A stretch of 57,376 nucleotides of DNA from Pelomyxa schiedti. Taxonomy: Eukaryota > Protista > Evosea. The stretch covers positions 1-57,376 of the forward strand of contig JAHLWZ010000120.1 of assembly GCA_020536535.1 (NCBI GenBank). The letters are read 5' to 3'. The notes beneath the pieces were generated by a model. That model was not told the DNA's origin. It saw only the letters and a list, made by a program, of their open reading frames with translations, and ran no database searches. Both the position numbers and the translations under genes were made by a program. The number at the start of each line of letters is the position of its first letter. The stretch's first letter is position 1. Shown here in pieces: positions 1 through 57,376 of the stretch.

Positions 1-626
1 AGGTGAAGCAATTTACTTTACTTTACTTATGGGGGCACAGTGGCTGTGTGTGTGTTTTCGTTGTTTGGACTCAATTGGCTTGCTTGTTGGTTGTGTGGTA
101 CAGCCAGTGCCTTTTTCATTACTAACTCAAGATTCTTAACGGATTGAAGAAAATCCCGTGGACAACAATGGTGATGAAAGTAGCGTTGTGCACAGCATTC
201 GCCATCATGATCCTGAGATAATGGCAACCGTCTCAGACGCTGTTGCTTACTTGGACACGTTGGCGTCTCAGGCTGAAGATGTGGGTTGGCTCACTAGCTT
301 TTCCTTTCTAATTCAGTGAAAGAGCAAAATGGAGTTGACCTCTGAAATTGGACGGGCCTTTGATGACCTGCAATCTTTTATGCAGATGAAGCTTGCCCGA
401 AATATTGCCAAATTGAAAGCCAAAGCACAGAAAAATCTGACCGTGTGACGAAATATTTCACTCATTGGTACCTTTCATGCTTATGCAAATCACAGAGTTC
501 ACTGGTGCAACTAAAGACACTCAACACGGCTAACTTCAAGGGAAAGCAAAGGGTATTCACAAACATTGTAGAATAATATTACAAATAATATATATTGTAC
601 GAATTCAGGTGTTATATATATAAAAG

Positions 627-1275
627 GTGTTAACACCTTTTCACTCTTCATTTGCTTGTTATCATGAAGCTCTTTTACCCACAACTGCGTGTTCACAATG
701 TGTTGGACAATGCTTTCAGTGCCCTTTCTTGTTACATTTTTGTTGTTCAGGGTGTGTAGTCAGAGACTTTTTTTTTCCCCCACTAAATCAACCAGGTACT
801 CACATTTTGGACCTCCCTATTTCCGTTTTGGGGCACATCATGCAGTATTTGCCTCCAACCTCTCTTATTGTGGCTCGTGCTGTGTGCTTTAAATTTTGGA
901 AATATGTTTGTGAAGGTTTTACACCCCCAACTCTTTTCTATCAATATTTACAAATTGATTCCATGAAAACAGTAACCAGAACAGACAAAATCACACTTTC
1001 CACTGATGTGCAAAGGGAGAAACATGATGGAGGTTTCAAAAAATACCTGGAATGGAAACTTGTTGGTGGAAACACCTTGGTTACTCCCACTGGTGACTTC
1101 CGGTTCAAAGTTACTTCATCTGAAAAGCATGTCTGCGTACAAATTTGTCTGGCTGAGAGCAAGCTCTTTGCACAACCCAAGTCTTTCAAAATAGTGGTCA
1201 CCACTGAAGTGAACAACAAAACAGAGGTTTTGGGTAAAGACACCCTTTATCTCACCACAGAAGAATTGTATGAAC
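627..1275 (+). CDS. F-box protein, partial (3' end runs into N gap; true start exon uncertain)
   Basis: ILDLPISVLGHIMQYLPPTSLIVARAVCFKFWKYV matches the F-box consensus (LP..vl..I..yL....l......VC..w). A probable acceptor ccag|gt at 795/796 precedes it. A beta-rich region follows until the gap. Confidence 0.7.
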
Positions 1276-1375
1276 NNNNNNNNNNNNNNNNNNNNNNNNN
1301 NNNNNNNNNNNNNNNNNNNNNNNNNNNNNNNNNNNNNNNNNNNNNNNNNNNNNNNNNNNNNNNNNNNNNNNNNNN
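1276..1375. other. assembly gap (100 N)
   Basis: Run of N. Confidence 1.
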
Positions 1376-2743
1376 CCACCAAGTGCCCCACGACCGAACC
1401 GCGTCCCACCAGCACCGCCAGTAAAGTTCTCACCAGAGTCACCACGGTGTGTCACACTCGATGTTGTGGCGTCGGCGCGGGACCAATTCGTCGCGTTCTG
1501 CTGCGGGACACTGGTGCCCAGGACCAGGGCGCGATCTCCGGCGAGCGTGCTCTCGTCACAGACACCTCTCGTCGCGGAGTTTGGCAGGTCATGGGTCGTG
1601 CGTCCCTACAGTGACACAGTGATCGCTCTGAAAGGAGCCGTCAAATGGGGCTCCGCGGACGACTTTTCGCACACGGTGCACGTGTGGCTGTGCTTGTCAC
1701 CCACCGTGGGCGTTGTGAGGTCTGTGAGGTTGGAGTCGTTTGTGAACTTCCGCGTCCCAGTTCTGGCTGGGTGCATACGGGACCAAGACACGGCAAGAAG
1801 AATACAGCCAGACGAAGTGGCAACTCTCAGCAACTTGCCGATTGGTGAGGAACGGCTGCTTCAGCTTAGACGTGGCACCCCTGCAGGAGTTTACATTGTG
1901 GATGAAAGGGACTCCATGGTGAGGAGCCTATCCCCTTGTGAGCTTTTTACCCCGCCAATTGTTTTTTGCAACAGCCGCTGGATCGTGCTACTTTTTTCCA
2001 CAATGATAGAGATGACACTGTGGAGGCTCTGCGACCTCGATCCAGATGGTGACTTTGGAGACGGCAAGCTGTTCACAGAGGATTGCCAGGTGAAGGTAAA
2101 AATGGATATCCCCGCCGTTCTTGACGCGGCACTCTGTGAGTCTGATCCCGATGTTCTGCTCATCGCAGTTCCTAAATCTACATCGGATTCAGTGACACTG
2201 CTGCACATTGACTTGAGGGAGAGCTTTCGCCAGAAGACCGTTGTTCACAAGACAGAGCCTATTACTGTCCCTTTGTCGCCAAGTGGACCCATAACCGTGT
2301 TTGGCGGCAACCCAGTCTGCGTGGTTTCACAGGGATCCACCTCACTGATTCACAACCTCCACAACACCATCACCAACGAAACGTGCACCATCGAAGGCAA
2401 ACTGCAACCATTGGAGGGCAATATCTTCTCTGTCTGCGATACCCCTATCCACGGTCCCACAACCACGTTCAAGATTTTCCACACTGCTGATCCCAAGACA
2501 CCCTTCCTCGTCATTCCTTGGGAGAGGAGGGTGCCTGGCACCGTTGATGGCCTAATGACCCTCGCACTGCAGCGGAACCGTGGCGTTTTTGTGTGGGAGT
2601 GCTCGGCACCACTGCAATGCCGCAACTCTTTGTCCGAGGGAACAGTGTCGACCGAGACAGTAGAGGCCAGGTATGCAATCACTCATGCTGAGACTGACAC
2701 ACTGCTGGCTTTCATTGACTATCACAGGAAGGGGGATTATTAG
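1376..2743 (+). CDS. lineage-specific 'RCG-SP motif' family protein, 5' end in gap
   Basis: Frame is open from 1376 (PPSAPRPNRVPP...VVASARDQFVAFCCGTLVPRTRARSPASVL...EFGRSWVV) to TAG 2743. It shares the N-terminal motif, the N-x-(R/K)-W-(I/L)-V motif and LHIDLRESF with the paralogs at 11536, 13942, 43832 and 45396. Confidence 0.75.
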   Translation, partial: PPSAPRPNRVPPAPPVKFSPESPRCVTLDVVASARDQFVAFCCGTLVPRTRARSPASVLSSQTPLVAEFGRSWVVRPYSDTVIALKGAVKWGSADDFSHTVHVWLCLSPTVGVVRSVRLESFVNFRVPVLAGCIRDQDTARRIQPDEVATLSNLPIGEERLLQLRRGTPAGVYIVDERDSMVRSLSPCELFTPPIVFCNSRWIVLLFSTMIEMTLWRLCDLDPDGDFGDGKLFTEDCQVKVKMDIPAVLDAALCESDPDVLLIAVPKSTSDSVTLLHIDLRESFRQKTVVHKTEPITVPLSPSGPITVFGGNPVCVVSQGSTSLIHNLHNTITNETCTIEGKLQPLEGNIFSVCDTPIHGPTTTFKIFHTADPKTPFLVIPWERRVPGTVDGLMTLALQRNRGVFVWECSAPLQCRNSLSEGTVSTETVEARYAITHAETDTLLAFIDYHRKGDY

Positions 2744-2949
2744 TAATAGAACCTCATTTGTTGTTCTCCCACCAGAGGCGCTGGGTGTCACACCCGCGAT
2801 TATTAGATCTTTCTACCAAAGATAAGACCGGTGCATGGACATGAGGTGTTCCCTGAGGTCTTTTTCTGTTTCCGAATCCCAACAAAAGAAAAAAAACAAA
2901 AAAAAAAACTGACGCTCGTCCGTTGGTGATGTCGTTGTGTTGTCTCAGA

Positions 2950-4945
2950 ATGAAAGGGGGCGCAGACTTGGCCAGATCCAGGGCCAAGAATGCTATGTCC
3001 GTGGACCTGTCTACTTTGTCGTGTGACTCTGTTTTTGGTGCGTAGAGTGGAAAAGGTTTTTTTTTTTTTTTTTTAGTTTTTTTGTTTTTGGCATGTCGTT
3101 TTATTCATTTCTGTCTTAGGTAACTACTTCTTTGAAACTGGGGAGGAGAAGACAGAGCTGTTTTCTATTAGCACTATAAATGCTAAATGCCTGAATCCTA
3201 TAACACAGTAAACTCTTTCTTTTTTTCTTCGAGGCATGCAAGATTTGACTTTTTCCCCCATAGTGAACTTGAGTATTTTATTGGACTTGGGCTCAATAGT
3301 AAGTATGATGGTGAAGGCCTTTCTTTGTATGGCAGGCCAACTATCAATGTATGCATTGTTTTAGGTGTGCACTGTTTAGGGTATTTGGGCAACTAAAAGT
3401 AAGTTTTCTCCCAGATGTATCTGGTTCAATGGAAATCAATATTGTCGAGGAGGCTTCAGCTCCAACCAAACTGGAAGTGGCAAAGCACTCTCTCATTTCC
3501 ATGCTTTCACACCTCAAACCAGAAGATCGGTAATCTCTTTTCAACTTTCATTCGGAGCTTCTGAGCTAACACAAGATTTGGCATCATCACCTTCAATGAG
3601 CAGGCCCAGGTGATTCAGGTGGACGAATTCCAAACTAACACAGAAACATAACTCATCCTTAGCCACTTAAACGCTGGTCCGAAATTGACCAGACAAGCCT
3701 AGAAACCTCGGTACTGTGGCAGTCTTCCAACAGTTACCTTAGTGCATTAAACAGATTAATGGACTGAACGCTGGTGGAGGAACAGATTTGTCTGTAGGAT
3801 ATCGAGTAGCTGGTGAGATGATGGATATCGCCCTCCAGGAAGACACTGGAAAATCAATTGGTACGAGCACCAAATAATACTGGTCTTTAATGCAACAAAT
3901 CAGAGGGCTCACTGCCCAGCGAATACCGGATCATATTCTTTACAGATATGCAACCGAATCAGGGTAGCCCTTCCACAACAAAGTATTTGTACTAAACAAC
4001 CGTCAGGAGAAACATCTCCTGCAGGCCTTTTTGGGATGGCAAAATCGTTCTCTGACAAAGGAATATTCTCCACTTTCCATGGTACTTCTACACTTCCATT
4101 TTGACTCCCATAAGCAAACAAGGTGTCGGACTTGACTTTGATGCCGCTCTCTCTGGGCACATCACCAGCAAAATAAGAGGTGCTTCATATGAGAGCATAA
4201 AGAGTGTTGCCTCTTTTCGTAAACGAATGGACAGAGACTTTGATTACAGTGTTACCCCACTCCTATTTGACATGTCCATATCTGTGGACCCATTTCAACG
4301 GGTTACAGCAATGTAACCTTGGGATTGAATTATGTTTTGCTAAGAAAATTAGATACGGCTCTGAGCAAGACAGTGTGAATCCGGCCTCTGGCTCACTCAT
4401 GAAACTCGGCACCGTTTTCCCAAGTGCTAAGGAGAAAGGAGGACTGACAATGGGAGGCATAGTATTACTACGGGTCGTGCCACATGCCACTGACCCCATC
4501 TTTTTGCGTTACACCTACAATGATAGGACCGGCGCAGCTCACAAGTGTGTTGTTTTAGCCCCCCTTTTTCTGGCTTAACTTTACCTGAAGCGAAGCTCTG
4601 GCTCTACAAGTGGCACCTGACATGGGAAGTGCTGACTCAACTGAATTCTTTTCGAACACAGGTATAAGGAAGGCTATTTTACTCTCCCGGTTTGTTACCT
4701 TGCTCAAGGTATGGGGTTTTTTACAGTAACAAACCAGAAAAATCTAAAAACCACAAAGACCTATGACCATAACAAATCAGCGGATAATATCGTTGCTGTT
4801 AAAGAGTTCGTTACCCATTTTCAGTATGAAATGGCAACCATAGGTATGTTATTTAATACTCCCCTTTTTTTTTTAATTGTGGGCAGGTGATCCAGCTTTG
4901 TCAAAAGACTTCGCCATTCTGCAACAAGTTGCAAATAATTCTTAA
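2950..4945 (+). CDS. von Willebrand factor A (vWA) domain protein, multi-exon
   Basis: Spliced exons give MKGGADLARSRAKN..., GRPTINVCIVL|DVSGSM (MIDAS DxSxS), TKLEVAKHSL, FGIITFN, GGGTDLS, RIIFFTDMQPN, GVGLDFD...KIRGASYESI...FRKRMDRDFDYSVTPL, ending GDPALSKDFAILQQVANNS* (TAA 4943-4945). Some internal exon boundaries are not resolved. Confidence 0.8.
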
Positions 4946-5065
4946 GTTGTACTTGTATGGCATTTACTTTTCCAAGAATAGTGGCTGCACTTTGTGTGTT
5001 TTTTGCAACTTGGGGTGAAAATTTTTTTTTTTTAATAATTTGGAGGTTTCTACAAACCCACAAAA

Positions 5066-5650
5066 TCAAAAGAGTAAAAACAAGGTGTAGAGTAGAGGAA
5101 TTTTTTCATGTGTGTTCGTCATCCTCAACCCATACTGCTTTGGGGGGAATCTCTGATCAACTTCTACAAGTTCCACATCTTCCTCAGCTTCAGCTTCTGG
5201 AACCACAACAGCTTCCTCCTGTACATCATGTTCCTCCATGCCACTACTTTCTTTGTACACAGCATAGAGAGCCTTGAGTCTAGAAACAGCTCCCTCCATT
5301 GTTGGCCTCTGGGTGTAAGGTTAGGTTTTAACTTGGCAGGGCAATTGGCCCGTACCTTCTCTGTTAGTACTAAATCTTTGTTCAATGTAGAACTGTTACA
5401 TGTTCCAGGAGGTTCGTCAGTTTCAAAAGAAAAGGGGAACCGCTTCCCGGATCCCAGGTCTGCCACCTTTTTAATTTCGTTAGCCAGCACTGCATTACAT
5501 GGCGTAAATACATTAACAGTGAAGTAGCCGTCAACAAGACAATTAGCAGGTTTCAGGTCTCTGTGTTTTAAGTTAGAAAACGAAAAAGAAATGATGACCA
5601 GACCTGTGCACAACTCTGGCGTGGTTATGGAGCCAGGAGACCCCTCGAGC
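5066..5650 (-). pseudogene. truncated TKL-type protein kinase fragment (subdomains VIa-VII joined to XI)
   Basis: Spliced: ARGVSWLHNHARVVHR|DLKPANCLVDGYFTVN|VADLGSGKR|STLNKDLVLTEK|RPTMEGAVSRLK. No N-lobe or subdomain VIII-X sequence found. Confidence 0.6.
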
Positions 5651-6053
5651 CTGGTGAAAAATTAGTACTTCTTATATAGTTATAGTCGGTAGTGGTGATG
5701 GCCTCCTCCCCGTCCCCCTTGGCGCCACGGCGGCCAGCACGGAGTCGCGGCGGGCCCATAATGCCGGCGCAGCAGGTGCAACCACCGGAGTGGTTTCCCT
5801 AGAAAGAGCAGCAGCGGCAACCGAGGGTGCCTTGCGTTATATCGAGGAACACTGATGACGGGAAAGTACTGGCGGGACTGTGTTGCTATGATTGGGTCAG
5901 TTCTTCTATTCCATCGCCTTTCGAGCCACGTTTTCCAGTTTTCGCTGATTGAAGGAAAAGTTCCCGGAAAGCCAGTCCCTCGCAATCAAAAAAAAAAATC
6001 CGCGCCTAAAACCACGATGTATGCCCTTGGCGCCTCCCAAGATACACCTCAAA

Positions 6054-7440
6054 ATGGGCGCCACAACAGCGATGATGCGTACACGCGAGGAGGAGGAGCG
6101 GCCGCCGGAGCCCCGTGAGGAGCGCATTGGGCGCGTACTGGCGACCTCGCGCCTTGTGTGGGACCACGTCGTCGTGCCCTTCGTCCTCGACCCGCACGGC
6201 GACTACTACGACGACCACTGCGAGCAGCGGTGCTGCCTGACCGAGTGCGAGTGCTCGTGGCTGCTGGGGCTCCGGGCTTCTTCCGCTACGCGAGGAGGCA
6301 CACGTCGCGGGTACTTCGTGCTCGAGTGCGCGGGGGCGGCGGGCAGCGCGAGGTGCATCGACTGGGTCCTGCGGTCGAAGGCGACGAGGAACAACACGAG
6401 GGAGTGCGTGACTGTGATCAAGGGCCTGTGTGCTGGTATGCCATTCCCTCAATGCTGCGTGGGTATGTGGTTGTTGTTTTTGCATTTGCTTTCGTTATGT
6501 TTTATGTTTTATGTTTTATGTTTGTTTTATGATGTTTGATTCACTTAAATTGCAGGGGGACATATTGGGATGGCGCAGGAGATTGTTGATGGTGGCAGTA
6601 GACCATGGCGTCGCTGTGCCTTGTTGAGGTGGCCCTGTGATGACCGACATGCTTGATGACTTGCGAGATACGAAGAACAATCAGAGCCTGCTGTATTGTG
6701 CGTGCAAGGGAGGACATCTTGAATCCGTGAAGTGGGTGATGTCAGGGAGTGTTGGTGGTGAGGTGGGAACTGAACCCTGGGAGCTTATTGATCCATTTCA
6801 AGTTGCACTGAATCGGGGACATGCTGATGTTGTGAAGTGGCTGGCGTATTCAACTGGTGCTGTGGGCACTTGCAAGGTAGCATCAATGGAACACCACAGA
6901 GAGGGGCACCTTCCCTTGGTCATTGTGGGATGGCCACACGGCCCCTGAATGGTGTGGGTGTTTGATTGGAAATTCAACAAGTGGTCATGAGAATGGTGTG
7001 GGGAACTGAGGAATTTCCAACAGAGGAGATACATGTCTACGCCTTTTTACAGAATGCAAGCATCGGCAAGTGGGTTCTTTCAAGTTTTCCCCTTGATCCA
7101 AGTGTCAGTCCATTGGTGACATCAGCTTCATGGAGTGGCTCGTTACTGAACGGAATCCCCCAACAATTCAATTCACAAATCCTGAGAAATATCTTCAGCT
7201 TCAGTTCACGATGCCATATAATAACAATATCCATGTATTATTGCCGCAACAACTTGTGGGGACCTCGAGTTATTGGAGTCTATGTTTTACACATTCATGA
7301 AAGAGATCACGTAAGACTGCAAAGGCTGACCACCCTGTTTGACTGCTCCTTGTTCAGACATGGTCACGAAGTTCGAGGATACTACCCATCTGGTGCGGGT
7401 AAAAAGCTAACGGGGGTATTAGATTTTCTAAAACTTTATT
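6054..7440 (+). pseudogene. chimeric, internally deleted ankyrin-like 'SRVVWD' family pseudogene
   Basis: The 5' part (LATSRLVWDHVVVP...LECAGAAGSARCIDW, intron, LLYCACKGGHLESVKWVM) is colinear with the 28954 gene, with a frameshift near 6645. From ~6900 it switches to fragments of the 47457/54831-type gene (GTFPWSLWDG, NASIGKW, SIGDISFMEWL, LQRLTTLFDCSLF) in shifting frames. Confidence 0.75.
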
Positions 7441-7448
7441 TTCCTTTT

Positions 7449-7571
7449 GCAACTGCGACGGAACGGAACGTCATTTTCGGATAAATTAGTACAAACAGTT
7501 TTCATCTCAACGCGCCCCAGGCCGCAACACCCGTGGTGTCTCCTCCGGTTTTTTAAATATCGCCACAGATG
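7449..7571 (+). promoter_or_regulatory. conserved RPS18 upstream/5'UTR block (copy B)
   Basis: Shares gcaactg...aacgtcattttcggataaatta...gccgcaacacccgtg...ccggtttt..aaatatcg with 41597-41723, whereas the adjacent intron middles diverge. Confidence 0.55.
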
Positions 7572-7892
7572 GTACCGTAGCTGTCATTACTTTTTGTCTT
7601 GCATTGATATCGCTTTGTTTTTGTCGTATCGTAGCGCCCTTGTTGCTCGTTTTTTTTTAAAAACGCGATGTCTTATTTTTGTTTTGTGGTGACCCCATTT
7701 TTTTGTTTTTGTTTTGTTCTGTTTTGTTTCGTGTTTGAAAAACCACACTCCATCCCTCTTTTGTACTTATTGAGTGGTTTTTGGTTTGCAGGGTTCACTC
7801 GTGATCGATCAGAAGTTCCAACACATCTTGCGTATGGTCAACACCAACATCTCAGGAACACACCGCGTTCCATACGCACTCGCCGCAATCAA
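7569..7892 (+). CDS. RPS18: 40S ribosomal protein S18 (uS13), 5' part only, truncated by gap
   Basis: ATG-only exon 1 (7569-7571), intron 7572-7791, exon 2 [33 protein letters not shown]. By eye, exon 2 is identical at the DNA level to 41914 onward. Confidence 0.92.
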
Positions 7893-7991
7893 NNNNNNNN
7901 NNNNNNNNNNNNNNNNNNNNNNNNNNNNNNNNNNNNNNNNNNNNNNNNNNNNNNNNNNNNNNNNNNNNNNNNNNNNNNNNNNNNNNNNNNN
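7893..7991. other. assembly gap (~100 N)
   Basis: Run of N. Confidence 1.
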
Positions 7992-8371
7992 NTTTTTCTT
8001 TCGATCCCAAGGAGGCCCCACATAAAGAATCAGCGGGATAAAGAAAAAAGAAACAGTGAGGGGGGCCGGACTTTTGGGGTCAAATAACTCCAATTTCTTG
8101 GTTTTTGACACAACAAGCGACAATTTCCATTTTTTTGCGGGCCCCCCAAGAAAACAAGGTGCACCACCATGTGTGAATGTTTTGGTGCCTCCACTGGCCT
8201 GTTCTTTATTGTTGGAAAGAGTGTGAAGTGGTGCGACGGACGCAACAACATCATCCACACCAGAGAAAAGCACCATCCACATTGGGCAATCTTCCAACGA
8301 ATTCTAGAAGCAGGTGACCAAAACCAAAAATTTTTTTTAAAGAGGAATTAACTACAGTGAGGGGGGTGGTT

Positions 8372-9190
8372 TTAACGCTTTCGGGGTCGTTTTGGCTGAG
8401 GTGCTGTGGCAGTCTCCTTGGGAATGCGTGACACTTGTGAAGCTGAAGGTCTGCATTTGCGTGGCTGAGGAACAGCTTGTGCTTGCTTTTCTTTGATAGA
8501 AGCCACCACTGTTTTGGTTGTTTCCATGTTTCCAGTTTTTGCCCCCATCTCACAGAAATAGACATTGAAGCAGCGATTCTATATATATATGATATATCAC
8601 GGCAGTATCAAATAACTACTATGTTCTTAAGCACTACTTCCAGCACAACTCCTCTTCACTGATTTCTCCAATGCCAATGACAACCTTGATCAGAACGCCA
8701 TTATTCACATTTTGGAGCATGTAGGAATGCCCCAAACATGGACCACTGTAATTGCAGACTTAATGCAGAACACTGAACAAGAAGACAGAAGTCCTGGCAG
8801 CCCACCCCCCACAGACAGTAACAAAGTACAAATTTCCACACCTCAACACTCCCGCCAGAATTAGCGCGTGTGGAAGTCCGCGGGGCACTGGGTTTACCAA
8901 CCCAGGCCAAAATCCAACAAACACCAGAAGACCCAACCAGCAAAATAGAGATTTCCAGACAAAGTACCAGGCACAACACCCACCAATCATAGCAGAAACC
9001 AATCACAGCAGACTCCACCCATAACAGACACCACTCAAAACCCAACCCCCCTTTATTCTGTTCCCAAGAAGAAAATTTAATATAAATGCCCAGTTGTGTG
9101 GGCTCACCCCCCCGGATTGTGCAACAAATCATCAGACAGAATGTGATTGAGGTAGTTTGTAGTAGACTTTAAATGTAAACAGACTCCCAT
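8372..9190 (-). CDS. hypothetical multi-exon protein (basic C-terminus ...QPKRPRKR*)
   Basis: Open segments METTKTVVASIKEKQAQAVPQPRK...QPKRPRKR* and a hydrophobic segment at 8760-9002. Exon structure not resolved. Confidence 0.3.
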
Positions 9191-9316
9191 CAGGATAATA
9201 TTGCACTATGTGGGTTCTCCTCAGAAAAAGGTGAGTTCAAATGAATGGACACGGTATGGAATGAGAGGCTTGAGGTTCTTTTTAGCGAGGATCGGTGTTG
9301 ATTATAAGAAACGGCA

Positions 9317-11405
9317 ATGGATCAGCGGCGTAGTAACGCCATCAGGCACATTCTTGACACATCACGTGTTGTGTGGGACAACGTGGTGGCCGCAGGATGG
9401 CTCGACGCCCGGCCCCTGCACTCCCGCGCCCCCACGCTCTTCCTGGGCGTGGAACTGTTCCGCGCGGCCGAGGCCATGTTCCCCCTCGTCGCCCTCGCCT
9501 GCTCCCGCGTCCTGCGTCGCGTCGCCGAGGGCAACGGCCCTCGCTCGCGGGCGCTGTGGGCCGCGGGAATGGCCGGCAGCGGGGCGTGCGTGGTCTCGCC
9601 CCATCGCCGCTGGGGCGGTGAGTCGCAGCACAGCGGCGACGCGGGGCGTCGGCGGCGGTGCACGATCAAGGAGGCGGGGTGGGACGCGGGCAACGTGGCT
9701 GCCGCTCGCTCCTTGTTTGGCGGCGGAGGCGAGTGTGGTATCGCGCTTCCCTTGGTCATTGTGGGATGGGCGCAGGGTCCCTGAATGGAGTGATGGAGCG
9801 GGTGCGGCGGCATTGAGGAATGATGTGCTGAGTATGTGAAGTCAGGGTGTGATGGATACGGGTGGAGACACTTGGAGGGTGCCAAGTGGCTGGCGTCTGC
9901 GTTGCGTCTTGGGGTTGACGACTCGTGGGTGTTCCATGCAGTCCTGAAAACGGCTTTCTGGAATGGGTGTATGGATGTTGTCAAGTGGCTGGAGAGTGAG
10001 TTTGACGTAGTGGAAAAACTGCCACGCACTAATCAGCTGAACCTGATTGATTTGTGTGCTCTGGTGAGGCACCCGAAAATCTGAAGTGGTGGGTTGAGAA
10101 CTTCCCTGGCCTCTCTTCAGTCAGTTTCCTGTTGACAAGGCTGGTTACGAATGAGCGTGGCACTACTGAACTGTGCCAATGGCTTAGAGATCAATTTCCA
10201 ACAGAGGTTATAAATACCTACTCCTTGGGCTACATACAGAATGCGAGTCTCGGGAAGTGGGCACTTTCGTATTGTCCCGTTTGGCCAAGGGAAGAAACCC
10301 TGAACCGAATGTGTAAATCCATTGGTGAGGTGAGCTTCGTGGAGTGGCTCATCACTGGATGGAACTTCACCCCAACAGCTGAGACCTTTTTTTCAGTGTG
10401 CTCCACACCCAGAGGTGGATGTGGTCTTCCACAGTGGCTCTCAGCAAGGGTGAAACTGAGCCCCTCTGACATTCAGGTCTCCCTCGAGTGTGCACTTCGT
10501 TCAAACAACACGGCAATTGCGGACTGGTTGGAGAGCACTTATAGTGTCATGAGAGCTGTGAATTCGTGTGCTGAGTCTCCTGGTGCCATGCTCCTTGAAA
10601 TATGCAAGGAGTTTGGTGATTGGTCGGACAACGTGGATGGACTTCTCTGGTTCCTTCAGCACCCGGAACATCCCGAGCAAATACCTGCAGGTACACGAGG
10701 GAATTTCAGTGGCCCTGCACTATTGTCACACAAACATGGCTTTGCACCTCCTCAAAGTGTTCCCCAAGCACGAACCACAACAGGGAGGCATATTCCTGGG
10801 GTCTATCTTGGAGGAATTTATGGGATTTGGTAATTTTGGACTGCAAAAGCTGGTCACCTTGTTTGACTGCTCCTTCTTCACCAGAGACATGGTCACAAAT
10901 GCCATGCTTGGCAATTCATTCTGCCCCAGATCAGGCAAAACGGTAAAGTGGTTCATCGTGCACTTCCACCTTGAAGACACCCACATCAAATTGAATCACC
11001 AGTCTTCTCTTCTGCCTTCTCCAGATGAAGAAAATCAACTGCATGGAGTGGCTCATTGATTCCTTTGGAATCACCCTTGACGAGGTGGGTTCTTCCCACC
11101 AACACTGCACTCTTTGACCTCAACAAACAAACCAACCAACAAACAAACAGGTCATTGATATGCTCCAGTTCTGGCTGCTACACATGGACACTTCTTATCA
11201 AGACGACTTTGACTTCACCCTGGAAACGTGGAAGATGATTCTGCACAAATTCCCAAGGATAGACGCCGATGTGATACGCAGCACCTCCTTGATGCTGGTC
11301 GCCGTGAATTCCCCTTCCGTCGCCGCGTTCACAATGCGCAAGTTCGGCATCACCATCGACGAAATTCGCCGTCAGGTGGAGATCACTGGTAATCATTCCA
11401 GTTAA
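9317..11405 (+). pseudogene. ankyrin-like 'SRVVWD' family pseudogene (B1)
   Basis: Colinear with the intact 47457-49736 gene along its whole length, including the single intron and last exon (LETWKMILHKFPRIDADVIR). It needs about five frameshifts (near 9740, 9830, 10060, 10690, 11000) to stay in register. Confidence 0.85.
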
Positions 11406-11535
11406 TTGATTATTATTACCACGCAACTGAGCTGAGGCTGTGGCTCAACATTACTGGAGAGTAGAAAGAGAACGCACCTTCACATCCCTATTTCTCTTCT
11501 CTTTTCACTTCAAGGGCATTGGAGCTTAGAATAAG

Positions 11536-12702
11536 TCAGAGGGTTGCGGAGGGTGTTGGTGTAGGAAGCTGAAGAAGCGCTGTTGCCATCAACGTGCCGG
11601 TCAGGACATCATGAACAGAGACTGAAATCTGTTCCTCTGAAGGCTGCTTCACTGTCGATTCAGAAGGGAAGACTGCTGTGGATGAAGAATCCATGTTTTC
11701 TGCGGGTTTGTGTTTATATTGGCACGAGGGGAGACACCACCATTCCGATGAAGCGCAATTGTAGACCTCACAAAGGGAATCATGTGTAAAGGCAGTGATG
11801 TGGGTACCTGGTGGAACCAGGGAAATCTCCCGGTACTTTTCTGAAGTGAATTCATGTGATTCCGCGGTCCTGGTGTTGTAAACTATGTAATCACGATCAC
11901 AATGGTGCAGAGTGAGGATCGTGTCTGGTGAAGCCCAAGCCAAGGCAAAAGGATTAGTGTGTGGCAGCAAAATACTCTTCCTGAGCCCAACAATGCCACC
12001 AGCTTCAATTCCCTTTGTCAGGTGAACAGATGAAAGTAGGCCCCAGGAGCTTCTGACGCCCACAAAAAATAGTTCATCACCACAAGGATCGAAGGGAGAG
12101 AACCTGGCACCATGGCCCTCCAGAGGGGCAGTGCATTTCACACGGAAACTGGGAGACACAGGGACACCGTTTGAGATATTCCACACAGTAAGCCTTCTAG
12201 CCCATTCCACGTTCTCAACCCTCACGACCCACTTTTTGTTGGTCACGTAAAACGCAGACGGGTCGGACTCAGGCGAGCCCAGATCAGAAACAGCGTTCCC
12301 GCTGCTGTCAACAATGCCTGAAGATCCCCAAAAGGAACCCGTTATGAACCTGTCGTCGCCAACGCACTCCTCGATGCATTCCATGAACCTCCCGGTCGTG
12401 AGTATGTTCATGTCCAGCCACTTGCACCATACCACACCCAGAGTCGCACTCACTCCCATGAACACGTGCGCGCGCACTCTCTCCCTTCCGCCCAGGTCCC
12501 AGTTCCAAACCGTAATTGTAATTGTGGTTCCAATCTGGCGGCAGCAGCCGACGACCCAGTCGCGGCCAAACATCTCGCACAGGGCGCGATTATGGGCCAG
12601 CGACCTCGCGGGGCTCTCTGCTCCGCACCTCTCGATCGACGCGCACGCAAACCCAACGAACTGTGACCGTGCGTCCAGCCCGACGTGGCTGGCTGCAATC
12701 AT
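11536..12702 (-). CDS. 'RCG-SP motif' family protein (C1), intronless, 388 aa
   Basis: ATG 12702; LDARSQFVGFACASIERCGAESPARSLAHNRALCEMFGRDWVVG; NKKWVV; FSPFDPCGDELFFV; SVHDVLTG. Confidence 0.85.
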   Translation of the reverse strand: MIAASHVGLDARSQFVGFACASIERCGAESPARSLAHNRALCEMFGRDWVVGCCRQIGTTITITVWNWDLGGRERVRAHVFMGVSATLGVVWCKWLDMNILTTGRFMECIEECVGDDRFITGSFWGSSGIVDSSGNAVSDLGSPESDPSAFYVTNKKWVVRVENVEWARRLTVWNISNGVPVSPSFRVKCTAPLEGHGARFSPFDPCGDELFFVGVRSSWGLLSSVHLTKGIEAGGIVGLRKSILLPHTNPFALAWASPDTILTLHHCDRDYIVYNTRTAESHEFTSEKYREISLVPPGTHITAFTHDSLCEVYNCASSEWWCLPSCQYKHKPAENMDSSSTAVFPSESTVKQPSEEQISVSVHDVLTGTLMATALLQLPTPTPSATL

Positions 12703-13071
12703 TGATTAATCCCGGGATTATGTGAATGTATCATTGATGACACTCTCTGTGGCACAGTCTCGGCGTGAGTAGGCGTTCATCCAGAGTCGAAACTTCAAAC
12801 CAAGCACGGTCTGAGCATTGTCAGCTCTGTCTGATGGGACTGATTTGTCTTCACAGAAAAATGGTGGGGAAGAAGCCGCTTTTAAAGACATTGACATGAC
12901 ATGACATTTTTCCCATTTGCGCAAATGTGCATCCACCATGTTCGAACCAGAATAAGAAAAAAAACCTGCGGCAAGGTGTGGCGAGATCTGGCAGCAGAAA
13001 GTACTACGACACACGACATCGGCCCCAGCAGCCTGCTCCCTTAGTTGCAAACACTTGTTCACATTCTCCCA

Positions 13072-13912
13072 ATGGAAAAAACATACGCTGGGTGGCCAGT
13101 CACGCTCATAGATCCGTACAACCTGTCCAACCAGCTCTACGTCGGTGGTGTTTTGCCTTTCTTTACCCCCAGAGATATCGAGCAAAGCCTCGAGGCGGGT
13201 GGTTTTCCGTACGTCCCCTTCTTCCTGCGAATATACGATTTAGCACTGTTTAATTGAGATTTCCACTATTAATGTGCCCTGCTTTCTGATTCAATAATGC
13301 ATTCACGACTTCTCCGTACAATTGGGGCCCCGAACTTGGCATCTGACGCCTCCTGTACTCCATGCCCTTTCCACGCACTGTAATCGGCCAGGGCAGCCCT
13401 CGCCGCAGGCATCACCCTCAACACCGCAACAACAACGCCAACACCAACCTCAGCATCGGCCTCAGTATCAGCATCAACAGCAGTACTACTTCCAACACCC
13501 CCAGCAGAATGCGTGGCAACAGTTCCACCAACAACCTTTTCAGCAACCTGGGTCCCAGGCCCCACAATACCAATTTGGCCCGTTTCAGCAACTGCCCCTG
13601 CCCAACCCCGCAGATCCCATATTGTCTGCTCCGAGGAGCTATTTTGCTTGCTGGGCAGAGGCATACAGGAAGATGGGGGCAGATGAGGAGCGGAGCAAGT
13701 GGACCAACAAGGCTCACGGAGGTGGCAAGCAGAGTGAGGCCGATGATATTCAGGCGACTTACGGCCCTTTCCGCGCAGCAGTTGCTGAGGAGGTAGACGA
13801 TTCCCATGTGGAGCCGGCACCCACAAGTTCACCACTCTCAGAAACATCCGCATCCACTCCCACTCCCACTCCCACAACACTTTCTATTTCATGTTGGGGC
13901 CTTATTACATAA
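13072..13912 (+). CDS. hypothetical Gln/Pro-rich protein, probably spliced
   Basis: MEKTYAGWPVTLIDPYNLSNQLY with a candidate intron, then a Q-rich ORF (QQQRQHQPQHRPQYQHQQQYYFQ...). Exon joins uncertain. Confidence 0.35.
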
Positions 13913-13941
13913 CCCCACTTTCTGAGAATAATTTCTTGTTG

Positions 13942-15171
13942 ATGACAGCAACCTACCGGCCAACAATTCGGGCAGCGATTGATGCACGATCGCAGTTCAT
14001 TGCGTTCGCGTGCGCGTCGAATGGCAGGTGCGGAGTGCACAGCCCCGCGAAGACACTGGCGGACAGTCCCCTGGTCTGCTCCGAGTTTGGCCGGGACTGG
14101 GTCGCCGGGTGCTGCCGCCGCATCGGGAGCACGCTCGCGTTTCTCGTGGGCCAGGTCAGTGCGGTCGTCCACGTGTTCATCGGCGTGAGCTCGACCGCGG
14201 GCGTTGTGTGGTGCAACGCGGTGAGCGGCTCCGCGCTGCATGCTCGGCTTGGCGAGGGGCATTGGTCCGTCGAGGGGTGCGTGTGCGACGACAAGTTCGT
14301 GGTGGACGGCCAGTGGGACGCCCCTTGCGTGGTCGACGGCGCGGGGAATTTGGTGGCCCGGCTCGTCCACACGCCCGACAATTATGATCCATTCTCGGCA
14401 TGGGCGAGCAACGGGAAGTGGCTTGTCGATGTCGAGGAGGATGCTGAGGAGAGGCTGTATGTGCGGAGGGTTCTCAAGGGAGTGCCAGTTGGCGACTACG
14501 TTTGTCTTAGATGGACGGCCCCGATTGCGGGCCTGTTTCCCAGATTCTCACCATTCAATCCTTGTGGTGATGAGCTTGTTTTGGTTGGGGGAACTAAGAA
14601 GAAGAACGAGGAGAGGAATATGGGTGGTGATGCATTCGTATCACCTCCTGGACTCATGGTGTTTGTTGACCTTGAGAAAAGCTTTGTATCTGGGGTCATT
14701 GTGGAAACCAAGAGGCTCCCACTCACACAGCACACTCCTGTGGGATTGATGTGGTCCTCACCCGACACCATCCTCACATTGCATTTTGCGAATCGTGAGT
14801 ACGAAGTATACAGCACAACCGCCGGCCAACTGAGGCACTTCCCTGGGAATAATTACCAGCGCGCTGAGATACTTCCAAAAGAACATGTCGCTACCTTTTT
14901 ACTGACTGGTGCCCCTTCTCAAACCAAGAGGGAAACGGTTCAGCTTTCACCTCCCTCGTCATCATCCCTGTGTGTTTGTGAGGTCTATTCCCCAAATAAC
15001 TTCTGTAAGCCATTGTGCTGTTATGAGAGGCCACTTCTTGGATTGCCATGCTCATCTGCAAGTATCTACTGCCTCAAAATGGTGAGTGATAATCCAGAAC
15101 AGATTGTGGCTTCAATAAATGATGCCTCAATGGGGATATGTCTTGCAATCCTGACAATAAACCACCTGTGA
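13942..15171 (+). CDS. 'RCG-SP motif' family protein (D1), intronless
   Basis: MTATYRPTIRAAIDARSQFIAFACASNGRCGVHSPAKTLADSPLVCSEFGRDWVAG; NGKWLV; MVFVDLEKSFVSGVIVETKRLPL. Close paralog of 43832 and 45396. Confidence 0.85.
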   Translation: MTATYRPTIRAAIDARSQFIAFACASNGRCGVHSPAKTLADSPLVCSEFGRDWVAGCCRRIGSTLAFLVGQVSAVVHVFIGVSSTAGVVWCNAVSGSALHARLGEGHWSVEGCVCDDKFVVDGQWDAPCVVDGAGNLVARLVHTPDNYDPFSAWASNGKWLVDVEEDAEERLYVRRVLKGVPVGDYVCLRWTAPIAGLFPRFSPFNPCGDELVLVGGTKKKNEERNMGGDAFVSPPGLMVFVDLEKSFVSGVIVETKRLPLTQHTPVGLMWSSPDTILTLHFANREYEVYSTTAGQLRHFPGNNYQRAEILPKEHVATFLLTGAPSQTKRETVQLSPPSSSSLCVCEVYSPNNFCKPLCCYERPLLGLPCSSASIYCLKMVSDNPEQIVASINDASMGICLAILTINHL

Positions 15172-15435
15172 ACTAATTTTTAAAGCAGAAAAAAGTTTTC
15201 TGGTACAAATATTTTCAGACCCCACAGTATTTTTTTGATTACAATGGATGATGTTCAACGTGGTGGAGGGATGCTGGCACTACCAGTTCCAGATAGGTTG
15301 CAGGATTTATTGTTTAAAGTGGACAACATCTCCAACCAAAGCAAACACTTTTTTTTTTTTTGGAAAATGAGGGGTCCTCTATCTGAAACAGTATCTCTTT
15401 TGTTTTTTATCACAAGAGATGATGGTGCTACCCAC

Positions 15436-17856
15436 TTAAAGTTTTCTTTTGGTTGAAGTTGGATTGTGAAACATACAGTACAGGTTTCCATTAGCACTCA
15501 CAGCAGAACGCATACTGAGGGTGCAACTGCACGTGTCACCTGTTTCATTTATTGTGTTAGTGTTGGTTGGCATTTTAAAATTGGATGGGCATACATTTGA
15601 AGCACTCTCTGTGATAAAGCCTTCCATTAAACGCTTGTGTGTTCATGTTTCCGTTCCACACCTCTGAGTGACACCTTGGACATGAGTCCCCATAGAGCGT
15701 GTCACTCACCCCCAATTTCGACGACTTTGTTTTGGCTGTTAATCTGGGTGGGTTCCCTTTTGGTGCGGCACTTGACTGACTCTTCACTTGGCGCCTAGGC
15801 TGCGCCACCTCTGGTGGCTCTTGGTCTTCCTCCTGATCTGATGCATCTGGCTCGCCCTCCACATTCCAGTCTTCCAACCCCACCTCACTGGAAGGAGATG
15901 CTTCCTCATCAGCAGCTGCCTCATCGTCATCATCATTGCAAGCCCCTGGGGAGGCTGCGTTTCTGCCACACGAGGAAGTTGTGGATGTAGTAGTAGTAGT
16001 AGTAGTAGTAGGGCTCGCTGCCGCCGTTGTTGCCGAGGCCGATGCTGATGATGTAGTGGTGGTGGCTGTGCTTGCACGTTGGTTCGCATTGTCAACGAGT
16101 TTGCGGATTTTTCCAACCAGCTTGTTGATGTTGTCCTTGCTCGGCGGGGTGGATATCTCAAGCCTGCTTGCGATGCTATCTAGTAGCCCAAACAGGGCGG
16201 TTCCTTCTTGGCGCCGCAGTATTACCTCTTCCGCCTCTTGCATGAGCCTGTATGTGCTGACCACGTCGTCACTTGATGGACCGGTGTGTGGCTCCAGCAG
16301 GAGAACCTTCACTCTTTGAGGGATGAAGAGGTGGTCCTGTAGGACTGCTAAATCTAGCGGGATTTGGCGAAGGCGGCAGATCATCCAGTTGGAGACTTTC
16401 ATGAATTGCTCCTTTGTCTTCCAAACAGCGTAGACGAACATGTACAGGTCGTAGGGGTGCACCTTCTGACGATTGTGGGCATGTGCAATGACTTGGGCCA
16501 TGCAGCCGAGCTTCACCCGCCTGCGGTCAGTGAGCAGAGAACCGCCGTGAGTTTCTGTAGTTTCATCCACTTGGTGCTTCTCTTGCTCAAGTCTAACAAC
16601 AAACTTATCAAAGTCAAAAAGAAGTGGTTGCAGCTCTTCCGGGAACGGGTCGGGGATAGCTTCCTTGGCCGCCTTGGCAAAGTCTCTCACAAAGGGGAAG
16701 TCCATTCTAGGTTCAGGGAAGTCTGCTGGTGGACTCTTGTGAAAGTTGTACAGCATACGCTTGTCGGATATCCCATCAACAAATACTCGCAGGAGAAATC
16801 TATCAAGGAGGGCTCCTTGGCTCGACTCCAGCGGAATCTCATTGCTCGCAGAGAAGACGGTGTGTAAACAGGATGGAACCATTTTCTCACCGTCATTGAA
16901 CTGATCCTTGTTCAGGATTGAAAGCAGAACTGTGAGGGTCGATAGAGGTGCCTTGAATATCTCATCCAAGAAAGCCGTCACGCAATTATCCGCGCAAATG
17001 TGGTTCTTTCTGTCGCGTATAACTTTCTTGTCTCTGTTCAGCACCACAAGGTCAACGGGTCCCACAATATCATCCATGAAGGTTCCAGCGTGCAGTGTGA
17101 GTTCAAAAAATGTGTTCGGTTCTATGTTGCACCCGTACCGCAGCATTGTGCGTGCCATCATGCTCTTGGCCGTACCTGGCGGGCCAAGCAATAGACAGTG
17201 CTCGCCCATCAAGAGTGCAACCAATCCAACAATTGTCGCCTCTTCCCTCTCGATGCAGCTAAGTGCCACCCCTTCCATGAATCTTTTCAGCTTCACGTAC
17301 ACTGGCGACGCCAATGCCATGCTCGATGAAGGTGATGATGTAGCAGTTGTTGCCGCCGTCGTTTGGGTGGCGCCTGGAGCAAGTACTGGTGAAGGTGTCA
17401 CCGGCGTTTGTGATGCTGGGGGGCTTGGAATTGGAGTCGGCGCACCGGTAGCTGGTGCCGTCGCCGTAGCCAATGCTAATGAACTCGATGTTGCTTGTGG
17501 TGGCGGCGTCGTGGTGGGTGCTGCAACATTGCAGCCCACTGCCGTCCCTTGGCGAGCTGGCGGAGTGTCGAAGACTGGTGGCGAAAGCACTTCCTTCGGA
17601 GGCGTTAAGTTCCCTCAAGCGTAAAAACTCGTTTGGTGGTTGGAAAAAACGAAAAGGAACTTGGGGGGGAAAAAAAAAACAAAACACAGAAATTTCAGCC
17701 ACAACTAACCGTTGGTGGTGAACGCACATTCTCGTCACTATGGTAAGGGGGAGCCTGAGTGTGTGGCTGTGCCGTCGCTGTGGCATTTCCCCTTGGCTTT
17801 GTTGAGTCCGGCCCACCCTTGGCGCCTCCTCCTCGTCGTCCTTTGTTGCGCCCCAT
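15436..17856 (-). CDS. RavA-like MoxR-family AAA+ ATPase with C-terminal LIM domain (~740 aa, 3 exons)
   Basis: Exons 17856-17728, 17593-15595 and 15539-15436. Walker A GPPGTAKS, Walker B FLDEIFKA, sensor ASNE, Arg finger ALLDRFLLR, TDRR. Splicing the 55-nt intron gives CPRC-x19-H-RE-C-FK-C-DT-C-x17-C-MF-H, a canonical LIM. Confidence 0.88.
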
Positions 17857-18155
17857 GAATGTGTGTTCACAACTTTCTTCGAGCTTTTTCGTGCACTTTT
17901 TTGTGTGTTTCTGCTTTTTTTCCTTTCCTTAAAAGGGGGCAGGAACTTAATACCGCAGCCGCCCCCAACTTACCAACAAGCAGCCAACGCGAGCGAGTTG
18001 GAGTCCACGCAAGTTCCTTTTTATTGTACTTAGATGCGTGTCTTCTCTTTTTTTGTTGGCTGGTTATTAAAACTAAAGTCGTAGTTTGAGCGAGGCGTCT
18101 CTCTCTTGACATTCAGTTTTTTTTTTGTCGCCCTCACTCTTACGGTGAAGAGTTT

Positions 18156-21100
18156 ATGGCAACTTCCCAGGCTACTGCCACCGCAACGTCGTTGGCTAGG
18201 GATGTTGTTGCCTCTCTTCCAGTTGCCGACCTTGTAGAGGCGTATGTTGTCCTTTCTTCTTTGGTTTGTTCGTGCTTTGTTTTTGTTTTTGTTTTTGTTT
18301 TTGTTTTTGTTTTTGTTTTTGTGTTTTTTTAACCCTATTTCAAGATTTGAGCAGCAGGTAAACAATGCACTCTCTAAGGTTCGACACTCTTTCCAAAGAA
18401 TAGTGTCGGGCACAGGCGTAAAGGGCACCAAAACCACAATTGGTTGCACCTTACAGTTCGATGTGAAATCCGTTGAAGCGTTGCTTCAAATCCTCCCGTC
18501 AATACTGGGCTCATTCCAAGTTACGCTGCCTTCTGATGTATGGCTTAGCTGTATTGAGAGCACTGAAATTGAGTGCCACTGTAAATGGGATTTGAAGGCT
18601 GCTACTCCAATCACGCAGAATTCGGGCACTACTGCCGCACTTATTGCACAGAAGCTCATGCCCGCTTCCATTGAGATCAAAATTGAGCGTTGCATTGTCA
18701 TAGCACTCAAGGAACACAAGTGGAAGTTTTCTGTTTCCAGCAAGTCAGTTGAAACTGTATTTCGTTGTCTGAAGAAACTCCTGTCCACCGCTATCGAAAT
18801 TCCGCCAGAGCTTTTGGAGTTACGGTTTCTTCAGCCCTTGCTCAGCAAAATAAATTTGGAAATTGCTGGCATATTTGGGGAGCCGAAGTCTATCAAAGTA
18901 AATATGAAAGAAAAAGTTGTCTCTCTTTCCTTGCTGAGGAAACCCTCCTGGGCATGGGATATTTGTATTGAAAAGAAATCTGTTTCCCAGGCACTCGAAA
19001 AGTTGGGGAGTCTGGGTATCAGTTTACCAAATTGTTCCTTTCTCGATTCCGTTCTTGACAACCTCAAAGTCACGGTTCATGCGGGCTACAGTTCTGGCTC
19101 TATTGTTCTCAAAAATCTGCACCTCCAGGATAATGAGGGAACTATATCTATTGGTGGGAAAAAGCCTTCTACAAGCAGTTGGGAGTGGACTGTCACTTGC
19201 GATAGCAAACCGGCAATTGCAGCTCTCAAGCTATTGACCCAAGTTCTCCCCATCAGAATACCGATCCCCACTTGCTTTGATGACTTGCTTGCCAAGTTGC
19301 AACTAAGCTTCAATGGAATCTTGGCTGGTGAAAAACCCTTCACAGTGAAAACTTTGAACATGTGGAATACCGAAAAAATTCTCGCCATCAGCTTGGAGAA
19401 AAACTTTGAGTGGAACATCGCAATTGACAGGAAGCCTGCAGACCAGGCGCTTAAGCTGCTTTCGGATATCGTGAAAGCTCTTCCAGGCAGTCCATGCTTG
19501 CCAGACACATCTTTCCTTGACCCGCTTCTCAGTAACCTTGAAATCACGTTCCATGCCACCGTCGGCATCAGCAAGTTTAAGTTCTCCCTGCAGCTGCAAG
19601 ATAGCGAACGTATTTTATCTGTGAGCTTGCAGAGCGAATCAAGGGTATGGGAAATTGCGATATGCGACAAGCCTTTGCAGAAGGCCTTAAACTTGATCAA
19701 CAAGATATTTACAAGTTTCCCGGACCTGCACTTTCTGGACCCTCTCACCAGCAAGTTGCAGCTGGGCTTTCGTGCCATAATTGGGTCTGGTCAACCATTC
19801 AGCATCAAAACACTTCAACTGCAAGATCCCGAAAAGATTCTAGACGTTTGTCTGCCGCATGGTGCCGACTCCTGGTCCTTTTCCATTCAAGAAAAACCTG
19901 CAGAGAAGGCTTTCCTGATGCTAAGGTCTTTCACATCTTCGTTTTTACCATTGCAAATGGAGTCCCTTCAATTCATGGACGCATTTCTCTCGCACTTAAC
20001 AGTAAGCCTGCATGCAAGACCACCTAAGTTCACAATTTCCCACTTTGAACTTTGCTTCATAGCCGGAAAATTCAAGGTCAGGACCCCACCCCACAATTAT
20101 CTGAAACTTCTAAACTTATTTATTCTTCACATAGGCACTGATTACGTACAAGGAGGGTGAATGGATATTCAAAACAGAGAAGTTCACCCTGCAGGATGTT
20201 ATTCAGGCAACGGAAGTTATACCGGGCCTCACCACTGCCCTGTCACCCATTCGAACCAAAATTGGAGATTGTGAGTTCTTGTCCAAGATCGTTTCCAGTT
20301 TCGTTGTCTCTGCTGAAGTTAGACTGTACCCTAATTTCGAGGTGTGCCGCTTTGAGGCCACCTACGAAAGCTTGCTTCTCCTTGGAATGGAACTTACAGT
20401 TTGCTGCCGGTTTCAGGACCAAAGATTCACCATAACGTGCAGCTCGAAGCGGCCTGTAAGCCTGGCCGAAATACTTTCCAGCTTTGGCATCGATTGCAGT
20501 GAAGTACCAGGACTCGGCGGCGCTTTGAAAGGCATTCAGCTCCAGGTTGTTGAAGCTACATTAGGCGTGAAGCCTACGTCTATATTCGTCAACCTTGCAG
20601 TTTCAGCTGGCAGCGCCAACGCTTTTGTATACGTTTTCAAAGAGGGTGAGCACAGTGTCTTGAGTGCCAAGCTGAACCCTCACTCCAAGGATTTGTTTGA
20701 CCTTAAGGGTATGATAGGCGTAGAAGTCATCGAGCTGGGAGTCGTGTATGTTTCCAACAACTTTGATGCCGAGTCGACACCCCAGTGTCTTATTCCTACG
20801 GTCAAGGATTCGGCGCACGGATTTTCACTTAGTGGCAAGTTGCAACTGTTTGGTTGGCTCCCAGAAACGCTGCACTTTGCTGGCCGGCAGTTTGACTTTG
20901 TGTACTCCCTCGAGAAAAATAAAATTTCGATCAGCATGCCTTCTATTCCCAATGCTACCCTGAACCTATCTCTTTCTACCAAAAGCGTTGACATGAAGTG
21001 GAAAACAGATATCGCTGGTCTTTCCATGGATATGTCCATTGGGGCAAGTCTTTCAGACATGAGGGTCATGGCGTCTCTCTGCCTAAATGGGCCTATTTCT

Positions 21101-24100
21101 TTTCCTGCAGGATTGCCAATATTGAGTAATTTGCAGATTAACTCGCTGAAAGGTTCGATGGCTGTTTCTCCTTCAGAGTTCTCCGGCAGTTTTGGAGCGT
21201 CCCTGTCCATTAAAGGCTGTGACCCCACACCCAAACTTGAAGCTTGCATATGCTTGACCTCTGCAGAACCTCACATCCGTGAGATTTACTTCGATGCAAC
21301 CAATCTGAGCTTCAGTTCTATTTTCAGGGCGGTTGGACTGCGACCTGAAGCAATCTCCTGGATGGATAAAATCTTCTCGATTTATAAGCTTGCAATGCTC
21401 ATAAAAATAGCAACTGGAAGCTCTTGCATGCCCCCAGATATGATCACAAACGAGAAAATACGCGACTTTGTCGCCCCACCCAGAGGTCAAGGGACAGTTT
21501 TTGTATTTGAATGTCATGTCAATTTACTTGGTGTGAAGCCGTACTTGTTTGCTGCAGCAGATATTGGCCCAGAGCTGCGTCTCAAAATCGAAGTTTCCGT
21601 GCCAGCATTTGAGGTGAAAATCAAGTCGTTCACATTGCTGACCCTGAATGGAGGGAACCCTTCAGCACCACTGACAGGAAATTTCGACCTTGATACCGCA
21701 ACGAAGACGCTGACGGGTGACTTCAAGGGCTCCCTCAGCATTCTCAGTTGTATGAACATCGCCTGTACAATGAACTTAAAAAAGTCTGGAGAGAAGAGGA
21801 CAAGGATGGATCTTCACGTGCTGATAAACTTGCTGGGCATTTCACTTGAAGGAAGCTGCTTCGTGCTTCTGGAGACTCCTTCCTTTCCCCTGAGTCTTTC
21901 ACCTGTGCCTTTTCCGAAATCAGCCAAACTGGATCTTCGCATGACAAGTAAAGGAGGAGTCCTTGGCACTCTCATAAAGTCCCTCTCAGACGCCGTCCAC
22001 GGATTTGTGGAAACGCTCACTAATGCAATAAACGAGATCACTAACAAAATTGAAAGAGAGAGCGAAGGGAAGTGGTGGGCTCCGTTCGCTAAAGTTGCAA
22101 CAGCATTACTGAAGGTTGCAAACTTTTTACTGGAAAAGGCTCAACAGGCTCTCGATTTTGTTGCTTCAGTTGCCAGGTGGATCGCTTCTAAAGGACTCGA
22201 CATCAATTACTTTTCAATTGGAGGGGAAGTTGGTGGTGAGGACGGAGTCGAGTTCTACGTCTTTATTGAGTGCAAAGTCTTTGGGATATCCTTAAAAGGA
22301 GGGGTTCATCTCAGGCTGGCGAGCTGGCTTAAAGATCTCTGTAAAAAGATTGCTCAAATGATTTGCAATGGAAGAGCTGGTGGTGGGGAACATGGCAATC
22401 AGCTGGGTGATTATTATGAAGGTGAAGATGATGAGGATGAATCGGGGAAAAGATACTTCCGCAACCGTTGCCCGGGGACTGGGACCAAAACTGAAGATGT
22501 GGTACTGGATGGTTTTAATGTGCATTGTACGGGAGGTGAGTCGAAATTTACCAAGCTGCAGGAGGCAAAAGACAAACTTGAGAAGCAGCTCTCTGACCCG
22601 AGTAGCAACCTCAATATGGAGCCTCCAGAAGATAACCCCAACTCAGAACCACCCCCCAGCAATAATAACAATAAGGACTCTCCTCGCAATGATCAGAAAC
22701 CACCACCACCACCCAAACCCAATACCAACTCTTCACCCCCCACCAAGCAGGAAAGACAACAGTCATTCCAATGCCAGGACCCATTTACTCACTGCGGTGT
22801 ATGGGGAGAAATGGGAGGTGACCCATTCAACTATGAGGGAAGTCCTTTGGGGGAAAGGGAGCCAGTAATAATGCCCCTGCCCAAAGAGTGCAAGCACTGC
22901 CACAAGCCCTTTAATGAGCAAACAACCACCTCAGCCGATGTTGACCGTCACAACAATTTTGAATGCGAGCAATACCCTCTGAAATGCATATATTGCAAGA
23001 AAGAGATTCCCCTGATACCACCTGGAACTACCGCACAACGGATGACAGCTCATCTGAAGCAATGCAACAACGCGGAGATTGCATGCCCATACTGCTTCAA
23101 GTCGTTCCCGAAATTAGTCTTTAATCAGCACGTGAGGGGATGCCAGCCTCTAAATTGCCCTGCAGCTGGCTGTCGCAGGAAGCTCCAAGGCTGTTGCCAC
23201 AAATGGAAAGCCTGTCCCTTGTGCAAAGGTCCATTCCAAGATTCAATTCAGACCCACCTTAGGACCCAGTGTAAATCGTTGACGATGTGCTGCCCAAACG
23301 AGTGCGGCGAAACTGGCCTCTGCAGGCGTGATCTGGAGACACACTTCCAGGAATGCAACAAAGCGAAGTGGATGTGCAGTCACTGCAGGGAATGGATCCC
23401 CTGGGTGGAATTCCCAACTCATGTTGCCAACTGTGGGGAATGGCCATGTCTGTTTTGCGGTGAGCTGACCAATTTAACTCCCTCCGAGTATGCTAGGCAT
23501 CTTGCAGAGTGTGGAGAATATAAGCGCCCATGCCCTTATTGCAGAAAAAATCTGCGCCCACGTGAACAGACTCAGCACTTGATTTGGAAGTGTATGGGGT
23601 TTAAGATAAAGTGCATTGCCGGTTGTGGCAGGTTGCTACCTGCATGCAAAATACCTGTGCACCTCAGGGACCAGTGCCAAGCCGTCCATGTAAACTGCCC
23701 AATACTGGGGTGCTCTTTAGCTTACCCACGCTCATACGAATCACAGCACCTTGGTAATGACTGCAAGTACTTCACGCATACTTGTTGCTTCAGTGGTCGG
23801 TGCTTCGAGTATTACAGGCGGCAAGAAGAGCGTGATCACTGGCAGAAGCACCACTTGCACAAACAACTTAGTGAAGTCACGGAACCAGACTGTACAGAGA
23901 ACTTGACACCAGGCAGCAATCTACGCCTGTTTTTACCAACTGACCTTCTCTACCTTGTCGATCCTCAACAAGTGCTGCATACTTACACCGAGATGCTGTA
24001 TGCAACCAACCAGGTGCTCCAGAGAAAAGAGAAGGAGTACATGAAGAAGTGCCGCTTCTGCTCACAAAACATGCGCGCGGTGTTCTTCCCGATTCATCGC

Positions 24101-25099
24101 GTCTGTCTGTGCATGAAGCAGCAGACGCGGTGCGCATACTGTGCTAAATGGGTTGTCTCCGGCAAATACTTCCAGCATGTATTCGAGGAGTGCACAGTCA
24201 CCGCCAAGTGCCGCTACTGCAACGAGCAGATGGAAAAATCGAGGCTCGTGGGGCACATGCAGCACTGCAACGGCGTTCCAGGAAGACAGCTTTGCACCAC
24301 ATGCTGGTGCATCACCGCCCACGAACCCAAAGACTGCCCGTCCAATCACGCGACGATGAGGTGCGTCGCGTGCAACAAGCTCTTTCCCACGAGATATAGG
24401 ATGAGCCACATGGCCACCTGCGAGAAGCGCCTCTGCGCGTGCCCCTTCTGCAAGAGTAGAGTTCCCCTGCGCGAGTACGACCTGCACATTCTCGGTTGCG
24501 ACGCCCCAGTGACCTGCAGGTGCGGCCAGGGATTCCAGTCCCGGGACTACTGCCGGCACCTTCTGGCATGCCCGAGCCAGGCAATCCAATGCGGCCTGTG
24601 CCAGCAGGAAGCCGACCCAGTGTCCACGTGGGCCTCGCACGTTATCTACGCCTGCCCCGTGTCGTTCCCCTGCCCTGTTGATGGCTCCGCCGCGAAAGCA
24701 GCAACAAAACCCAGCAGGTGCCCGTGCCGGCTGAGACTCTGCGACCTGGAATCTCACGTGGCGCCCGAGTCTGACGGGTCGGCAGAGTCCAGGTCTCTGC
24801 TTGCCGACGCGTGCCAATCTGTCAGGACGGTGTGCCCCGTGAGGCCCGGCCCTTGCCCGGGCGAATTCCCGATCCGGGAGCTGGGGCACCATCTGGAGCA
24901 CGCTTGCAGGTTCAACTTCGTGGGGTGCCCTCTTGGCTGCGACAAGGCCGACCTGGCTCTGAAGGATGTCGACGAGCACGTCAACGCGATGGGTGTCTGC
25001 CCGAAGCGCAAGTACATATGCCCTTGTGGAGAGAGTGATTGCCAGTGGTTTCTGTCCCAGCTCCGTTCGGGAGCACCCATACCCTGGAACGGCCTGTGA
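18156..25099 (+). CDS. ~2260-aa protein: N-terminal ~65-70-aa repeats, long beta-rich region, amphipathic helices, Pro/Asn linker, ~20 TRAF-type zinc fingers
   Basis: Exons 18156-18241, 18345-20076 and 20135-25099 join the 638-aa and 1606-aa ORFs in frame through GT-AG introns. The C-terminal third is tandem C-x2-4-C-x11-13-H-x3-4-C units (e.g. CPNECGETGLCRRDLETHFQEC, CPYCRKNLRPREQTQHLIWKC). Confidence 0.85.
18276..18322. repeat. (TTTTTG)n microsatellite in intron 1 of the giant gene
   Basis: Direct reading; about 7-8 units. Confidence 0.9.
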
Positions 25100-25493
25100 T
25101 CGTACATTATTTACCTACTAACAAACGAAACCAAAACCCACAACCTTGCTCGTCCTTCTGAACCAAGTGCCCTTTGCCTCCTTAGTTCCCAGCAACTCTC
25201 GTAACTTCTGAATACCAAATAAGTGCCACTTGTTTTTTGTTTACACTGCGCTTTCGCTTTCTTTGCTTCGTGGCACAATTAATTTAATTGGGACTCACAC
25301 AGTTGTGGTGTTGTGGCAAAGCTACACGAATACCGAATATTCGGCCAAAAAAACGGTTTTCGACGTTCGAGGTTCTCCAACTTGTGTAACAATCATAATG
25401 AGCGACGATAACGAAAATGACAGCGTTCCGGTCTCTTGATTATACTCATCAATCAGACCACCGAAAAAAATATCAATTTTTTCCAAGCAAAAA

Positions 25494-27181
25494 ATGACCT
25501 CGAGAGCGACGACAACAACAACCAATAATGAGAGCGACCAACACCACAACAGCCACGAGAAGCACCACCACCAGAGCAGACGCCGCCACCATCACACCTA
25601 CCCTGATAATCAAACACCACCACCAGAGACAGCGAAGGCTTCCACACACCAAAAACTGCTCACAATGCAACAACACCACCTCACAGCCGCCACAGCAACA
25701 CCTGCAGCACCAGTCGACCTAGACTGCTTCGTCGTCGGGGACAAGAGCCTGGTGTGGGAACTGTTCAACTCCCTCGCCGGCAACACGTCAGCCAAGGTGG
25801 ACAGGGATGGGGATGGGGATGGGGATGGGGATGGGGATGGGGATGGAGACCACCCCCGTATACCCCACCTCGAGCCGGAGTCCCCTGAAGATACCCTCAG
25901 CATGGAGGTGGAGGGTGTGCGAGGTTCACCTGCGAGGGTGAGGGTGAGGCTTCGCAGGGAGTCTGAGACTTTGGGTGGTTCCTGGCGGCAAGCACAGGGG
26001 CGCTCGTGTGATGCGGCGATCGTGCTGGCGGTGGTGGCTGCAAAAGAAGACGCCATGGCCAATGTGGTGATGAGGCTGATAGACATGGTGCACAAGGCGG
26101 GGCTAGGAGGTGAGAGGGTGGTTGTGGCCGATATGGAGGAGTTGGCCGATATTGGGGTGTTAACTAACACTGTCCGCACACATAGCGCACCCCTGAGCAT
26201 GGCTTTCCAGGTAATCCAAACTGGTTCTGTCTGTACTGGTTCACACCAACCCCACCTTGTGTGTTGTGTGTTGTGTTGTGTTACTAGTTGGGTGCACACA
26301 GGCTCTTCAAGTGTTCGTCTACAGAAGATTCCTTGGCAAACCTCATCAGAGCAGTGGTAGAGGCCACCTTCATGCCAATAATGTCAAGTGCAGCTAATGG
26401 TGACAACACTGGTAAATGAGTTGATTTTCCACTACACTTATGACATTCCTTCAAGGTTTGGCAGTTCATTGCCCTATCACCCAACCTGAAGTTGCCTTTC
26501 CAGTCAATGGGTCAATTGACATTGCGTGGATGGATCCCCGCACAGTCAGGTCACTTCTGCACCTCCTGGCAAAGGAGGGCACTCGGACCATTGAAGGACT
26601 GGCCCTGAGGACTTGGGTCAAAGTGGGGAACTGGCCTACTGTAGCAGAACTTATCATTTCAAACACCTTCCAGGGTGAATCAGTTGACCTTTCGTCACTG
26701 TCCTTGGATTGTATCCCAGATCAACTTTTAAAAGAAAGCATAGTGACCATCCATTCGGGTGCTCTAAAGCAGGCATCAACAACGATGCACCACTTCCGTA
26801 CTTAGTGTGCCACAAAAGCGTGGACTCTGAGGTGTCTATCTGGCTTATGTATGGTGAACCCAGCATCAGCGCAAATTAACCCGAGTGTATGAAACACAAT
26901 CAGCAAGCCTGCCTTGCACTTAAAACCACAATCATGTCCATTGAGCATCTCTGATGCCCGTGAGTACCAGCACTGGATACCAAGCTCTGGATACAAATAA
27001 ATTAGAGAATCATACAACAAAAATCAAGGCAAATCAAGGCACATCATCCTTGGCTTATGTGATCGAACACATATCTTCCTGGAAACCAAGTGTCCTACGT
27101 AAACCACAAGAACTAAGACTCTCGAAGAGGGGCCAGTTTACCACTGGGAATGGGAATCACCACCAGTTGTACAGTGATCTG
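25494..27181 (+). CDS. hypothetical multi-exon protein (His/Thr-rich N-terminus, GD repeat, possible degenerate GTPase-like and LRR-like segments)
   Basis: 288-aa first ORF, then candidate exons (VAFPVNGSIDIAWMDPRTVRSLL...ESVDLSSLSLDCIPDQL). 3' end uncertain. Confidence 0.45.
25804..25846 (+). repeat. (GGGGAT)n coding microsatellite encoding (GD)n
   Basis: Direct reading; translates DGDGDGDGDGDGDGD. Confidence 0.9.
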
Positions 27182-27302
27182 ATCTGATTTGTCCTCCAAG
27201 ACTCTAAAAACGAAAAAAATTGGCCCATTGGTGCCGCGCATCATCGACTGAGGAAACATCAACCCGACAGTCGCCACCAACAAAACCCAAACGCACCCAA
27301 CA

Positions 27303-28514
27303 ATGGATGGGTCTCGCGATGCCCTCCCACAATCCGCATCGCCGGACGAACCACCGTCGCCAACACACAAACGAGCGAGGACCGCTGCCAGCAACCCCTC
27401 GAGCATCGTCGCAAATGTGCCAGTTGCAACTGCAACTGCAACTTCGCCGGCGCCGCCACCAATCAAACCGGAACAACCGCGACCTCAGTGGCTGGGACAG
27501 ATCACGTTGGCTCGAGGACTGAGGGTGCAGGACCAAATGGTCGCGCTGGCGATGGCGCCGTTCTCCCCTCGCTGCGGGGCCAATTCGCCGGCCAGGATTA
27601 TGGGTTGGAACCTCACGAGGCAGTTTTGGCGAGACTGGGCGATCGGAGCCGGCTGCAAGAGGGTGTTTCTTGTTGACTGCAACGTTCAGCCTGGAGACTG
27701 CAAGGTCACACTCAGGATCGGCGTGTCACTTGCGCTTATGGGAGTGATTGATGTGTGTGTCACGGAAAGGGGCCAGAATCGCAGTGGAGTTTGGTTTGGG
27801 GAGAACAACTGTCAATTTGATGATGTTGTCAACGCCAAAGCGGTGGAGTTCATGCCACGCACCAAAAGTTGGAATGCACAACGGAACAAGCACGAATTCT
27901 TCGCGAAAAGTCACAAGTGGCTCCTGCAGGGCACATCCGACGGCCCCTTGCTCATCAAAAGCATGGCACCCGCAACAACAAAGGCTGAAGCTCGTACTGT
28001 TTCTGTCACCGTTCCTCTGCCTGTCGAAGCCGCCGGCCTGAGTGCAGTTAATTCGTCACAGGCAGTCATACTCGCGAGGGTGGATATCTTTGGTCCAAGA
28101 ATGCAGCTTCTTGTTGTTGATGTTGCCACCACCTACGCGACGAAAATCCTGCAAGTGTTGAGCACAACCGATTGCATCTTCCCAGACTTCCACATTTTCC
28201 GCAGCATCCAGACACGCGTTCATGTGATGGAGGACCAATCTGGCCAGAATGTGTTCATTGTCGAGACCTTGTATTCCAGCTTGCCAGATGGGGACAGGGA
28301 CCAAGGCCCTTGGGCCGTTGTGTTTTCCATGAAGCCCAACTACGCCGGAGGACGTGCCAGAATGCACTACCGCTTGAGGTCGCCCTCCAGCATCGTGAGT
28401 CACGTGTGTGGGCCACTTTTCTCAGTTCTAAGTACGGTTCTAATCACTGATGGATTTCTGGGAAAACTACCGCGAATCTGTTGGGACCCTGAGGGAGATT
28501 CAGGCGACACCTAG
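27303..28514 (+). CDS. 'RCG-SP motif' family protein (E1), intronless, 403 aa
   Basis: QDQMVALAMAPFSPRCGANSPARIMGWNLTRQFWRDW; SHKWLL; LLVVDVATTYATKILQVLSTT, which matches VLVDVAQTCSSKKLTVLSTT in the 31375 gene. Confidence 0.8.
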   Translation: MDGSRDALPQSASPDEPPSPTHKRARTAASNPSSIVANVPVATATATSPAPPPIKPEQPRPQWLGQITLARGLRVQDQMVALAMAPFSPRCGANSPARIMGWNLTRQFWRDWAIGAGCKRVFLVDCNVQPGDCKVTLRIGVSLALMGVIDVCVTERGQNRSGVWFGENNCQFDDVVNAKAVEFMPRTKSWNAQRNKHEFFAKSHKWLLQGTSDGPLLIKSMAPATTKAEARTVSVTVPLPVEAAGLSAVNSSQAVILARVDIFGPRMQLLVVDVATTYATKILQVLSTTDCIFPDFHIFRSIQTRVHVMEDQSGQNVFIVETLYSSLPDGDRDQGPWAVVFSMKPNYAGGRARMHYRLRSPSSIVSHVCGPLFSVLSTVLITDGFLGKLPRICWDPEGDSGDT

Positions 28515-28953
28515 AACTGATTCTAGCGCCTTTATAAGGCGGGAACAACACCATCGTAGTTATTCCAAGCAAAAGCTAAAGTAATCAACAATAAACTCTT
28601 GTGTTTGTATTTGGCTTCTTTCTCCCTTACTACACAAGTAAAACAACAGCCATCAACACAGTGTGGCGGTCACTATCCAAACCCAATCCTCGGCACAGCT
28701 GTATTGTTGCAATTTTTTTTTATTACCACCTCACACACCAATCACTGAGTGAAGGGTTGTTTGACATGCCACCGCAAGGTACTCTGCAAATGCACTTCAT
28801 TCAGGTCCAGCTGGAACTTCAATCTTCCATACGATGACGTCCCACAATTATTATGTTCCGCCTGATCTTCAACACCAGGGCAGTATGCTGATTACAGTTT
28901 GGGAGTGACGCAGTGAACTTTTTTCAAATCTGCCATCAAACAACAAAGGAAAA

Positions 28954-31268
28954 ATGACCGAAGGCCCTGCGGAGATACGCCGCGTCATGACGTTGTCTCG
29001 TGTGGTGTGGGACTTCGTCATCGTTCCCACAATCCTCGACCCCGCCGTCTCTCGTTGCGACTACATGACCTTCGAGGGCTGCTGCTGGCTCGCGGGCGTC
29101 GCGGACGCCCTTTTCCCCCTTGTCCCGAGGGCCTGCCGCGCACTTATGGGCGCCACCCTGACGAACTGCAACGACTCCGGCGTCGGCGAGTACACCTACC
29201 TCGTCACGTCGCGGTACGTCCCCCTCGAGTGCGCCGCGATCGTCGGGAGCACGAGGTGCATCGAGTGGATCCTGGCGCACACGAGAACGAGGAACCCGAG
29301 GAAGGAGTCCATCGAAGTGCTCGAGTCTCTTTGCATTGGTAACTAGTTCGTCACTGAAATGGGCTTATGGGATTAAATGTTACATAAATATATTAACAGG
29401 TGTTTATTGTCTCTTTAATAAGTGAATTGCGAGTCTCTTTGCATTGGGAGTTGTTAAAGCTTATATTACCATGAAGCCATAAAAAAATAACACTCCATCT
29501 ATAATATTAATATTAAATAATTGTTGTTTTGAGTTGTGAAGAATATTGTCATTGATTTGTGTAAAACGTATTGATTGTTATTGTAGGAGGAAAGCTTGTG
29601 ATGGCACAGGAGTTCGTTGACAGTGGAGATATACCGTGGAGGGGAGGCTCATTGAGGTGGCCTGTGCATGATGCTGATATGCTGGATTCCCTCAGGGAGA
29701 TGAGTGAATTCTCCACCACAAGCCTTTTATATGACGCATGCAGAGGAGGCAATTTGGCTGTTGTCAAGTGGGTCATGACGAGGTTTGTTGGCCTGGGTGC
29801 GGAGCCGTGGGAGCTTGTGGGACCGTTTGAAAATGCTCTGAGACAGGGCAATATTGAGGTTGCGCAGTGGATGGAATCCTCAACTGGTGTGGTTAACTCC
29901 TGCAAGCCACATATTGTCATACCAAATCGCCCGTGTGCTGCTAGTGTATTTTTGGATGTTGTGAAGCTCTGCATGAGGGTGTTCAAGCTGAATCGTTGTG
30001 ATATAGAGGAATGTGGCCCTGAGATTATGGCGAAGTTCATCCAGCATTGTTCAAATGAGCAAAGTGGTCACGAATTTCAGGCAGGGTGTGCGTGGATCAA
30101 AGAAAATTTTGGCATGAAGAAGTTCAGGAAGATTCGTTGGATCAAAGGCAGCAGGGGTCTCAAGTGGATCGTCACCAATTTTCCTGTCAAACCAACACAG
30201 GAGCTGCTTTCGCATGCATGCAAATCAACTGATTTGGAGCTTGTTGACTGGCTGTTTGCCAAATTGCGTTTTGGGGAAGTGACCCCAAAAACAATCAAGA
30301 GTGCATGTGCAAACGAGAAGGACAACGTCGAAATTGTGAAGAGTTTGTTGGCCAAAGTTCCACGTCCCACCCCAGATTTTGAGCGCAGCTTACTGGAGAA
30401 ATCTCTTTCCCGAAACAACACTGCCATTGGAGAGTGGTTGGATAACACATTCCACGTGATGGCAGCTGTGAATTCTGTTCCCAGCGATACAGAGAGCCTA
30501 TTCTCTAAGTTGTGCGCCAAGAACCAAGGTGGAATGGGGGGAATTCAGTGGTTCCTTTCACGTGCAACAATGCGCAACATCAGTGGAAAAACAGTTCTCT
30601 CAGCCGTCGAGGAATCACCTTGCATCACCCTCACGTTGTTTTTGATGAAGCAGTTCAATGTAAGCATTGCTCATAAGCCGTCAATCATCAGGAAGCTGCT
30701 TGAAGACGGGGATGTTTCACAGGCCAAGCAACTTGTCACCTCTGCTGAACTGTTCTCTTCATCTGAGGTTCAGGAGGCCTTTTCAGAGAGTTACCAAGTG
30801 CAGTCCGGAAAAGTGGTCAAGTGGGTGTTGCAGCAGTTTCACCTGAGTGAAGACCAAGTCAAGGTGAATGACAACCAGTTGTTGGCGAACCTGATTCACT
30901 CGAACAAGGTCGGGTGCACAGAGTGGTTCATCCACACATTCCAGGTGAGGGTGGATGAGCTAGTCAGAATGGCTGAGCGGACCAAGTGCCACGGCATCAC
31001 CTTGAGCATGTGGAAGATGCTGATGCGAGTGCTTCCTGAAATGACGGCGTCCATCGTGAGGAGCCACTTCATGAAATGGGCGGTCACGACGCCACTGCAC
31101 ACCACAGTCACAATGAGAACTCTGGGTATCACAAAGGCTGATGTAGACTCGTACAAACAAGATAGTCACGACGACGAAAGTGACGAAAGCGACGAAGGCG
31201 ACGATAGCGATGATAGTGACTACAGTGACACTGATGAGGACAGTTCCGCAGAAGACAGCGATGAATAA
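28954..31268 (+). CDS. ankyrin-like 'SRVVWD' family protein (A1), 2 exons, acidic tail
   Basis: Exons 28954-29338 and 29587-31268 join in frame (SLCIG|GKLVMAQ). Ankyrin-like motifs LLYDACRGGNLAVVKW, ALRQGNIEVAQW, HACKSTDLELVDWL. D/E/S-rich C-terminus. Confidence 0.85.
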
Positions 31269-31374
31269 ACAAACCCATTCGTTTTGAAAATTACTCCCGG
31301 GTCGAAAATTCTTCAGAAATCGAATCAAGTCTCGTGTTGTTGCAGGAAGACAAGGAAAAAGGAGAAAGACACAA

Positions 31375-31600
31375 ATGACGGCTGCGGAATCGAGTGCATC
31401 ATCAGGCAAGAGACCACAGCCACCCGCCAACGACGACACCGCCGCTAGTGGCCCACCAAACAACAACAACCAACCTCAACGTCAACAAATCAAACCAAGT
31501 CGACGTACTCGCCGCCTGGGCAGAGTCGTCACAGTGGCGCCGTCCTCGTCGTGCACGGCGCCCGGCACAACAACAAAAGCACAATCAACAGCAGCCAAAA

Positions 31601-31632
<32 letters not shown>

Positions 31633-32984
31633 ACAACAACAACAACAACCACCACCACGGCGAGGGCGGCGGGCAAAGCGACGGCGATGGACCAAGTTGG
31701 CGCGATGGCTGCGGGGACGCACCCGCGGTGCGGCGCGCGGTGCCCACTGCTGCGGCTGACGACGCCGGCGACGGGCGACGGCGGGGACGACTCAATTGTG
31801 GGATGCCGCGATGGGGATGGGAACCTGGTCGTGAGGCTGCTGTGGGCGTGGATCATGGGCGGCTCGAGGCTCTACTACGTCAAGTGGTGCCCCCGGGGGC
31901 TGGATCCGGCGCACGTGGCGATCTCGTTCGGGGTGTCCCCGGCGCTGCTGTCGCTGACGCACCAGATGAGGTGGTGGATGGACACGGGCCTCGGGATTGT
32001 GGGAGCCAGCGAGGACTACCTGGTGGTGCTGGAGTACTCGGGGTACTACCTCCAGGAGAGGGCCACCGGCAAGAGGATGAGCTTGCCGCCGCCGCCGCGA
32101 AGCCAACCCTGGTCGGAGTATCGGAAGGCAACAAACGGGAAGTGGCTGGTGGTTTGTACCTGGCCCGAAGGGCACATGCTTGTTCAGGAAATACCAAGGA
32201 AGAGCCGCGGTGAAGAAGCAACGGCAGCAGCAACAGCAGCAGCCATCGTCAGGAAGCCAACCGTTGTGGCGATTGATGGAAGGTGGGGAGATATCACGCC
32301 TAAGTTTGTGTGTGGCAACGAAGACCAGTTGCTCCTTCCCTGCCGTGCTTATGACAGCGGACCCACACCATTTTTTGAGCTCGTTCTCGTGGATGTTGCG
32401 CAGACGTGTTCATCCAAGAAACTGACAGTGTTGAGTACAACTGTTCCAAGATTGGATGACCTGCCGCCAAACCTTCGCAGCTATGAGTTATTTTTTGACG
32501 GCTCCTGGTTTGGATTCCACAAACAGAACGAGAGTGGTGGCACGGCTGTTTTGTAATGAAAAGGAGCCCACACTCCTTTGATCCTTTTCCCTCTCCATTC
32601 ATGGACTTCATAAGAATGGATGAGGGAACAGGAAAACTGCAACCAATGTTCCAGCCTGTGACAACTGATCTTTATTCTTGGTCACAGCTGAACCAATCAC
32701 AGTTCTGCGTTTTTGAGGTCAAAAAGGATGCCTATGAAGTGTGGGATGTGAATGAAACAAACAACCCTGTGAGAACAAACAAGTGCCCCACTGGTTGCAC
32801 AACCCAGCTGGATTTTGTTGAGGGTGGCCTGCTGTTCCAACTGAGTGAATCACACAAAGAGATTCACGTGACTGAGGAGTCCTCTGGTGCCCACGTAATC
32901 ACGTTCCAGGCACTCAGACCCATAACAGCATACGTACACCTGGAACATTACTCTTTCCCTTCCAAATCCCCCTCTGACACTTGA
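31375..32984 (+). CDS. 'RCG-SP motif' family protein (E2) interrupted by a 1-nt frameshift at ~32550
   Basis: MDQVGAMAAGTHPRCGARCPLLRL; TNGKWLVV. The ORFs 31375-32556 and 32556-32984 join as NESGGTAV(F)VMKRSP if one T is added to the gttttg run, matching EDQSGQNVFIVET in E1. Confidence 0.7.
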
Positions 32985-33105
32985 TGGTACTTGGAAGTTT
33001 TTATTATGCAAAACCCAGATAAACAAGTTCTTGGGTCACTAAACAAGTAGTGACACTTTTTTTGAGTAAGTTAAGTCTAAAACCAAAGAAAGACAAAGGT
33101 GGTTC

Positions 33106-36100
33106 TTATTGGGAAAGTACAGTATACAACCAATCAAGACCATCCTTAATGCCATCACCAGTTCGGGTACTGCAGCCTTGTATTCTCCAATGCTTGTGTG
33201 AGAGCTGTGGTAGTTGATGAAGTGACATGAACTCACTTACTTCACTGACTGAGAGGCTCTGTGGCCAGTCTTGCATATTGGCTGTGGTTGTGTTGAACAA
33301 GTGGTGAGTGAGTAGGAGTTTGTACATGGACAATTCCAACTTACCAAGAACCAGAATAGGAATTCCGGCGAGTTCTTTCAGAGTGACCAACTATTGTTTA
33401 CATTAATTGGAAATACTTTGGTAATGAAAACAAACCCTCATAAATTCTGCACCGGCTTCAGGCATCCTGTGCAAATATTTATAAATATTAGCACAATAAT
33501 ATCAGAAGAACCGGTCAAGGTCATGGGAATCAACCACAAAAATTAATGCACAAGTCTGCTTGTAATCTAATGGGTGTAAGGTTCAATTTGAGAGAGGGAC
33601 TGTACACTGATGTCGGGGTCTTGTTCTATCAGCTTAACACACTTAATTGATTGGGATCTCAATTCTGCAAGAAATTACATACCGCGGCAGACATCCTTTT
33701 ATTGTGATCAAATTAGATAATGAAATAATGCAGCTTACCCAAGAAGTGAATATAAAATTTTTACAGGGTACAGATTCAACGTCTTTTTAAACAGTGAATG
33801 CAAGTGGTTTGTGAGTTGGAAACATACTGAAGCCGATTGTCGGTATTGTTGTTTCCACCGGACCAAGGTTCAGTTTCCAAAGCATTGTTGTTTTTCCTGG
33901 TGACATTAAGAGGTAGGTATTTTGTTGGTGGAAAACGATACCAGCGTCATCCAACCCAAGAACTAATATCATTGATTTCGGTGAGAATAGAGATTTACCT
34001 ATCCATGATACAAATGAAAACCTAGAAGACTGTTCTGCTTCGAGGTATGAACCAAAGGACGCCTTCTGCACTGCCCTTTTCTTCTGGGTTGCCACAGAGA
34101 ATAATTTCTTCCAACCCCCTGTATAGCTGTTGAAACCTGTGAGACCTCTTCCAAATTTGAAAGGAAAACACACCTGGAGGGAACAAATGCAGTGGTCGGT
34201 AATGTTGAGGTTGTTCTAAAACCCCAACTCTCTTTGGAATACAACACTTTCCACAAATTGTTTTCTGTGGCAAAGAAATACATGGCCTGACAGGTTTGTG
34301 ATAAATGACAAAGGCTGCGAAAGTCTAATAAGAAGAGAATCTCCCTGGGAATCGTTGGAAGACTGTGAAGAAATGGAAAACTAACCGAATTATAGGCGGA
34401 GGAAGTTGTGAGAGGAATCCGCGGGGAAGCTCAGGAGCAGTTGTTTGGTCTACCAGAATTGCACTGCATCTTGGCGAAAAAGCAATGCAAGCACTTGAGG
34501 CCCACCCACAGGAAATTTGTGAAACAACAAGGCGATCAACAGCACATATTCTCTCTGGAACGTTTCTATCCTTTTCATCTCCAAGTCCTAAAAGAGGGAA
34601 TGCCTAGGTTTTTACTGTATTCTCAAAGAGAAGAAAGAAGGAAAGAGGAATCATACCCAACTGACCATGCCCGTTTGAGCCGAAACCGTATAAACCATTT
34701 GTGAATGTCAAAGCAAGGGAATGAGCTTCATAATTGGACCCTCCACCTGCCACATGCTGAACATCAGATTGAAGGCAGCTCACAAATGTGGGGGTGTTCC
34801 GTCCCTCATTGTCACCCACTCCAAGTTGTCCATGCCTTCTTCGAAGTTATCAATCAAGCCGAGAATGAGCTGTTCATACAAGTTATCACCAAATGAGAAA
34901 AGCTGGCCGGGTTCCACAACCACAAGTGAATGATTGGCCCCACAGGAAACTTCTCTCACTTTGTAGGTGGAAAAAAATGTAAGCATTTTTGGGATTCGTA
35001 CAGACACCTTGATTTGTTTAAGGTCAAGTTTGTGGTAAGAAAGTGAGTACCTCGTCAGCATGACCTGGTGGTGTTGTGTAAGAAACGAAATTGACATGAA
35101 GAGAGGTGCCCACCCAGTTGACCCGCGAGTCCACAACCCCAAGAGTACAATCTTCCTTCAGAGTCAACAGCAAGTGAGTGATTACTTCCAGCACTGGCCA
35201 ATACGATTTTTATACCTTTTGGGAAGGTGCAAGGACGAAAGTATACTCTAAATTGAATTATAAAGTACAGTGTCAGTGTAGGAAAATACGGTTCCTCAGT
35301 GCTCTCCATGCCAAGTTGACCCATAGTATTCTTTCCCACTGCCCATAGCAAGCCAGTGTCAGTAACAGCCAGGGTGTGGTCTTTGCCAGCTGAAACCGAT
35401 GTCACAAACCCTTTGTGGAAGTTAACATGGAAGTATGGGAAAGGGGAGTAATAACATCCAACGCCTAAGCGACTTGGTTCTTGAAATGTTATGCCAGGAA
35501 TATCAGGTGCGCTTTTACTGATATAAACTTGGCTCCACTTCAATACCTCACGGCTCGAAGTTGAGTAAGTGTTGCACTCGTCACAGGCTATTCTGCTAAA
35601 GGGATGAGAAGAAGCAAAAAGAATGCGCGCACACGATGTGGTACGTCCAAAACTGTGCCTGGTTGGAGACCACGAACTGGGACCTCCCCAGGTGAACAAA
35701 CATCCATCTGCAGCGATAGCAGCCATGTGTCTTTTGTGTTATGGGAAGATTGTTATGAAAGGGAAAAAAAAGAAGGGATCCAGAAGAAGTAATAACTTCG
35801 CACCTTGCACCACAGGATATTGCAACAGGCCCAGGTAATCCCGGCACCTCACGTGGTGTACTTTGGTGCTCCTTCAGCACATCAATATATGTACACATAC
35901 ACTGTTGTTTAGTGCACAAAACAATACGTTGCAGTCGGGGGAAAAAAAAAAAAATTGCAACACCCAAAAAAAAAAAAAAAAAAAAGCTAACCAATTGTGC
36001 TGTGCTGGTGGTGGTGACTGTTGTGGCTGTGGCCGGTGACAGTGGCGGAGGGTATCCAAGTTGGGACAATGAAGTACATCCCCACGTATAACAGCAACAA

Positions 36101-36153
36101 AACGACAGCGGAGGCAGCGACGAAGATGACCATGGGGCACCGTTGTCGTCCAT
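33106..36153 (-). CDS. RCC1-repeat / F-box / ARF-family GTPase-domain fusion protein, many exons
   Basis: RCC1 repeats (VSAGKDHTLAVTDTGLLWAVGKNTMGQLG, ASAGSNHSLAVDSEGRLYSWGCGLAGQLG, VSCGANHSLVV, HSLALTFTNGLYGFGSNGHGQLG), F-box-like LPTIPREILFLLDFRSLCHLSQTC...NNLWKVLY, then ARF motifs ILVLGLDDAG|KTT, TIPTIG, LIFVVDSHDLDR, IPILVL|ANMQD, WRIQGCSTRTGDGIKDGLDWL. Confidence 0.8.
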
Positions 36154-36339
36154 CGTTCGTTTGAACACTTCCACGAAATGTCCCCGTACTTGGAAAAAGT
36201 CCGAGCCTCACCTGGACCCAACTTGATTCTGTGCAACACCATCCTTCTAGCTTATGGGGTCGTATCACCCACCTCACCCCACATTCAAAAAACCAAAAAA
36301 AAAATTGTTGAAGCAGAAACTTTTTGTTGGTAGGAGCGA

Positions 36340-39300
36340 ATGATCGGCGTAACGTTCGTTCCCCGGGAGATTCTGGAAGATGCGATTCGGGACCACGTGG
36401 ATGCCGTACGCCAATGTCTTTTTATCTTGTTCCGTCTCCCCCCTTTTTGTTGAGACGAAGCACCGCTGACCACACCACCCTGCTGTGAACCGCATTCCCG
36501 ACAACACACACAAGTCTACCACGACTCCGGACTGGCGCCAACAGCGCCGATCGCGCGACCGACAAAGAGAGCTGGATCAGAGGCAGAACCAGCAACGAAC
36601 TCTGGCACAGCAGTCGGTGCAATTGTCCCGGCCACACGAAGTGGAACTACGGAATCCTGCGCAGAAGAGTGGCACGGTGGAGTATGTAGTGGCCAAGAAG
36701 TACCCTGAGGAACAGGGCCTGGTGTACACTGGAAGGCTTGTCGATGGCCTCCGCGATGGAAGAGGCAGGGCCACGCGGGACTGTAAAGGTGGCTGGATAT
36801 ACGCAGGGAGCTGGCAGGCTGATGACCTGCATGGCCCTGGGCAACTCATCATGGGTGACACTTACTTCAAGGGTGAGTTCTATGCAGGGAAGCCGCGTGG
36901 GTGGGCTGTACACACCGAGGGTAGAATGTGTGAGTACATGGACGAGGGGCTGTTTTTGAATGGAGAGATGCTCAGAGGAAGGAGATCAATATATGGCGAG
37001 TTTGTGTATGATGGTGACATGACCGAATGGCGTGGCTGTGATGTGCCAGATGGGTGGGGAATGAAGCTAAAGGAAGCACCACTGGATGCCTGCATTTCTG
37101 AACCTAGTGAACTTCATCTACTTGAGAAGCAGTTCTTATTTCCAATTGGTCCATTCCTAAGGTATGCTGGGCAATGGAAGAATGGTGCAATGCATGGAGA
37201 TGGTGTGTGGCTGAAGCGTCCTGGTGGAAACCTATACCAGGGAGTGTTTGATTCTGGGAGCAAGGAAGGAAGTGGGAGAATGATGTTTGCTGATGGTGGA
37301 ACTTACACAGGTGACTGGGTAGATGGAAAATTTCACGGCAGAGGCAAGAGAATATGGGCATGTGGTGATTATTATGATGGACAGTGGGAGGGTGGGAAAG
37401 AACATGGAATGGGAACAAGAATATGGGTCAGTGAAGGATTATCCTTCACAGGGAAGTGGAAAGGGGGTGAAATCACTGAAGGTACTATGAAGTGGAAAAG
37501 TGGAGATGAGTTCACTGGTACCTTTCTTTGTTACCAAAACACCTTTAAAGTGGCGAATGGTTTGTTAAAGACTCAGTGGGGTTCTATCCACGGAATACTC
37601 AGCCAGAATGGAAACAAATTTGAAGGAGATGATGGTAGTTTGTTATATGATATTGGATCCTCCTCCCCTGAGGTAATCCCAGCAGACATGTTGTGAAAGA
37701 AATAAAAAGACTCTTAATGAAATGCATAAAAGCCTTACCATTTTGAAAATGAGTAGGAAAGATTTTTGCAAGTACAAGTACAGCACATGACTGAAGAGAA
37801 GGCGGAGATAACAAAGAGAGCTTCTCAAATGCAAGTAGATTTTGCTGAGCTGCAACGCAAGTGTGGTAATTTGCTGCAGCAGTTAGAAGAACTGCAACAG
37901 AAGTTCAATGAGCAAACTGAAGGTGTGTTTCTCTAATATGGCTACACCCTATTCAACCTATTACAGTGTTGAAAAATCTGCAAGCAAGGCAGTTCGATTG
38001 TCCTGAGAACTGTGTGTTCGTGCTCGATCACAATTTGACTTATCACCTGCTCTAACCTCACAGTTATCAACCACGTTTTGGGACACCTACATGGTGGAAT
38101 GTGGAACAATTCACTCCATCAAAAACAAATTCGCAAATCACAAGATGAAGACTGTCTTGCTCATGAATCTCTTGAGGAAGAAGAGGTGTCAATTACATTG
38201 GAACCGCATAATGAAAAATTTACACAAGTTTTCTGTTGCAATTGCCCCCTGAACAAGGTTCTCAACTCCCATGTGACTCTTCTCACAGGGCACCAAGGTG
38301 GTTAGGATGGCCATTGAGAGAAAGTTTGGTATCGACGAGAGCCTTCAGATTGTGTTTTTCCTGAATTCTGATGGTATTGCCATCCCACTGGAGGATGACA
38401 TTCCCTGCACACTTAATCATATGAAAGCACGTTGCCACAATGGCCTTGCGCCCCAACAGAATCGACCAGCTGCAGTGACAGTTAAAATCAAGCCAGCCAC
38501 AAGACTACAACAAGAAAACTTGCAATACATTGCAATGATTGGCTCTGGTGCCTTTGGCATTGTTTCAAAATTTTCTCTTGATAAGAGCACGGTTGCAGTG
38601 AAATCTCTTTATGAAATTATTGAGTCAGAGCATAACCTGGAAAGATTTCAAATGGAGTCGGAGGTTGACCTGCTGACTTTTTGTCCTTTCTATTTAGCTA
38701 ACAAATGAGGCAGATTGTTGCTGAATTGAGGCACCCAAACATTGTTAAATGCATTGGGACGTGTCTAACAAGTTCAGGAAAACTGTGGATTGTGTCCGAA
38801 CTTATGGGCTGCAGTCTCAGTCAGCTGATTGAAAAAGTGGGTGAATTAAAGTGCCTCTAATAGACCAATTGAGTAATTTGTCATAGAAACACAGTTTTAC
38901 TTTGCCGGAAACTATTTCAGTACTACTTGGTATTTCCAGAGGAATGTCTGCAATTCATCAGTATGCATTTGCACACCCCTCTTTTGTTGATCCACATTCA
39001 CAGACAAAATATAATGCACCGAGACCTGAGCAGCAGAAACGTGGTGTTTGACTTTGATGGATGTCCGAAAATCATTGATTTTGGTTTTTCTTTCTTTCTT
39101 TGCAGGACTGGCTTAAAACTGATGATATCCTGCAGGTGTTGCTAGCCGATTTTCCAATGCAGGGAGCCGGAAAACCATTGGTCCTGGAAATTTTCTATAT
39201 ATGGCTCCTCAGATGTATACCAGCAGCTATACAATTAAGGGCATGAAAGCACCGTCTTTTTTCACTCTGAATTTTTCTTGTTCTATCAGGGGATGTATGG

Positions 39301-39871
39301 TCATTTGGTATTCTTTTGACAGAGATTGTGAATGGCAAAATTGTGGACTCCACTCTTCAAAGAGTTCCTCTATCAGTTGTGACCAAGTTCATCAACCAGC
39401 AGAAGCAATCTCTACTGCCGCCTGATATTGTAGGTGCGCTTTCTCCCCTCTTTACTTCTTCTTTTTTTTTTCCCAAGATAACCAACAAAATAGAGCTGGA
39501 TCGTATTATTGATGAAGCTGGTGAAATGAGTGTGGCCCACTGTTTGAGCAGGCGAAATGCCTGTTTCGATGCAGTTTCCAGATATATGAACTCCTCTGGT
39601 TGCAGTGGCATGCCTCAAGTTTGCACCAGGCTCCTTTCCTTGATGGTTCAGTCATGCCTCTCCATAACCGGTCTGTTCTTGATGCCCTTATATATGTTCT
39701 GAAGCCACAACAGAGAAGGAAAGACCAACGTTCAAGATGACTGCGGATCTGCTGTTCTGTTGTGCTACAATCCTGTTCTCTGACTCCCCCATAACTACTC
39801 CACTCATCCTTGATGGCATCGAGAGCAACATCGCGCTGTGCTTGCGCTCCTTGTCACCCTTCATTCCTTGA
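36340..39871 (+). CDS. MORN-repeat, coiled-coil, TKL-type protein kinase
   Basis: MORN repeats (YTGDWVDGKFHGRG, YDGQWEGGKEHGMG). Kinase motifs IGSGAFG, VAVKSL, LRHPNIV, HRDLSSRN, IIDFG, YMAPQ, DVWSFG, RPTF across many short introns. Confidence 0.85.
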
Positions 39872-39921
39872 ATGATTGCAATTGCAATGAGGTAAAGGCC
39901 CCATTCATTTGAATTTGCCCG

Positions 39922-41494
39922 TTAAGGCAATTTCGATTTTTTGCGACAACAGCAAGGACTTGGGCGCCCCAACAAGGGCCCTTGGGGGTTACTTGACAAC
40001 AACGACGTGGGTGTGGTGTAAGGTGTGGCGGGCTGCTGGGGGGTAGCAGCAACAGAGCTCTGCTGCAGACAATAAGAGTGTAGCCAGAGCCAGCACGCTG
40101 GTGTGTGGATGCTGGCACGCACAGGAGGATGTAGGAGTGAGGAAGCGGCAGGGAGGCCAGGTCCAGCCACAGCGCCATCATTCCGGTTATCTGGCATCAT
40201 GTTAGCGGAGCCAATGATGGGTCCGGACATACCAACCCAAGTCAGTGAGGAAGGAATTTCGGGAAGGTTTTGGCTTCAGTCTATTGAAATGTGAGAGGAT
40301 GAGACAAGGAGCCCTACCCAAAATCCCAGTCAGCAAGCCACAGGGGCCCAGGTCCGACTGAAGTGCTAGTAATACACAAATCTGGGTATCTAGCCGGAAT
40401 GTTAGTGTGACCAGGGAAGGCTATGGTGGCACAAACCGAGTTCCAAGTCAGTGAGGAGCAATTTCCAAAAGTGTCGGCTTAAGTCTGGAAAACGTGAGAG
40501 GAAGAAAGAGGAAAGACAAGGGGACCTACCCAACTTCCCAGTGTCAAAGGATAGCAACCACCGGCGCCGTTTGCATATAGCAGAACAGCTTCCATTTATA
40601 TTGTGGCTCCAGGGCATTGGTTGTTTCCAGCTCAACGTTTATATGTGTCCCCAGAATCGGTCTGAACGGATTTTAGTTACCTAGATCACTAGCAAGCTCG
40701 GTAGTATCAAGGGTGATGTAGGTATTTCAAACTGGGAACAACACAGGTCCTCAGTGATAGCAAAAACACATGAGGGAGTATGACTTGGCTCACTTGAAGA
40801 GAATCCTGAGTGTATGCATCCCCAATCCACTGGTTCTGTATCCCTGTCTGTTGGAAGTGATTCAGGCATCTGGATCTTTCTCCAATACTGGCTGTTGTAG
40901 ATAATTTGTCAACCCCCATGTCAAATGGAGAAACAAGGTCAGGGCCCAAATCTCCTGAAAAGACAGAGAACAGAAATGCCAAGAGCTGCACACCAACCAG
41001 ATTGGTATTCAATTCTGCAGGAAAAAATAGCTTCCATAGTAAGGGATCATGAAATCAGTACACAAGGGTGTGCAAAGATATCATGGCCCATCATTGGTCC
41101 AAAACAAGGCACATCTGATGTGTAGATCAAGATACAAATCTCGCTATGGTCAGAGAATAATTGGTCAAAGGGCAAGGCGGTCCACTTGCTACTAACATAG
41201 CCAAAAAGTTCCTCCTGAAACGCTTGCCTGAAAGCAACAATTTCCCTTTCCAAGAGTGGGCTGAGATTAATTAAAAAAACCACTGACGCTAGAGCACAAG
41301 CAACTCTTCGGTCTCCTGTACTTCGAAAAGAGAATGACTCCCAAATCGTTTTCATCTGCTTCCCTTACAGGGAACAATATCGCAAGAAACTGCCATGTGA
41401 GTGCCATCATCGCTCGTAACAATTCTGAGTTGCAACGGCGCATATCTGGGAACCACCGTTTTTCATCATCCAACACTCCAGAGCAGTGACGCAA
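39922..41494 (-). CDS. hypothetical multi-exon protein, divergent from RPS18
   Basis: Series of minus-strand open segments (41267-41494, 41047-41355, 40707-41012, 39922-40230). No recognisable domain. Confidence 0.3.
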
Positions 41495-41596
41495 CCCACA
41501 ACAACAAAACCAGACCTGGTTTTGTGTACGAGACCTATTGTGTTCCTAATCAAAAGCTATTGTGAATAGATAGATTTTCTAATTGCTGTTCCGTTT

Positions 41597-41723
41597 GCAA
41601 CTGTGGGCCCAAAGTAGAACGTCATTTTCGGATAAATTAAACAAACAAATTTTCGTCTCACACGCCCCGTGCCGCAACACCCGTGTCTCGGTTCCGGTTT
41701 TTCAAATATCGTTCTCATAGATG
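41597..41723 (+). promoter_or_regulatory. conserved RPS18 upstream/5'UTR block (copy A)
   Basis: Paralogous to 7449-7571. Confidence 0.55.
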
Positions 41724-42716
41724 GTAAACACGTCGCCCCTGTTTTTGTTGTTATCGCTTTTTTTTTCCCCTCGTTTTCGTATCGTTTTTTACTTTCTAAA
41801 AAACAACCGCGTAACTACGGGAAATACATAACTGTTACTTGTTACCTTGTTGATTATTTGGCAAACACGCTCTATCACTCTTTTGTACTTATCGAGTGGT
41901 TTTTGGTTTGCAGGGTTCACTCGTGATCGATCAGAAGTTCCAACACATCTTGCGTATGGTCAACACCAACATCTCAGGAACACACCGCGTTCCATACGCA
42001 CTCGCCGCAATCAAGGGTGTTGGTCCCAGATTCGCGTATCTCATGTGCAAAAAGGCTGACGTCGACGTTCACAAGAGGTCTGTTTACTTTGATCACGCTA
42101 TAGTTGATTATTATCGTCACCTTTGCCCTCCATTTCATTTAAGTTAACTTTAAATCGAACCGGATTGAATTCCTGTCACTGACTGTATTTTTTTGTTTAT
42201 GTTTGATGCAGAGCTGGAGACCTCACGCCGGAAGAGATCGAGAAACTCACCTCCATCCTCAACAACCCACAACAATTCAACATCCCCGAATGGTTCCTCA
42301 ACAGACAACGCGATATCAAGGACGGAAAGTCCACCCAAGTTGTTTCCAACAACCTCGACACCAAGCTGAGGGAGGACATTGAGAGACTCAAGAAGTATGC
42401 CGCTCGTGATCCCTTTTCTTCTTTCCTTTCTTCATTCTAATCACCGAATTTTAGAATGAAGGCTCACCGTGGTCTGAGACACTACTGGGGACTTCGTGTG
42501 CGTGGTCAGCACACAAAGACAACTGGTGCGTCGTCTTTCCCTTTACAAATCCTGCTACAAATAACTCCACAGCAATCTCTCCTTTTATCACTACATTTAC
42601 AAACCAACAACACTCCTATCTTCGCTTCTTTAATTAACACTTGTTACTTACCGTTTCTTCAACAAACAGGTCGCCATGGCAGAACAGTTGGTGTCAGCAA
42701 GAAGAAGGCTCCATAA
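41721..42716 (+). CDS. RPS18: 40S ribosomal protein S18 (uS13), complete, 5 coding exons
   Basis: Exons 41721-41723, 41914-42077, 42212-42394, 42455-42525 and 42670-42716 give [15 protein letters not shown]...[16 protein letters not shown]...[36 protein letters not shown]. Confidence 0.97.
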
Positions 42717-43099
42717 TTTGCTTCTTTCCGGCAACACAAAAAGAAAAAAACTTTCGTCCTTCTCCACTTGGCCTTTTTTTAATTTCCGGACCGAGGTTTA
42801 GCTTATTCAAGAGGCGGGGTGCAGGTGTGTGGGATGCAGGGTGTTCACCTCCTCAGAAGATTTGCACCCTTCCTCCTAATGCATAGTGTCAGAGAGCAAG
42901 TTCCAAGAATCATCGGGAAACTTAGTTCGGACAGAGCCGGCCATTCACAACCCGTCGCATCAGCGGAACGACCAAGACGAGCACGCAGCGGACATGCGTG
43001 AACACATTGAGCCAGCAAGAAGGCAGGCCAACGGCCGAGTGCAGCAGGATTTCCCGTCTATGGCAGAAATTAGGAGAAGGCAGAATCAATTCTCGTCAT

Positions 43100-43199
43100 N
43101 NNNNNNNNNNNNNNNNNNNNNNNNNNNNNNNNNNNNNNNNNNNNNNNNNNNNNNNNNNNNNNNNNNNNNNNNNNNNNNNNNNNNNNNNNNNNNNNNNNN
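43100..43199. other. assembly gap (100 N)
   Basis: Run of N. Confidence 1.
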
Positions 43200-43629
43200 T
43201 CCCCGAATGGTTCCTCAACAGACAACGCGATATCAAGGACGGAAAGTCCACCCAAGTTGTTTCCAACAACCTCGACACCAAGCTGAGGGAGGACATTGAG
43301 AGACTCAAGAAGTATGCCGCCCGTGATCATTTCCTCTTCTTTCCTTTCTTGTTACTTAATCACCGTATTTTAGAATGAAGGCTCACCGTGGTCTGAGGCA
43401 CTACTGGGGACTTCGTGTGCGTGGTCAGCACACAAAGACAACTGGTGTGTCGTTTTTCCCTTCGCAATTCTTTCGGCAATGGCAATCTCTCCTTTCTTCA
43501 CTTCATTTGCAAACCAAATTTTATCATTGCATGACACCGCGCTCCAAACCAACACGTTACTTACCGGTTCTTCAACAAACAGGTCGCCATGGCAGAACAG
43601 TTGGTGTCAGCAAGAAGAAGGCTCCATAA
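43200..43629 (+). CDS. RPS18: 40S ribosomal protein S18, 3' part only (begins at gap)
   Basis: [14 protein letters not shown]...RLKK|[12 protein letters not shown]...KTT|[15 protein letters not shown]. Exons nearly identical to copy A; introns diverged. Confidence 0.93.
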
Positions 43630-43831
43630 TTTGTTTCTTTGAATGCAAAAAAAAAAAAAAAAACTTCCGTCCTTCAAACCTCCTATTGAGTGAGTTATTC
43701 ATAACCCATCTTTGTTCAACGAACCTCTTTGCCAAAAAGGAAAAACAATAATGCTGTAAGATTACAAGATCTAAGATTACAAATCAATATTGGTTTTTGA
43801 CTGAAACGTCCAATCAAAAAGGGCATTGGGA

Positions 43832-45151
43832 CTACGTTGTGGAACTCAGAGAGAAAACACAGGTAATAGTCAGGATCGCAAGACATAACCCCGTTGAGGC
43901 ATCATTGATGGAAGCAACAATCTGTTCAGGATGTTCACTGTCCATTTTGAAACAGTAGATTTCAACAGATGAGCATTTCATGCTGTGCTCACGCAGAGGC
44001 CTCTCATAACAACATGAGGGCTGACTGAAGTCAGAGGGAGAATAGACCTCACAAACACACAGGGATGATGATGATGATGATGAGGGAAGCAAAGGCTGAA
44101 CCCCCGCCCTTCTCTTTGTTGTTGGTGAAGGAGATGCATCAGCAAATAATAAGGCAGCGACAAGGTCTGATGGAAGTACAGAAACGCGCTCGTACATACT
44201 CTTTGAGAACTGCCGCAGTTGGTCAGCAGTGGCGCTGTATACTTCGTACCCACGACCAAGGTCATGATGCAATGTGAGGATGGCGGAAGGTGAGGACCAC
44301 ATCACCTCAACAGGGTTTTGCTGCGGGAGTGGGAAGCTCTTGGTTTCCACAATGACCCCAGATACAAAACTTTTCTCAAGGTCAACAAACACCATCAGTC
44401 CAGGAGCTGATGTGAATGCATCGCCATTCATAGTCTTCTCCACGTGCTTATCCTCCGTACTTCTAAACCAAACAAGCTCATCACCACAAGGGTCGAATGG
44501 TGAGAAGCTGGCACTGCCCTGGAAATGCGCCGTACAATTAAGAGAAATGCAATCACCAACTGGCACTCCTTTAACGATCCTCCACAGACGCAGCGTCTTG
44601 TCAAAGTTATCCTCAATATTAACAAGCCACTTGTTGTTGCTCATCCAGATTGGAAACAGCACATCACAACAGCTTAGCGAAGCGCGAGTCCTTGTTAGCC
44701 AGGACACCAAATTCCCCTTGCTGTCAACCAAACAAGGGGTGTCCAATTGGCAGCCCATCACGAACTTGTCATTGCATACTCTCTCAACAACGGACCAATC
44801 CCCTCCGCCAAGAGTCTGCAGATTGGCCTTACTCATGACGTTGCACCACACAACGCCGACAGTCCAACTCACGCCAATGAAAACGTGAACTGCCACGGTC
44901 GTGTCTCCACCTTCAAGAGGGAACGTAAGTGTGCTCCCGATGCAGCGGCAGCACCCAGCGACCCAGTCTCGGCCAAACTCAGAACACAACAGGTGGCTGT
45001 CCGCCAGTGTTTTCGCGGGACTGCGCGCTCCGCACCTGCCAATCGATGCGCACGCAAACGCAATAAACTGCGATCGTGCGTCGATCGCTGCCCGAATCGT
45101 TGGCGGTTCAGCAAAAGGTAAATTAGTACGCGAACTCGAGTACTGGCCCAT
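43832..45151 (-). CDS. 'RCG-SP motif' family protein (D3), intronless, 439 aa
   Basis: PTIRAAIDARSQFIAFACASIGRCGARSPAKTLADSHLLCSEFGRDWVAG; tandem paralog of D2. Confidence 0.85.
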   Translation of the reverse strand: MGQYSSSRTNLPFAEPPTIRAAIDARSQFIAFACASIGRCGARSPAKTLADSHLLCSEFGRDWVAGCCRCIGSTLTFPLEGGDTTVAVHVFIGVSWTVGVVWCNVMSKANLQTLGGGDWSVVERVCNDKFVMGCQLDTPCLVDSKGNLVSWLTRTRASLSCCDVLFPIWMSNNKWLVNIEDNFDKTLRLWRIVKGVPVGDCISLNCTAHFQGSASFSPFDPCGDELVWFRSTEDKHVEKTMNGDAFTSAPGLMVFVDLEKSFVSGVIVETKSFPLPQQNPVEVMWSSPSAILTLHHDLGRGYEVYSATADQLRQFSKSMYERVSVLPSDLVAALLFADASPSPTTKRRAGVQPLLPSSSSSSSLCVCEVYSPSDFSQPSCCYERPLREHSMKCSSVEIYCFKMDSEHPEQIVASINDASTGLCLAILTITCVFSLSSTT

Positions 45152-45395
45152 GACACAAGATTCAAAATCGTGGTTTCAAAACGAGAAGTGTACCAAAAAA
45201 CGCTTTAGCGTGTTCCCGTGCGTCCCAGCTAGAATAGATGCGAAAAGAGGAAGGATTCGCAGCTCCCATGACACCATAAGTTCCCAACTAATGGTGGTGC
45301 GTTGCCAGAAAATCGAAAAAAATTGTGCATATCATCCAACTCTCTTTTATCAGACATTTTCTTGTGAGAATGATTCCACAAATGGCACAGTCGTG

Positions 45396-46652
45396 TCACG
45401 AGTTGTTTATTGTCAGGATTGCAAGACATAACCCCGTCGAGGCATCATTGATGGAACCCACAATCTGCCCAGGATTCTCACTCTCCATTTTGAGACAGTA
45501 GATCTCCCGAGAAGAGCATATCATTTCATTCTCCAGAGGAGGCCTCTCGTAACAACATGAGGGCTGACTGAAGTCAGAGGGAGAATAGACCTCACAAACA
45601 CACAGGGACGATGGTGATGAGGGAAGCGAAGGCTGAACCCCGACCCTTCTCTTTGTTGTTGGTGAAGGAGAGGCATCAGCAAATAACAAGGCAGTGACAC
45701 GTTCTGATGGAAGTACAGAAACGTACTTGTACCTACTCTTGGAGAACTGCCGCAGTTTGTCAGTTGTGCCACTGCATACAGTGGTGCTGTACACTTCGTA
45801 CTCACGACTAACAGCATGCAATGTGAGGATGGTGGAAGGTGAGGACCACACCACCCCAACAGGGGTTCGCTGCGGGAGTGGGAGCCTCTTGGCTTCCACA
45901 ATGACCCCAGACACAAAGCTTTTCTCAAGGTCAACAAACACCATCAGTCCAGGAGGGGATGTGAGTGCGTCGCCCCCCACGCTCGTCTCCTGAGTACTTC
46001 CAACCAAAACAAGCTCATCGCCACAAGGGTCGAACTGTGAGAAGCTGGCAAACAGGCCCGTGGACGGGGCCGTCCACCTGGCAGAAACGCAGTCGCCACC
46101 TGGCATTCCGTCGACGATCCTCCAGAGATACATCCTCGCCTCGACCACCTCCTCGATGTCAACAAGCCACCTGCTGTTGCTCATCCACTGCGCAAACGGG
46201 TCGTTGGCATGCTGAGTGCGGAACAGCCGGGCAACCACGTTCCCGTCTCTGTCGACCACGCGAGGGGCGTACCACTGGCACGCCGCCACGAACTTGTCGT
46301 CGCACACGCGCCCGGAGACGGACCAGTGGCCCTCGCCCTCGACGGCCCGAAGATTCGCGCCGCTCGTGGCGTTGCACCACGCGACGTCCGCCGTCGGGCT
46401 CACGCCGATGAAAACGTGGGCCACAGCCGCGGTGGTCTGCGAGAGGGGGAACGCGAGCGTGCTGCCGATGCAGCGGCAGCACCCGGCGACCCAGTCTCGG
46501 CCAAACTGGGAGCACAGCATGTGGCTGTCCGCCAGTGCTTTCGCGGGACTGCGCGCTCCGCACCTGCCAATCGACGCGCACGCAAACGCAATGAATTGAG
46601 AGCGTGCGTCGATCGCTGCCCGAATCGTCGGTGTCATACCTGCTGCTGCCAT
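45396..46652 (-). CDS. 'RCG-SP motif' family protein (D2), intronless
   Basis: ATG 46652, MAAAGMTPTIRAAIDARSQF...; its first ~110 nt are identical to 57266-57376. Confidence 0.85.
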   Translation of the reverse strand: MAAAGMTPTIRAAIDARSQFIAFACASIGRCGARSPAKALADSHMLCSQFGRDWVAGCCRCIGSTLAFPLSQTTAAVAHVFIGVSPTADVAWCNATSGANLRAVEGEGHWSVSGRVCDDKFVAACQWYAPRVVDRDGNVVARLFRTQHANDPFAQWMSNSRWLVDIEEVVEARMYLWRIVDGMPGGDCVSARWTAPSTGLFASFSQFDPCGDELVLVGSTQETSVGGDALTSPPGLMVFVDLEKSFVSGVIVEAKRLPLPQRTPVGVVWSSPSTILTLHAVSREYEVYSTTVCSGTTDKLRQFSKSRYKYVSVLPSERVTALLFADASPSPTTKRRVGVQPSLPSSPSSLCVCEVYSPSDFSQPSCCYERPPLENEMICSSREIYCLKMESENPGQIVGSINDASTGLCLAILTINNS

Positions 46653-46679
46653 CACAGGAAGTAAGTTCGGAGAAAACCA

Positions 46680-47305
46680 ATTGGACGCACGATCACAGTT
46701 TGTTGGGTTTTCCTGTGCGGCGATTGGAGGGAGCCCAGCCAAGTTGTTGGCCCACAATCGCGTTCTGTAGCCAGGTCGGAACCACAATTACTCTTCGCAA
46801 TGCGCATTCGGGTGGAGCTGAGACAGTGTGTGCACACTTGTTCATGGGTGTGAGTGCGACTCTGGGTGTTGTCTGGTGCAAATGGTTGGACCCTAATGCA
46901 TTTTCGAAGGGGAGCTACCTCGAACGTGTCGATGGGTGTGTGGGAGATGACAGGTTCATGACGACTTCATTTTGGGCAGTATCAAAGATTGTAGATAGCA
47001 GTGGCAATGTTGTTTCGGATTTGGGTGGGCCTGAGTCTGATCCGTTTGCGTTTTGTGTGTCCAACAACAAGTGGCTCGTGAGAGTTGAGAACGTGGACGA
47101 TGTGGCTCTGTTTACTGCGTGGAGAACTTCCAACGGTGTCCCTGTGTCCTCCGGTGTCGGGGGGACGTGCACTGCCCCTCTAAATGGCACTGGTGCCAAG
47201 TTCTCTCCGTTCGACCCTTATAGTGATGAACTGTTTTTTGTGGGCAGCAGCAACTCGAGCAGCCTCCTTTCCTCTGTCAACCTGGAAAAGGGAATTGGAT
47301 ACTGA
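46680..47305 (+). pseudogene. 5'-truncated, frameshifted, 3'-truncated paralog of C1
   Basis: LDARSQFVGFSCAAIGGSPAKLLAHNRVL* then, in another frame, QVGTTITL...HLFMGVSATLGVVWCKW...FSPFDPYSDELFFV...EKGIGY*. The CEMFGRDWVVGCCR segment, the start codon and the C-terminal third are missing. Confidence 0.8.
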
Positions 47306-47456
47306 CCGGCACGTTGATGGCAACAGGGATTCTTACTGTTCCCACGTCACGAACCGCAACAACATCTTTACTCTAAGCTCTAATGTCCTTTCAGAGTCAA
47401 CACAGGTGGAAAAGAGAAATAGGAATGAGTGCCGAATTTATCTGTTCTTCTTTTTC

Positions 47457-49736
47457 TCAGCCAAGCCACATCCTGAACTCAGTATCGTTGTATAACCTGT
47501 CCTCAACCATTTGAAACTGGCAGCGAATTTCTTCGATGGTGATTCTGAATTTGTGCATTGTGAATGCGGCGACTGAAGGGGAATTGACAGCAACGAGCAT
47601 GAAGTGCTTCCGTATCACATCCGCGTCAATCCTTGGGAATTTGTGCAGAATCATCTTCCACGTTTGCAGGTCGATGTCAACGCTGTTTCCACGAGAAGTC
47701 GGCAACCAGAACCGGATCATATCAATCACCTGTTTGTTTGTTGAGGTCAGAGGGTGCAATGTGTGTTTGTTTTGTTTTGTTCCGTTTTGTTGAGGTCAGA
47801 GAGTGCCGTGTGCGTGTGTTTTTGGTGTGTGTTTTCACAAACACACCTCATCAAGGGTGATTCCAAAGGAATCGATGAGCCACTCAAAACAGTTGATTTT
47901 CTTCCTCCGGAGAAGGCAGAAGAGAAGACTGTTGTGATTCAATTTGATGTCTGTGTCTTCAAGGTGGAACTGCATGATGAACCACTTGACCGTTTTTCCT
48001 GACGTGGGCAAGAATGAATCAGCAGTTATGAGGTTTGTGACCATGTCTCTGGTGAACAACGAGCAGCAGTCCAACAATGTGACCAGCCTTTGCAGTTCGA
48101 AATTATCCGATTCCACAAATCTGGGCAAGAGAGACCCCAAGATCACAGTGTCTCCGCGTTGTGGTTTGTGTTCTGGGAACACTTTCAAGAGGTGCAGAAC
48201 AATGTTGTTGTGGCAATAGTACAGGGCCACTGCAATTGCCTCGTGAACTGAAGCTCCAGTTATTTTCTCCCGATGTTCCAGGTGTTGAAGGAACCAGATA
48301 AGTCCATCCACAGGATCCTCGTAATCACCAAACTCCCTGCATATTTCAACGAGCATGGCACCAGGAGCCTCAGGGTGCGAGTTCACAGCTCCCATGACAC
48401 CGTAAGTTCCCTCCAACCAGTCCGCAATTGCGGTGTTGTTCGAACGAAGTGCACGCTCAAGGGAGACCTGAATGTCAGCGGGGCTCAGTTTCACCCTTGT
48501 TGAGAGCCACTGTGGAAGACCGCTTCCACCTCTGGGTGTGGAGCACACAGTGAAAAATGTCTCTGCTGTTGGGGTGAAGTTCCGTTCAGTGACGAGCCAC
48601 TCCACGAAGCTCACGTTGCCAATGGATTTGCACATTCGATTCAGGATTTCATTCCTTGGCAAAGTGGGAGAAGTTGAGAGTGCCCACTTGCCGACACTTG
48701 CATCCCGTATGGAAGCAAATGTGTAGGCATTTATAACCCCTTCCGGAAATTGATCTCTCAGCCATTGGCACAGTTCCACGGTGCAACGCTCGTTTCTGAT
48801 CAGATTTGACAACAAGTAACTGCCTGAAGTAACACTGGGGAAGTTCTCAACACACCACTTCACATTTTCAGGTGCATCACCAGAAGTACACACACCAAAC
48901 ATGACTGGTGTGGGAAACTTTTCCACCACATCAAACTCGCTCACCACCCACTTGGCAACGTCCATGCAGCCACGCCGGAGAGCCATCCTCATGACAGCAG
49001 GGAAGACCCACGAGTCGCCAGCCCCAACACCCAACGCAGACGCCAGCCACTTGGCCCCCTCCAAGTTTCTCCACCCGTGTCCGCCTTTCACCCCGCACCC
49101 CGACTTCACATACTCCAGCACATCATTCCTCAGTTCACCCACTCCGTCACTCTCGGAACCGCTTGTCGAGTTTCCCCCTGCTGCTGCAGCCGTTCCAATC
49201 AAACACCCACGCCATTCGGGGACCCGGTACCCATCCCACAATGACCAAGGGAAGGTGCCCCCCCCGCTCATGTGATCTCCCTCGCAACCTCCGCCTCCGC
49301 CTCCGCCGAACAAGGAGCGAGCGGCGGCCACGTTGCCCGAGTCGCACAGCCCGCACAGCACCCACCCCGCCTCCTTGACTGTGCTCCGCCGCCGACGCCC
49401 CCCTTCGCCGTTGTGCTGCGGGTCCCCCCGCCGGGGATGGTGGTGCGAGACAATCCACGAGACGCACGACCCGCTGCCGGCCATTCCCGCGGCCCACACC
49501 GCGCGCGAGCGGGAGCCGTTCTCCTCGGCGATGCGGCGCAGCACGCGGGAGCAGGCGAGGGCCACGAGGGGGAACATGGCCCCGGCCGCCCGGAACACGT
49601 CCACGGCCACGTCGACAGTGGGCTCGCGGGCATGCAGGTACGAGTCGCCGAGCCACCCTGGCGCCACCACGTTGTCCCACACAACACGTGACGTGTCCAG
49701 AATGTGCCTGATCGCGTTACCGCCCTCCATGGCCAT
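47457..49736 (-). CDS. ankyrin-like 'SRVVWD' family protein (B2), 2 exons
   Basis: Exon 1 49736-47847 (AIRHILDTSRVVWDNVV, MFPLVALACSRVL, ALRRGCMDVAKW, ALRSNNTAIADWL), intron 47846-47730, exon 2 VIDMIRFWL...FRMWLG*. Confidence 0.85.
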
Positions 49737-50536
49737 TGTAAAAAATTTCTACAATAGAATAGAGTTCTTTCTTTAGTCTTAGATGACAGAGGCTAAGGAA
49801 TCTCCAATCAGGGACAAAGAATTGATTGCCTCATTGTAGTGGTATTAGTGCTCTTGTAAAAGCACCGAGATAGCTTTATCATCAAACTCTGGGCAGAGGA
49901 AGGGTGGTGTTGGCCGCAGAAAAGTCGCAGGCAACTCCTGTGTTGGAGTCCAAACAAGGAAACCCCAGCCCTAACAACTTCCCGGCGAGTACTGCCCATT
50001 TGTCCCAGCAGTCGAGCAACTCAGGGCGGTGAACTCACGGCAATGGTGTCAATGTGGCCCCAGAGTCCCTGTACAGATGAGCAAATCACAGTAGTTCGGC
50101 AGTACCCAGCCCGGCACTCTCAGTATATGTTATCGGGAAGTGCATTGTGACCCGCTCCCATTTGAAAGATAAAAAAGCTATCCATTTTTCATTATGGGGC
50201 TGAAGGAAAGGAGAAAATGTACCGGTTGGGTTTTTTTGAGGAAAATTCACAGCCACTGCTGAGCGGCATTTCCTATTGGTACTGCACTTCATCCCCTTAA
50301 TGGATTCCAGAGGCAGTAAAATAAAACATTTGCGTGAAGCTACTTCGTAATGAATCTTTTCTTAGCCTCATTTTCAAGAGAGTTTATGTGTAGGAGTCTT
50401 ATGCATACGTTTTACAGAAGCTTGTAAGTCAACAGAAGTTGTGAATCTCTATTTGTACTACAAGGATAACAGCAAGCCATTTCTTTCCAAAAGGTTTTAC
50501 TTCTGGGTATTGGATGTGCGGCTGAGAGGGCAAATT

Positions 50537-50636
50537 NNNNNNNNNNNNNNNNNNNNNNNNNNNNNNNNNNNNNNNNNNNNNNNNNNNNNNNNNNNNNNNN
50601 NNNNNNNNNNNNNNNNNNNNNNNNNNNNNNNNNNNN
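50537..50636. other. assembly gap (100 N) flanked by a ~122-bp exact duplication
   Basis: 50415-50536 equals 50637-50758. Confidence 0.95.
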
Positions 50637-51371
50637 AGAAGCTTGTAAGTCAACAGAAGTTGTGAATCTCTATTTGTACTACAAGGATAACAGCAAGCCA
50701 TTTCTTTCCAAAAGGTTTTACTTCTGGGTATTGGATGTGCGGCTGAGAGGGCAAATTTGCTGTTGCACCATATAAAAACCAGAAGTATCAAGCACAGAAG
50801 AGTCAAACCTGTTTCCTCCTACCATTTCTGAACGTGAGTCCGGGGACAGTTTTTCCTCCAGAGTTGATCACTGTATGATAGAAGAGCCACTAGCTTTTCC
50901 TAAAGGGTCTACATTTAGCTCCTGAGAACAAGATTAACTTCCAACAAAGGTTCCAGGTGAAAGAAGAATAACTCAAAAAATGACAGGAAACAACATAAAC
51001 TAAGAAAGTTCCGTTTCATCGATAGAAACCTAAGTTGGCAGGGTTGTACGACTTGTCCTGAATAACATCGTGTAACTGTATCAGCAACCAGAATGTAACA
51101 TTGGGAAATGTAGTTTTTCGGAACTGAACACATGAGTACATACACATGGTATGCTATTTCAAATCCTTGGTGATCAAGCCCAGAACCTTATTATCCAGCT
51201 GGGTCCTGTATAGGTTCAAGGTTACATGAGACGCTTTTGAGTTCATCAACTTCCTTCTTCTTGTGACACTCAAATTTTTGTTTTTGACAGCATTGCCCTG
51301 CATGCCTCAGCTTTTTTCATCCAACACAATACTTGCATTTCCGTTGAAAAAACAAACAAACGCAAAGAAGC

Positions 51372-54110
51372 ATGACAGACAGGGTATTGAATACTGAGAT
51401 CACGTCGGCATCGTCGCAAATGTATACAGAAAATACGGGCAGTGGTGTAGTCGAGGAGGAGACACGTGACGGATCAGAGCGAGCTCCAACTGAAGATCTT
51501 CAGTCAAGTTGCCGAGATCTCACGTTTCAGCGTGTACTTTCAACACTCCGTGGACATCTACATGATGACGATCTACGCTTTGCAGGCGATTTCACTATTT
51601 TTAATGTATCCTCCTCTCTGGTCATTAAAGTTAATTTTTAATTCAAACCTAGCTGGCCCATGCCCTCACAGGAGATACGATAAATCTGAAGCAGTTTCTG
51701 GTCAAGTAAATTCCATGATTGTTTGTTGTTTGTGTTCTAATATATGGTTTCCATGAAGCCTACGTGATGCAAATCTGTTGTCTTCATCAATGACAGAAGT
51801 TCTGGAAAAGACCTTTCAACAGAGGGTTTATAGGCAGATTATTCTTTTACTTTCCACTGATCATAACTAATTCTATTACTTGAGGTTTCTGAATTGGTGC
51901 ACCCGAACCTTTGATTCCAGAGGAATTCGTGATCTAGTGAGGACTGTGTACCTCGGCAAAAACGCTCAGATTCAGGTTGCTGAAGGCATGGAGCCGTATA
52001 TTTTCTTCCCGAAATGTTCTCCCGGTAAACCCTATTTCAATTACTTTTGGCAAACTTTGCTTACCTGGAATAAATAAACAGAGTGCCAGATTGTGCAGGA
52101 GAACTTCGCAAACCTGACTGAGTCTGGATTGATTTATGCTGAACTAAGGGAGGATGGTTGCAACGTTTCACTGTTTCGTTGGGTGTGCTGGTGGCTTGAT
52201 CGATCTGACAAGGGGTGGAAAATCCCTCATCTTCGTATATTCACTGGATTGCCACTCGTGGATTTTAAGTATCTGGTGCTGGCCAAGTGCATGGAATCAA
52301 TAAAGTTCCGGGAGTTACTTCTGGGTGATGATAGTAGTGGCTACCAGTTTGTAGAGGGTATTACTCGGTTCCTGAGCTTCCGTTTTCTTTAACTCCAGAG
52401 GGAAAGATCTGGAGCCCTGGGTATATCCACTGGTTGCCAATACAGTGCCAAATACAAGACAGCTTCAATTGTCCGTAAATCAAAAGGGAAGAACTGTCAC
52501 TGGCCGCATTGTCGTATTCAGAAGAGGTAATGCCTTCATCCATTCTGTTTCTTATTTAAAAAGTTCATGAAGCGACCAGTGGTGACAGTAATGTACCAGA
52601 CCAAGTAATTGGTATGATGCCAAATGGGGTACACTAAATCCTGAAATGCTCCCTAATGTGCAAACAGTGGAATTTCTGGTCACTGATGCGGACAGTGAAA
52701 CAGTGAAGTGTCAGTGTAAGGACTTCTTTGCTGCTGGTGCCATGAGCCAAGTCACAGGCATGTCCCCTCTGGTGTTTCTTAGTAAATAACCCAAAATTAA
52801 GGATTCTTTGTCATTTGGACTCTTAGTGCTTTTTGTATTGAGGAGTGCATCCCGAAACATAGATCTACCTCAGTATTCCAGCGGTTCCTTATGGTTGTGG
52901 GTTCCAATGGGCGATTCCCGGAGTTTGATCGCTTTTATTTCAATCGGAGCACTGGTATAGTACCATTCCTGATACCGTTGCATTGTTTTCCGCAAACTGA
53001 TTAGGTTTAACAGAGGAGCAAACATATGAGGAGAGAGCGTGGCAAGAGGCGTTTGGCCCTTGGCTCATATATCAAGAGAAGTTGCACAAGTATGAGCAAA
53101 CCATACGCAGTGACAAGGAGTTAAACAATTGGGTGCACCGGTACACTGGCACATTGATTGAGACAACTGCCCCATTACTTCTGAAGAGAGCCAGGGTATG
53201 ACATTCAACCATTCCTTTGGTTTTGGTTGACACGGCCACACAATTAGAATCATTTCGTGGAGAATTTACTTCCCTCTGCGCTCCTCAGGGGAGTTGTGGC
53301 ATTTCTCCCAGATGCAGCCCGTGAGCAGTTCGACGAAATTTCAGACACACCCACTGCTGTGCGAGTAGTGGAAGGACTTGCCCGCACTCACATGGCCGAA
53401 TACTTCGAGTGGGCGTCATTGGAGTATAAGTCTTAACATTGTCTTAAAAACGGGAATGTACTTGAAATTGGAAAAGAGAATCNNNNNNNNNNNNNNNNNN
53501 NNNNNNNNNNNNNNNNNNNNNNNNNNNNNNNNNNNNNNNNNNNNNNNNNNNNNNNNNNNNNNNNNNNNNNNNNNNNNNNNNNCGAGTAGTGGAAGGACTT
53601 GCCCGCACTCACATGGCCGAATACTTCGAGTGGGCGTCATTGGAGTATAAGTCTTAACATTGTCTTAAAAACGGGAATGTACTTGAAATTGGAAAAGAGA
53701 ATCGTTCAGCTGGAAATGCTGTTGCACAACTTGATTGATTGGAATAGGTTGACAACTTTTCAACTTAGGAACGTATAGAATCATATGCTGCTTCACGTTC
53801 CCATTCCACACAAATTCAATGCAGCTCAAGCTCATCTGGCCATCAGATTTACGATAAGTACCCAGTTATTTTGAACAAGAAGGTACAGTCTGGGGCCGGA
53901 AATCTCATCAAACGAACTTATCTTGTAAAAGGCCAGATGGAGGGTGTCTAGCATGGTCCTTTGTTCTCAAGGTGATATTTTTGGAAGTGATCTCCACAAT
54001 ATTCCTTCAACAAATCTTCACTTGCGGCGAAGGTTAGACGTGGGTGTCCCACTTAAACAAGCTCACGGAAAGACTTCAACCCCCATGCGTGGGTTGGGGT
54101 GGCAAAGAGC
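51372..54110 (+). CDS. hypothetical multi-exon protein(s)
   Basis: Successive plus-strand open segments bounded by GT/AG (MTDRVLNTE...DFTIFN; LAHALTGDTINLKQFL; FLNWCTRTFDSRGIRDLVRTVYLG; EEQTYEERAWQEAFGPWLIYQEKLH; VRVVEGLARTHMAEYFEW). No domain recognised and the 3' end is uncertain. Confidence 0.35.
53483..53582. other. assembly gap (100 N) flanked by a ~121-bp exact duplication
   Basis: 53362-53482 equals 53583-53703. Confidence 0.95.
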
Positions 54111-54830
54111 CAGAATAATACTCCCAAAAAAGCACACGTTGCCAGTGGACAGCCACTTGGACAGTATTAGGCTCATCTTGGTTGAAATGGGAACCTGCTA
54201 TCAGATATAACGGCATTTGCAGTAAGAGTGATCTCATCAGCTTGTGGATCATTGTTTTATAGCAGGTCGTCCAATTCTTATGGGCCGCTGATTACGTGGA
54301 ATGGAACACCATGCGGTTCCAGTTCGCTGTTTTTCCTGCAAAGCCATCACTCTATGTTGTACGAGTAGTTCTCACATCCTCCTGGTACAACTCCCGTGTA
54401 CCTGCTACCCCTATGTACTGTTTCTTTGGGTGAGTTTCGCGTTTTCGTGTTTCGTTTTGTGGGGTTTTCCCCATGGTTGCTTTTACTTATATACTTGCAG
54501 TGTTTACAAAATCCTCTGGTGTACTTTGCGAAACCGTCGCACTTTGTTTGTGTTTCGTAAACACTTACTTGGGTATCTGGTGTTGTATAACATCTGTTAG
54601 TTACTCTTGAGAATACGATGATACCTTGTGTTGGTTCTGATTTCATCCCGGGCGCGTCACTGATGGCTGGGTAACAAGGAGAGGATAAACCCCTTTGTTT
54701 GAGTTCTTCAATTTGAAGTTGTTGTTGGAACGAAGGAAAATCGGCCAAAGCAAAAAGGACAGATTTTCTCTGTCGCTTGTAAACAGTGGAGTGCTTCAAG
54801 AAAAGAAATTTTATTGCGTTTTTTGATCCA

Positions 54831-57074
54831 TCAGCTTCCGTTTTCTGACCCTACACTCAAACCAAGCCACATTCTGAGCTCAGGTGTGAGCCGTGCCCCG
54901 CTTTCTGACCTTTCATAGTCTCCTCCACATCCATCAAACTGACAGCGAATCTCCTCGATGGTGATGCCGAATTTGTGCATGGTGAACGTGGCGACTGACG
55001 GAGAATTTACAGCAACCAGCATGAAGTGCTTCCGTATCACATCCGCGTCTATCTTCGAGAATTTTCTCAGGATCATCTTCCATGTCTCCAGGTCAATGAC
55101 AAAGCTGTTTCCCCGTGACGGGCGCAAACGGTTCCCAAACATATCAATGACCTATTTGTGGATAAAGTCAGAAGTTACTGATGCATTTTGGTGTGTTGGC
55201 ACTGCACTCACCTCATCAAGAGTGATTTCAAAGGAATCAATGAGCCATTCTACGCAACTCGGTTTCTTTCTCGTGATAAGGTTGAAGAGAAGGCTGTTGT
55301 GATTCTGTTTGATGTGCGTCCCTTCAAGGCGGAACAGTGCGATTGCCCGCTTCACGCATTTGCTTGACCAGGGCCGAAATGCTGGGTGGGTCATGCACTT
55401 TGTGACCATCTCTCTTGTGAATAACGAGCAGTCAAACAAAGCCTCCAGACTTCGCAGTTTGACTTGATCCCCTTTCAGAAATATCTTCAAAATAGACTCC
55501 AATAACTGCCTGTCTTCTTCTTGCGGTTTGTATTTGGGAAACACCTCCAGAAGTTGCAGTGCAAAGTTAACACGACAGTACTTCAGCGTCGCTAAAAATG
55601 CCCCGCGAACTGAAGCTGCAGATATTTGCTCTGGATGTGGGATGTGCTGAAGGAACCAGTGCAGTCCATCCACCCCGCCTGTGAAATAACCTAAATCCTC
55701 ACACATTCTAACAAGCATGGCACCAGGAGCCTCAGGGCGCGAATTCACAGCTCCCATGACGCCGTAAGTGCTCTCCAACCAGTCCGCAATTGCGGTGTTG
55801 TTCGCATGAAGTGCATGCTCAAGGGAGAGCTGAATGTCAGCAGGGTCCAGTTTCACTTTCGTTGAGAGCCACTGTGGAAGAGCGCATCCACCTTGGCTTG
55901 TGGAGCACACAGATACAAACGTTGTAGCTGTTGGGGTGAAGTTCCGTTCAGTGATGAGCCACTCCACGAAGCTAATGTCCTGAATGCATCTGCACATTTC
56001 GTTCAGAGTTGCTTCACCAGCCTCAATGGGAAAAGCTGAAAGTGCCCACTTTCCAATATTTACACTTCTTATTGAAGCCAAGGTATAGTCGATAATTGAC
56101 TCTTCTGGAAAATGGTTTTTCAGCCATTGGCACAGTTCCACAGTACTGCGTTCATTCCTCATCACAGTTGACAACAGGTGACCGCCTGTAGAAAGGGTCG
56201 GGAAGGTCTCAACAAACCACTTCACATTTTCTGGTGCGTGACCAGAGCCACACCTACTAGCCAAGTGACTTTGACTCGTGGGTGAAGGAAACTTTGTCGC
56301 CAAATTAAACTCACTCATCAACCACCCCGCAACCTCCGTCGCGCCGTACCAGAGAGCCAATCTAAGACTCGCCAGAAAGACCCACGAGTCATCAGCCCCA
56401 ACACGCAATGCAGACACAAGCCACTTCACAGACTCGAGGTGCTTCCACCCGCGGCCACTCACGCCACCCCCTGACTTCACATACTCCAGAACATCGTTCC
56501 TCAGTTCACTCACATCAGTCTCGGAACCTATTATGGGTGTGTTTGCCGCTGTAGCGGTTCCGTCCAAGTCCCGGCACCATTCAGGGACCCTGTAACCATC
56601 CCACAATGACCAAGGGAAGGTGCCCCCGCCGCTCATGTTATCTCCCTCGCCACCGCCGAACAAGGAGCGAGCGGCGGCCACGTCGCCCGAGTCGCACAGC
56701 CCGCACAGCACCCACCCCGCCTCCTTGACTGTGCTGAGCCGGCGCCTGCGGGTGCCCTCGCGCGAGTCCCGCGCGTGGTGGGCGACGATCCACGAGACGC
56801 ACGACCCGCTGCCCGCCTTGGCCGCGACCCACAGTGCGTGGTAGTGCGAGCGGCCGCCGTTGAGGGTGCGGCGCAGGACGCGGGAGCAGGCGAGGGCCAC
56901 GAGGGGGAACATGGCCCCGGCTGTGCGGAACACGTCCAGGCTCTTCGCCCCGGGTTCCTGCGGGAGCGACGAAGAGGTTTCGAGCCACCCTGGGGCCACC
57001 ACGTTGTCCCACACCACCCTCGAAGTGTCCAGAATGTGCCTGGTTGCGCTACCGTGTATGTCGTTTGCGGTCAT
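54831..57074 (-). CDS. ankyrin-like 'SRVVWD' family protein (B3), 2 exons
   Basis: MTANDIHGSATRHILDTSRVVWDNVV...; intron after ITLDE; last exon VIDMFGNRL...LETWKMILRKFSKIDADVIRKHFMLVAVNSPSVA...*. Same structure as B2. Confidence 0.85.
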
Positions 57075-57265
57075 TCGTCGAAATCACAGAAGGGCGAAGA
57101 AAAAATGTCACATCTCCTGGTTAGGCCAAAAATTTTCCTGAACCAGAGGGTCAATCCCCTGACTTTTTATGTCAGGTCTCTGGTCAGTGACCGGGCAGGC
57201 AAACCAGCCGGTTGTTTGCAGTTTGATCTTACCCGCCATTCTTCTTTTTCTCCGGACTTCCTGTG

Positions 57266-57376
57266 ATGGCAGCAGCAGGTATGACACCGACGATTCGGGC
57301 AGCGATCGACGCACGCTCTCAATTCATTGCGTTTGCGTGCGCGTCGATTGGCAGGTGCGGAGCGCGCAGTCCCGCG
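57266..57376 (+). CDS. 'RCG-SP motif' family protein (D4), 5' end only
   Basis: MAAAGMTPTIRAAIDARSQFIAFACASIGRCGARSP..., identical to the start of D2; runs off the window. Confidence 0.85.
   Translation, partial: MAAAGMTPTIRAAIDARSQFIAFACASIGRCGARSPA

What the first reader, a model, noticed from the sequence alone, without database searches (positions are those of the whole stretch)
15436..17856. Bacterial-type RavA/MoxR AAA+ ATPase fused to a complete eukaryotic LIM domain hidden by an intron
Seen: the core carries GPPGTAKS, FLDEIFKA, ASNE, ALLDRFLLR and TDRR. The raw ORF ends in half a LIM (CPRC-x19-HRECFKC). Removing the 55-nt GT-AG intron 15594-15540 completes it (CDTC-x17-CMFH), with exact LIM spacing. 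Known: these ATPase motifs mirror E. coli RavA (GPPGIAKS, FLDEIWKA, ASNELP, ALYDRM, SDRRW), a prokaryotic MoxR subfamily of chaperone-like remodellers, and LIM domains are eukaryotic cytoskeletal/protein-interaction modules. Inference: a laterally acquired RavA-like motor gained Thr/Pro-rich linkers and a LIM targeting module. The ~2-kb exon holding the ATPase core has no intron, and the introns fall only in the flanking additions. I know of no described MoxR-LIM protein.
Basis: partly seen in the sequence, partly recalled or inferred. Interest (0 to 1): 0.87.

Follow-up and report, generated by a model that had tools for sequence, protein, structure and literature searches.

The report
Amoeba MoxR ATPase with LIM tail
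A gene of the anaerobic amoeba Pelomyxa schiedti encodes a RavA-like (MoxR-family) AAA+ ATPase ending in a genuine LIM zinc-finger domain that is completed only by splicing out a 55-base intron. The fusion is real and so far one of a kind, but the ATPase belongs to a small, already eukaryotic gene family and is not a fresh bacterial import.

Summary
The window is Pelomyxa schiedti contig JAHLWZ010000120.1. The gene at 17856..15436 (minus strand) has an intact MoxR-type AAA+ core (Pfam bpMoxR 3e-27, AAA_5, AAA_lid_8). Its closest solved structure is E. coli RavA. Removing the intron 15594..15540 gives a full LIM domain (Pfam 40 bits, E 4.9e-10, against 17.6 bits unspliced). Of 345 possible GT/GC-AG pairs nearby, only this one works. 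The public gene model uses the same intron, but it also removes 51 in-frame bases that hold the first LIM cysteine.

The core is not a RavA orthologue and is not a recent bacterial import. It sits in a strongly supported clade (100/98) in which every named member is eukaryotic: four Pelomyxa paralogues, blastoclad fungi and a prokinetoplastid. The clade's C-terminal modules vary: LIM, protein kinase, and a weak caspase-like match. No other MoxR-LIM protein was found, and no paper mentions both terms.

The likely function, an ATP-driven hexameric remodeller aimed by LIM at a cytoskeletal or other partner, is inferred and untested.

The parts
17710..17856 (-). Exon 1. The ATG is at 17856..17854. 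It encodes a basic N-terminus (MGRNKGRRGGG...).
   Evidence: Sequence; annotated model P0001 mapped back onto the locus.
17594..17709 (-). Intron 1 as annotated: 116 nt, GTTAGT...GAAG, GC 0.41. Both keep the frame.
   Evidence: DNA similarity to the paralogue L006 starts at about 17639, inside this intron, so the acceptor region is shared between the two copies.
15595..17593 (-). Exon 2, 1999 nt, with no stop codon. It holds the N-linker, the whole AAA+ module, the C-terminal extension, the long linker and the first LIM zinc finger.
   Evidence: ORF 15575..17590; exon mapping.
17321..17593 (-). Pro/Ala/Thr/Ser-rich low-complexity N-terminal linker.
   Evidence: Composition P19 A19 T18 S13 in 95 residues.
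17386..17445 (-). Annotated 60-nt in-frame 'intron' (GTGCGC...CACCAG). It is probably coding sequence.
   Evidence: GC 0.62, length a multiple of 3, no in-frame stop. The homologous stretch 'SQTPVTPSPV' is annotated as coding in paralogue P0281.
16754..17290 (-). AAA+ alpha/beta domain (Pfam bpMoxR PF20030; AAA_5 spans 17200..16796). Walker A GPPGTAKS 17185..17162; Walker B FLDEIFKA 16972..16949; sensor 1 SASNE 16852..16838; arginine-finger region ALLDRFLLR 16813..16787.
   Evidence: Pfam 3e-27 / 95.5 bits and 1.3e-14; motif coordinates. These positions are invariant across 76 relatives.
16382..16552 (-). AAA+ lid (Pfam AAA_lid_8) with sensor 2, LTDRRR, at 16534..16517.
   Evidence: Pfam 2.8e-08; AlphaFold model pLDDT above 90 across this region.
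16307..16459 (-). Helical extension after the lid, with the motifs HPYDLYMFVYAVWKTKEQ (16459..16406) and LQDHLFIPQRVK (16342..16307). The recent duplicate in L006 shares the gene only up to about this point (blastn match ends near 16254; protein model residue 499).
   Evidence: Alignments A1/A2. The long bacterial forms carry a matching 'NHLWV' motif. Duplication boundary.
15683..16072 (-). Disordered linker of about 130 residues, first Thr/Ser/Ala-rich and then acidic.
   Evidence: Composition A20 S20 T20 E11 P10 D10 in 129 residues.
15675..15725 (-). Annotated 51-nt in-frame 'intron' (GTCGTC...CCAAG). It is probably coding. Removing it deletes SSKLGVSDTLYGDSCPR, which includes the first zinc ligand of the LIM.
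   Evidence: GC 0.55, length a multiple of 3. LIM scores 32.2 bits with it removed and 40 bits with it kept.
15595..15682 (-). First LIM zinc finger, CPRC-x19-HREC, followed by FK and the first base of the next Cys codon.
15540..15594 (-). 55-nt phase-1 intron, GTATGC...ACTAAC(branch-point-like)...AAACAG, splitting the codon of the fifth zinc ligand (T|GT).
   Evidence: Its length equals the median of the 23 annotated introns in the four paralogues.
15436..15539 (-). Last exon: second LIM zinc finger (C)DTC-x17-CMFH, tail NPTSTKRKL, and the stop codon at 15438..15436.

Best explanation
This is a genuine nuclear gene of Pelomyxa schiedti encoding a protein of about 745 residues. From N to C terminus it has a basic, Pro/Thr-rich low-complexity start, a catalytically intact MoxR-family (RavA-like, Pfam bpMoxR) AAA+ module with its lid and a conserved helical extension, a disordered Thr/Ser-rich and acidic linker of about 130 residues, and a single C-terminal CRP-type LIM domain. 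The LIM is split between its two zinc fingers by a 55-nt intron.

The ATPase is one of at least four Pelomyxa paralogues. They belong to a small clade of MoxR ATPases whose named members are all eukaryotic: Archamoebae, blastoclad fungi and a prokinetoplastid, plus unplaced metagenome and transcriptome sequences. In this clade the motor is conserved and the terminal modules differ. The motor's ultimate origin is most simply prokaryotic, because the wider family is overwhelmingly bacterial and archaeal and there it is paired with a vWA gene. That origin predates the Pelomyxa duplications. The LIM was joined to one copy by recent exon or module shuffling just after the 'DHLF' motif.

Inferred mechanism (not shown): like RavA and other MoxR proteins, it assembles into an ATP-hydrolysing hexameric ring that remodels or assembles a protein complex. 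The six LIM domains on long flexible tethers would act as a multivalent targeting module that brings the ring to a LIM-binding partner. The actin cytoskeleton is the first candidate, because the LIM most resembles the actin-associated CRP/MLP, CRIP, EPLIN and MICAL LIM domains.
For: Identity and integrity:
- Pfam bpMoxR 95.5 bits, AAA_5 and AAA_lid_8.
- Walker A, Walker B, sensor 1, Arg finger and sensor 2 all match columns that are invariant or nearly so in 76 relatives.
- The AlphaFold model has pLDDT 86.7 and pTM 0.82. Its best PDB matches are RavA (E 1.6e-15), then the MoxR protein CHU_0153.

LIM:
- 40 bits, E 4.9e-10 after splicing.
- Best solved relatives are CRP1 and MLP.
- The splice solution is unique. 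The intron is typical in size, GC content and branch-point motif. The database model uses the same intron.

One protein, not two: the first LIM finger lies in the same uninterrupted 671-codon ORF as the ATPase.

Eukaryotic setting: the contig's other genes carry F-box, TRAF zinc-finger, ankyrin, MORN and RCC1 domains.

Clade:
- A discrete top group appears in a search of 1.84 billion representatives, named.
- Tree support is 100/98 for the 14-row clade.
- Monophyly of the Pelomyxa copies is not rejected (p-AU 0.198).

Module swapping:
- P0281 is 85% identical in DNA up to about 16254 and then continues into a kinase.
- Other members carry zf-RanBP or ankyrin domains or have borderline caspase hits.

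Prokaryotic kin have a vWA gene immediately downstream in all 3 loci checked.
Against: - I saw no transcript or protein evidence. Splicing of 15594..15540 and retention of 15725..15675 rest on sequence logic.
- The assembly comes from whole-genome-amplified single cells, so a chimeric join inside the low-complexity linker cannot be formally excluded.
- Hexamer formation, ATPase activity, zinc binding and any actin link are untested. LIM subclass assignment from 54 residues is weak (E about 1e-5 to 1e-6).
- No vWA partner, the usual MoxR co-factor, was found in the window or beside the paralogues.
- The tree is unrooted and the clade sits on a long branch, so the direction and timing of any transfer are inferred from numbers, not shown.
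- The taxon labels of transcriptome-derived members could reflect prey or contaminants.
Confidence: 0.7

Rival explanations
1. One reading: a recent lateral transfer of a bacterial RavA gene into the Pelomyxa lineage, followed by the addition of linkers and a LIM domain.
For: The wider family is overwhelmingly prokaryotic. RavA is the closest solved structure. The AAA+ core is a single intron-free exon in a genome reported to average 7.4 introns per gene.
Against: The best prokaryotic and viral matches are only 27-34% identical over near-full-length alignments and come from scattered phyla, so no donor stands out. The nearest relatives are the Pelomyxa paralogues, Apiculatamorpha, Allomyces and Blastocladiella, in a 100/98 clade. 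E. coli RavA groups elsewhere (100/95). The RavA equivalog cut-off is missed by far (84 against 681 bits). There is no LARA domain.
Confidence: 0.08
2. An artefact: the LIM and the ATPase are not parts of one protein, because of an assembly or amplification chimera or a gene-model merge, or because the intron is not spliced and the protein ends in half a LIM.
For: The genome was assembled from multiple-displacement-amplified single cells. The database model of this gene contains two dubious in-frame introns. The paralogue model P0281 may merge an upstream gene. No homologue with the same architecture exists.
Against: The ATPase, the linker and the first zinc finger share one open frame of 671 codons. 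A half LIM followed 55 nt later by a perfectly spaced, in-frame second half with canonical GT..AG and ACTAAC signals is not expected by chance: it is 1 of 345 candidate pairs, with Pfam E 4.9e-10. A chimeric junction would have to fall inside the linker without breaking the frame.
Confidence: 0.07
3. The gene is one member of a eukaryotic conflict-type or cell-death-type module family descended from prokaryotic MoxR-vWA defence systems. In this view the NTPase is a regulated switch, the variable C-terminal domain (kinase, caspase-like, ankyrin, LIM) is the effector or adaptor, and the LIM copy acts as an adaptor or decoy and not as a cytoskeletal remodeller.
For: The paralogues carry a protein kinase and have borderline Peptidase_C14 hits with the catalytic Cys apparently replaced. 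This recalls the mostly inactive caspase domains in the effector position of bacterial MoxR-vWA ternary systems (PMC7159879). Pfam's best model is the MoxR of such a system. Two of the four paralogues lie beside paralogous giant TRAF-zinc-finger proteins, and one lies near a RING/B-box protein. Among the prokaryotic kin, one locus has a SAVED gene next to the MoxR-vWA pair and another has a NERD gene.
Against: The caspase assignment is weak: E 1.9e-4 and 1.7e-3, an AlphaFold model at pLDDT 45, and a blank PDB profile search. PADLOC gives no hit for the MoxR parts. No vWA partner was found. TRAF-type, RING-type and kinase genes may simply be abundant in this genome. LIM is not a known effector domain.
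Confidence: 0.15

Closest known systems
E. coli RavA (regulatory ATPase variant A; PDB 3nbx, 4upb, 6q7l)
   Same: A single MoxR-type AAA+ module with the same Walker A, Walker B, sensor 1, Arg-finger and sensor 2 motifs and the same lid (Pfam AAA_lid_8). It is the best sequence match (E 6e-21) and the best fold match (E 1.6e-15, about 320 aligned columns, 24-25% identity). RavA forms hexamers; that is established knowledge and was not tested here.
   Different: Only RavA residues 12-289 align, so there is no LARA domain. There is no adjacent viaA-type vWA gene. The NCBIfam RavA score is 84 against a cut-off of 681. RavA sits in a different, well-supported part of the tree. The Pelomyxa protein adds low-complexity linkers and a LIM domain.
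Prokaryotic bpMoxR-type MoxR ATPases (Pfam PF20030; the MoxR of the MoxR-vWA-beta-propeller ternary systems, Kaur et al. 2020, PMC7159879) and their 375-550-residue bacterial and archaeal relatives
   Same: This is the best Pfam family (95.5 bits). The long bacterial forms share the post-lid extension and an 'HLW/HLF' motif. Identity over the core is about 30%.
   Different: The prokaryotic genes sit directly upstream of a vWA gene in all 3 loci checked. The Pelomyxa gene is spliced, has no vWA neighbour, and carries eukaryotic-type terminal modules.
The unnamed eukaryotic MoxR clade: Pelomyxa KAH3757805.1, KAH3760538.1 and P0281; Allomyces AMAG_02560 and GGF31_002659; Blastocladiella H9P43_002763; Apiculatamorpha EP00759_P003441
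   Same: The same motor with clade-specific features: 'LHAG' in place of 'LLTRF', an insertion before sensor 2, and the 'WKT..Q' and 'DHLF' motifs. Support is 100/98.
   Different: None of the others has a LIM. They carry a kinase, a possible pseudo-caspase, zf-RanBP domains, coiled coils or unassigned domains instead.
CRP/MLP-type LIM domains (CSRP1 PDB 1b8t, MLP 2o13, CRIP 1iml)
   Same: The full eight-ligand pattern with CRP-like spacing, and local matches such as CPRC...H+xCF+C..C.
   Different: A single LIM without the glycine-rich repeat. The last ligand is His. It is attached to an AAA+ ATPase. Similarity is modest (E 5e-6).
Midasin, VWA8 and dynein (the eukaryotic descendants of MoxR-like AAA+ domains)
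   Same: They belong to the same AAA+ superclade (per PMC7159879 and PMC3495828).
   Different: They have six tandem AAA+ modules. None of them is among the 50 fold matches listed or the four PDB sequence matches.

Membership tests
MoxR family of AAA+ ATPases | A P-loop AAA+ core with Walker A, Walker B, sensor 1, arginine finger and sensor 2, matching MoxR-type profiles. | tested here: met
   bpMoxR 95.5 bits (cut-off 27), AAA_5 54.9 bits (cut-off 22) and AAA_lid_8 33.9 bits (cut-off 22.8). The motifs lie in columns that are invariant or nearly so.
MoxR family of AAA+ ATPases | A MoxR/RavA-like three-dimensional fold. | tested here: met
   AlphaFold model pLDDT 86.7. The top PDB matches are RavA (E 1.6e-15), then the MoxR protein CHU_0153 (E 6.5e-12), then the MCM proteins.
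MoxR family of AAA+ ATPases | A functional partnership with a vWA-domain protein. | tested here: not met
   No vWA domain was found in window ORFs of 200 aa or more. tblastn with four vWA partners against the window and three paralogue loci found nothing. A partner elsewhere in the genome could not be searched for.
MoxR family of AAA+ ATPases | Hexameric ring assembly and ATP hydrolysis. | not testable with these tools
   This needs purified protein.
RavA (orthologue group, NCBIfam NF010054) | A score above the equivalog cut-off. | tested here: not met
   84.3 bits against a cut-off of 681.
RavA (orthologue group, NCBIfam NF010054) | A C-terminal triple-helix and LARA domain. | tested here: not met
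   The sequence alignment stops at RavA residue 289. The region after the lid is a different helical extension, followed by a disordered linker.
RavA (orthologue group, NCBIfam NF010054) | Phylogenetic placement with RavA. | tested here: not met
   E. coli RavA lies in a 13-row group of otherwise unnamed sequences (100/95), separate from the 14-row eukaryotic clade (100/98).
bpMoxR (Pfam PF20030) | A score above the Pfam gathering threshold. | tested here: met
   95.5 bits against 27.
bpMoxR (Pfam PF20030) | Membership of a MoxR / vWA-beta-propeller / third-component gene system. | tested here: not met
   The 57-kb window holds no such neighbours. Eukaryotic genes are not organised in operons, so this result says little about function.
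LIM domain (Pfam PF00412) | Eight zinc ligands spaced C-x2-C-x16-23-H-x2-C-x2-C-x2-C-x16-21-C-x2-(C/H/D). | tested here: met
   CPRC-x19-HREC-FK-CDTC-x17-CMFH in the spliced model.
LIM domain (Pfam PF00412) | A score above the Pfam gathering threshold. | tested here: met
   40 bits against 22.9 for the spliced peptide, 32.2 bits for the database model and 17.6 bits unspliced.
LIM domain (Pfam PF00412) | Binding of two zinc ions and of a protein partner. | not testable with these tools
   This needs biochemistry.

The most novel reading that the evidence does not exclude
The gene is a visible tip of an undescribed eukaryotic family in which a MoxR-type AAA+ switch, inherited from prokaryotic MoxR-vWA conflict systems, has lost the vWA partner and is wired directly to interchangeable eukaryotic output or adaptor modules: LIM, Ser/Thr kinase, pseudo-caspase, ankyrin and zinc fingers. 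It would then be a protist counterpart of NTPase-plus-effector immune or cell-death machines. The LIM copy would link such a switch to the cytoskeleton.
Probability: 0.15. Interest if true: 0.75.

Novelty: new variant of a known kind. Interest (0 to 1): 0.5.

Why it matters
Single-module MoxR/RavA-type ATPases are treated as prokaryotic chaperone-like machines. The eukaryotic descendants that get discussed are the six-module giants midasin and dynein.

This gene shows that a RavA-like motor persists as a spliced nuclear gene family in scattered eukaryotes, without its usual vWA neighbour, and with terminal modules that have been exchanged recently. It gives a concrete, testable case of how a prokaryotic-type motor is re-targeted by eukaryotic adaptor domains. 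One Pelomyxa copy has a LIM domain and a near-identical copy has a kinase.

It also corrects a public gene model, which deletes the first zinc ligand of the LIM.

The practical importance is modest until expression and function are shown.

Tried and rejected
- Midasin/VWA8 affinity: rejected. None appears among the 50 fold matches listed or the four PDB sequence matches.
- RavA orthology: rejected.
- Giant-virus or phage source: a scan of IMG/VR found only matches of 26-33% identity over near-full-length alignments (short segments up to 41%) covering the AAA+ core, no closer than the bacterial matches.
- A specific prokaryotic donor: the GTDB genome scan gave 27-34% identity over near-full-length alignments (short segments up to 43%) from scattered phyla, including Thorarchaeota, myxobacteria, gammaproteobacteria, Paenibacillus and Methanomassiliicoccus. 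No donor stands out.
- Search for a LIM donor or another AAA-LIM protein using the LIM region: it found only the query itself. The tool's word and length limits make this blank weak.
- Known anti-phage defence families (PADLOC): no hit for the MoxR parts. The kinase hits are generic.
- Caspase fold of the paralogues' C-terminus: the AlphaFold model was too poor to use (pLDDT 45), so no fold search was run. The PDB profile search was blank. Only borderline Pfam hits remain.
- vWA partner: none in the window or in three paralogue loci.
- Literature: no paper contains both 'MoxR' and 'LIM domain'. Searches on eukaryotic MoxR found only the dynein/midasin discussion.
I removed that row and did not send it elsewhere.
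Full report
**What is in the sequence**

The window is the 57,376-bp contig JAHLWZ010000120.1 of the Pelomyxa schiedti assembly GCA_020536535.1. P. schiedti is an archamoeba (Amoebozoa).

Pfam assigns residues 101-279 to bpMoxR (PF20030, 95.5 bits), 131-265 to AAA_5, and 347-403 to AAA_lid_8. The last 31 residues match half of a LIM domain at E 0.005.

The frame stops at TAA just after CMPIQF. The 55 nt at 15594..15540 begin GTATGC and end AAACAG, with an ACTAAC branch-point-like motif about 19 nt before the AG. This stretch has GC 0.35 against 0.52 for the gene, and its length is not a multiple of three.

Removing it gives CPRC-x19-HREC-FK-CDTC-x17-CMFH, the canonical eight-ligand LIM spacing. 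The spliced peptide scores 40 bits (E 4.9e-10, cut-off 22.9). Its best solved relatives are the LIM domains of CRP1, MLP and CRIP. Of 345 GT/GC..AG pairs of 30-200 nt in 15300..15760, this is the only one that yields a complete LIM in frame.

**Comparison with the public gene model**

The NCBI protein (P0001, 712 aa, 'AAA family ATPase') spans exactly 17856..15436 and uses the same 55-nt intron.

- It uses the donor GTTAGT at 17709 for intron 1, not GTGCGT at 17727. This is unresolved.
- It removes a 60-nt in-frame segment (17445..17386).
- It removes a 51-nt in-frame segment (15725..15675).

Both in-frame segments are GC-rich (0.62 and 0.55), are multiples of three, and lack in-frame stops. 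Most other annotated introns in this gene and its paralogues have GC 0.26-0.49. The 51-nt one deletes the first cysteine of the LIM and lowers the LIM score to 32.2 bits. The stretch homologous to the 60-nt one is annotated as coding in a paralogue.

I therefore prefer a model of about 749 residues. The 23 annotated introns in the four paralogues have a median length of 55 nt (range 39-116, plus one of 560), so the LIM intron is typical. I could not inspect transcript data. The genome paper states that the models came from Augustus refined with PASA/EVM on single-cell transcriptomes (PMC8887013).

**Is it a eukaryotic gene?**

Other ORFs on the contig carry F-box, TRAF-type zinc-finger, ankyrin, MORN and RCC1 domains. 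The gene itself is spliced. Bacterial contamination is excluded.

Because the first zinc finger shares an uninterrupted frame with the ATPase, the fusion does not depend on any gene-model choice. Only an amplification chimera inside the linker could undo it, and that cannot be checked here.

**What kind of ATPase?**

The closest solved structure by sequence is E. coli RavA (E 6e-21), but only RavA residues 12-289 align. An AlphaFold model built on a 76-sequence alignment (pLDDT 86.7, pTM 0.82) matches RavA best (E 1.6e-15, about 320 aligned columns). The next matches are the MoxR protein CHU_0153 and then the MCM proteins. No midasin or VWA8 is listed.

NCBIfam's RavA equivalog scores 84 bits against a cut-off of 681. 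'RavA-like MoxR' is a fair description, and 'RavA' is not. All catalytic motifs fall in alignment columns that are invariant or nearly so, so the motor is probably active.

**Relatives**

A profile of the three closest sequences was searched against 1.84 billion representative proteins. It gave 7,436 hits, with a discrete top group above about 200 bits. The named members of that group are:

- two further P. schiedti proteins (KAH3757805.1 and KAH3760538.1, each 860 aa);
- several Allomyces proteins, and Blastocladiella emersonii and B. britannica;
- the prokinetoplastid Apiculatamorpha spiralis, with N-terminal zf-RanBP fingers.

The group also holds unnamed transcriptome and metagenome sequences.

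A second profile search added a fourth Pelomyxa paralogue, P0281. It is 73% identical in protein, and 85% identical in DNA over window 17433..16254. After the 'DHLFIPQRVK' motif it continues into a Ser/Thr kinase instead of the linker and LIM. Its Walker A and sensor 1 motifs are altered.

In a careful IQ-TREE analysis (98 rows, 289 columns) the 14-row eukaryotic clade has support 100/98. The sub-clade holding three Pelomyxa copies (P0281 was not in the tree), Apiculatamorpha and two metagenome sequences has 100/88. E. coli RavA lies in a separate 13-row group of otherwise unnamed sequences (100/95). The Dolichomastix and Vitrella homologues branch elsewhere. Monophyly of the Pelomyxa copies is not rejected (p-AU 0.198).

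Scans of viral contigs and of one genome per prokaryotic species found nothing closer than about 34% identity over near-full-length alignments, from scattered phyla. In three prokaryotic relatives that I examined, a vWA gene follows the MoxR gene directly, and a SAVED or a NERD gene lies upstream in two of them. No vWA gene was found near any Pelomyxa copy.

**History**

The family is numerically prokaryotic, so a transfer into eukaryotes is the simplest origin. However, the tree is unrooted, the clade sits on a long branch, and no donor is identifiable.

Whatever the origin, it predates the duplications that produced four Pelomyxa paralogues. It either predates or spread among Archamoebae, blastoclad fungi and a kinetoplastid.

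In all four paralogues the AAA+ core is one intron-free exon of 1.3-2.0 kb, while the C-terminal domains are densely interrupted. This fits an intron-poor motor joined to intron-bearing eukaryotic exons. Because the paralogues share ancestry, it counts as a single observation. The LIM/kinase pair, which diverges sharply just after the DHLF motif, shows that the C-terminal module was exchanged recently.

**Mechanism**

What is shown: intact ATPase motifs, a RavA-like fold, a long low-complexity tether and a complete LIM.

What is inferred from knowledge of RavA/MoxR proteins and of LIM domains: a hexameric ATP-driven remodeller whose six tethered LIM domains provide multivalent targeting. The actin cytoskeleton is the first candidate partner, because the nearest LIM domains are CRP/MLP, CRIP, EPLIN and MICAL.

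An alternative reading treats the family as a modular switch-plus-effector system akin to prokaryotic MoxR-vWA conflict systems (PMC7159879). It draws on the kinase paralogue, the borderline caspase hits and the TRAF-type neighbours. The caspase evidence is weak and PADLOC is silent.

**Novelty**

The protein is already in GenBank under a generic name, and its precomputed Pfam hits include LIM. It is not undiscovered sequence.

No other MoxR-LIM protein was found among the 396 proteins fetched (the LIM-pattern scan covered the 280 held; Pfam labels covered the later hits) or in the hit lists. No paper pairs the two terms. I found no description of this eukaryotic single-module MoxR clade.

I rate it a new variant of a known kind and of moderate interest. 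The fusion is real and unusual and belongs to an unstudied eukaryotic MoxR family. There are no expression or functional data, and its evolutionary story is less dramatic than the one proposed.

Noticed in passing
L006:8001-13155 (P. schiedti contig JAHLWZ010000119.1); homologous to window 17433..16254: A fourth paralogue, P0281 (annotated 1519 aa), is 85% identical in DNA across the N-linker and ATPase, then switches to a Ser/Thr protein kinase instead of the linker and LIM. Its Walker A reads GPSGTAKS and its sensor-1 Asn is Lys, so its ATPase may be inactive.
   Followed up: partly
L004:6001-9367 and L005:10001-12873 (paralogues KAH3757805.1 and KAH3760538.1): Both 860-residue paralogues end in a domain of about 250 residues with borderline Peptidase_C14 (caspase) hits (E 1.7e-3 and 1.9e-4). 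The catalytic Cys position appears to be replaced ('VIDAF', 'VLDAP'). The AlphaFold model was too poor (pLDDT 45) to confirm this.
   Followed up: partly
window 18156..25099 (+) and L004:1-4081: The 2229-residue gene transcribed divergently from the MoxR-LIM gene has a TRAF-type zinc finger (ORF residues 993-1041; PDB TRAF4 E 9e-5) and no other known domain. A paralogue (24% identity over 845 residues, E 1.6e-28) lies next to MoxR paralogue KAH3757805.1, but not next to the other two. This could be a remnant of a segmental duplication, a functional pairing, or chance.
   Followed up: partly
window about 9200..11400 (+), 29565..31265 (+), 47838..49748 (-), 55155..57083 (-): At least four copies of a gene family of about 640 residues (one copy has weak ankyrin hits) lie in this window. 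A 72%-identical copy forms the N-terminal 750 residues or so of the annotated P0281 model in L006, which suggests that model merges two genes.
   Followed up: partly
window 17445..17386 and 15725..15675 (-): Two annotated in-frame 'introns' of the public model (60 and 51 nt, GC 0.62 and 0.55, no in-frame stops) look like coding sequence. The second removes the first zinc ligand of the LIM. If short in-frame introns like these are over-called elsewhere, that could contribute to the reported 7.4 introns per gene.
   Followed up: yes
L088:2199-7290, L087:1886-6964, L102:3962-7041: Prokaryotic relatives (Archangium, a Thorarchaeota MAG, Paenibacillus aceris) have a vWA gene immediately downstream of the MoxR gene. 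In Archangium a SAVED-domain gene lies upstream, and in the Thorarchaeota MAG a NERD/zinc-ribbon gene does. These are defence-like neighbourhoods.
   Followed up: partly
P0341 (Polarella glacialis), P0007/P0056 (Dolichomastix), P0279 (Vitrella), P0130/P0004 (metagenomes): Other eukaryote-labelled MoxR homologues lie outside the 14-row Pelomyxa clade and carry other fusions: Clp_N plus vWA, APC10/DOC, or ankyrin. In the tree Dolichomastix and Vitrella branch separately, and the ankyrin pair is sister to the clade. This hints at more than one entry of this family into eukaryotes.
   Followed up: partly
L003:902-5071 (ENA metagenome contig; P0128, 1389 aa): An intron-less clade member from a metagenome has a long N-terminal region, a poly-Gln run and a Cys/His-rich stretch near its C-terminus that resembles a TRAF-like zinc finger by eye. 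Pfam did not confirm this.
   Followed up: no

Follow-up and report, generated by a model that had tools for sequence, protein, structure and literature searches.

Does a single giant gene of the amoeba Pelomyxa schiedti join a bridge-like lipid-transfer module to an array of TRAF-type zinc fingers? The question is raised by a locus at positions 18156 to 25099 (+ strand) of contig JAHLWZ010000120.1, all 57,376 nucleotides of which make up the window analyzed here. Exon 1 (18156 to 18241; 28 codons plus two bases, by reading of the sequence) begins with the ATG at 18156, and the N terminus of its product, MATSQATATA, is that of the deposited protein Pelo_1443 and has no hydrophobic character. 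Removal of intron 1 (18242 to 18344; GTATGT...AG, phase 2) restores the reading frame; this intron holds a (GTTTTT)n microsatellite, which an ORF finder translates as FLFLFL. Exon 2 (18345 to 20076; 577 full codons) has neither a paralog nor a known family and is followed by intron 2 (20077 to 20134; GT...CTAAC...AG, 58 nt, phase 0) and exon 3 (20135 to 25099; 1,654 codons plus stop), which reads in a single open frame all the way from the beta region through the final zinc finger. All of these features lie on the + strand, and the whole gene comprises three exons and 2,260 codons, encoding 2,260 amino acids (aa).

The deposited entry ("hypothetical protein Pelo_1443 [Pelomyxa schiedti]," 2,229 aa) has the same start, the same stop, and identical junctions for introns 1 and 2, plus a third intron. 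Deposited P. schiedti gene models were made with Augustus, PASA, and EVM together with the authors' transcriptome (PMC8887013). In our own work the exons were searched separately, and the joined sequence used was the deposited Pelo_1443. The proposal of the sequence-only reading that the locus is a single gene with two short introns agrees with these observations: the splice sites are canonical, the frame is kept, and both introns are present in the deposited model. We also considered that exons 2 and 3 could be two separately transcribed genes or that the locus could be a decaying pseudogene, the single gene being an annotation artefact. Such an artefact would fit with exon 2 having no paralog and no detectable similarity to the rest of the protein (hhalign E = 0.36 for its repeat profile against the N-terminal region of the family) and with the second half of its last repeat not being recovered across the exon 2/exon 3 junction. 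However, the splicing signals, including the branch point, are canonical, frame continuity is exact, the 2,260 codons contain no stop, and the transcriptome-aided deposited model joins exons 2 and 3 identically (PMC8887013). The exon 3 frame also has no Met near its start, the first being at aa 85, within a unit conserved in the paralogs described below, and in all five paralogs the ORF extends a further 200 to 900 aa beyond that point toward the N terminus. An artefact is therefore highly improbable, and we conclude from the sequence that exons 1 to 3 are one real gene encoding a single polypeptide. The ORFs adjoining the gene were examined and were uninformative.

Exon 2 is dominated by six tandem repeats of ~76 aa (18742 to 20064; exon 2 aa 133 to 573), which are 25 to 42% identical and were delineated by fragment BLAST, a repeat HMM, alignment, and periodicity analysis. 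The repeat HMM gives matches at E = 1e-17 to 1e-31. Periodicity analysis indicated that each unit has an amphipathic helix of 15 residues, then a shorter one (FLDxLLSxL) and four amphipathic strands, and ends in WxWxI. The third intron of the deposited model (19926 to 20018, + strand; 93 nt, in frame) falls within repeat 6, and the 31 aa encoded there correspond to its helix 2 and strand 1. An HMM built from repeats 1 to 5 only scored repeat 6 at 17.8 bits (E = 2e-7) with this stretch and at 1.0 bit without it. Because repeat 6 loses its match when the stretch is removed, 19926 to 20018 is probably coding and the deposited third intron probably false; the public gene model would thus be corrected for a 93-nt intron that takes out 31 aa. 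Among the six paralogs, the N-terminal repeat region is private to Pelo_1443. The repeat profile found nothing below E = 0.4 among PDB sequences, and exon 2 had no match in a search of ESM Atlas by language-model features.

Exon 3 opens with the remainder of the beta region. Two units of helix plus four-strand meander, followed by more strands, occupy 20135 to 20818 (exon 3 aa 1 to 228), a segment that aligns with all five paralogs and was modeled by AF2 with a pLDDT of 60 to 75; DSSP of the model places two-helix plus four-strand units at aa 19 to 181. Next comes the beta portion of the family core (20819 to 21934; aa 229 to 600), as defined by paralog alignments, an own-genome profile search, AF2, and analysis of strand faces. 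It begins with a helix-free meander of 12 strands without unit-ending loops (aa 229 to 392; pLDDT, 75 to 87) and contains motifs conserved among the paralogs (DGPxP, GSxxR, and SYKDV, the last given in its paralog form). The AF2 models, which covered exon 3 aa 1 to 800 and 1 to 445, consist of long antiparallel meanders (pLDDT, 66; pTM, 0.52), with 23 strands assigned by DSSP in aa 1 to 445. The strands are 10 to 13 residues long and present one hydrophobic face and one Ser-rich polar face (Kyte-Doolittle means, +2.1 and −0.8, respectively), a pattern conserved across the paralogs. The beta pattern that had been noticed over ~1,300 aa was borne out by the DSSP strands and by the difference between the two faces.

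The long helical stretch noted earlier at ~21955 to 22370 was located at 21950 to 22369 and comprises a hairpin and a further helix. Two amphipathic helices of ~38 residues (21950 to 22195; aa 606 to 687) are predicted by AF2 DSSP, at low pLDDT, to form an antiparallel hairpin, the packing of which is a guess because pLDDT is <50 everywhere beyond aa 536. The hydrophobic moment of these helices is 0.5 to 0.8 in six of six paralogs, in none of which does the hairpin region contain a window greasy enough for a membrane span. A small beta unit and a helix (aa 728 to 745) ending in DLCKK, the signature of the family, then complete the conserved core (22196 to 22369; aa 688 to 745). The expected Pro/Asn linker is present in the translation as a disordered segment of low complexity, first acidic and then Pro/Asn rich (22370 to 22888; pLDDT, <40 up to aa 800, the last residue modeled). 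The translations of the gene show no signal peptide and no membrane span, and by sequence Pelo_1443 is a cytosolic protein without a targeting signal.

The C-terminal part of the protein is an array of ~20 TRAF-type C2HC zinc fingers (22889 to 25054; aa 919 to 1640), supported by a regular expression, Pfam, and collinearity with the paralogs. The 20 to 23 fingers counted by eye compare well with 20 non-overlapping C-x-C...H...C units found by the regular expression and with a Pfam zf-TRAF (PF02176) match in three stretches that lies above the gathering score (29.3 versus 27 bits; E = 1.4e-6). When the array was divided, zf-TRAF was found in three of four sub-pieces (E = 5e-5 to 5e-4) and CEP104_ZnF in the fourth; 23255 to 23407 also exceeded the zf-TRAF cutoff in the own-genome scan, and TRAF6_Z2, Sina_ZnF, and CEP104_ZnF gave weaker matches on the array. 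A cysteine-poor spacer visible in the translation (23852 to 24049; aa 1240 to 1305) splits the array into ~12 and ~8 to 11 units. The C2HC spacing is shared with TRAF2 to TRAF6, XAF1, TRAFD1, and the CEP104 array. Named TRAF-type finger proteins and CEP104 carry one to seven fingers, whereas Pelo_1443 has ~20 in a row joined to an unrelated beta/helix region of 1,400 aa. Pfam searches of the whole protein for zf-RING, MATH, and TRAF-C found none of them; with no RING upstream and no coiled coil plus MATH/TRAF-C downstream, an identity as a TRAF1- to TRAF7-type adaptor was rejected. Other TRAF-finger genes are present in P. schiedti, a symbiont-rich amoeba.

To place the gene within its own genome, we used a profile of four members, which recovered six P. 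schiedti loci at 412 to 891 bits, including Pelo_1443 at 685 bits. Pelo_1443 and its five paralogs (C795, C877, C187, C601, and C1219) share a region of ~750 aa. As defined here, the family has a core of ~560 aa with DLCKK at its end and, after it, a long array of C2HC fingers, an architecture that Pelo_1443 fits; a finger-rich ORF lies downstream of the core in 6/6 members. The finger arrays of the paralogs are collinear with that of Pelo_1443 (37 to 40% identity from end to end), and CEP104-type fingers are matched in all of them. A phase-0 intron directly follows CKK in C795 and is absent from Pelo_1443. In one paralog, the fingers are followed within the same ORF by a URGCP_GTPase domain (E = 3e-14; 52.9 bits, just below the Pfam cutoff).

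Pfam, NCBIfam, and PADLOC searches with exon 2, pieces of exon 3, and the six paralogs returned zinc-finger families and URGCP_GTPase only, and the core profile found nothing below E = 0.4 among PDB sequences; the suggestion that the protein is undescribed was upheld for the family, the beta part of which has no match in these four collections. An exhaustive HMMER search with Pelo_1443 aa 1 to 1200 against 1.84 billion representatives recovered only the query itself, and a search of this kind, run with one sequence, would overlook relatives that have diverged as far as the paralogs have (~37 bits). In word-index searches with exon 3 aa 1 to 800, the family profile, and the C877 core, the organism's own deposited protein stood alone among the candidates listed; these blanks are weak because only 8,000 candidates were listed and even the paralogs were missing. 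Scanning contigs from metagenomes and prokaryote genomes with degenerate patterns gave no confirmed relative, and by ESM Atlas features exon 3 aa 1 to 800 lay nearest to unnamed bacterial clusters (0.88 to 0.91, with low recognition). At the level of sequence, these searches of representative proteins and of metagenome and prokaryote contigs found no relative outside P. schiedti. As a caveat, giant proteins without relatives turn up commonly in protists that have been thinly sampled.

We next compared predicted shapes. The nearest predicted models in an ESM Atlas shape search were DUF6603, YhdP, LptD, TamB, and AsmA (TM, 0.35 to 0.45), and every TM score of the beta part was <0.5, below the level of a same-fold call. 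YhdP (TM, 0.41), LptD (0.41), TamB (0.36), and AsmA (0.35 to 0.37) were among the ten nearest, with 240 to 270 residues aligned at 6 to 7 Å. DUF6603 is an uncharacterized bacterial Pfam family, mostly from Actinomycetota, without known function. By shape it ranked first among the predicted models (TM, 0.45 by query, over 317 residues at 6.7 Å), and by language-model features it was the closest cluster that bears a name (0.78), but both scores are below the reliability lines of the tools and there is no sequence match to Pelo_1443. The DUF6603 profile (PF20248) gave no relevant match in the P. schiedti genome or a control genome, and our literature search returned no paper mentioning the family. 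With the 800-aa model, the top Foldseek match was ApoB100 (E = 7e-4; TM, 0.20), and a wide fold search was swamped by matches to the helical hairpin. Solved chains of VPS13, ATG2, BLTP, and TamB were not among the PDB fold matches listed (the best 50 from Foldseek and further fold searches). In the viral fold library BFVD, TM was at most 0.29, and one weak row was a Tupanvirus "Chorein N-terminal domain" (E = 0.014; TM, 0.12). Outer-membrane beta-barrels (porins, Tom40/VDAC, ushers, and LptD) and the ApoB100 beta-belt were at an rmsd of 10 to 17 Å (TM, ≤0.28); unlike these, Pelo_1443 is a predicted cytosolic protein with interspersed helices, and any closure into a barrel would be conjectural.

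Is the beta region, then, a groove-type lipid-transfer module, one that resembles VPS13/ATG2/BLTP and AsmA/TamB/YhdP by analogy or through very distant kinship? BLTPs and AsmA-like proteins have very long antiparallel beta structure with a hydrophobic face, followed by amphipathic helices, as does Pelo_1443. The strictly amphipathic strands over ~1,300 aa and their conservation in the paralogs fit such a module, as do the 12-strand stretch with no helices over its greasy face, the approach of the YhdP, LptD, TamB, and AsmA models to 6 to 7 Å (closer than the 10 to 14 Å to closed barrels), and the appearance of lipid-wrapping ApoB100 as first Foldseek match. Yet all TM scores fall short of a shared fold, the solved bridge proteins are absent from the PDB matches listed, and Pfam VPS13_N, AsmA, TamB, YhdP, and DUF6603 remained unmatched at E up to 1 in the six paralogs. 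Chorein_N/VPS13_N was likewise not found in exon 2 or in pieces of exon 3 (E up to 0.1), whereas PF12624 readily detects VPS13_N at six or more other loci of the P. schiedti genome, none of them on this contig. The AsmA-like profiles PF05170, PF04357, and PF13116 had no Pfam/NCBIfam match, and there is neither a Chorein scoop nor an N-terminal membrane anchor. RBG proteins contain 6 to 17 repeats, each of five antiparallel strands that curve into a U with a loop at the end (PMC12066543); the unit here is instead two helices plus four strands, and in the N-terminal units the pair of amphipathic helices that accompanies every four strands could shield the greasy side, so that a continuous groove would be lost. 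Restriction to a single amoeba, with six copies there, also sets the family apart from the conserved BLTPs. To our knowledge, no BLTP carries a zinc-finger array.

Membership in the VPS13/AsmA (RBG/BLTP) class was not supported, since profiles, repeat unit, anchor, and listed solved folds were all negative. Of the original idea, the long amphipathic beta region, the helices, and the finger array stand; the kinship with VPS13/AsmA found no such support, and the fold comparison gave a divided answer, with YhdP, TamB, and AsmA models among the nearest at a TM of only 0.35 to 0.41. We regard a lipid-bridge module as unlikely, and equally doubtful its fuller version, in which lipids would lie on a concave hydrophobic face, the amphipathic helices would touch a membrane, and the finger array would act as adaptor. 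If there is an open hydrophobic groove, the modeled helix-free sheet at exon 3 aa 229 to 392 may be the chief candidate for it.

Our tentative preference, held at somewhat less than even confidence, is that Pelo_1443 belongs to a lineage-specific six-gene family of giant, cytosolic, elongated scaffolds or tethers, a function suggested by architecture. The beta region would be an extended sheet. In the N-terminal units, its greasy face would be hidden under their own amphipathic helices; in the helix-free core, either the sheet would curl about the hairpin or a hydrophobic ligand or the surface of a membrane would lie against that face. By analogy with the fingers of TRAF, XAF1, and CEP104, the finger rod may recruit protein partners. 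The paralog with a URGCP-like GTPase and the other TRAF-finger genes of this symbiont-rich amoeba hint that the family could serve in signaling or cell-autonomous surveillance rather than bulk lipid transport.

Three further readings draw on the same features. A purely structural beta fiber or rod (cytoskeletal, cortical, or part of an organelle coat), with sheets paired face to face through dimerization or polymerization and cross-linked by the fingers, would suit the tandem repeats and also the finger arrays, whose collinearity and conservation recall a ruler-like rod, as well as the CEP104-type fingers in all paralogs; but the sheets of TCP and OspA are polar on both faces, whereas the strands here have one strongly hydrophobic face, and we consider this reading unlikely. 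It is distinctly unlikely that the family is a new eukaryotic class of amphipathic beta-sheet proteins that handles lipid or membrane surfaces, with an origin independent of RBG/AsmA or a relationship so remote that shape alone is left, coupled to a rod of TRAF-type fingers and in one member also to a URGCP-like GTPase; it could then serve this symbiont-packed amoeba as a cell-autonomous sensor or effector on the membranes of prokaryotes, whether resident or ingested. Very unlikely indeed is a membrane-inserting beta-barrel or pore former, an immune-type effector that the finger array would deliver or control and that would attack the membranes of bacteria living in the amoeba or ingested by it. 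Strands of 10 to 13 residues in which hydrophobic residues alternate with Ser/Gly/Thr do recall barrels and beta-pore stems, but the protein lacks a targeting signal, its ~70 strands and interspersed helices resemble no known barrel or pore former, Pfam gave no MACPF, aerolysin, or gasdermin signal in Pelo_1443 or the paralogs, and an rmsd of 10 to 14 Å to barrels implies that only the meander topology is common to both.

The scaffold or tether reading, like the others, concerns ~1,400 residues that, together with the core common to the paralogs, have no sequence family among 1.84 billion representatives and no same-fold match, solved or predicted, and yet they carry a one-face-greasy beta pattern otherwise typical of lipid-handling proteins. 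In either case the family is well defined and can be cloned: it has six genes and a conserved 560-aa core, and in Pelo_1443 no intron interrupts the junction from core to fingers. If the sheet binds lipid or membrane, the VPS13/AsmA bridge problem would have been solved a second time, independently, and here in combination with signaling-type zinc fingers; if it binds neither, the protein would represent a long beta rod of a new kind.

Pelomyxa schiedti is an anaerobic archamoeba whose genome has been described (PMC8887013), and the 57,376-base contig bearing Pelo_1443 belongs to a eukaryotic 52-Mb assembly of 5,337 contigs. From an ATG at 18156 on the forward strand, the DNA reads as exon 1 (18156 to 18241), a phase 2 intron bounded by GTATGT...AG (18242 to 18344), exon 2 (18345 to 20076), a phase 0 intron with GT, a CTAAC branch site, and AG (20077 to 20134), and exon 3 (20135 to 25099). 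The spliced reading comprises 2,260 codons without internal stops. The two-intron, ~2,260-aa gene proposed in the sequence-only reading therefore stands: its splice signals are canonical, its frame continuity is exact, and the deposited protein ("hypothetical protein Pelo_1443 [Pelomyxa schiedti]," 2,229 aa; found by word search) shares the start, the stop, and both junctions. Searches with Pelo_1443 took its exons one at a time or the deposited protein (P0001) as query. A GTTTTT microsatellite, (GTTTTT)n, within intron 1 (18262 to 18322) was read as FLFLFL by the ORF finder, giving the mechanical 638-aa ORF a spurious N terminus.

Exon-2 aa 133 to 573 (codons counted within the exon, as for exon 3 below) form six tandem repeats of ~76 aa that are 25 to 42% identical. 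As judged from column-wise hydrophobic periodicity, each unit consists of a 15-residue amphipathic helix (KPxxQALxLLxxI), a short helix (FLDxLLS), four period-2 strands, and a WxWxI end. The deposited model, made with Augustus, PASA, and EVM and drawing on its authors' transcriptome (PMC8887013), additionally drops 93 nt in-frame (about 19926 to 20018), and the 31 aa lost with them provide helix 2 and strand 1 of repeat 6. Against an HMM made from repeats 1 to 5 alone, repeat 6 scored 17.8 bits (E = 2e-7) with these residues and 1.0 bit without them. On these scores, the 2,260-aa reading is preferable to the public model at this position, and the deposited protein probably falls 31 aa short.

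Separate genes for exon 2 and exon 3 would fit with two observations, namely, that no continuation of repeat 6 into its second half was found past intron 2 and that exon 2 has no sequence similarity to the remainder of the protein, but the canonical splicing in exact frame and the transcriptome-aided deposited model, which joins both exons, argue for one gene. Moreover, the first Met of the exon-3 frame is at aa 85, within a conserved unit, and in all five paralogs the ORF extends 200 to 900 aa N-terminally beyond the position matching exon-3 aa 1. Two genes are thus very improbable, and an annotation artefact appears equally so.

The beta region downstream, or core, defines a family within this genome. 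A core profile search detected six loci (412 to 891 bits): Pelo_1443 itself and paralogs on contigs C795, C877, C187, C601, and C1219, with which exon-3 aa 1 to 745 can be aligned. Pelo_1443 is the most divergent member and the only one with the 76-aa repeat expansion; C601 has one marginal copy (E = 0.006). The core closes with a small beta unit and then a helix ending in the family signature DLCKK, which is also the terminus of the paralogs' core ORFs, but is DIAKK in C601. Directly 3′ of the DLCKK codons, C795 has a phase 0 GT...AG intron (6036 to 6100, minus strand, of L006, the C795 paralog DNA), and the core ORFs of the other paralogs stop at the same point. Pelo_1443 has no intron there (22340 to 22360 of the window); the intron was therefore either lost here or gained in the others. 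Since core and fingers lie in one open frame, their link in Pelo_1443 requires no splice.

The linker after DLCKK has an acidic part and then a P/N-rich part, in agreement with the P/N linker previously placed between helices and fingers. Within exon-3 aa 919 to 1640, the predicted array of about 20 to 23 TRAF-type zinc fingers was borne out: a regular expression for C-x-C...H...C units found 20 non-overlapping matches (20 to 23 by eye), split by a Cys-poor spacer at aa 1240 to 1305, and Pfam zf-TRAF matched at 29.3 bits (gathering score, 27). Three of four sub-pieces matched zf-TRAF and the remaining one CEP104_ZnF; the array is of a known kind. Downstream of the core in all five paralogs is a large Cys-rich ORF matching zf-TRAF or CEP104_ZnF. 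Finger arrays in the family comprise 24, 26, 20, and 25 units, those of C187, C795, and C601 being collinear (37 to 40% identity). C1219 has only about 7 fingers, followed in one 1,383-aa ORF (L015; G000:C1219:1567-5715, minus strand) by a URGCP-like GTPase (E = 3e-14; 52.9 bits, slightly below the cutoff of 55) and a second P-loop, the latter with weak nSTAND and septin matches. The two top zf-TRAF matches genome-wide (45.9 and 36.3 bits) fall in a 319-aa frame at C795:58166-58504 (minus strand), ~10 kb from the C795 paralog. In the N-terminal 600 aa of the C877 paralog (L008 3843 to 5642, plus strand), aa 370 to 425 (QVDWQGRKIWFSIK...LYPAVHLHGKSE) resemble a SPRY/B30.2 end by eye; Pfam gave no match there at E up to 1.

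AlphaFold2 models of exon-3 aa 1 to 800 (six-paralog alignment; pLDDT 55.5, pTM 0.40) and aa 1 to 445 (pLDDT 66, pTM 0.52) both contain two units, each of helices and a four-strand meander, and then a twelve-strand run (aa 229 to 392; pLDDT 75 to 87) with strands of 6 to 13 residues and a single five-residue helix near its start. Across 23 modelled strands, the Kyte-Doolittle mean is +2.1 on one face and −0.8 on the opposite face; this pattern is kept in the paralogs, with a polar side rich in Ser. The long amphipathic helical stretch noted at ~21955 to 22370 corresponds to two ~38-residue helices at aa 606 to 687, predicted with low confidence as a hairpin and amphipathic in all six genes, none of which has a window there hydrophobic enough for a membrane span.

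[quoted passage not shown] The Pelo_1443 unit, in contrast, has two helices and four strands, and its N terminus lacks an anchor or scoop. Pfam models of the BLTP superfamily, AsmA, TamB, YhdP, and DUF6603 matched neither Pelo_1443 nor its five paralogs even with the E limit set at 1; VPS13_N, serving as positive control, matched at least six other loci in the same genome (C177, C895, C951, C682, C803, and C842/C862). Identical VPS13_N scores at C842:47140-47535 and C862:47124-47519 suggest a duplicated or redundantly assembled stretch. By membership, Pelo_1443 is not a BLTP. In Foldseek searches of the PDB, the 445-aa model had no match with E ≤ 1e-3, and the 800-aa model matched only ApoB100 (E = 7e-4, TM 0.20) and an LptDE chain (E = 9e-4, TM 0.13) at that level. 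Among the nearest ESM Atlas shapes were DUF6603 (TM 0.45 over 317 aa), YhdP (0.41), and LptD (0.41), with TamB (0.36) and AsmA (0.35 to 0.37) also near and every TM below 0.5; language-model features likewise put DUF6603 first among the named clusters (0.78, weak). On these shape results, the beta region as modelled is an extended, curved, open meander sheet that resembles predicted models of the taco type more than it does closed barrels but falls short of a same-fold call. It may have a remote AsmA/DUF6603-like fold.

Relatives outside the six genes were not detected by exhaustive HMMER of the deposited protein (P0001:1-1200) against 1.84 billion representatives, which returned only itself and at whose library size relatives at paralog distance would escape; by three word-index searches, which had their own query entries alone among the matches listed and whose negatives are weak; or by scanning metagenome and prokaryote contigs for patterns. 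The ~1,400 aa before the fingers have no described family and no same-fold match. In under-sampled protists, giant orphan proteins turn up often. Within the window, a neighbouring 565-aa ORF (29571 to 31265, plus strand) has a weak ankyrin-repeat match, and seven other large ORFs lack a Pfam match with E ≤ 1e-4.

The architecture of Pelo_1443 and its six-gene family are established. From this architecture, we tentatively propose an elongated cytosolic scaffold or tether, a function that we rate somewhat below an even chance. An alpha/beta repeat rod would run into the conserved one-face-greasy sheet, whose greasy face would be buried either because the sheet curls round the amphipathic hairpin or because a hydrophobic ligand or a membrane surface covers it; the sheet would be joined through a disordered linker to a rod of ~20 fingers recruiting partners. 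A true lipid-groove function of the beta region would draw on the same greasy face, but two amphipathic helices per four strands could cover its N-terminal part, which argues against a continuous groove, and in the models only the ~165-aa helix-free stretch would clearly need another cover. We regard such a function as unlikely, and a purely structural rod as no likelier; a membrane-inserting module is more doubtful still. Within the scaffold or tether reading, the GTPase-bearing paralog on C1219 hints at a signalling or surveillance role in an amoeba with many resident prokaryotes. The six-gene family is clean and testable, and its lipid-type sequence pattern is suggestive.

Follow-up and report, generated by a model that had tools for sequence, protein, structure and literature searches.

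An Amoebozoan F-box protein of Pelomyxa schiedti that combines an RCC1-like propeller with a degenerate Arf1-derived domain

The gene encoding KAH3766686.1 (protein P0001 in our analysis) of the anaerobic amoeba Pelomyxa schiedti joins an RCC1-like propeller, an F-box and an Arf1-derived G domain in a single chain. With a probability of about 0.6 we regard its product as a single-gene, multi-copy Amoebozoan F-box protein, predicted to act as an SCF adaptor, whose Arf part would be a pseudo-GTPase interaction surface. The gene lies in contig JAHLWZ010000120.1, which was analysed as one stretch of 57,376 nucleotides (hereafter the window). The DNA of the window is eukaryotic in character, with short GT-AG introns.

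Rebuilt by coordinates, the fusion gene comprises 20 exons on the minus strand, separated by introns of 39-120 nt with GT-AG boundaries in 19 of 19 cases. The ATG is located at 36153 and the stop codon, which is included in the coordinates, ends at 33106; the span of 33106-36153 given in the original prediction is thus exactly that of the coding sequence from start to stop. The spliced translation of 685 amino acids is identical to KAH3766686.1, which is named 'ADPribosylation factor subfamily protein [Pelomyxa schiedti]' at NCBI, and the gene is therefore already annotated. This 20-exon model with its three Pfam domains bears out the proposal that RCC1, F-box and Arf parts reside in one gene. 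The joined exons were used solely for local translation, i.e. for the reading frame and the identity with P0001, and searches from the DNA were run with individual exons or pieces. The features are listed in the table.

Features of the fusion gene, in positions of the window
Feature	Position	Strand	Basis
Coding region, 20 exons, 19 introns	33106..36153	-	translation identical to P0001
RCC1-like seven-bladed propeller, residues 21-381, exons 1-10	34484..36093	-	Pfam, solved relatives, AlphaFold2
Exon 10, last blade and first 10 F-box residues	34386..34587	-	exon map; RCC1 match in piece 34328-34603; F-box profile from residue 405
F-box, residues 405-449, split by 41-nt intron 34385-34345	34239..34414	-	Pfam; model helices 410-451
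Linker, residues 450-520	33979..34238	-	family alignment, coordinates, low model confidence over 492-520
Arf1-derived G domain, residues 521-681, exons 12-20	33121..33978	-	Pfam Arf; ARF1 solved relatives
P-loop (G1) GLDDAGKT, intact, split by 45-nt intron	33889..33957	-	exon map; G, K, T columns invariant in family alignment
Switch II (G3), DVCRA, mainly micro-exons 33695-33683 and 33632-33606	33559..33747	-	DNA alignment with L001, protein alignment
G4, NMQD instead of NKQD	33268..33279	-	protein alignment, paralogue reading

Three of the exons are micro-exons of 14, 13 and 27 bases (35064-35051, 33695-33683 and 33632-33606, minus strand), all with canonical splice sites, and both switch II micro-exons are common to a paralogue on contig C3. 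A genetic code with TGA as a sense codon was considered for the stops near switch II and dropped, since these stops fall in introns. An intron in common with ordinary Arf1 after the WRH codons was also considered; here the phase is off by one base and no claim is made. The fusion gene has a head-to-head neighbour on the plus strand, an open frame of 403 residues that contains MORN repeats (36485-37696); the two starts are about 330 bases apart and may have a common promoter region. Two further open frames are found on the plus strand of the window, an intronless one of 565 residues with weak ankyrin matches and an acidic Ser/Asp-rich tail (29571-31268), and one of 393 residues with runs of Thr, Gln and Ala and no Pfam match (31375-32556).

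The domains were identified by Pfam both in separate minus-strand open-frame pieces and in the whole protein. Among the pieces, RCC1, RCC1_2 or WD40_RLD matches are present in five between 36207 and 34328, an F-box-like match of 28.8 bits (cut-off 24.3) in the single piece 34002-34430 and Arf matches in three between 34215 and 33109. For whole P0001, WD40_RLD matches residues 21-381 of the propeller with 6e-65 and 220 bits (cut-off 150) along with five RCC1 repeats that likewise exceed their cut-off, and Arf matches residues 521-681 with 8.1e-48 and 162.6 bits, above its cut-off. The F-box motif, put to the Pfam HMMs, passes the cut-offs of both F-box-like (6.9e-8, 32.6 bits against 24.3, profile positions 1-45) and F-box (6.8e-7, 29.4 bits against 20.5, with near-complete profile coverage). 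Its presence had been predicted correctly, but it had been placed at ~34330-34220, while it actually extends over 34414-34239 and contains an intron. The best solved relatives of the propeller are UVR8, HERC1, RPGR and HERC2, and those of the G domain are ARF1 chains (5.5e-45), ahead of ARF6 and ARL1.

In the AlphaFold2 model of P0001 (mean pLDDT 71.9) the propeller has seven four-stranded blades, the F-box is helical and the G domain adopts an Arf fold; the expected number of 6-7 RCC1 repeats fits these seven blades. Within the propeller, pLDDT is 85-95 across residues 160-385; confidence is low at the linkers (including residues 492-520) and in switch I and switch II. Based on the family alignment, the linker ends in a segment resembling the N-terminal amphipathic helix of Arf, which is here internal to the protein. 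An N-terminal myristoylation glycine is absent: the Arf domain begins at residue 521, and the start of P0001 is not Met-Gly. No RING or B-box family is found among the Pfam matches of P0001. The propeller sits N-terminal to the F-box, an arrangement that is unusual for F-box proteins. Many RCC1-like domains are binding modules only.

P0001 belongs to a multi-copy family. With the F-box exon as query, 15 other places were matched in the 52-Mb Pelomyxa schiedti assembly, and at 10 of 13 loci fetched from this genome the exons for propeller, F-box and Arf are arranged in this order on one strand. The family thus has at least ten other loci in the genome beside the gene of KAH3766686.1. Overall, P0001 and its nearest paralogue are 51% identical, a divergence at which silent sites are saturated, with 60% identity in the Arf domain, 50% in the F-box and 49% in the propeller. 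Two loci, L003 (G000:C952:21000-26000) and L008 (G000:C875:47800-52800), carry F-box and Arf exons and have no propeller exons, and the product of L003, P0006 (320 aa), starts at the F-box. An insertion of about 21 residues is present in switch II of P0006, and a run of N marks an assembly gap in the Arf region of the paralogue L006 (G000:C567:10100-15300).

In a protein search the 84-residue F-box exon retrieved eight proteins, of which four belong to the family; this query is too short to reach other genera. When residues 400-685 of P0001 were used in a word search, family members in other genera were reached; the matches include P0003 (51% identity, 97% coverage), P0016 (37%, 99%), P0024 (35%, 95%) and P0067 (32%, 99%). 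For Mastigella eilhardi and Luapelamoeba hula, Trinity transcripts yield proteins with the same three-domain order, and RCC1, F-box and Arf also follow in this order in one metagenome protein. Ordinary two-exon Arf1 genes are found in the Pelomyxa schiedti genome at no fewer than 25 loci on many contigs, with ~115-131 bits per exon. The three that were read (L014-L016, at C127:59074-59668, C1132:12675-13270 and C4:149285-149899) all keep the Met-Gly start, DVGGQ and NKQD.

The ordered ARF motifs of the original prediction are present for G1, G2 and G5, while G3 and G4 are degenerate. In the alignment, P0001 keeps the P-loop GLDDAGKT, the switch I threonine in the stretch TTIPTIGF, and G5. In contrast, G3 reads DVCRA where Arf1 has DVGGQ, so that the catalytic glutamine and both switch II glycines are gone. 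DNA alignment with the nearest paralogue, L001, shows that one codon of switch II is deleted and the tryptophan lost within the same two micro-exons. G4 is NMQD compared to NKQD in Arf1, and the lysine is kept in all eight other paralogues read. Against the Arf profile, P0001 scores about 55 bits less than its nearest paralogue does. As Arf is nevertheless the best-conserved domain in comparison with this paralogue, the changes are concentrated in the switch rather than spread by decay.

The glutamine is lost well beyond P0001. It was found in no family member examined, comprising seven aligned proteins, eight loci read in three frames and MbaArf1e of Mastigamoeba balamuthi; E, P, A or G occupies its position across the family. 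This makes GAP-stimulated GTP hydrolysis improbable throughout the family, as judged from the sequences. In the literature we found no description of a family-wide loss of the catalytic glutamine. Some nucleotide binding may persist in the Arf domain of P0001, given its intact P-loop, switch I threonine and G5 and the fact that Arf is the best-conserved part. The replacement of DVGGQ by DVCRA and of NKQD by NMQD renders it unlikely that the propeller of P0001 regulates a functional GTP switch, and the same substitutions make the built-in small-GTPase module that had been proposed doubtful for this protein.

Arf fusions with ubiquitin-related domains have been described before. Vargova et al. 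2021 (Genome Biol Evol, PMC8358228) report that some lineage-specific Arf family proteins bear BTB or F-box domains and read these fusions as recurrent recruitment into ubiquitin circuits. Their supplementary table 1 lists two Mastigamoeba balamuthi proteins of the Arf1 group, MbaArf1e and MbaArf1f, with 'RCC, F-box-like', and the supplementary table also gives 'Kelch repeats, RCC, F-box' for a protein of Thecamonas. The claim that no three-way fusion had been described does not hold in view of the two Mastigamoeba entries, which have been catalogued only and never studied functionally. Like P0001, both proteins consist of RCC repeats, an F-box-like motif and an Arf1-group domain in this order and have no N-terminal myristoylation site. 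MbaArf1e also shares the absence of the catalytic glutamine, reading DVGGE, but, in contrast to P0001, it still has the glycines and the tryptophan of switch II as well as NKQD.

Animal proteins provide further points of comparison. TRIM23/ARD1 likewise combines a ubiquitin-ligase module with a C-terminal Arf1-derived domain, and TRIM23 relatives are among the matches to the Arf region of P0001. However, TRIM23 has RING, B-box and coiled-coil parts and is itself an E3, while P0001 pairs an F-box adaptor with a propeller and has no RING among its Pfam matches. The Arf domain of TRIM23 is moreover close to true Arfs (PMC8358228), whereas that of P0001 is degenerate. The two fusions are of independent origin. 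Mammalian FBXO24 shares F-box and RCC1 with P0001 and lacks an Arf domain. In FBXO24 the F-box is ahead of the RCC1 repeats. FBXO24 co-purifies with SKP1, CUL1 and RBX1 (PMC10932545), and by analogy a protein with F-box and RCC1 parts can work in an SCF complex. In animals, the E3 HERC1 binds ARF1 through its RCC1-like domains, which are able to free ARF1 of its nucleotide (PMC6692442). HERC1 is a HECT ligase to which ARF1 is a separate protein, whereas P0001 carries its Arf-like domain within the chain and would depend on SCF for ligase activity.

An SCF-receptor role of KAH3766686.1 can reasonably be inferred from its sequence. It is plausible because the F-box passes the Pfam cut-offs and the Pelomyxa schiedti genome encodes both Skp1 (matches at five or more loci) and cullins (matches on several contigs). 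By docking on Skp1, the F-box would connect the protein to a cullin ligase, and the proteins to be ubiquitinated would be held by the propeller, the Arf-like domain or both. The Arf part of P0001 is most likely a fixed interaction surface, i.e. a pseudo-GTPase and not a nucleotide-driven switch, because the glutamine, both DVGGQ glycines, the switch II tryptophan and the NKxD lysine are all lost. KAH3766686.1 is thus most likely an SCF adaptor with a non-switching Arf-like domain. More speculatively, the family might use a hydrolysis-dead Arf as bait, so that Arf effectors, GAPs or coat components are held on the SCF ligase for ubiquitination, and P0001, with its rebuilt switch II, might have moved to nucleotide-independent or new partners; we give this only a minor chance of being right. 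If true, it would tie the membrane-traffic machinery to degradation.

Three other explanations have to be weighed, which we rank in falling order of likelihood as a residual switch, early pseudogenisation and mis-merged annotation. The Arf domain could still switch with GTP and thereby gate the ligase adaptor, possibly being loaded or read by the propeller on the same chain. The preserved P-loop, switch I and G5 are in line with such a function, as are the position of Arf as the most conserved domain between paralogues and the ability of the HERC1 RCC1-like domains to bind ARF1 and release its nucleotide (PMC6692442). It is weakened by DVCRA in place of DVGGQ, by the tryptophan and the codon missing from switch II, by NMQD in place of NKQD and by the catalytic glutamine, which no family member examined retains. 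Also, the Arf exchange factors known so far are Sec7-domain proteins, which speaks against loading by a propeller. On balance we consider a working switch unlikely. Alternatively, the gene could be a decaying paralogue that drifts towards a pseudogene. Among the loci read the functional motifs are lost only in P0001, its Arf score is below that of its relatives, and no independent transcript is on record, NCBI being the only source. Against this, all 20 exons are open and all 19 introns have canonical splice sites, micro-exons of 13, 14 and 27 nt included, the deletion in switch II amounts to exactly one codon, and 49-60% identity to the nearest paralogue is maintained across all three domains. 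Decay therefore appears less probable still.

Finally, the annotation might have wrongly merged two adjacent genes, one for an RCC1 protein and one for an F-box/Arf protein. Paralogues that consist of F-box and Arf without a propeller do exist (P0006 and the locus L008) and would be compatible with such an error. However, exon 10 of the gene runs without interruption from the last propeller blade into the F-box, of which it encodes the first ten residues, and only about 20 residues separate propeller and F-box in P0001, so that there is no gene boundary between these two parts. This is further supported by single assembled transcripts from two other amoebae that hold all three domains, and we regard a mis-merge as highly improbable.

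As the predicted adaptor with a non-switching Arf-like domain, KAH3766686.1 joins a known but unstudied family and opens no new class, because the gene was annotated and its domain combination was listed in 2021 for the sister genus Mastigamoeba. The family extends past Archamoebae into Discosea, as represented by Luapelamoeba, and through expansion it numbers ten or more copies in the Pelomyxa schiedti genome alone. The glutamine for GTP hydrolysis is absent from all members examined, and P0001 is further along towards a pseudo-GTPase. The family thereby offers a natural series on how a small GTPase fold may be reused as a fixed binding module in a ubiquitin-ligase adaptor.
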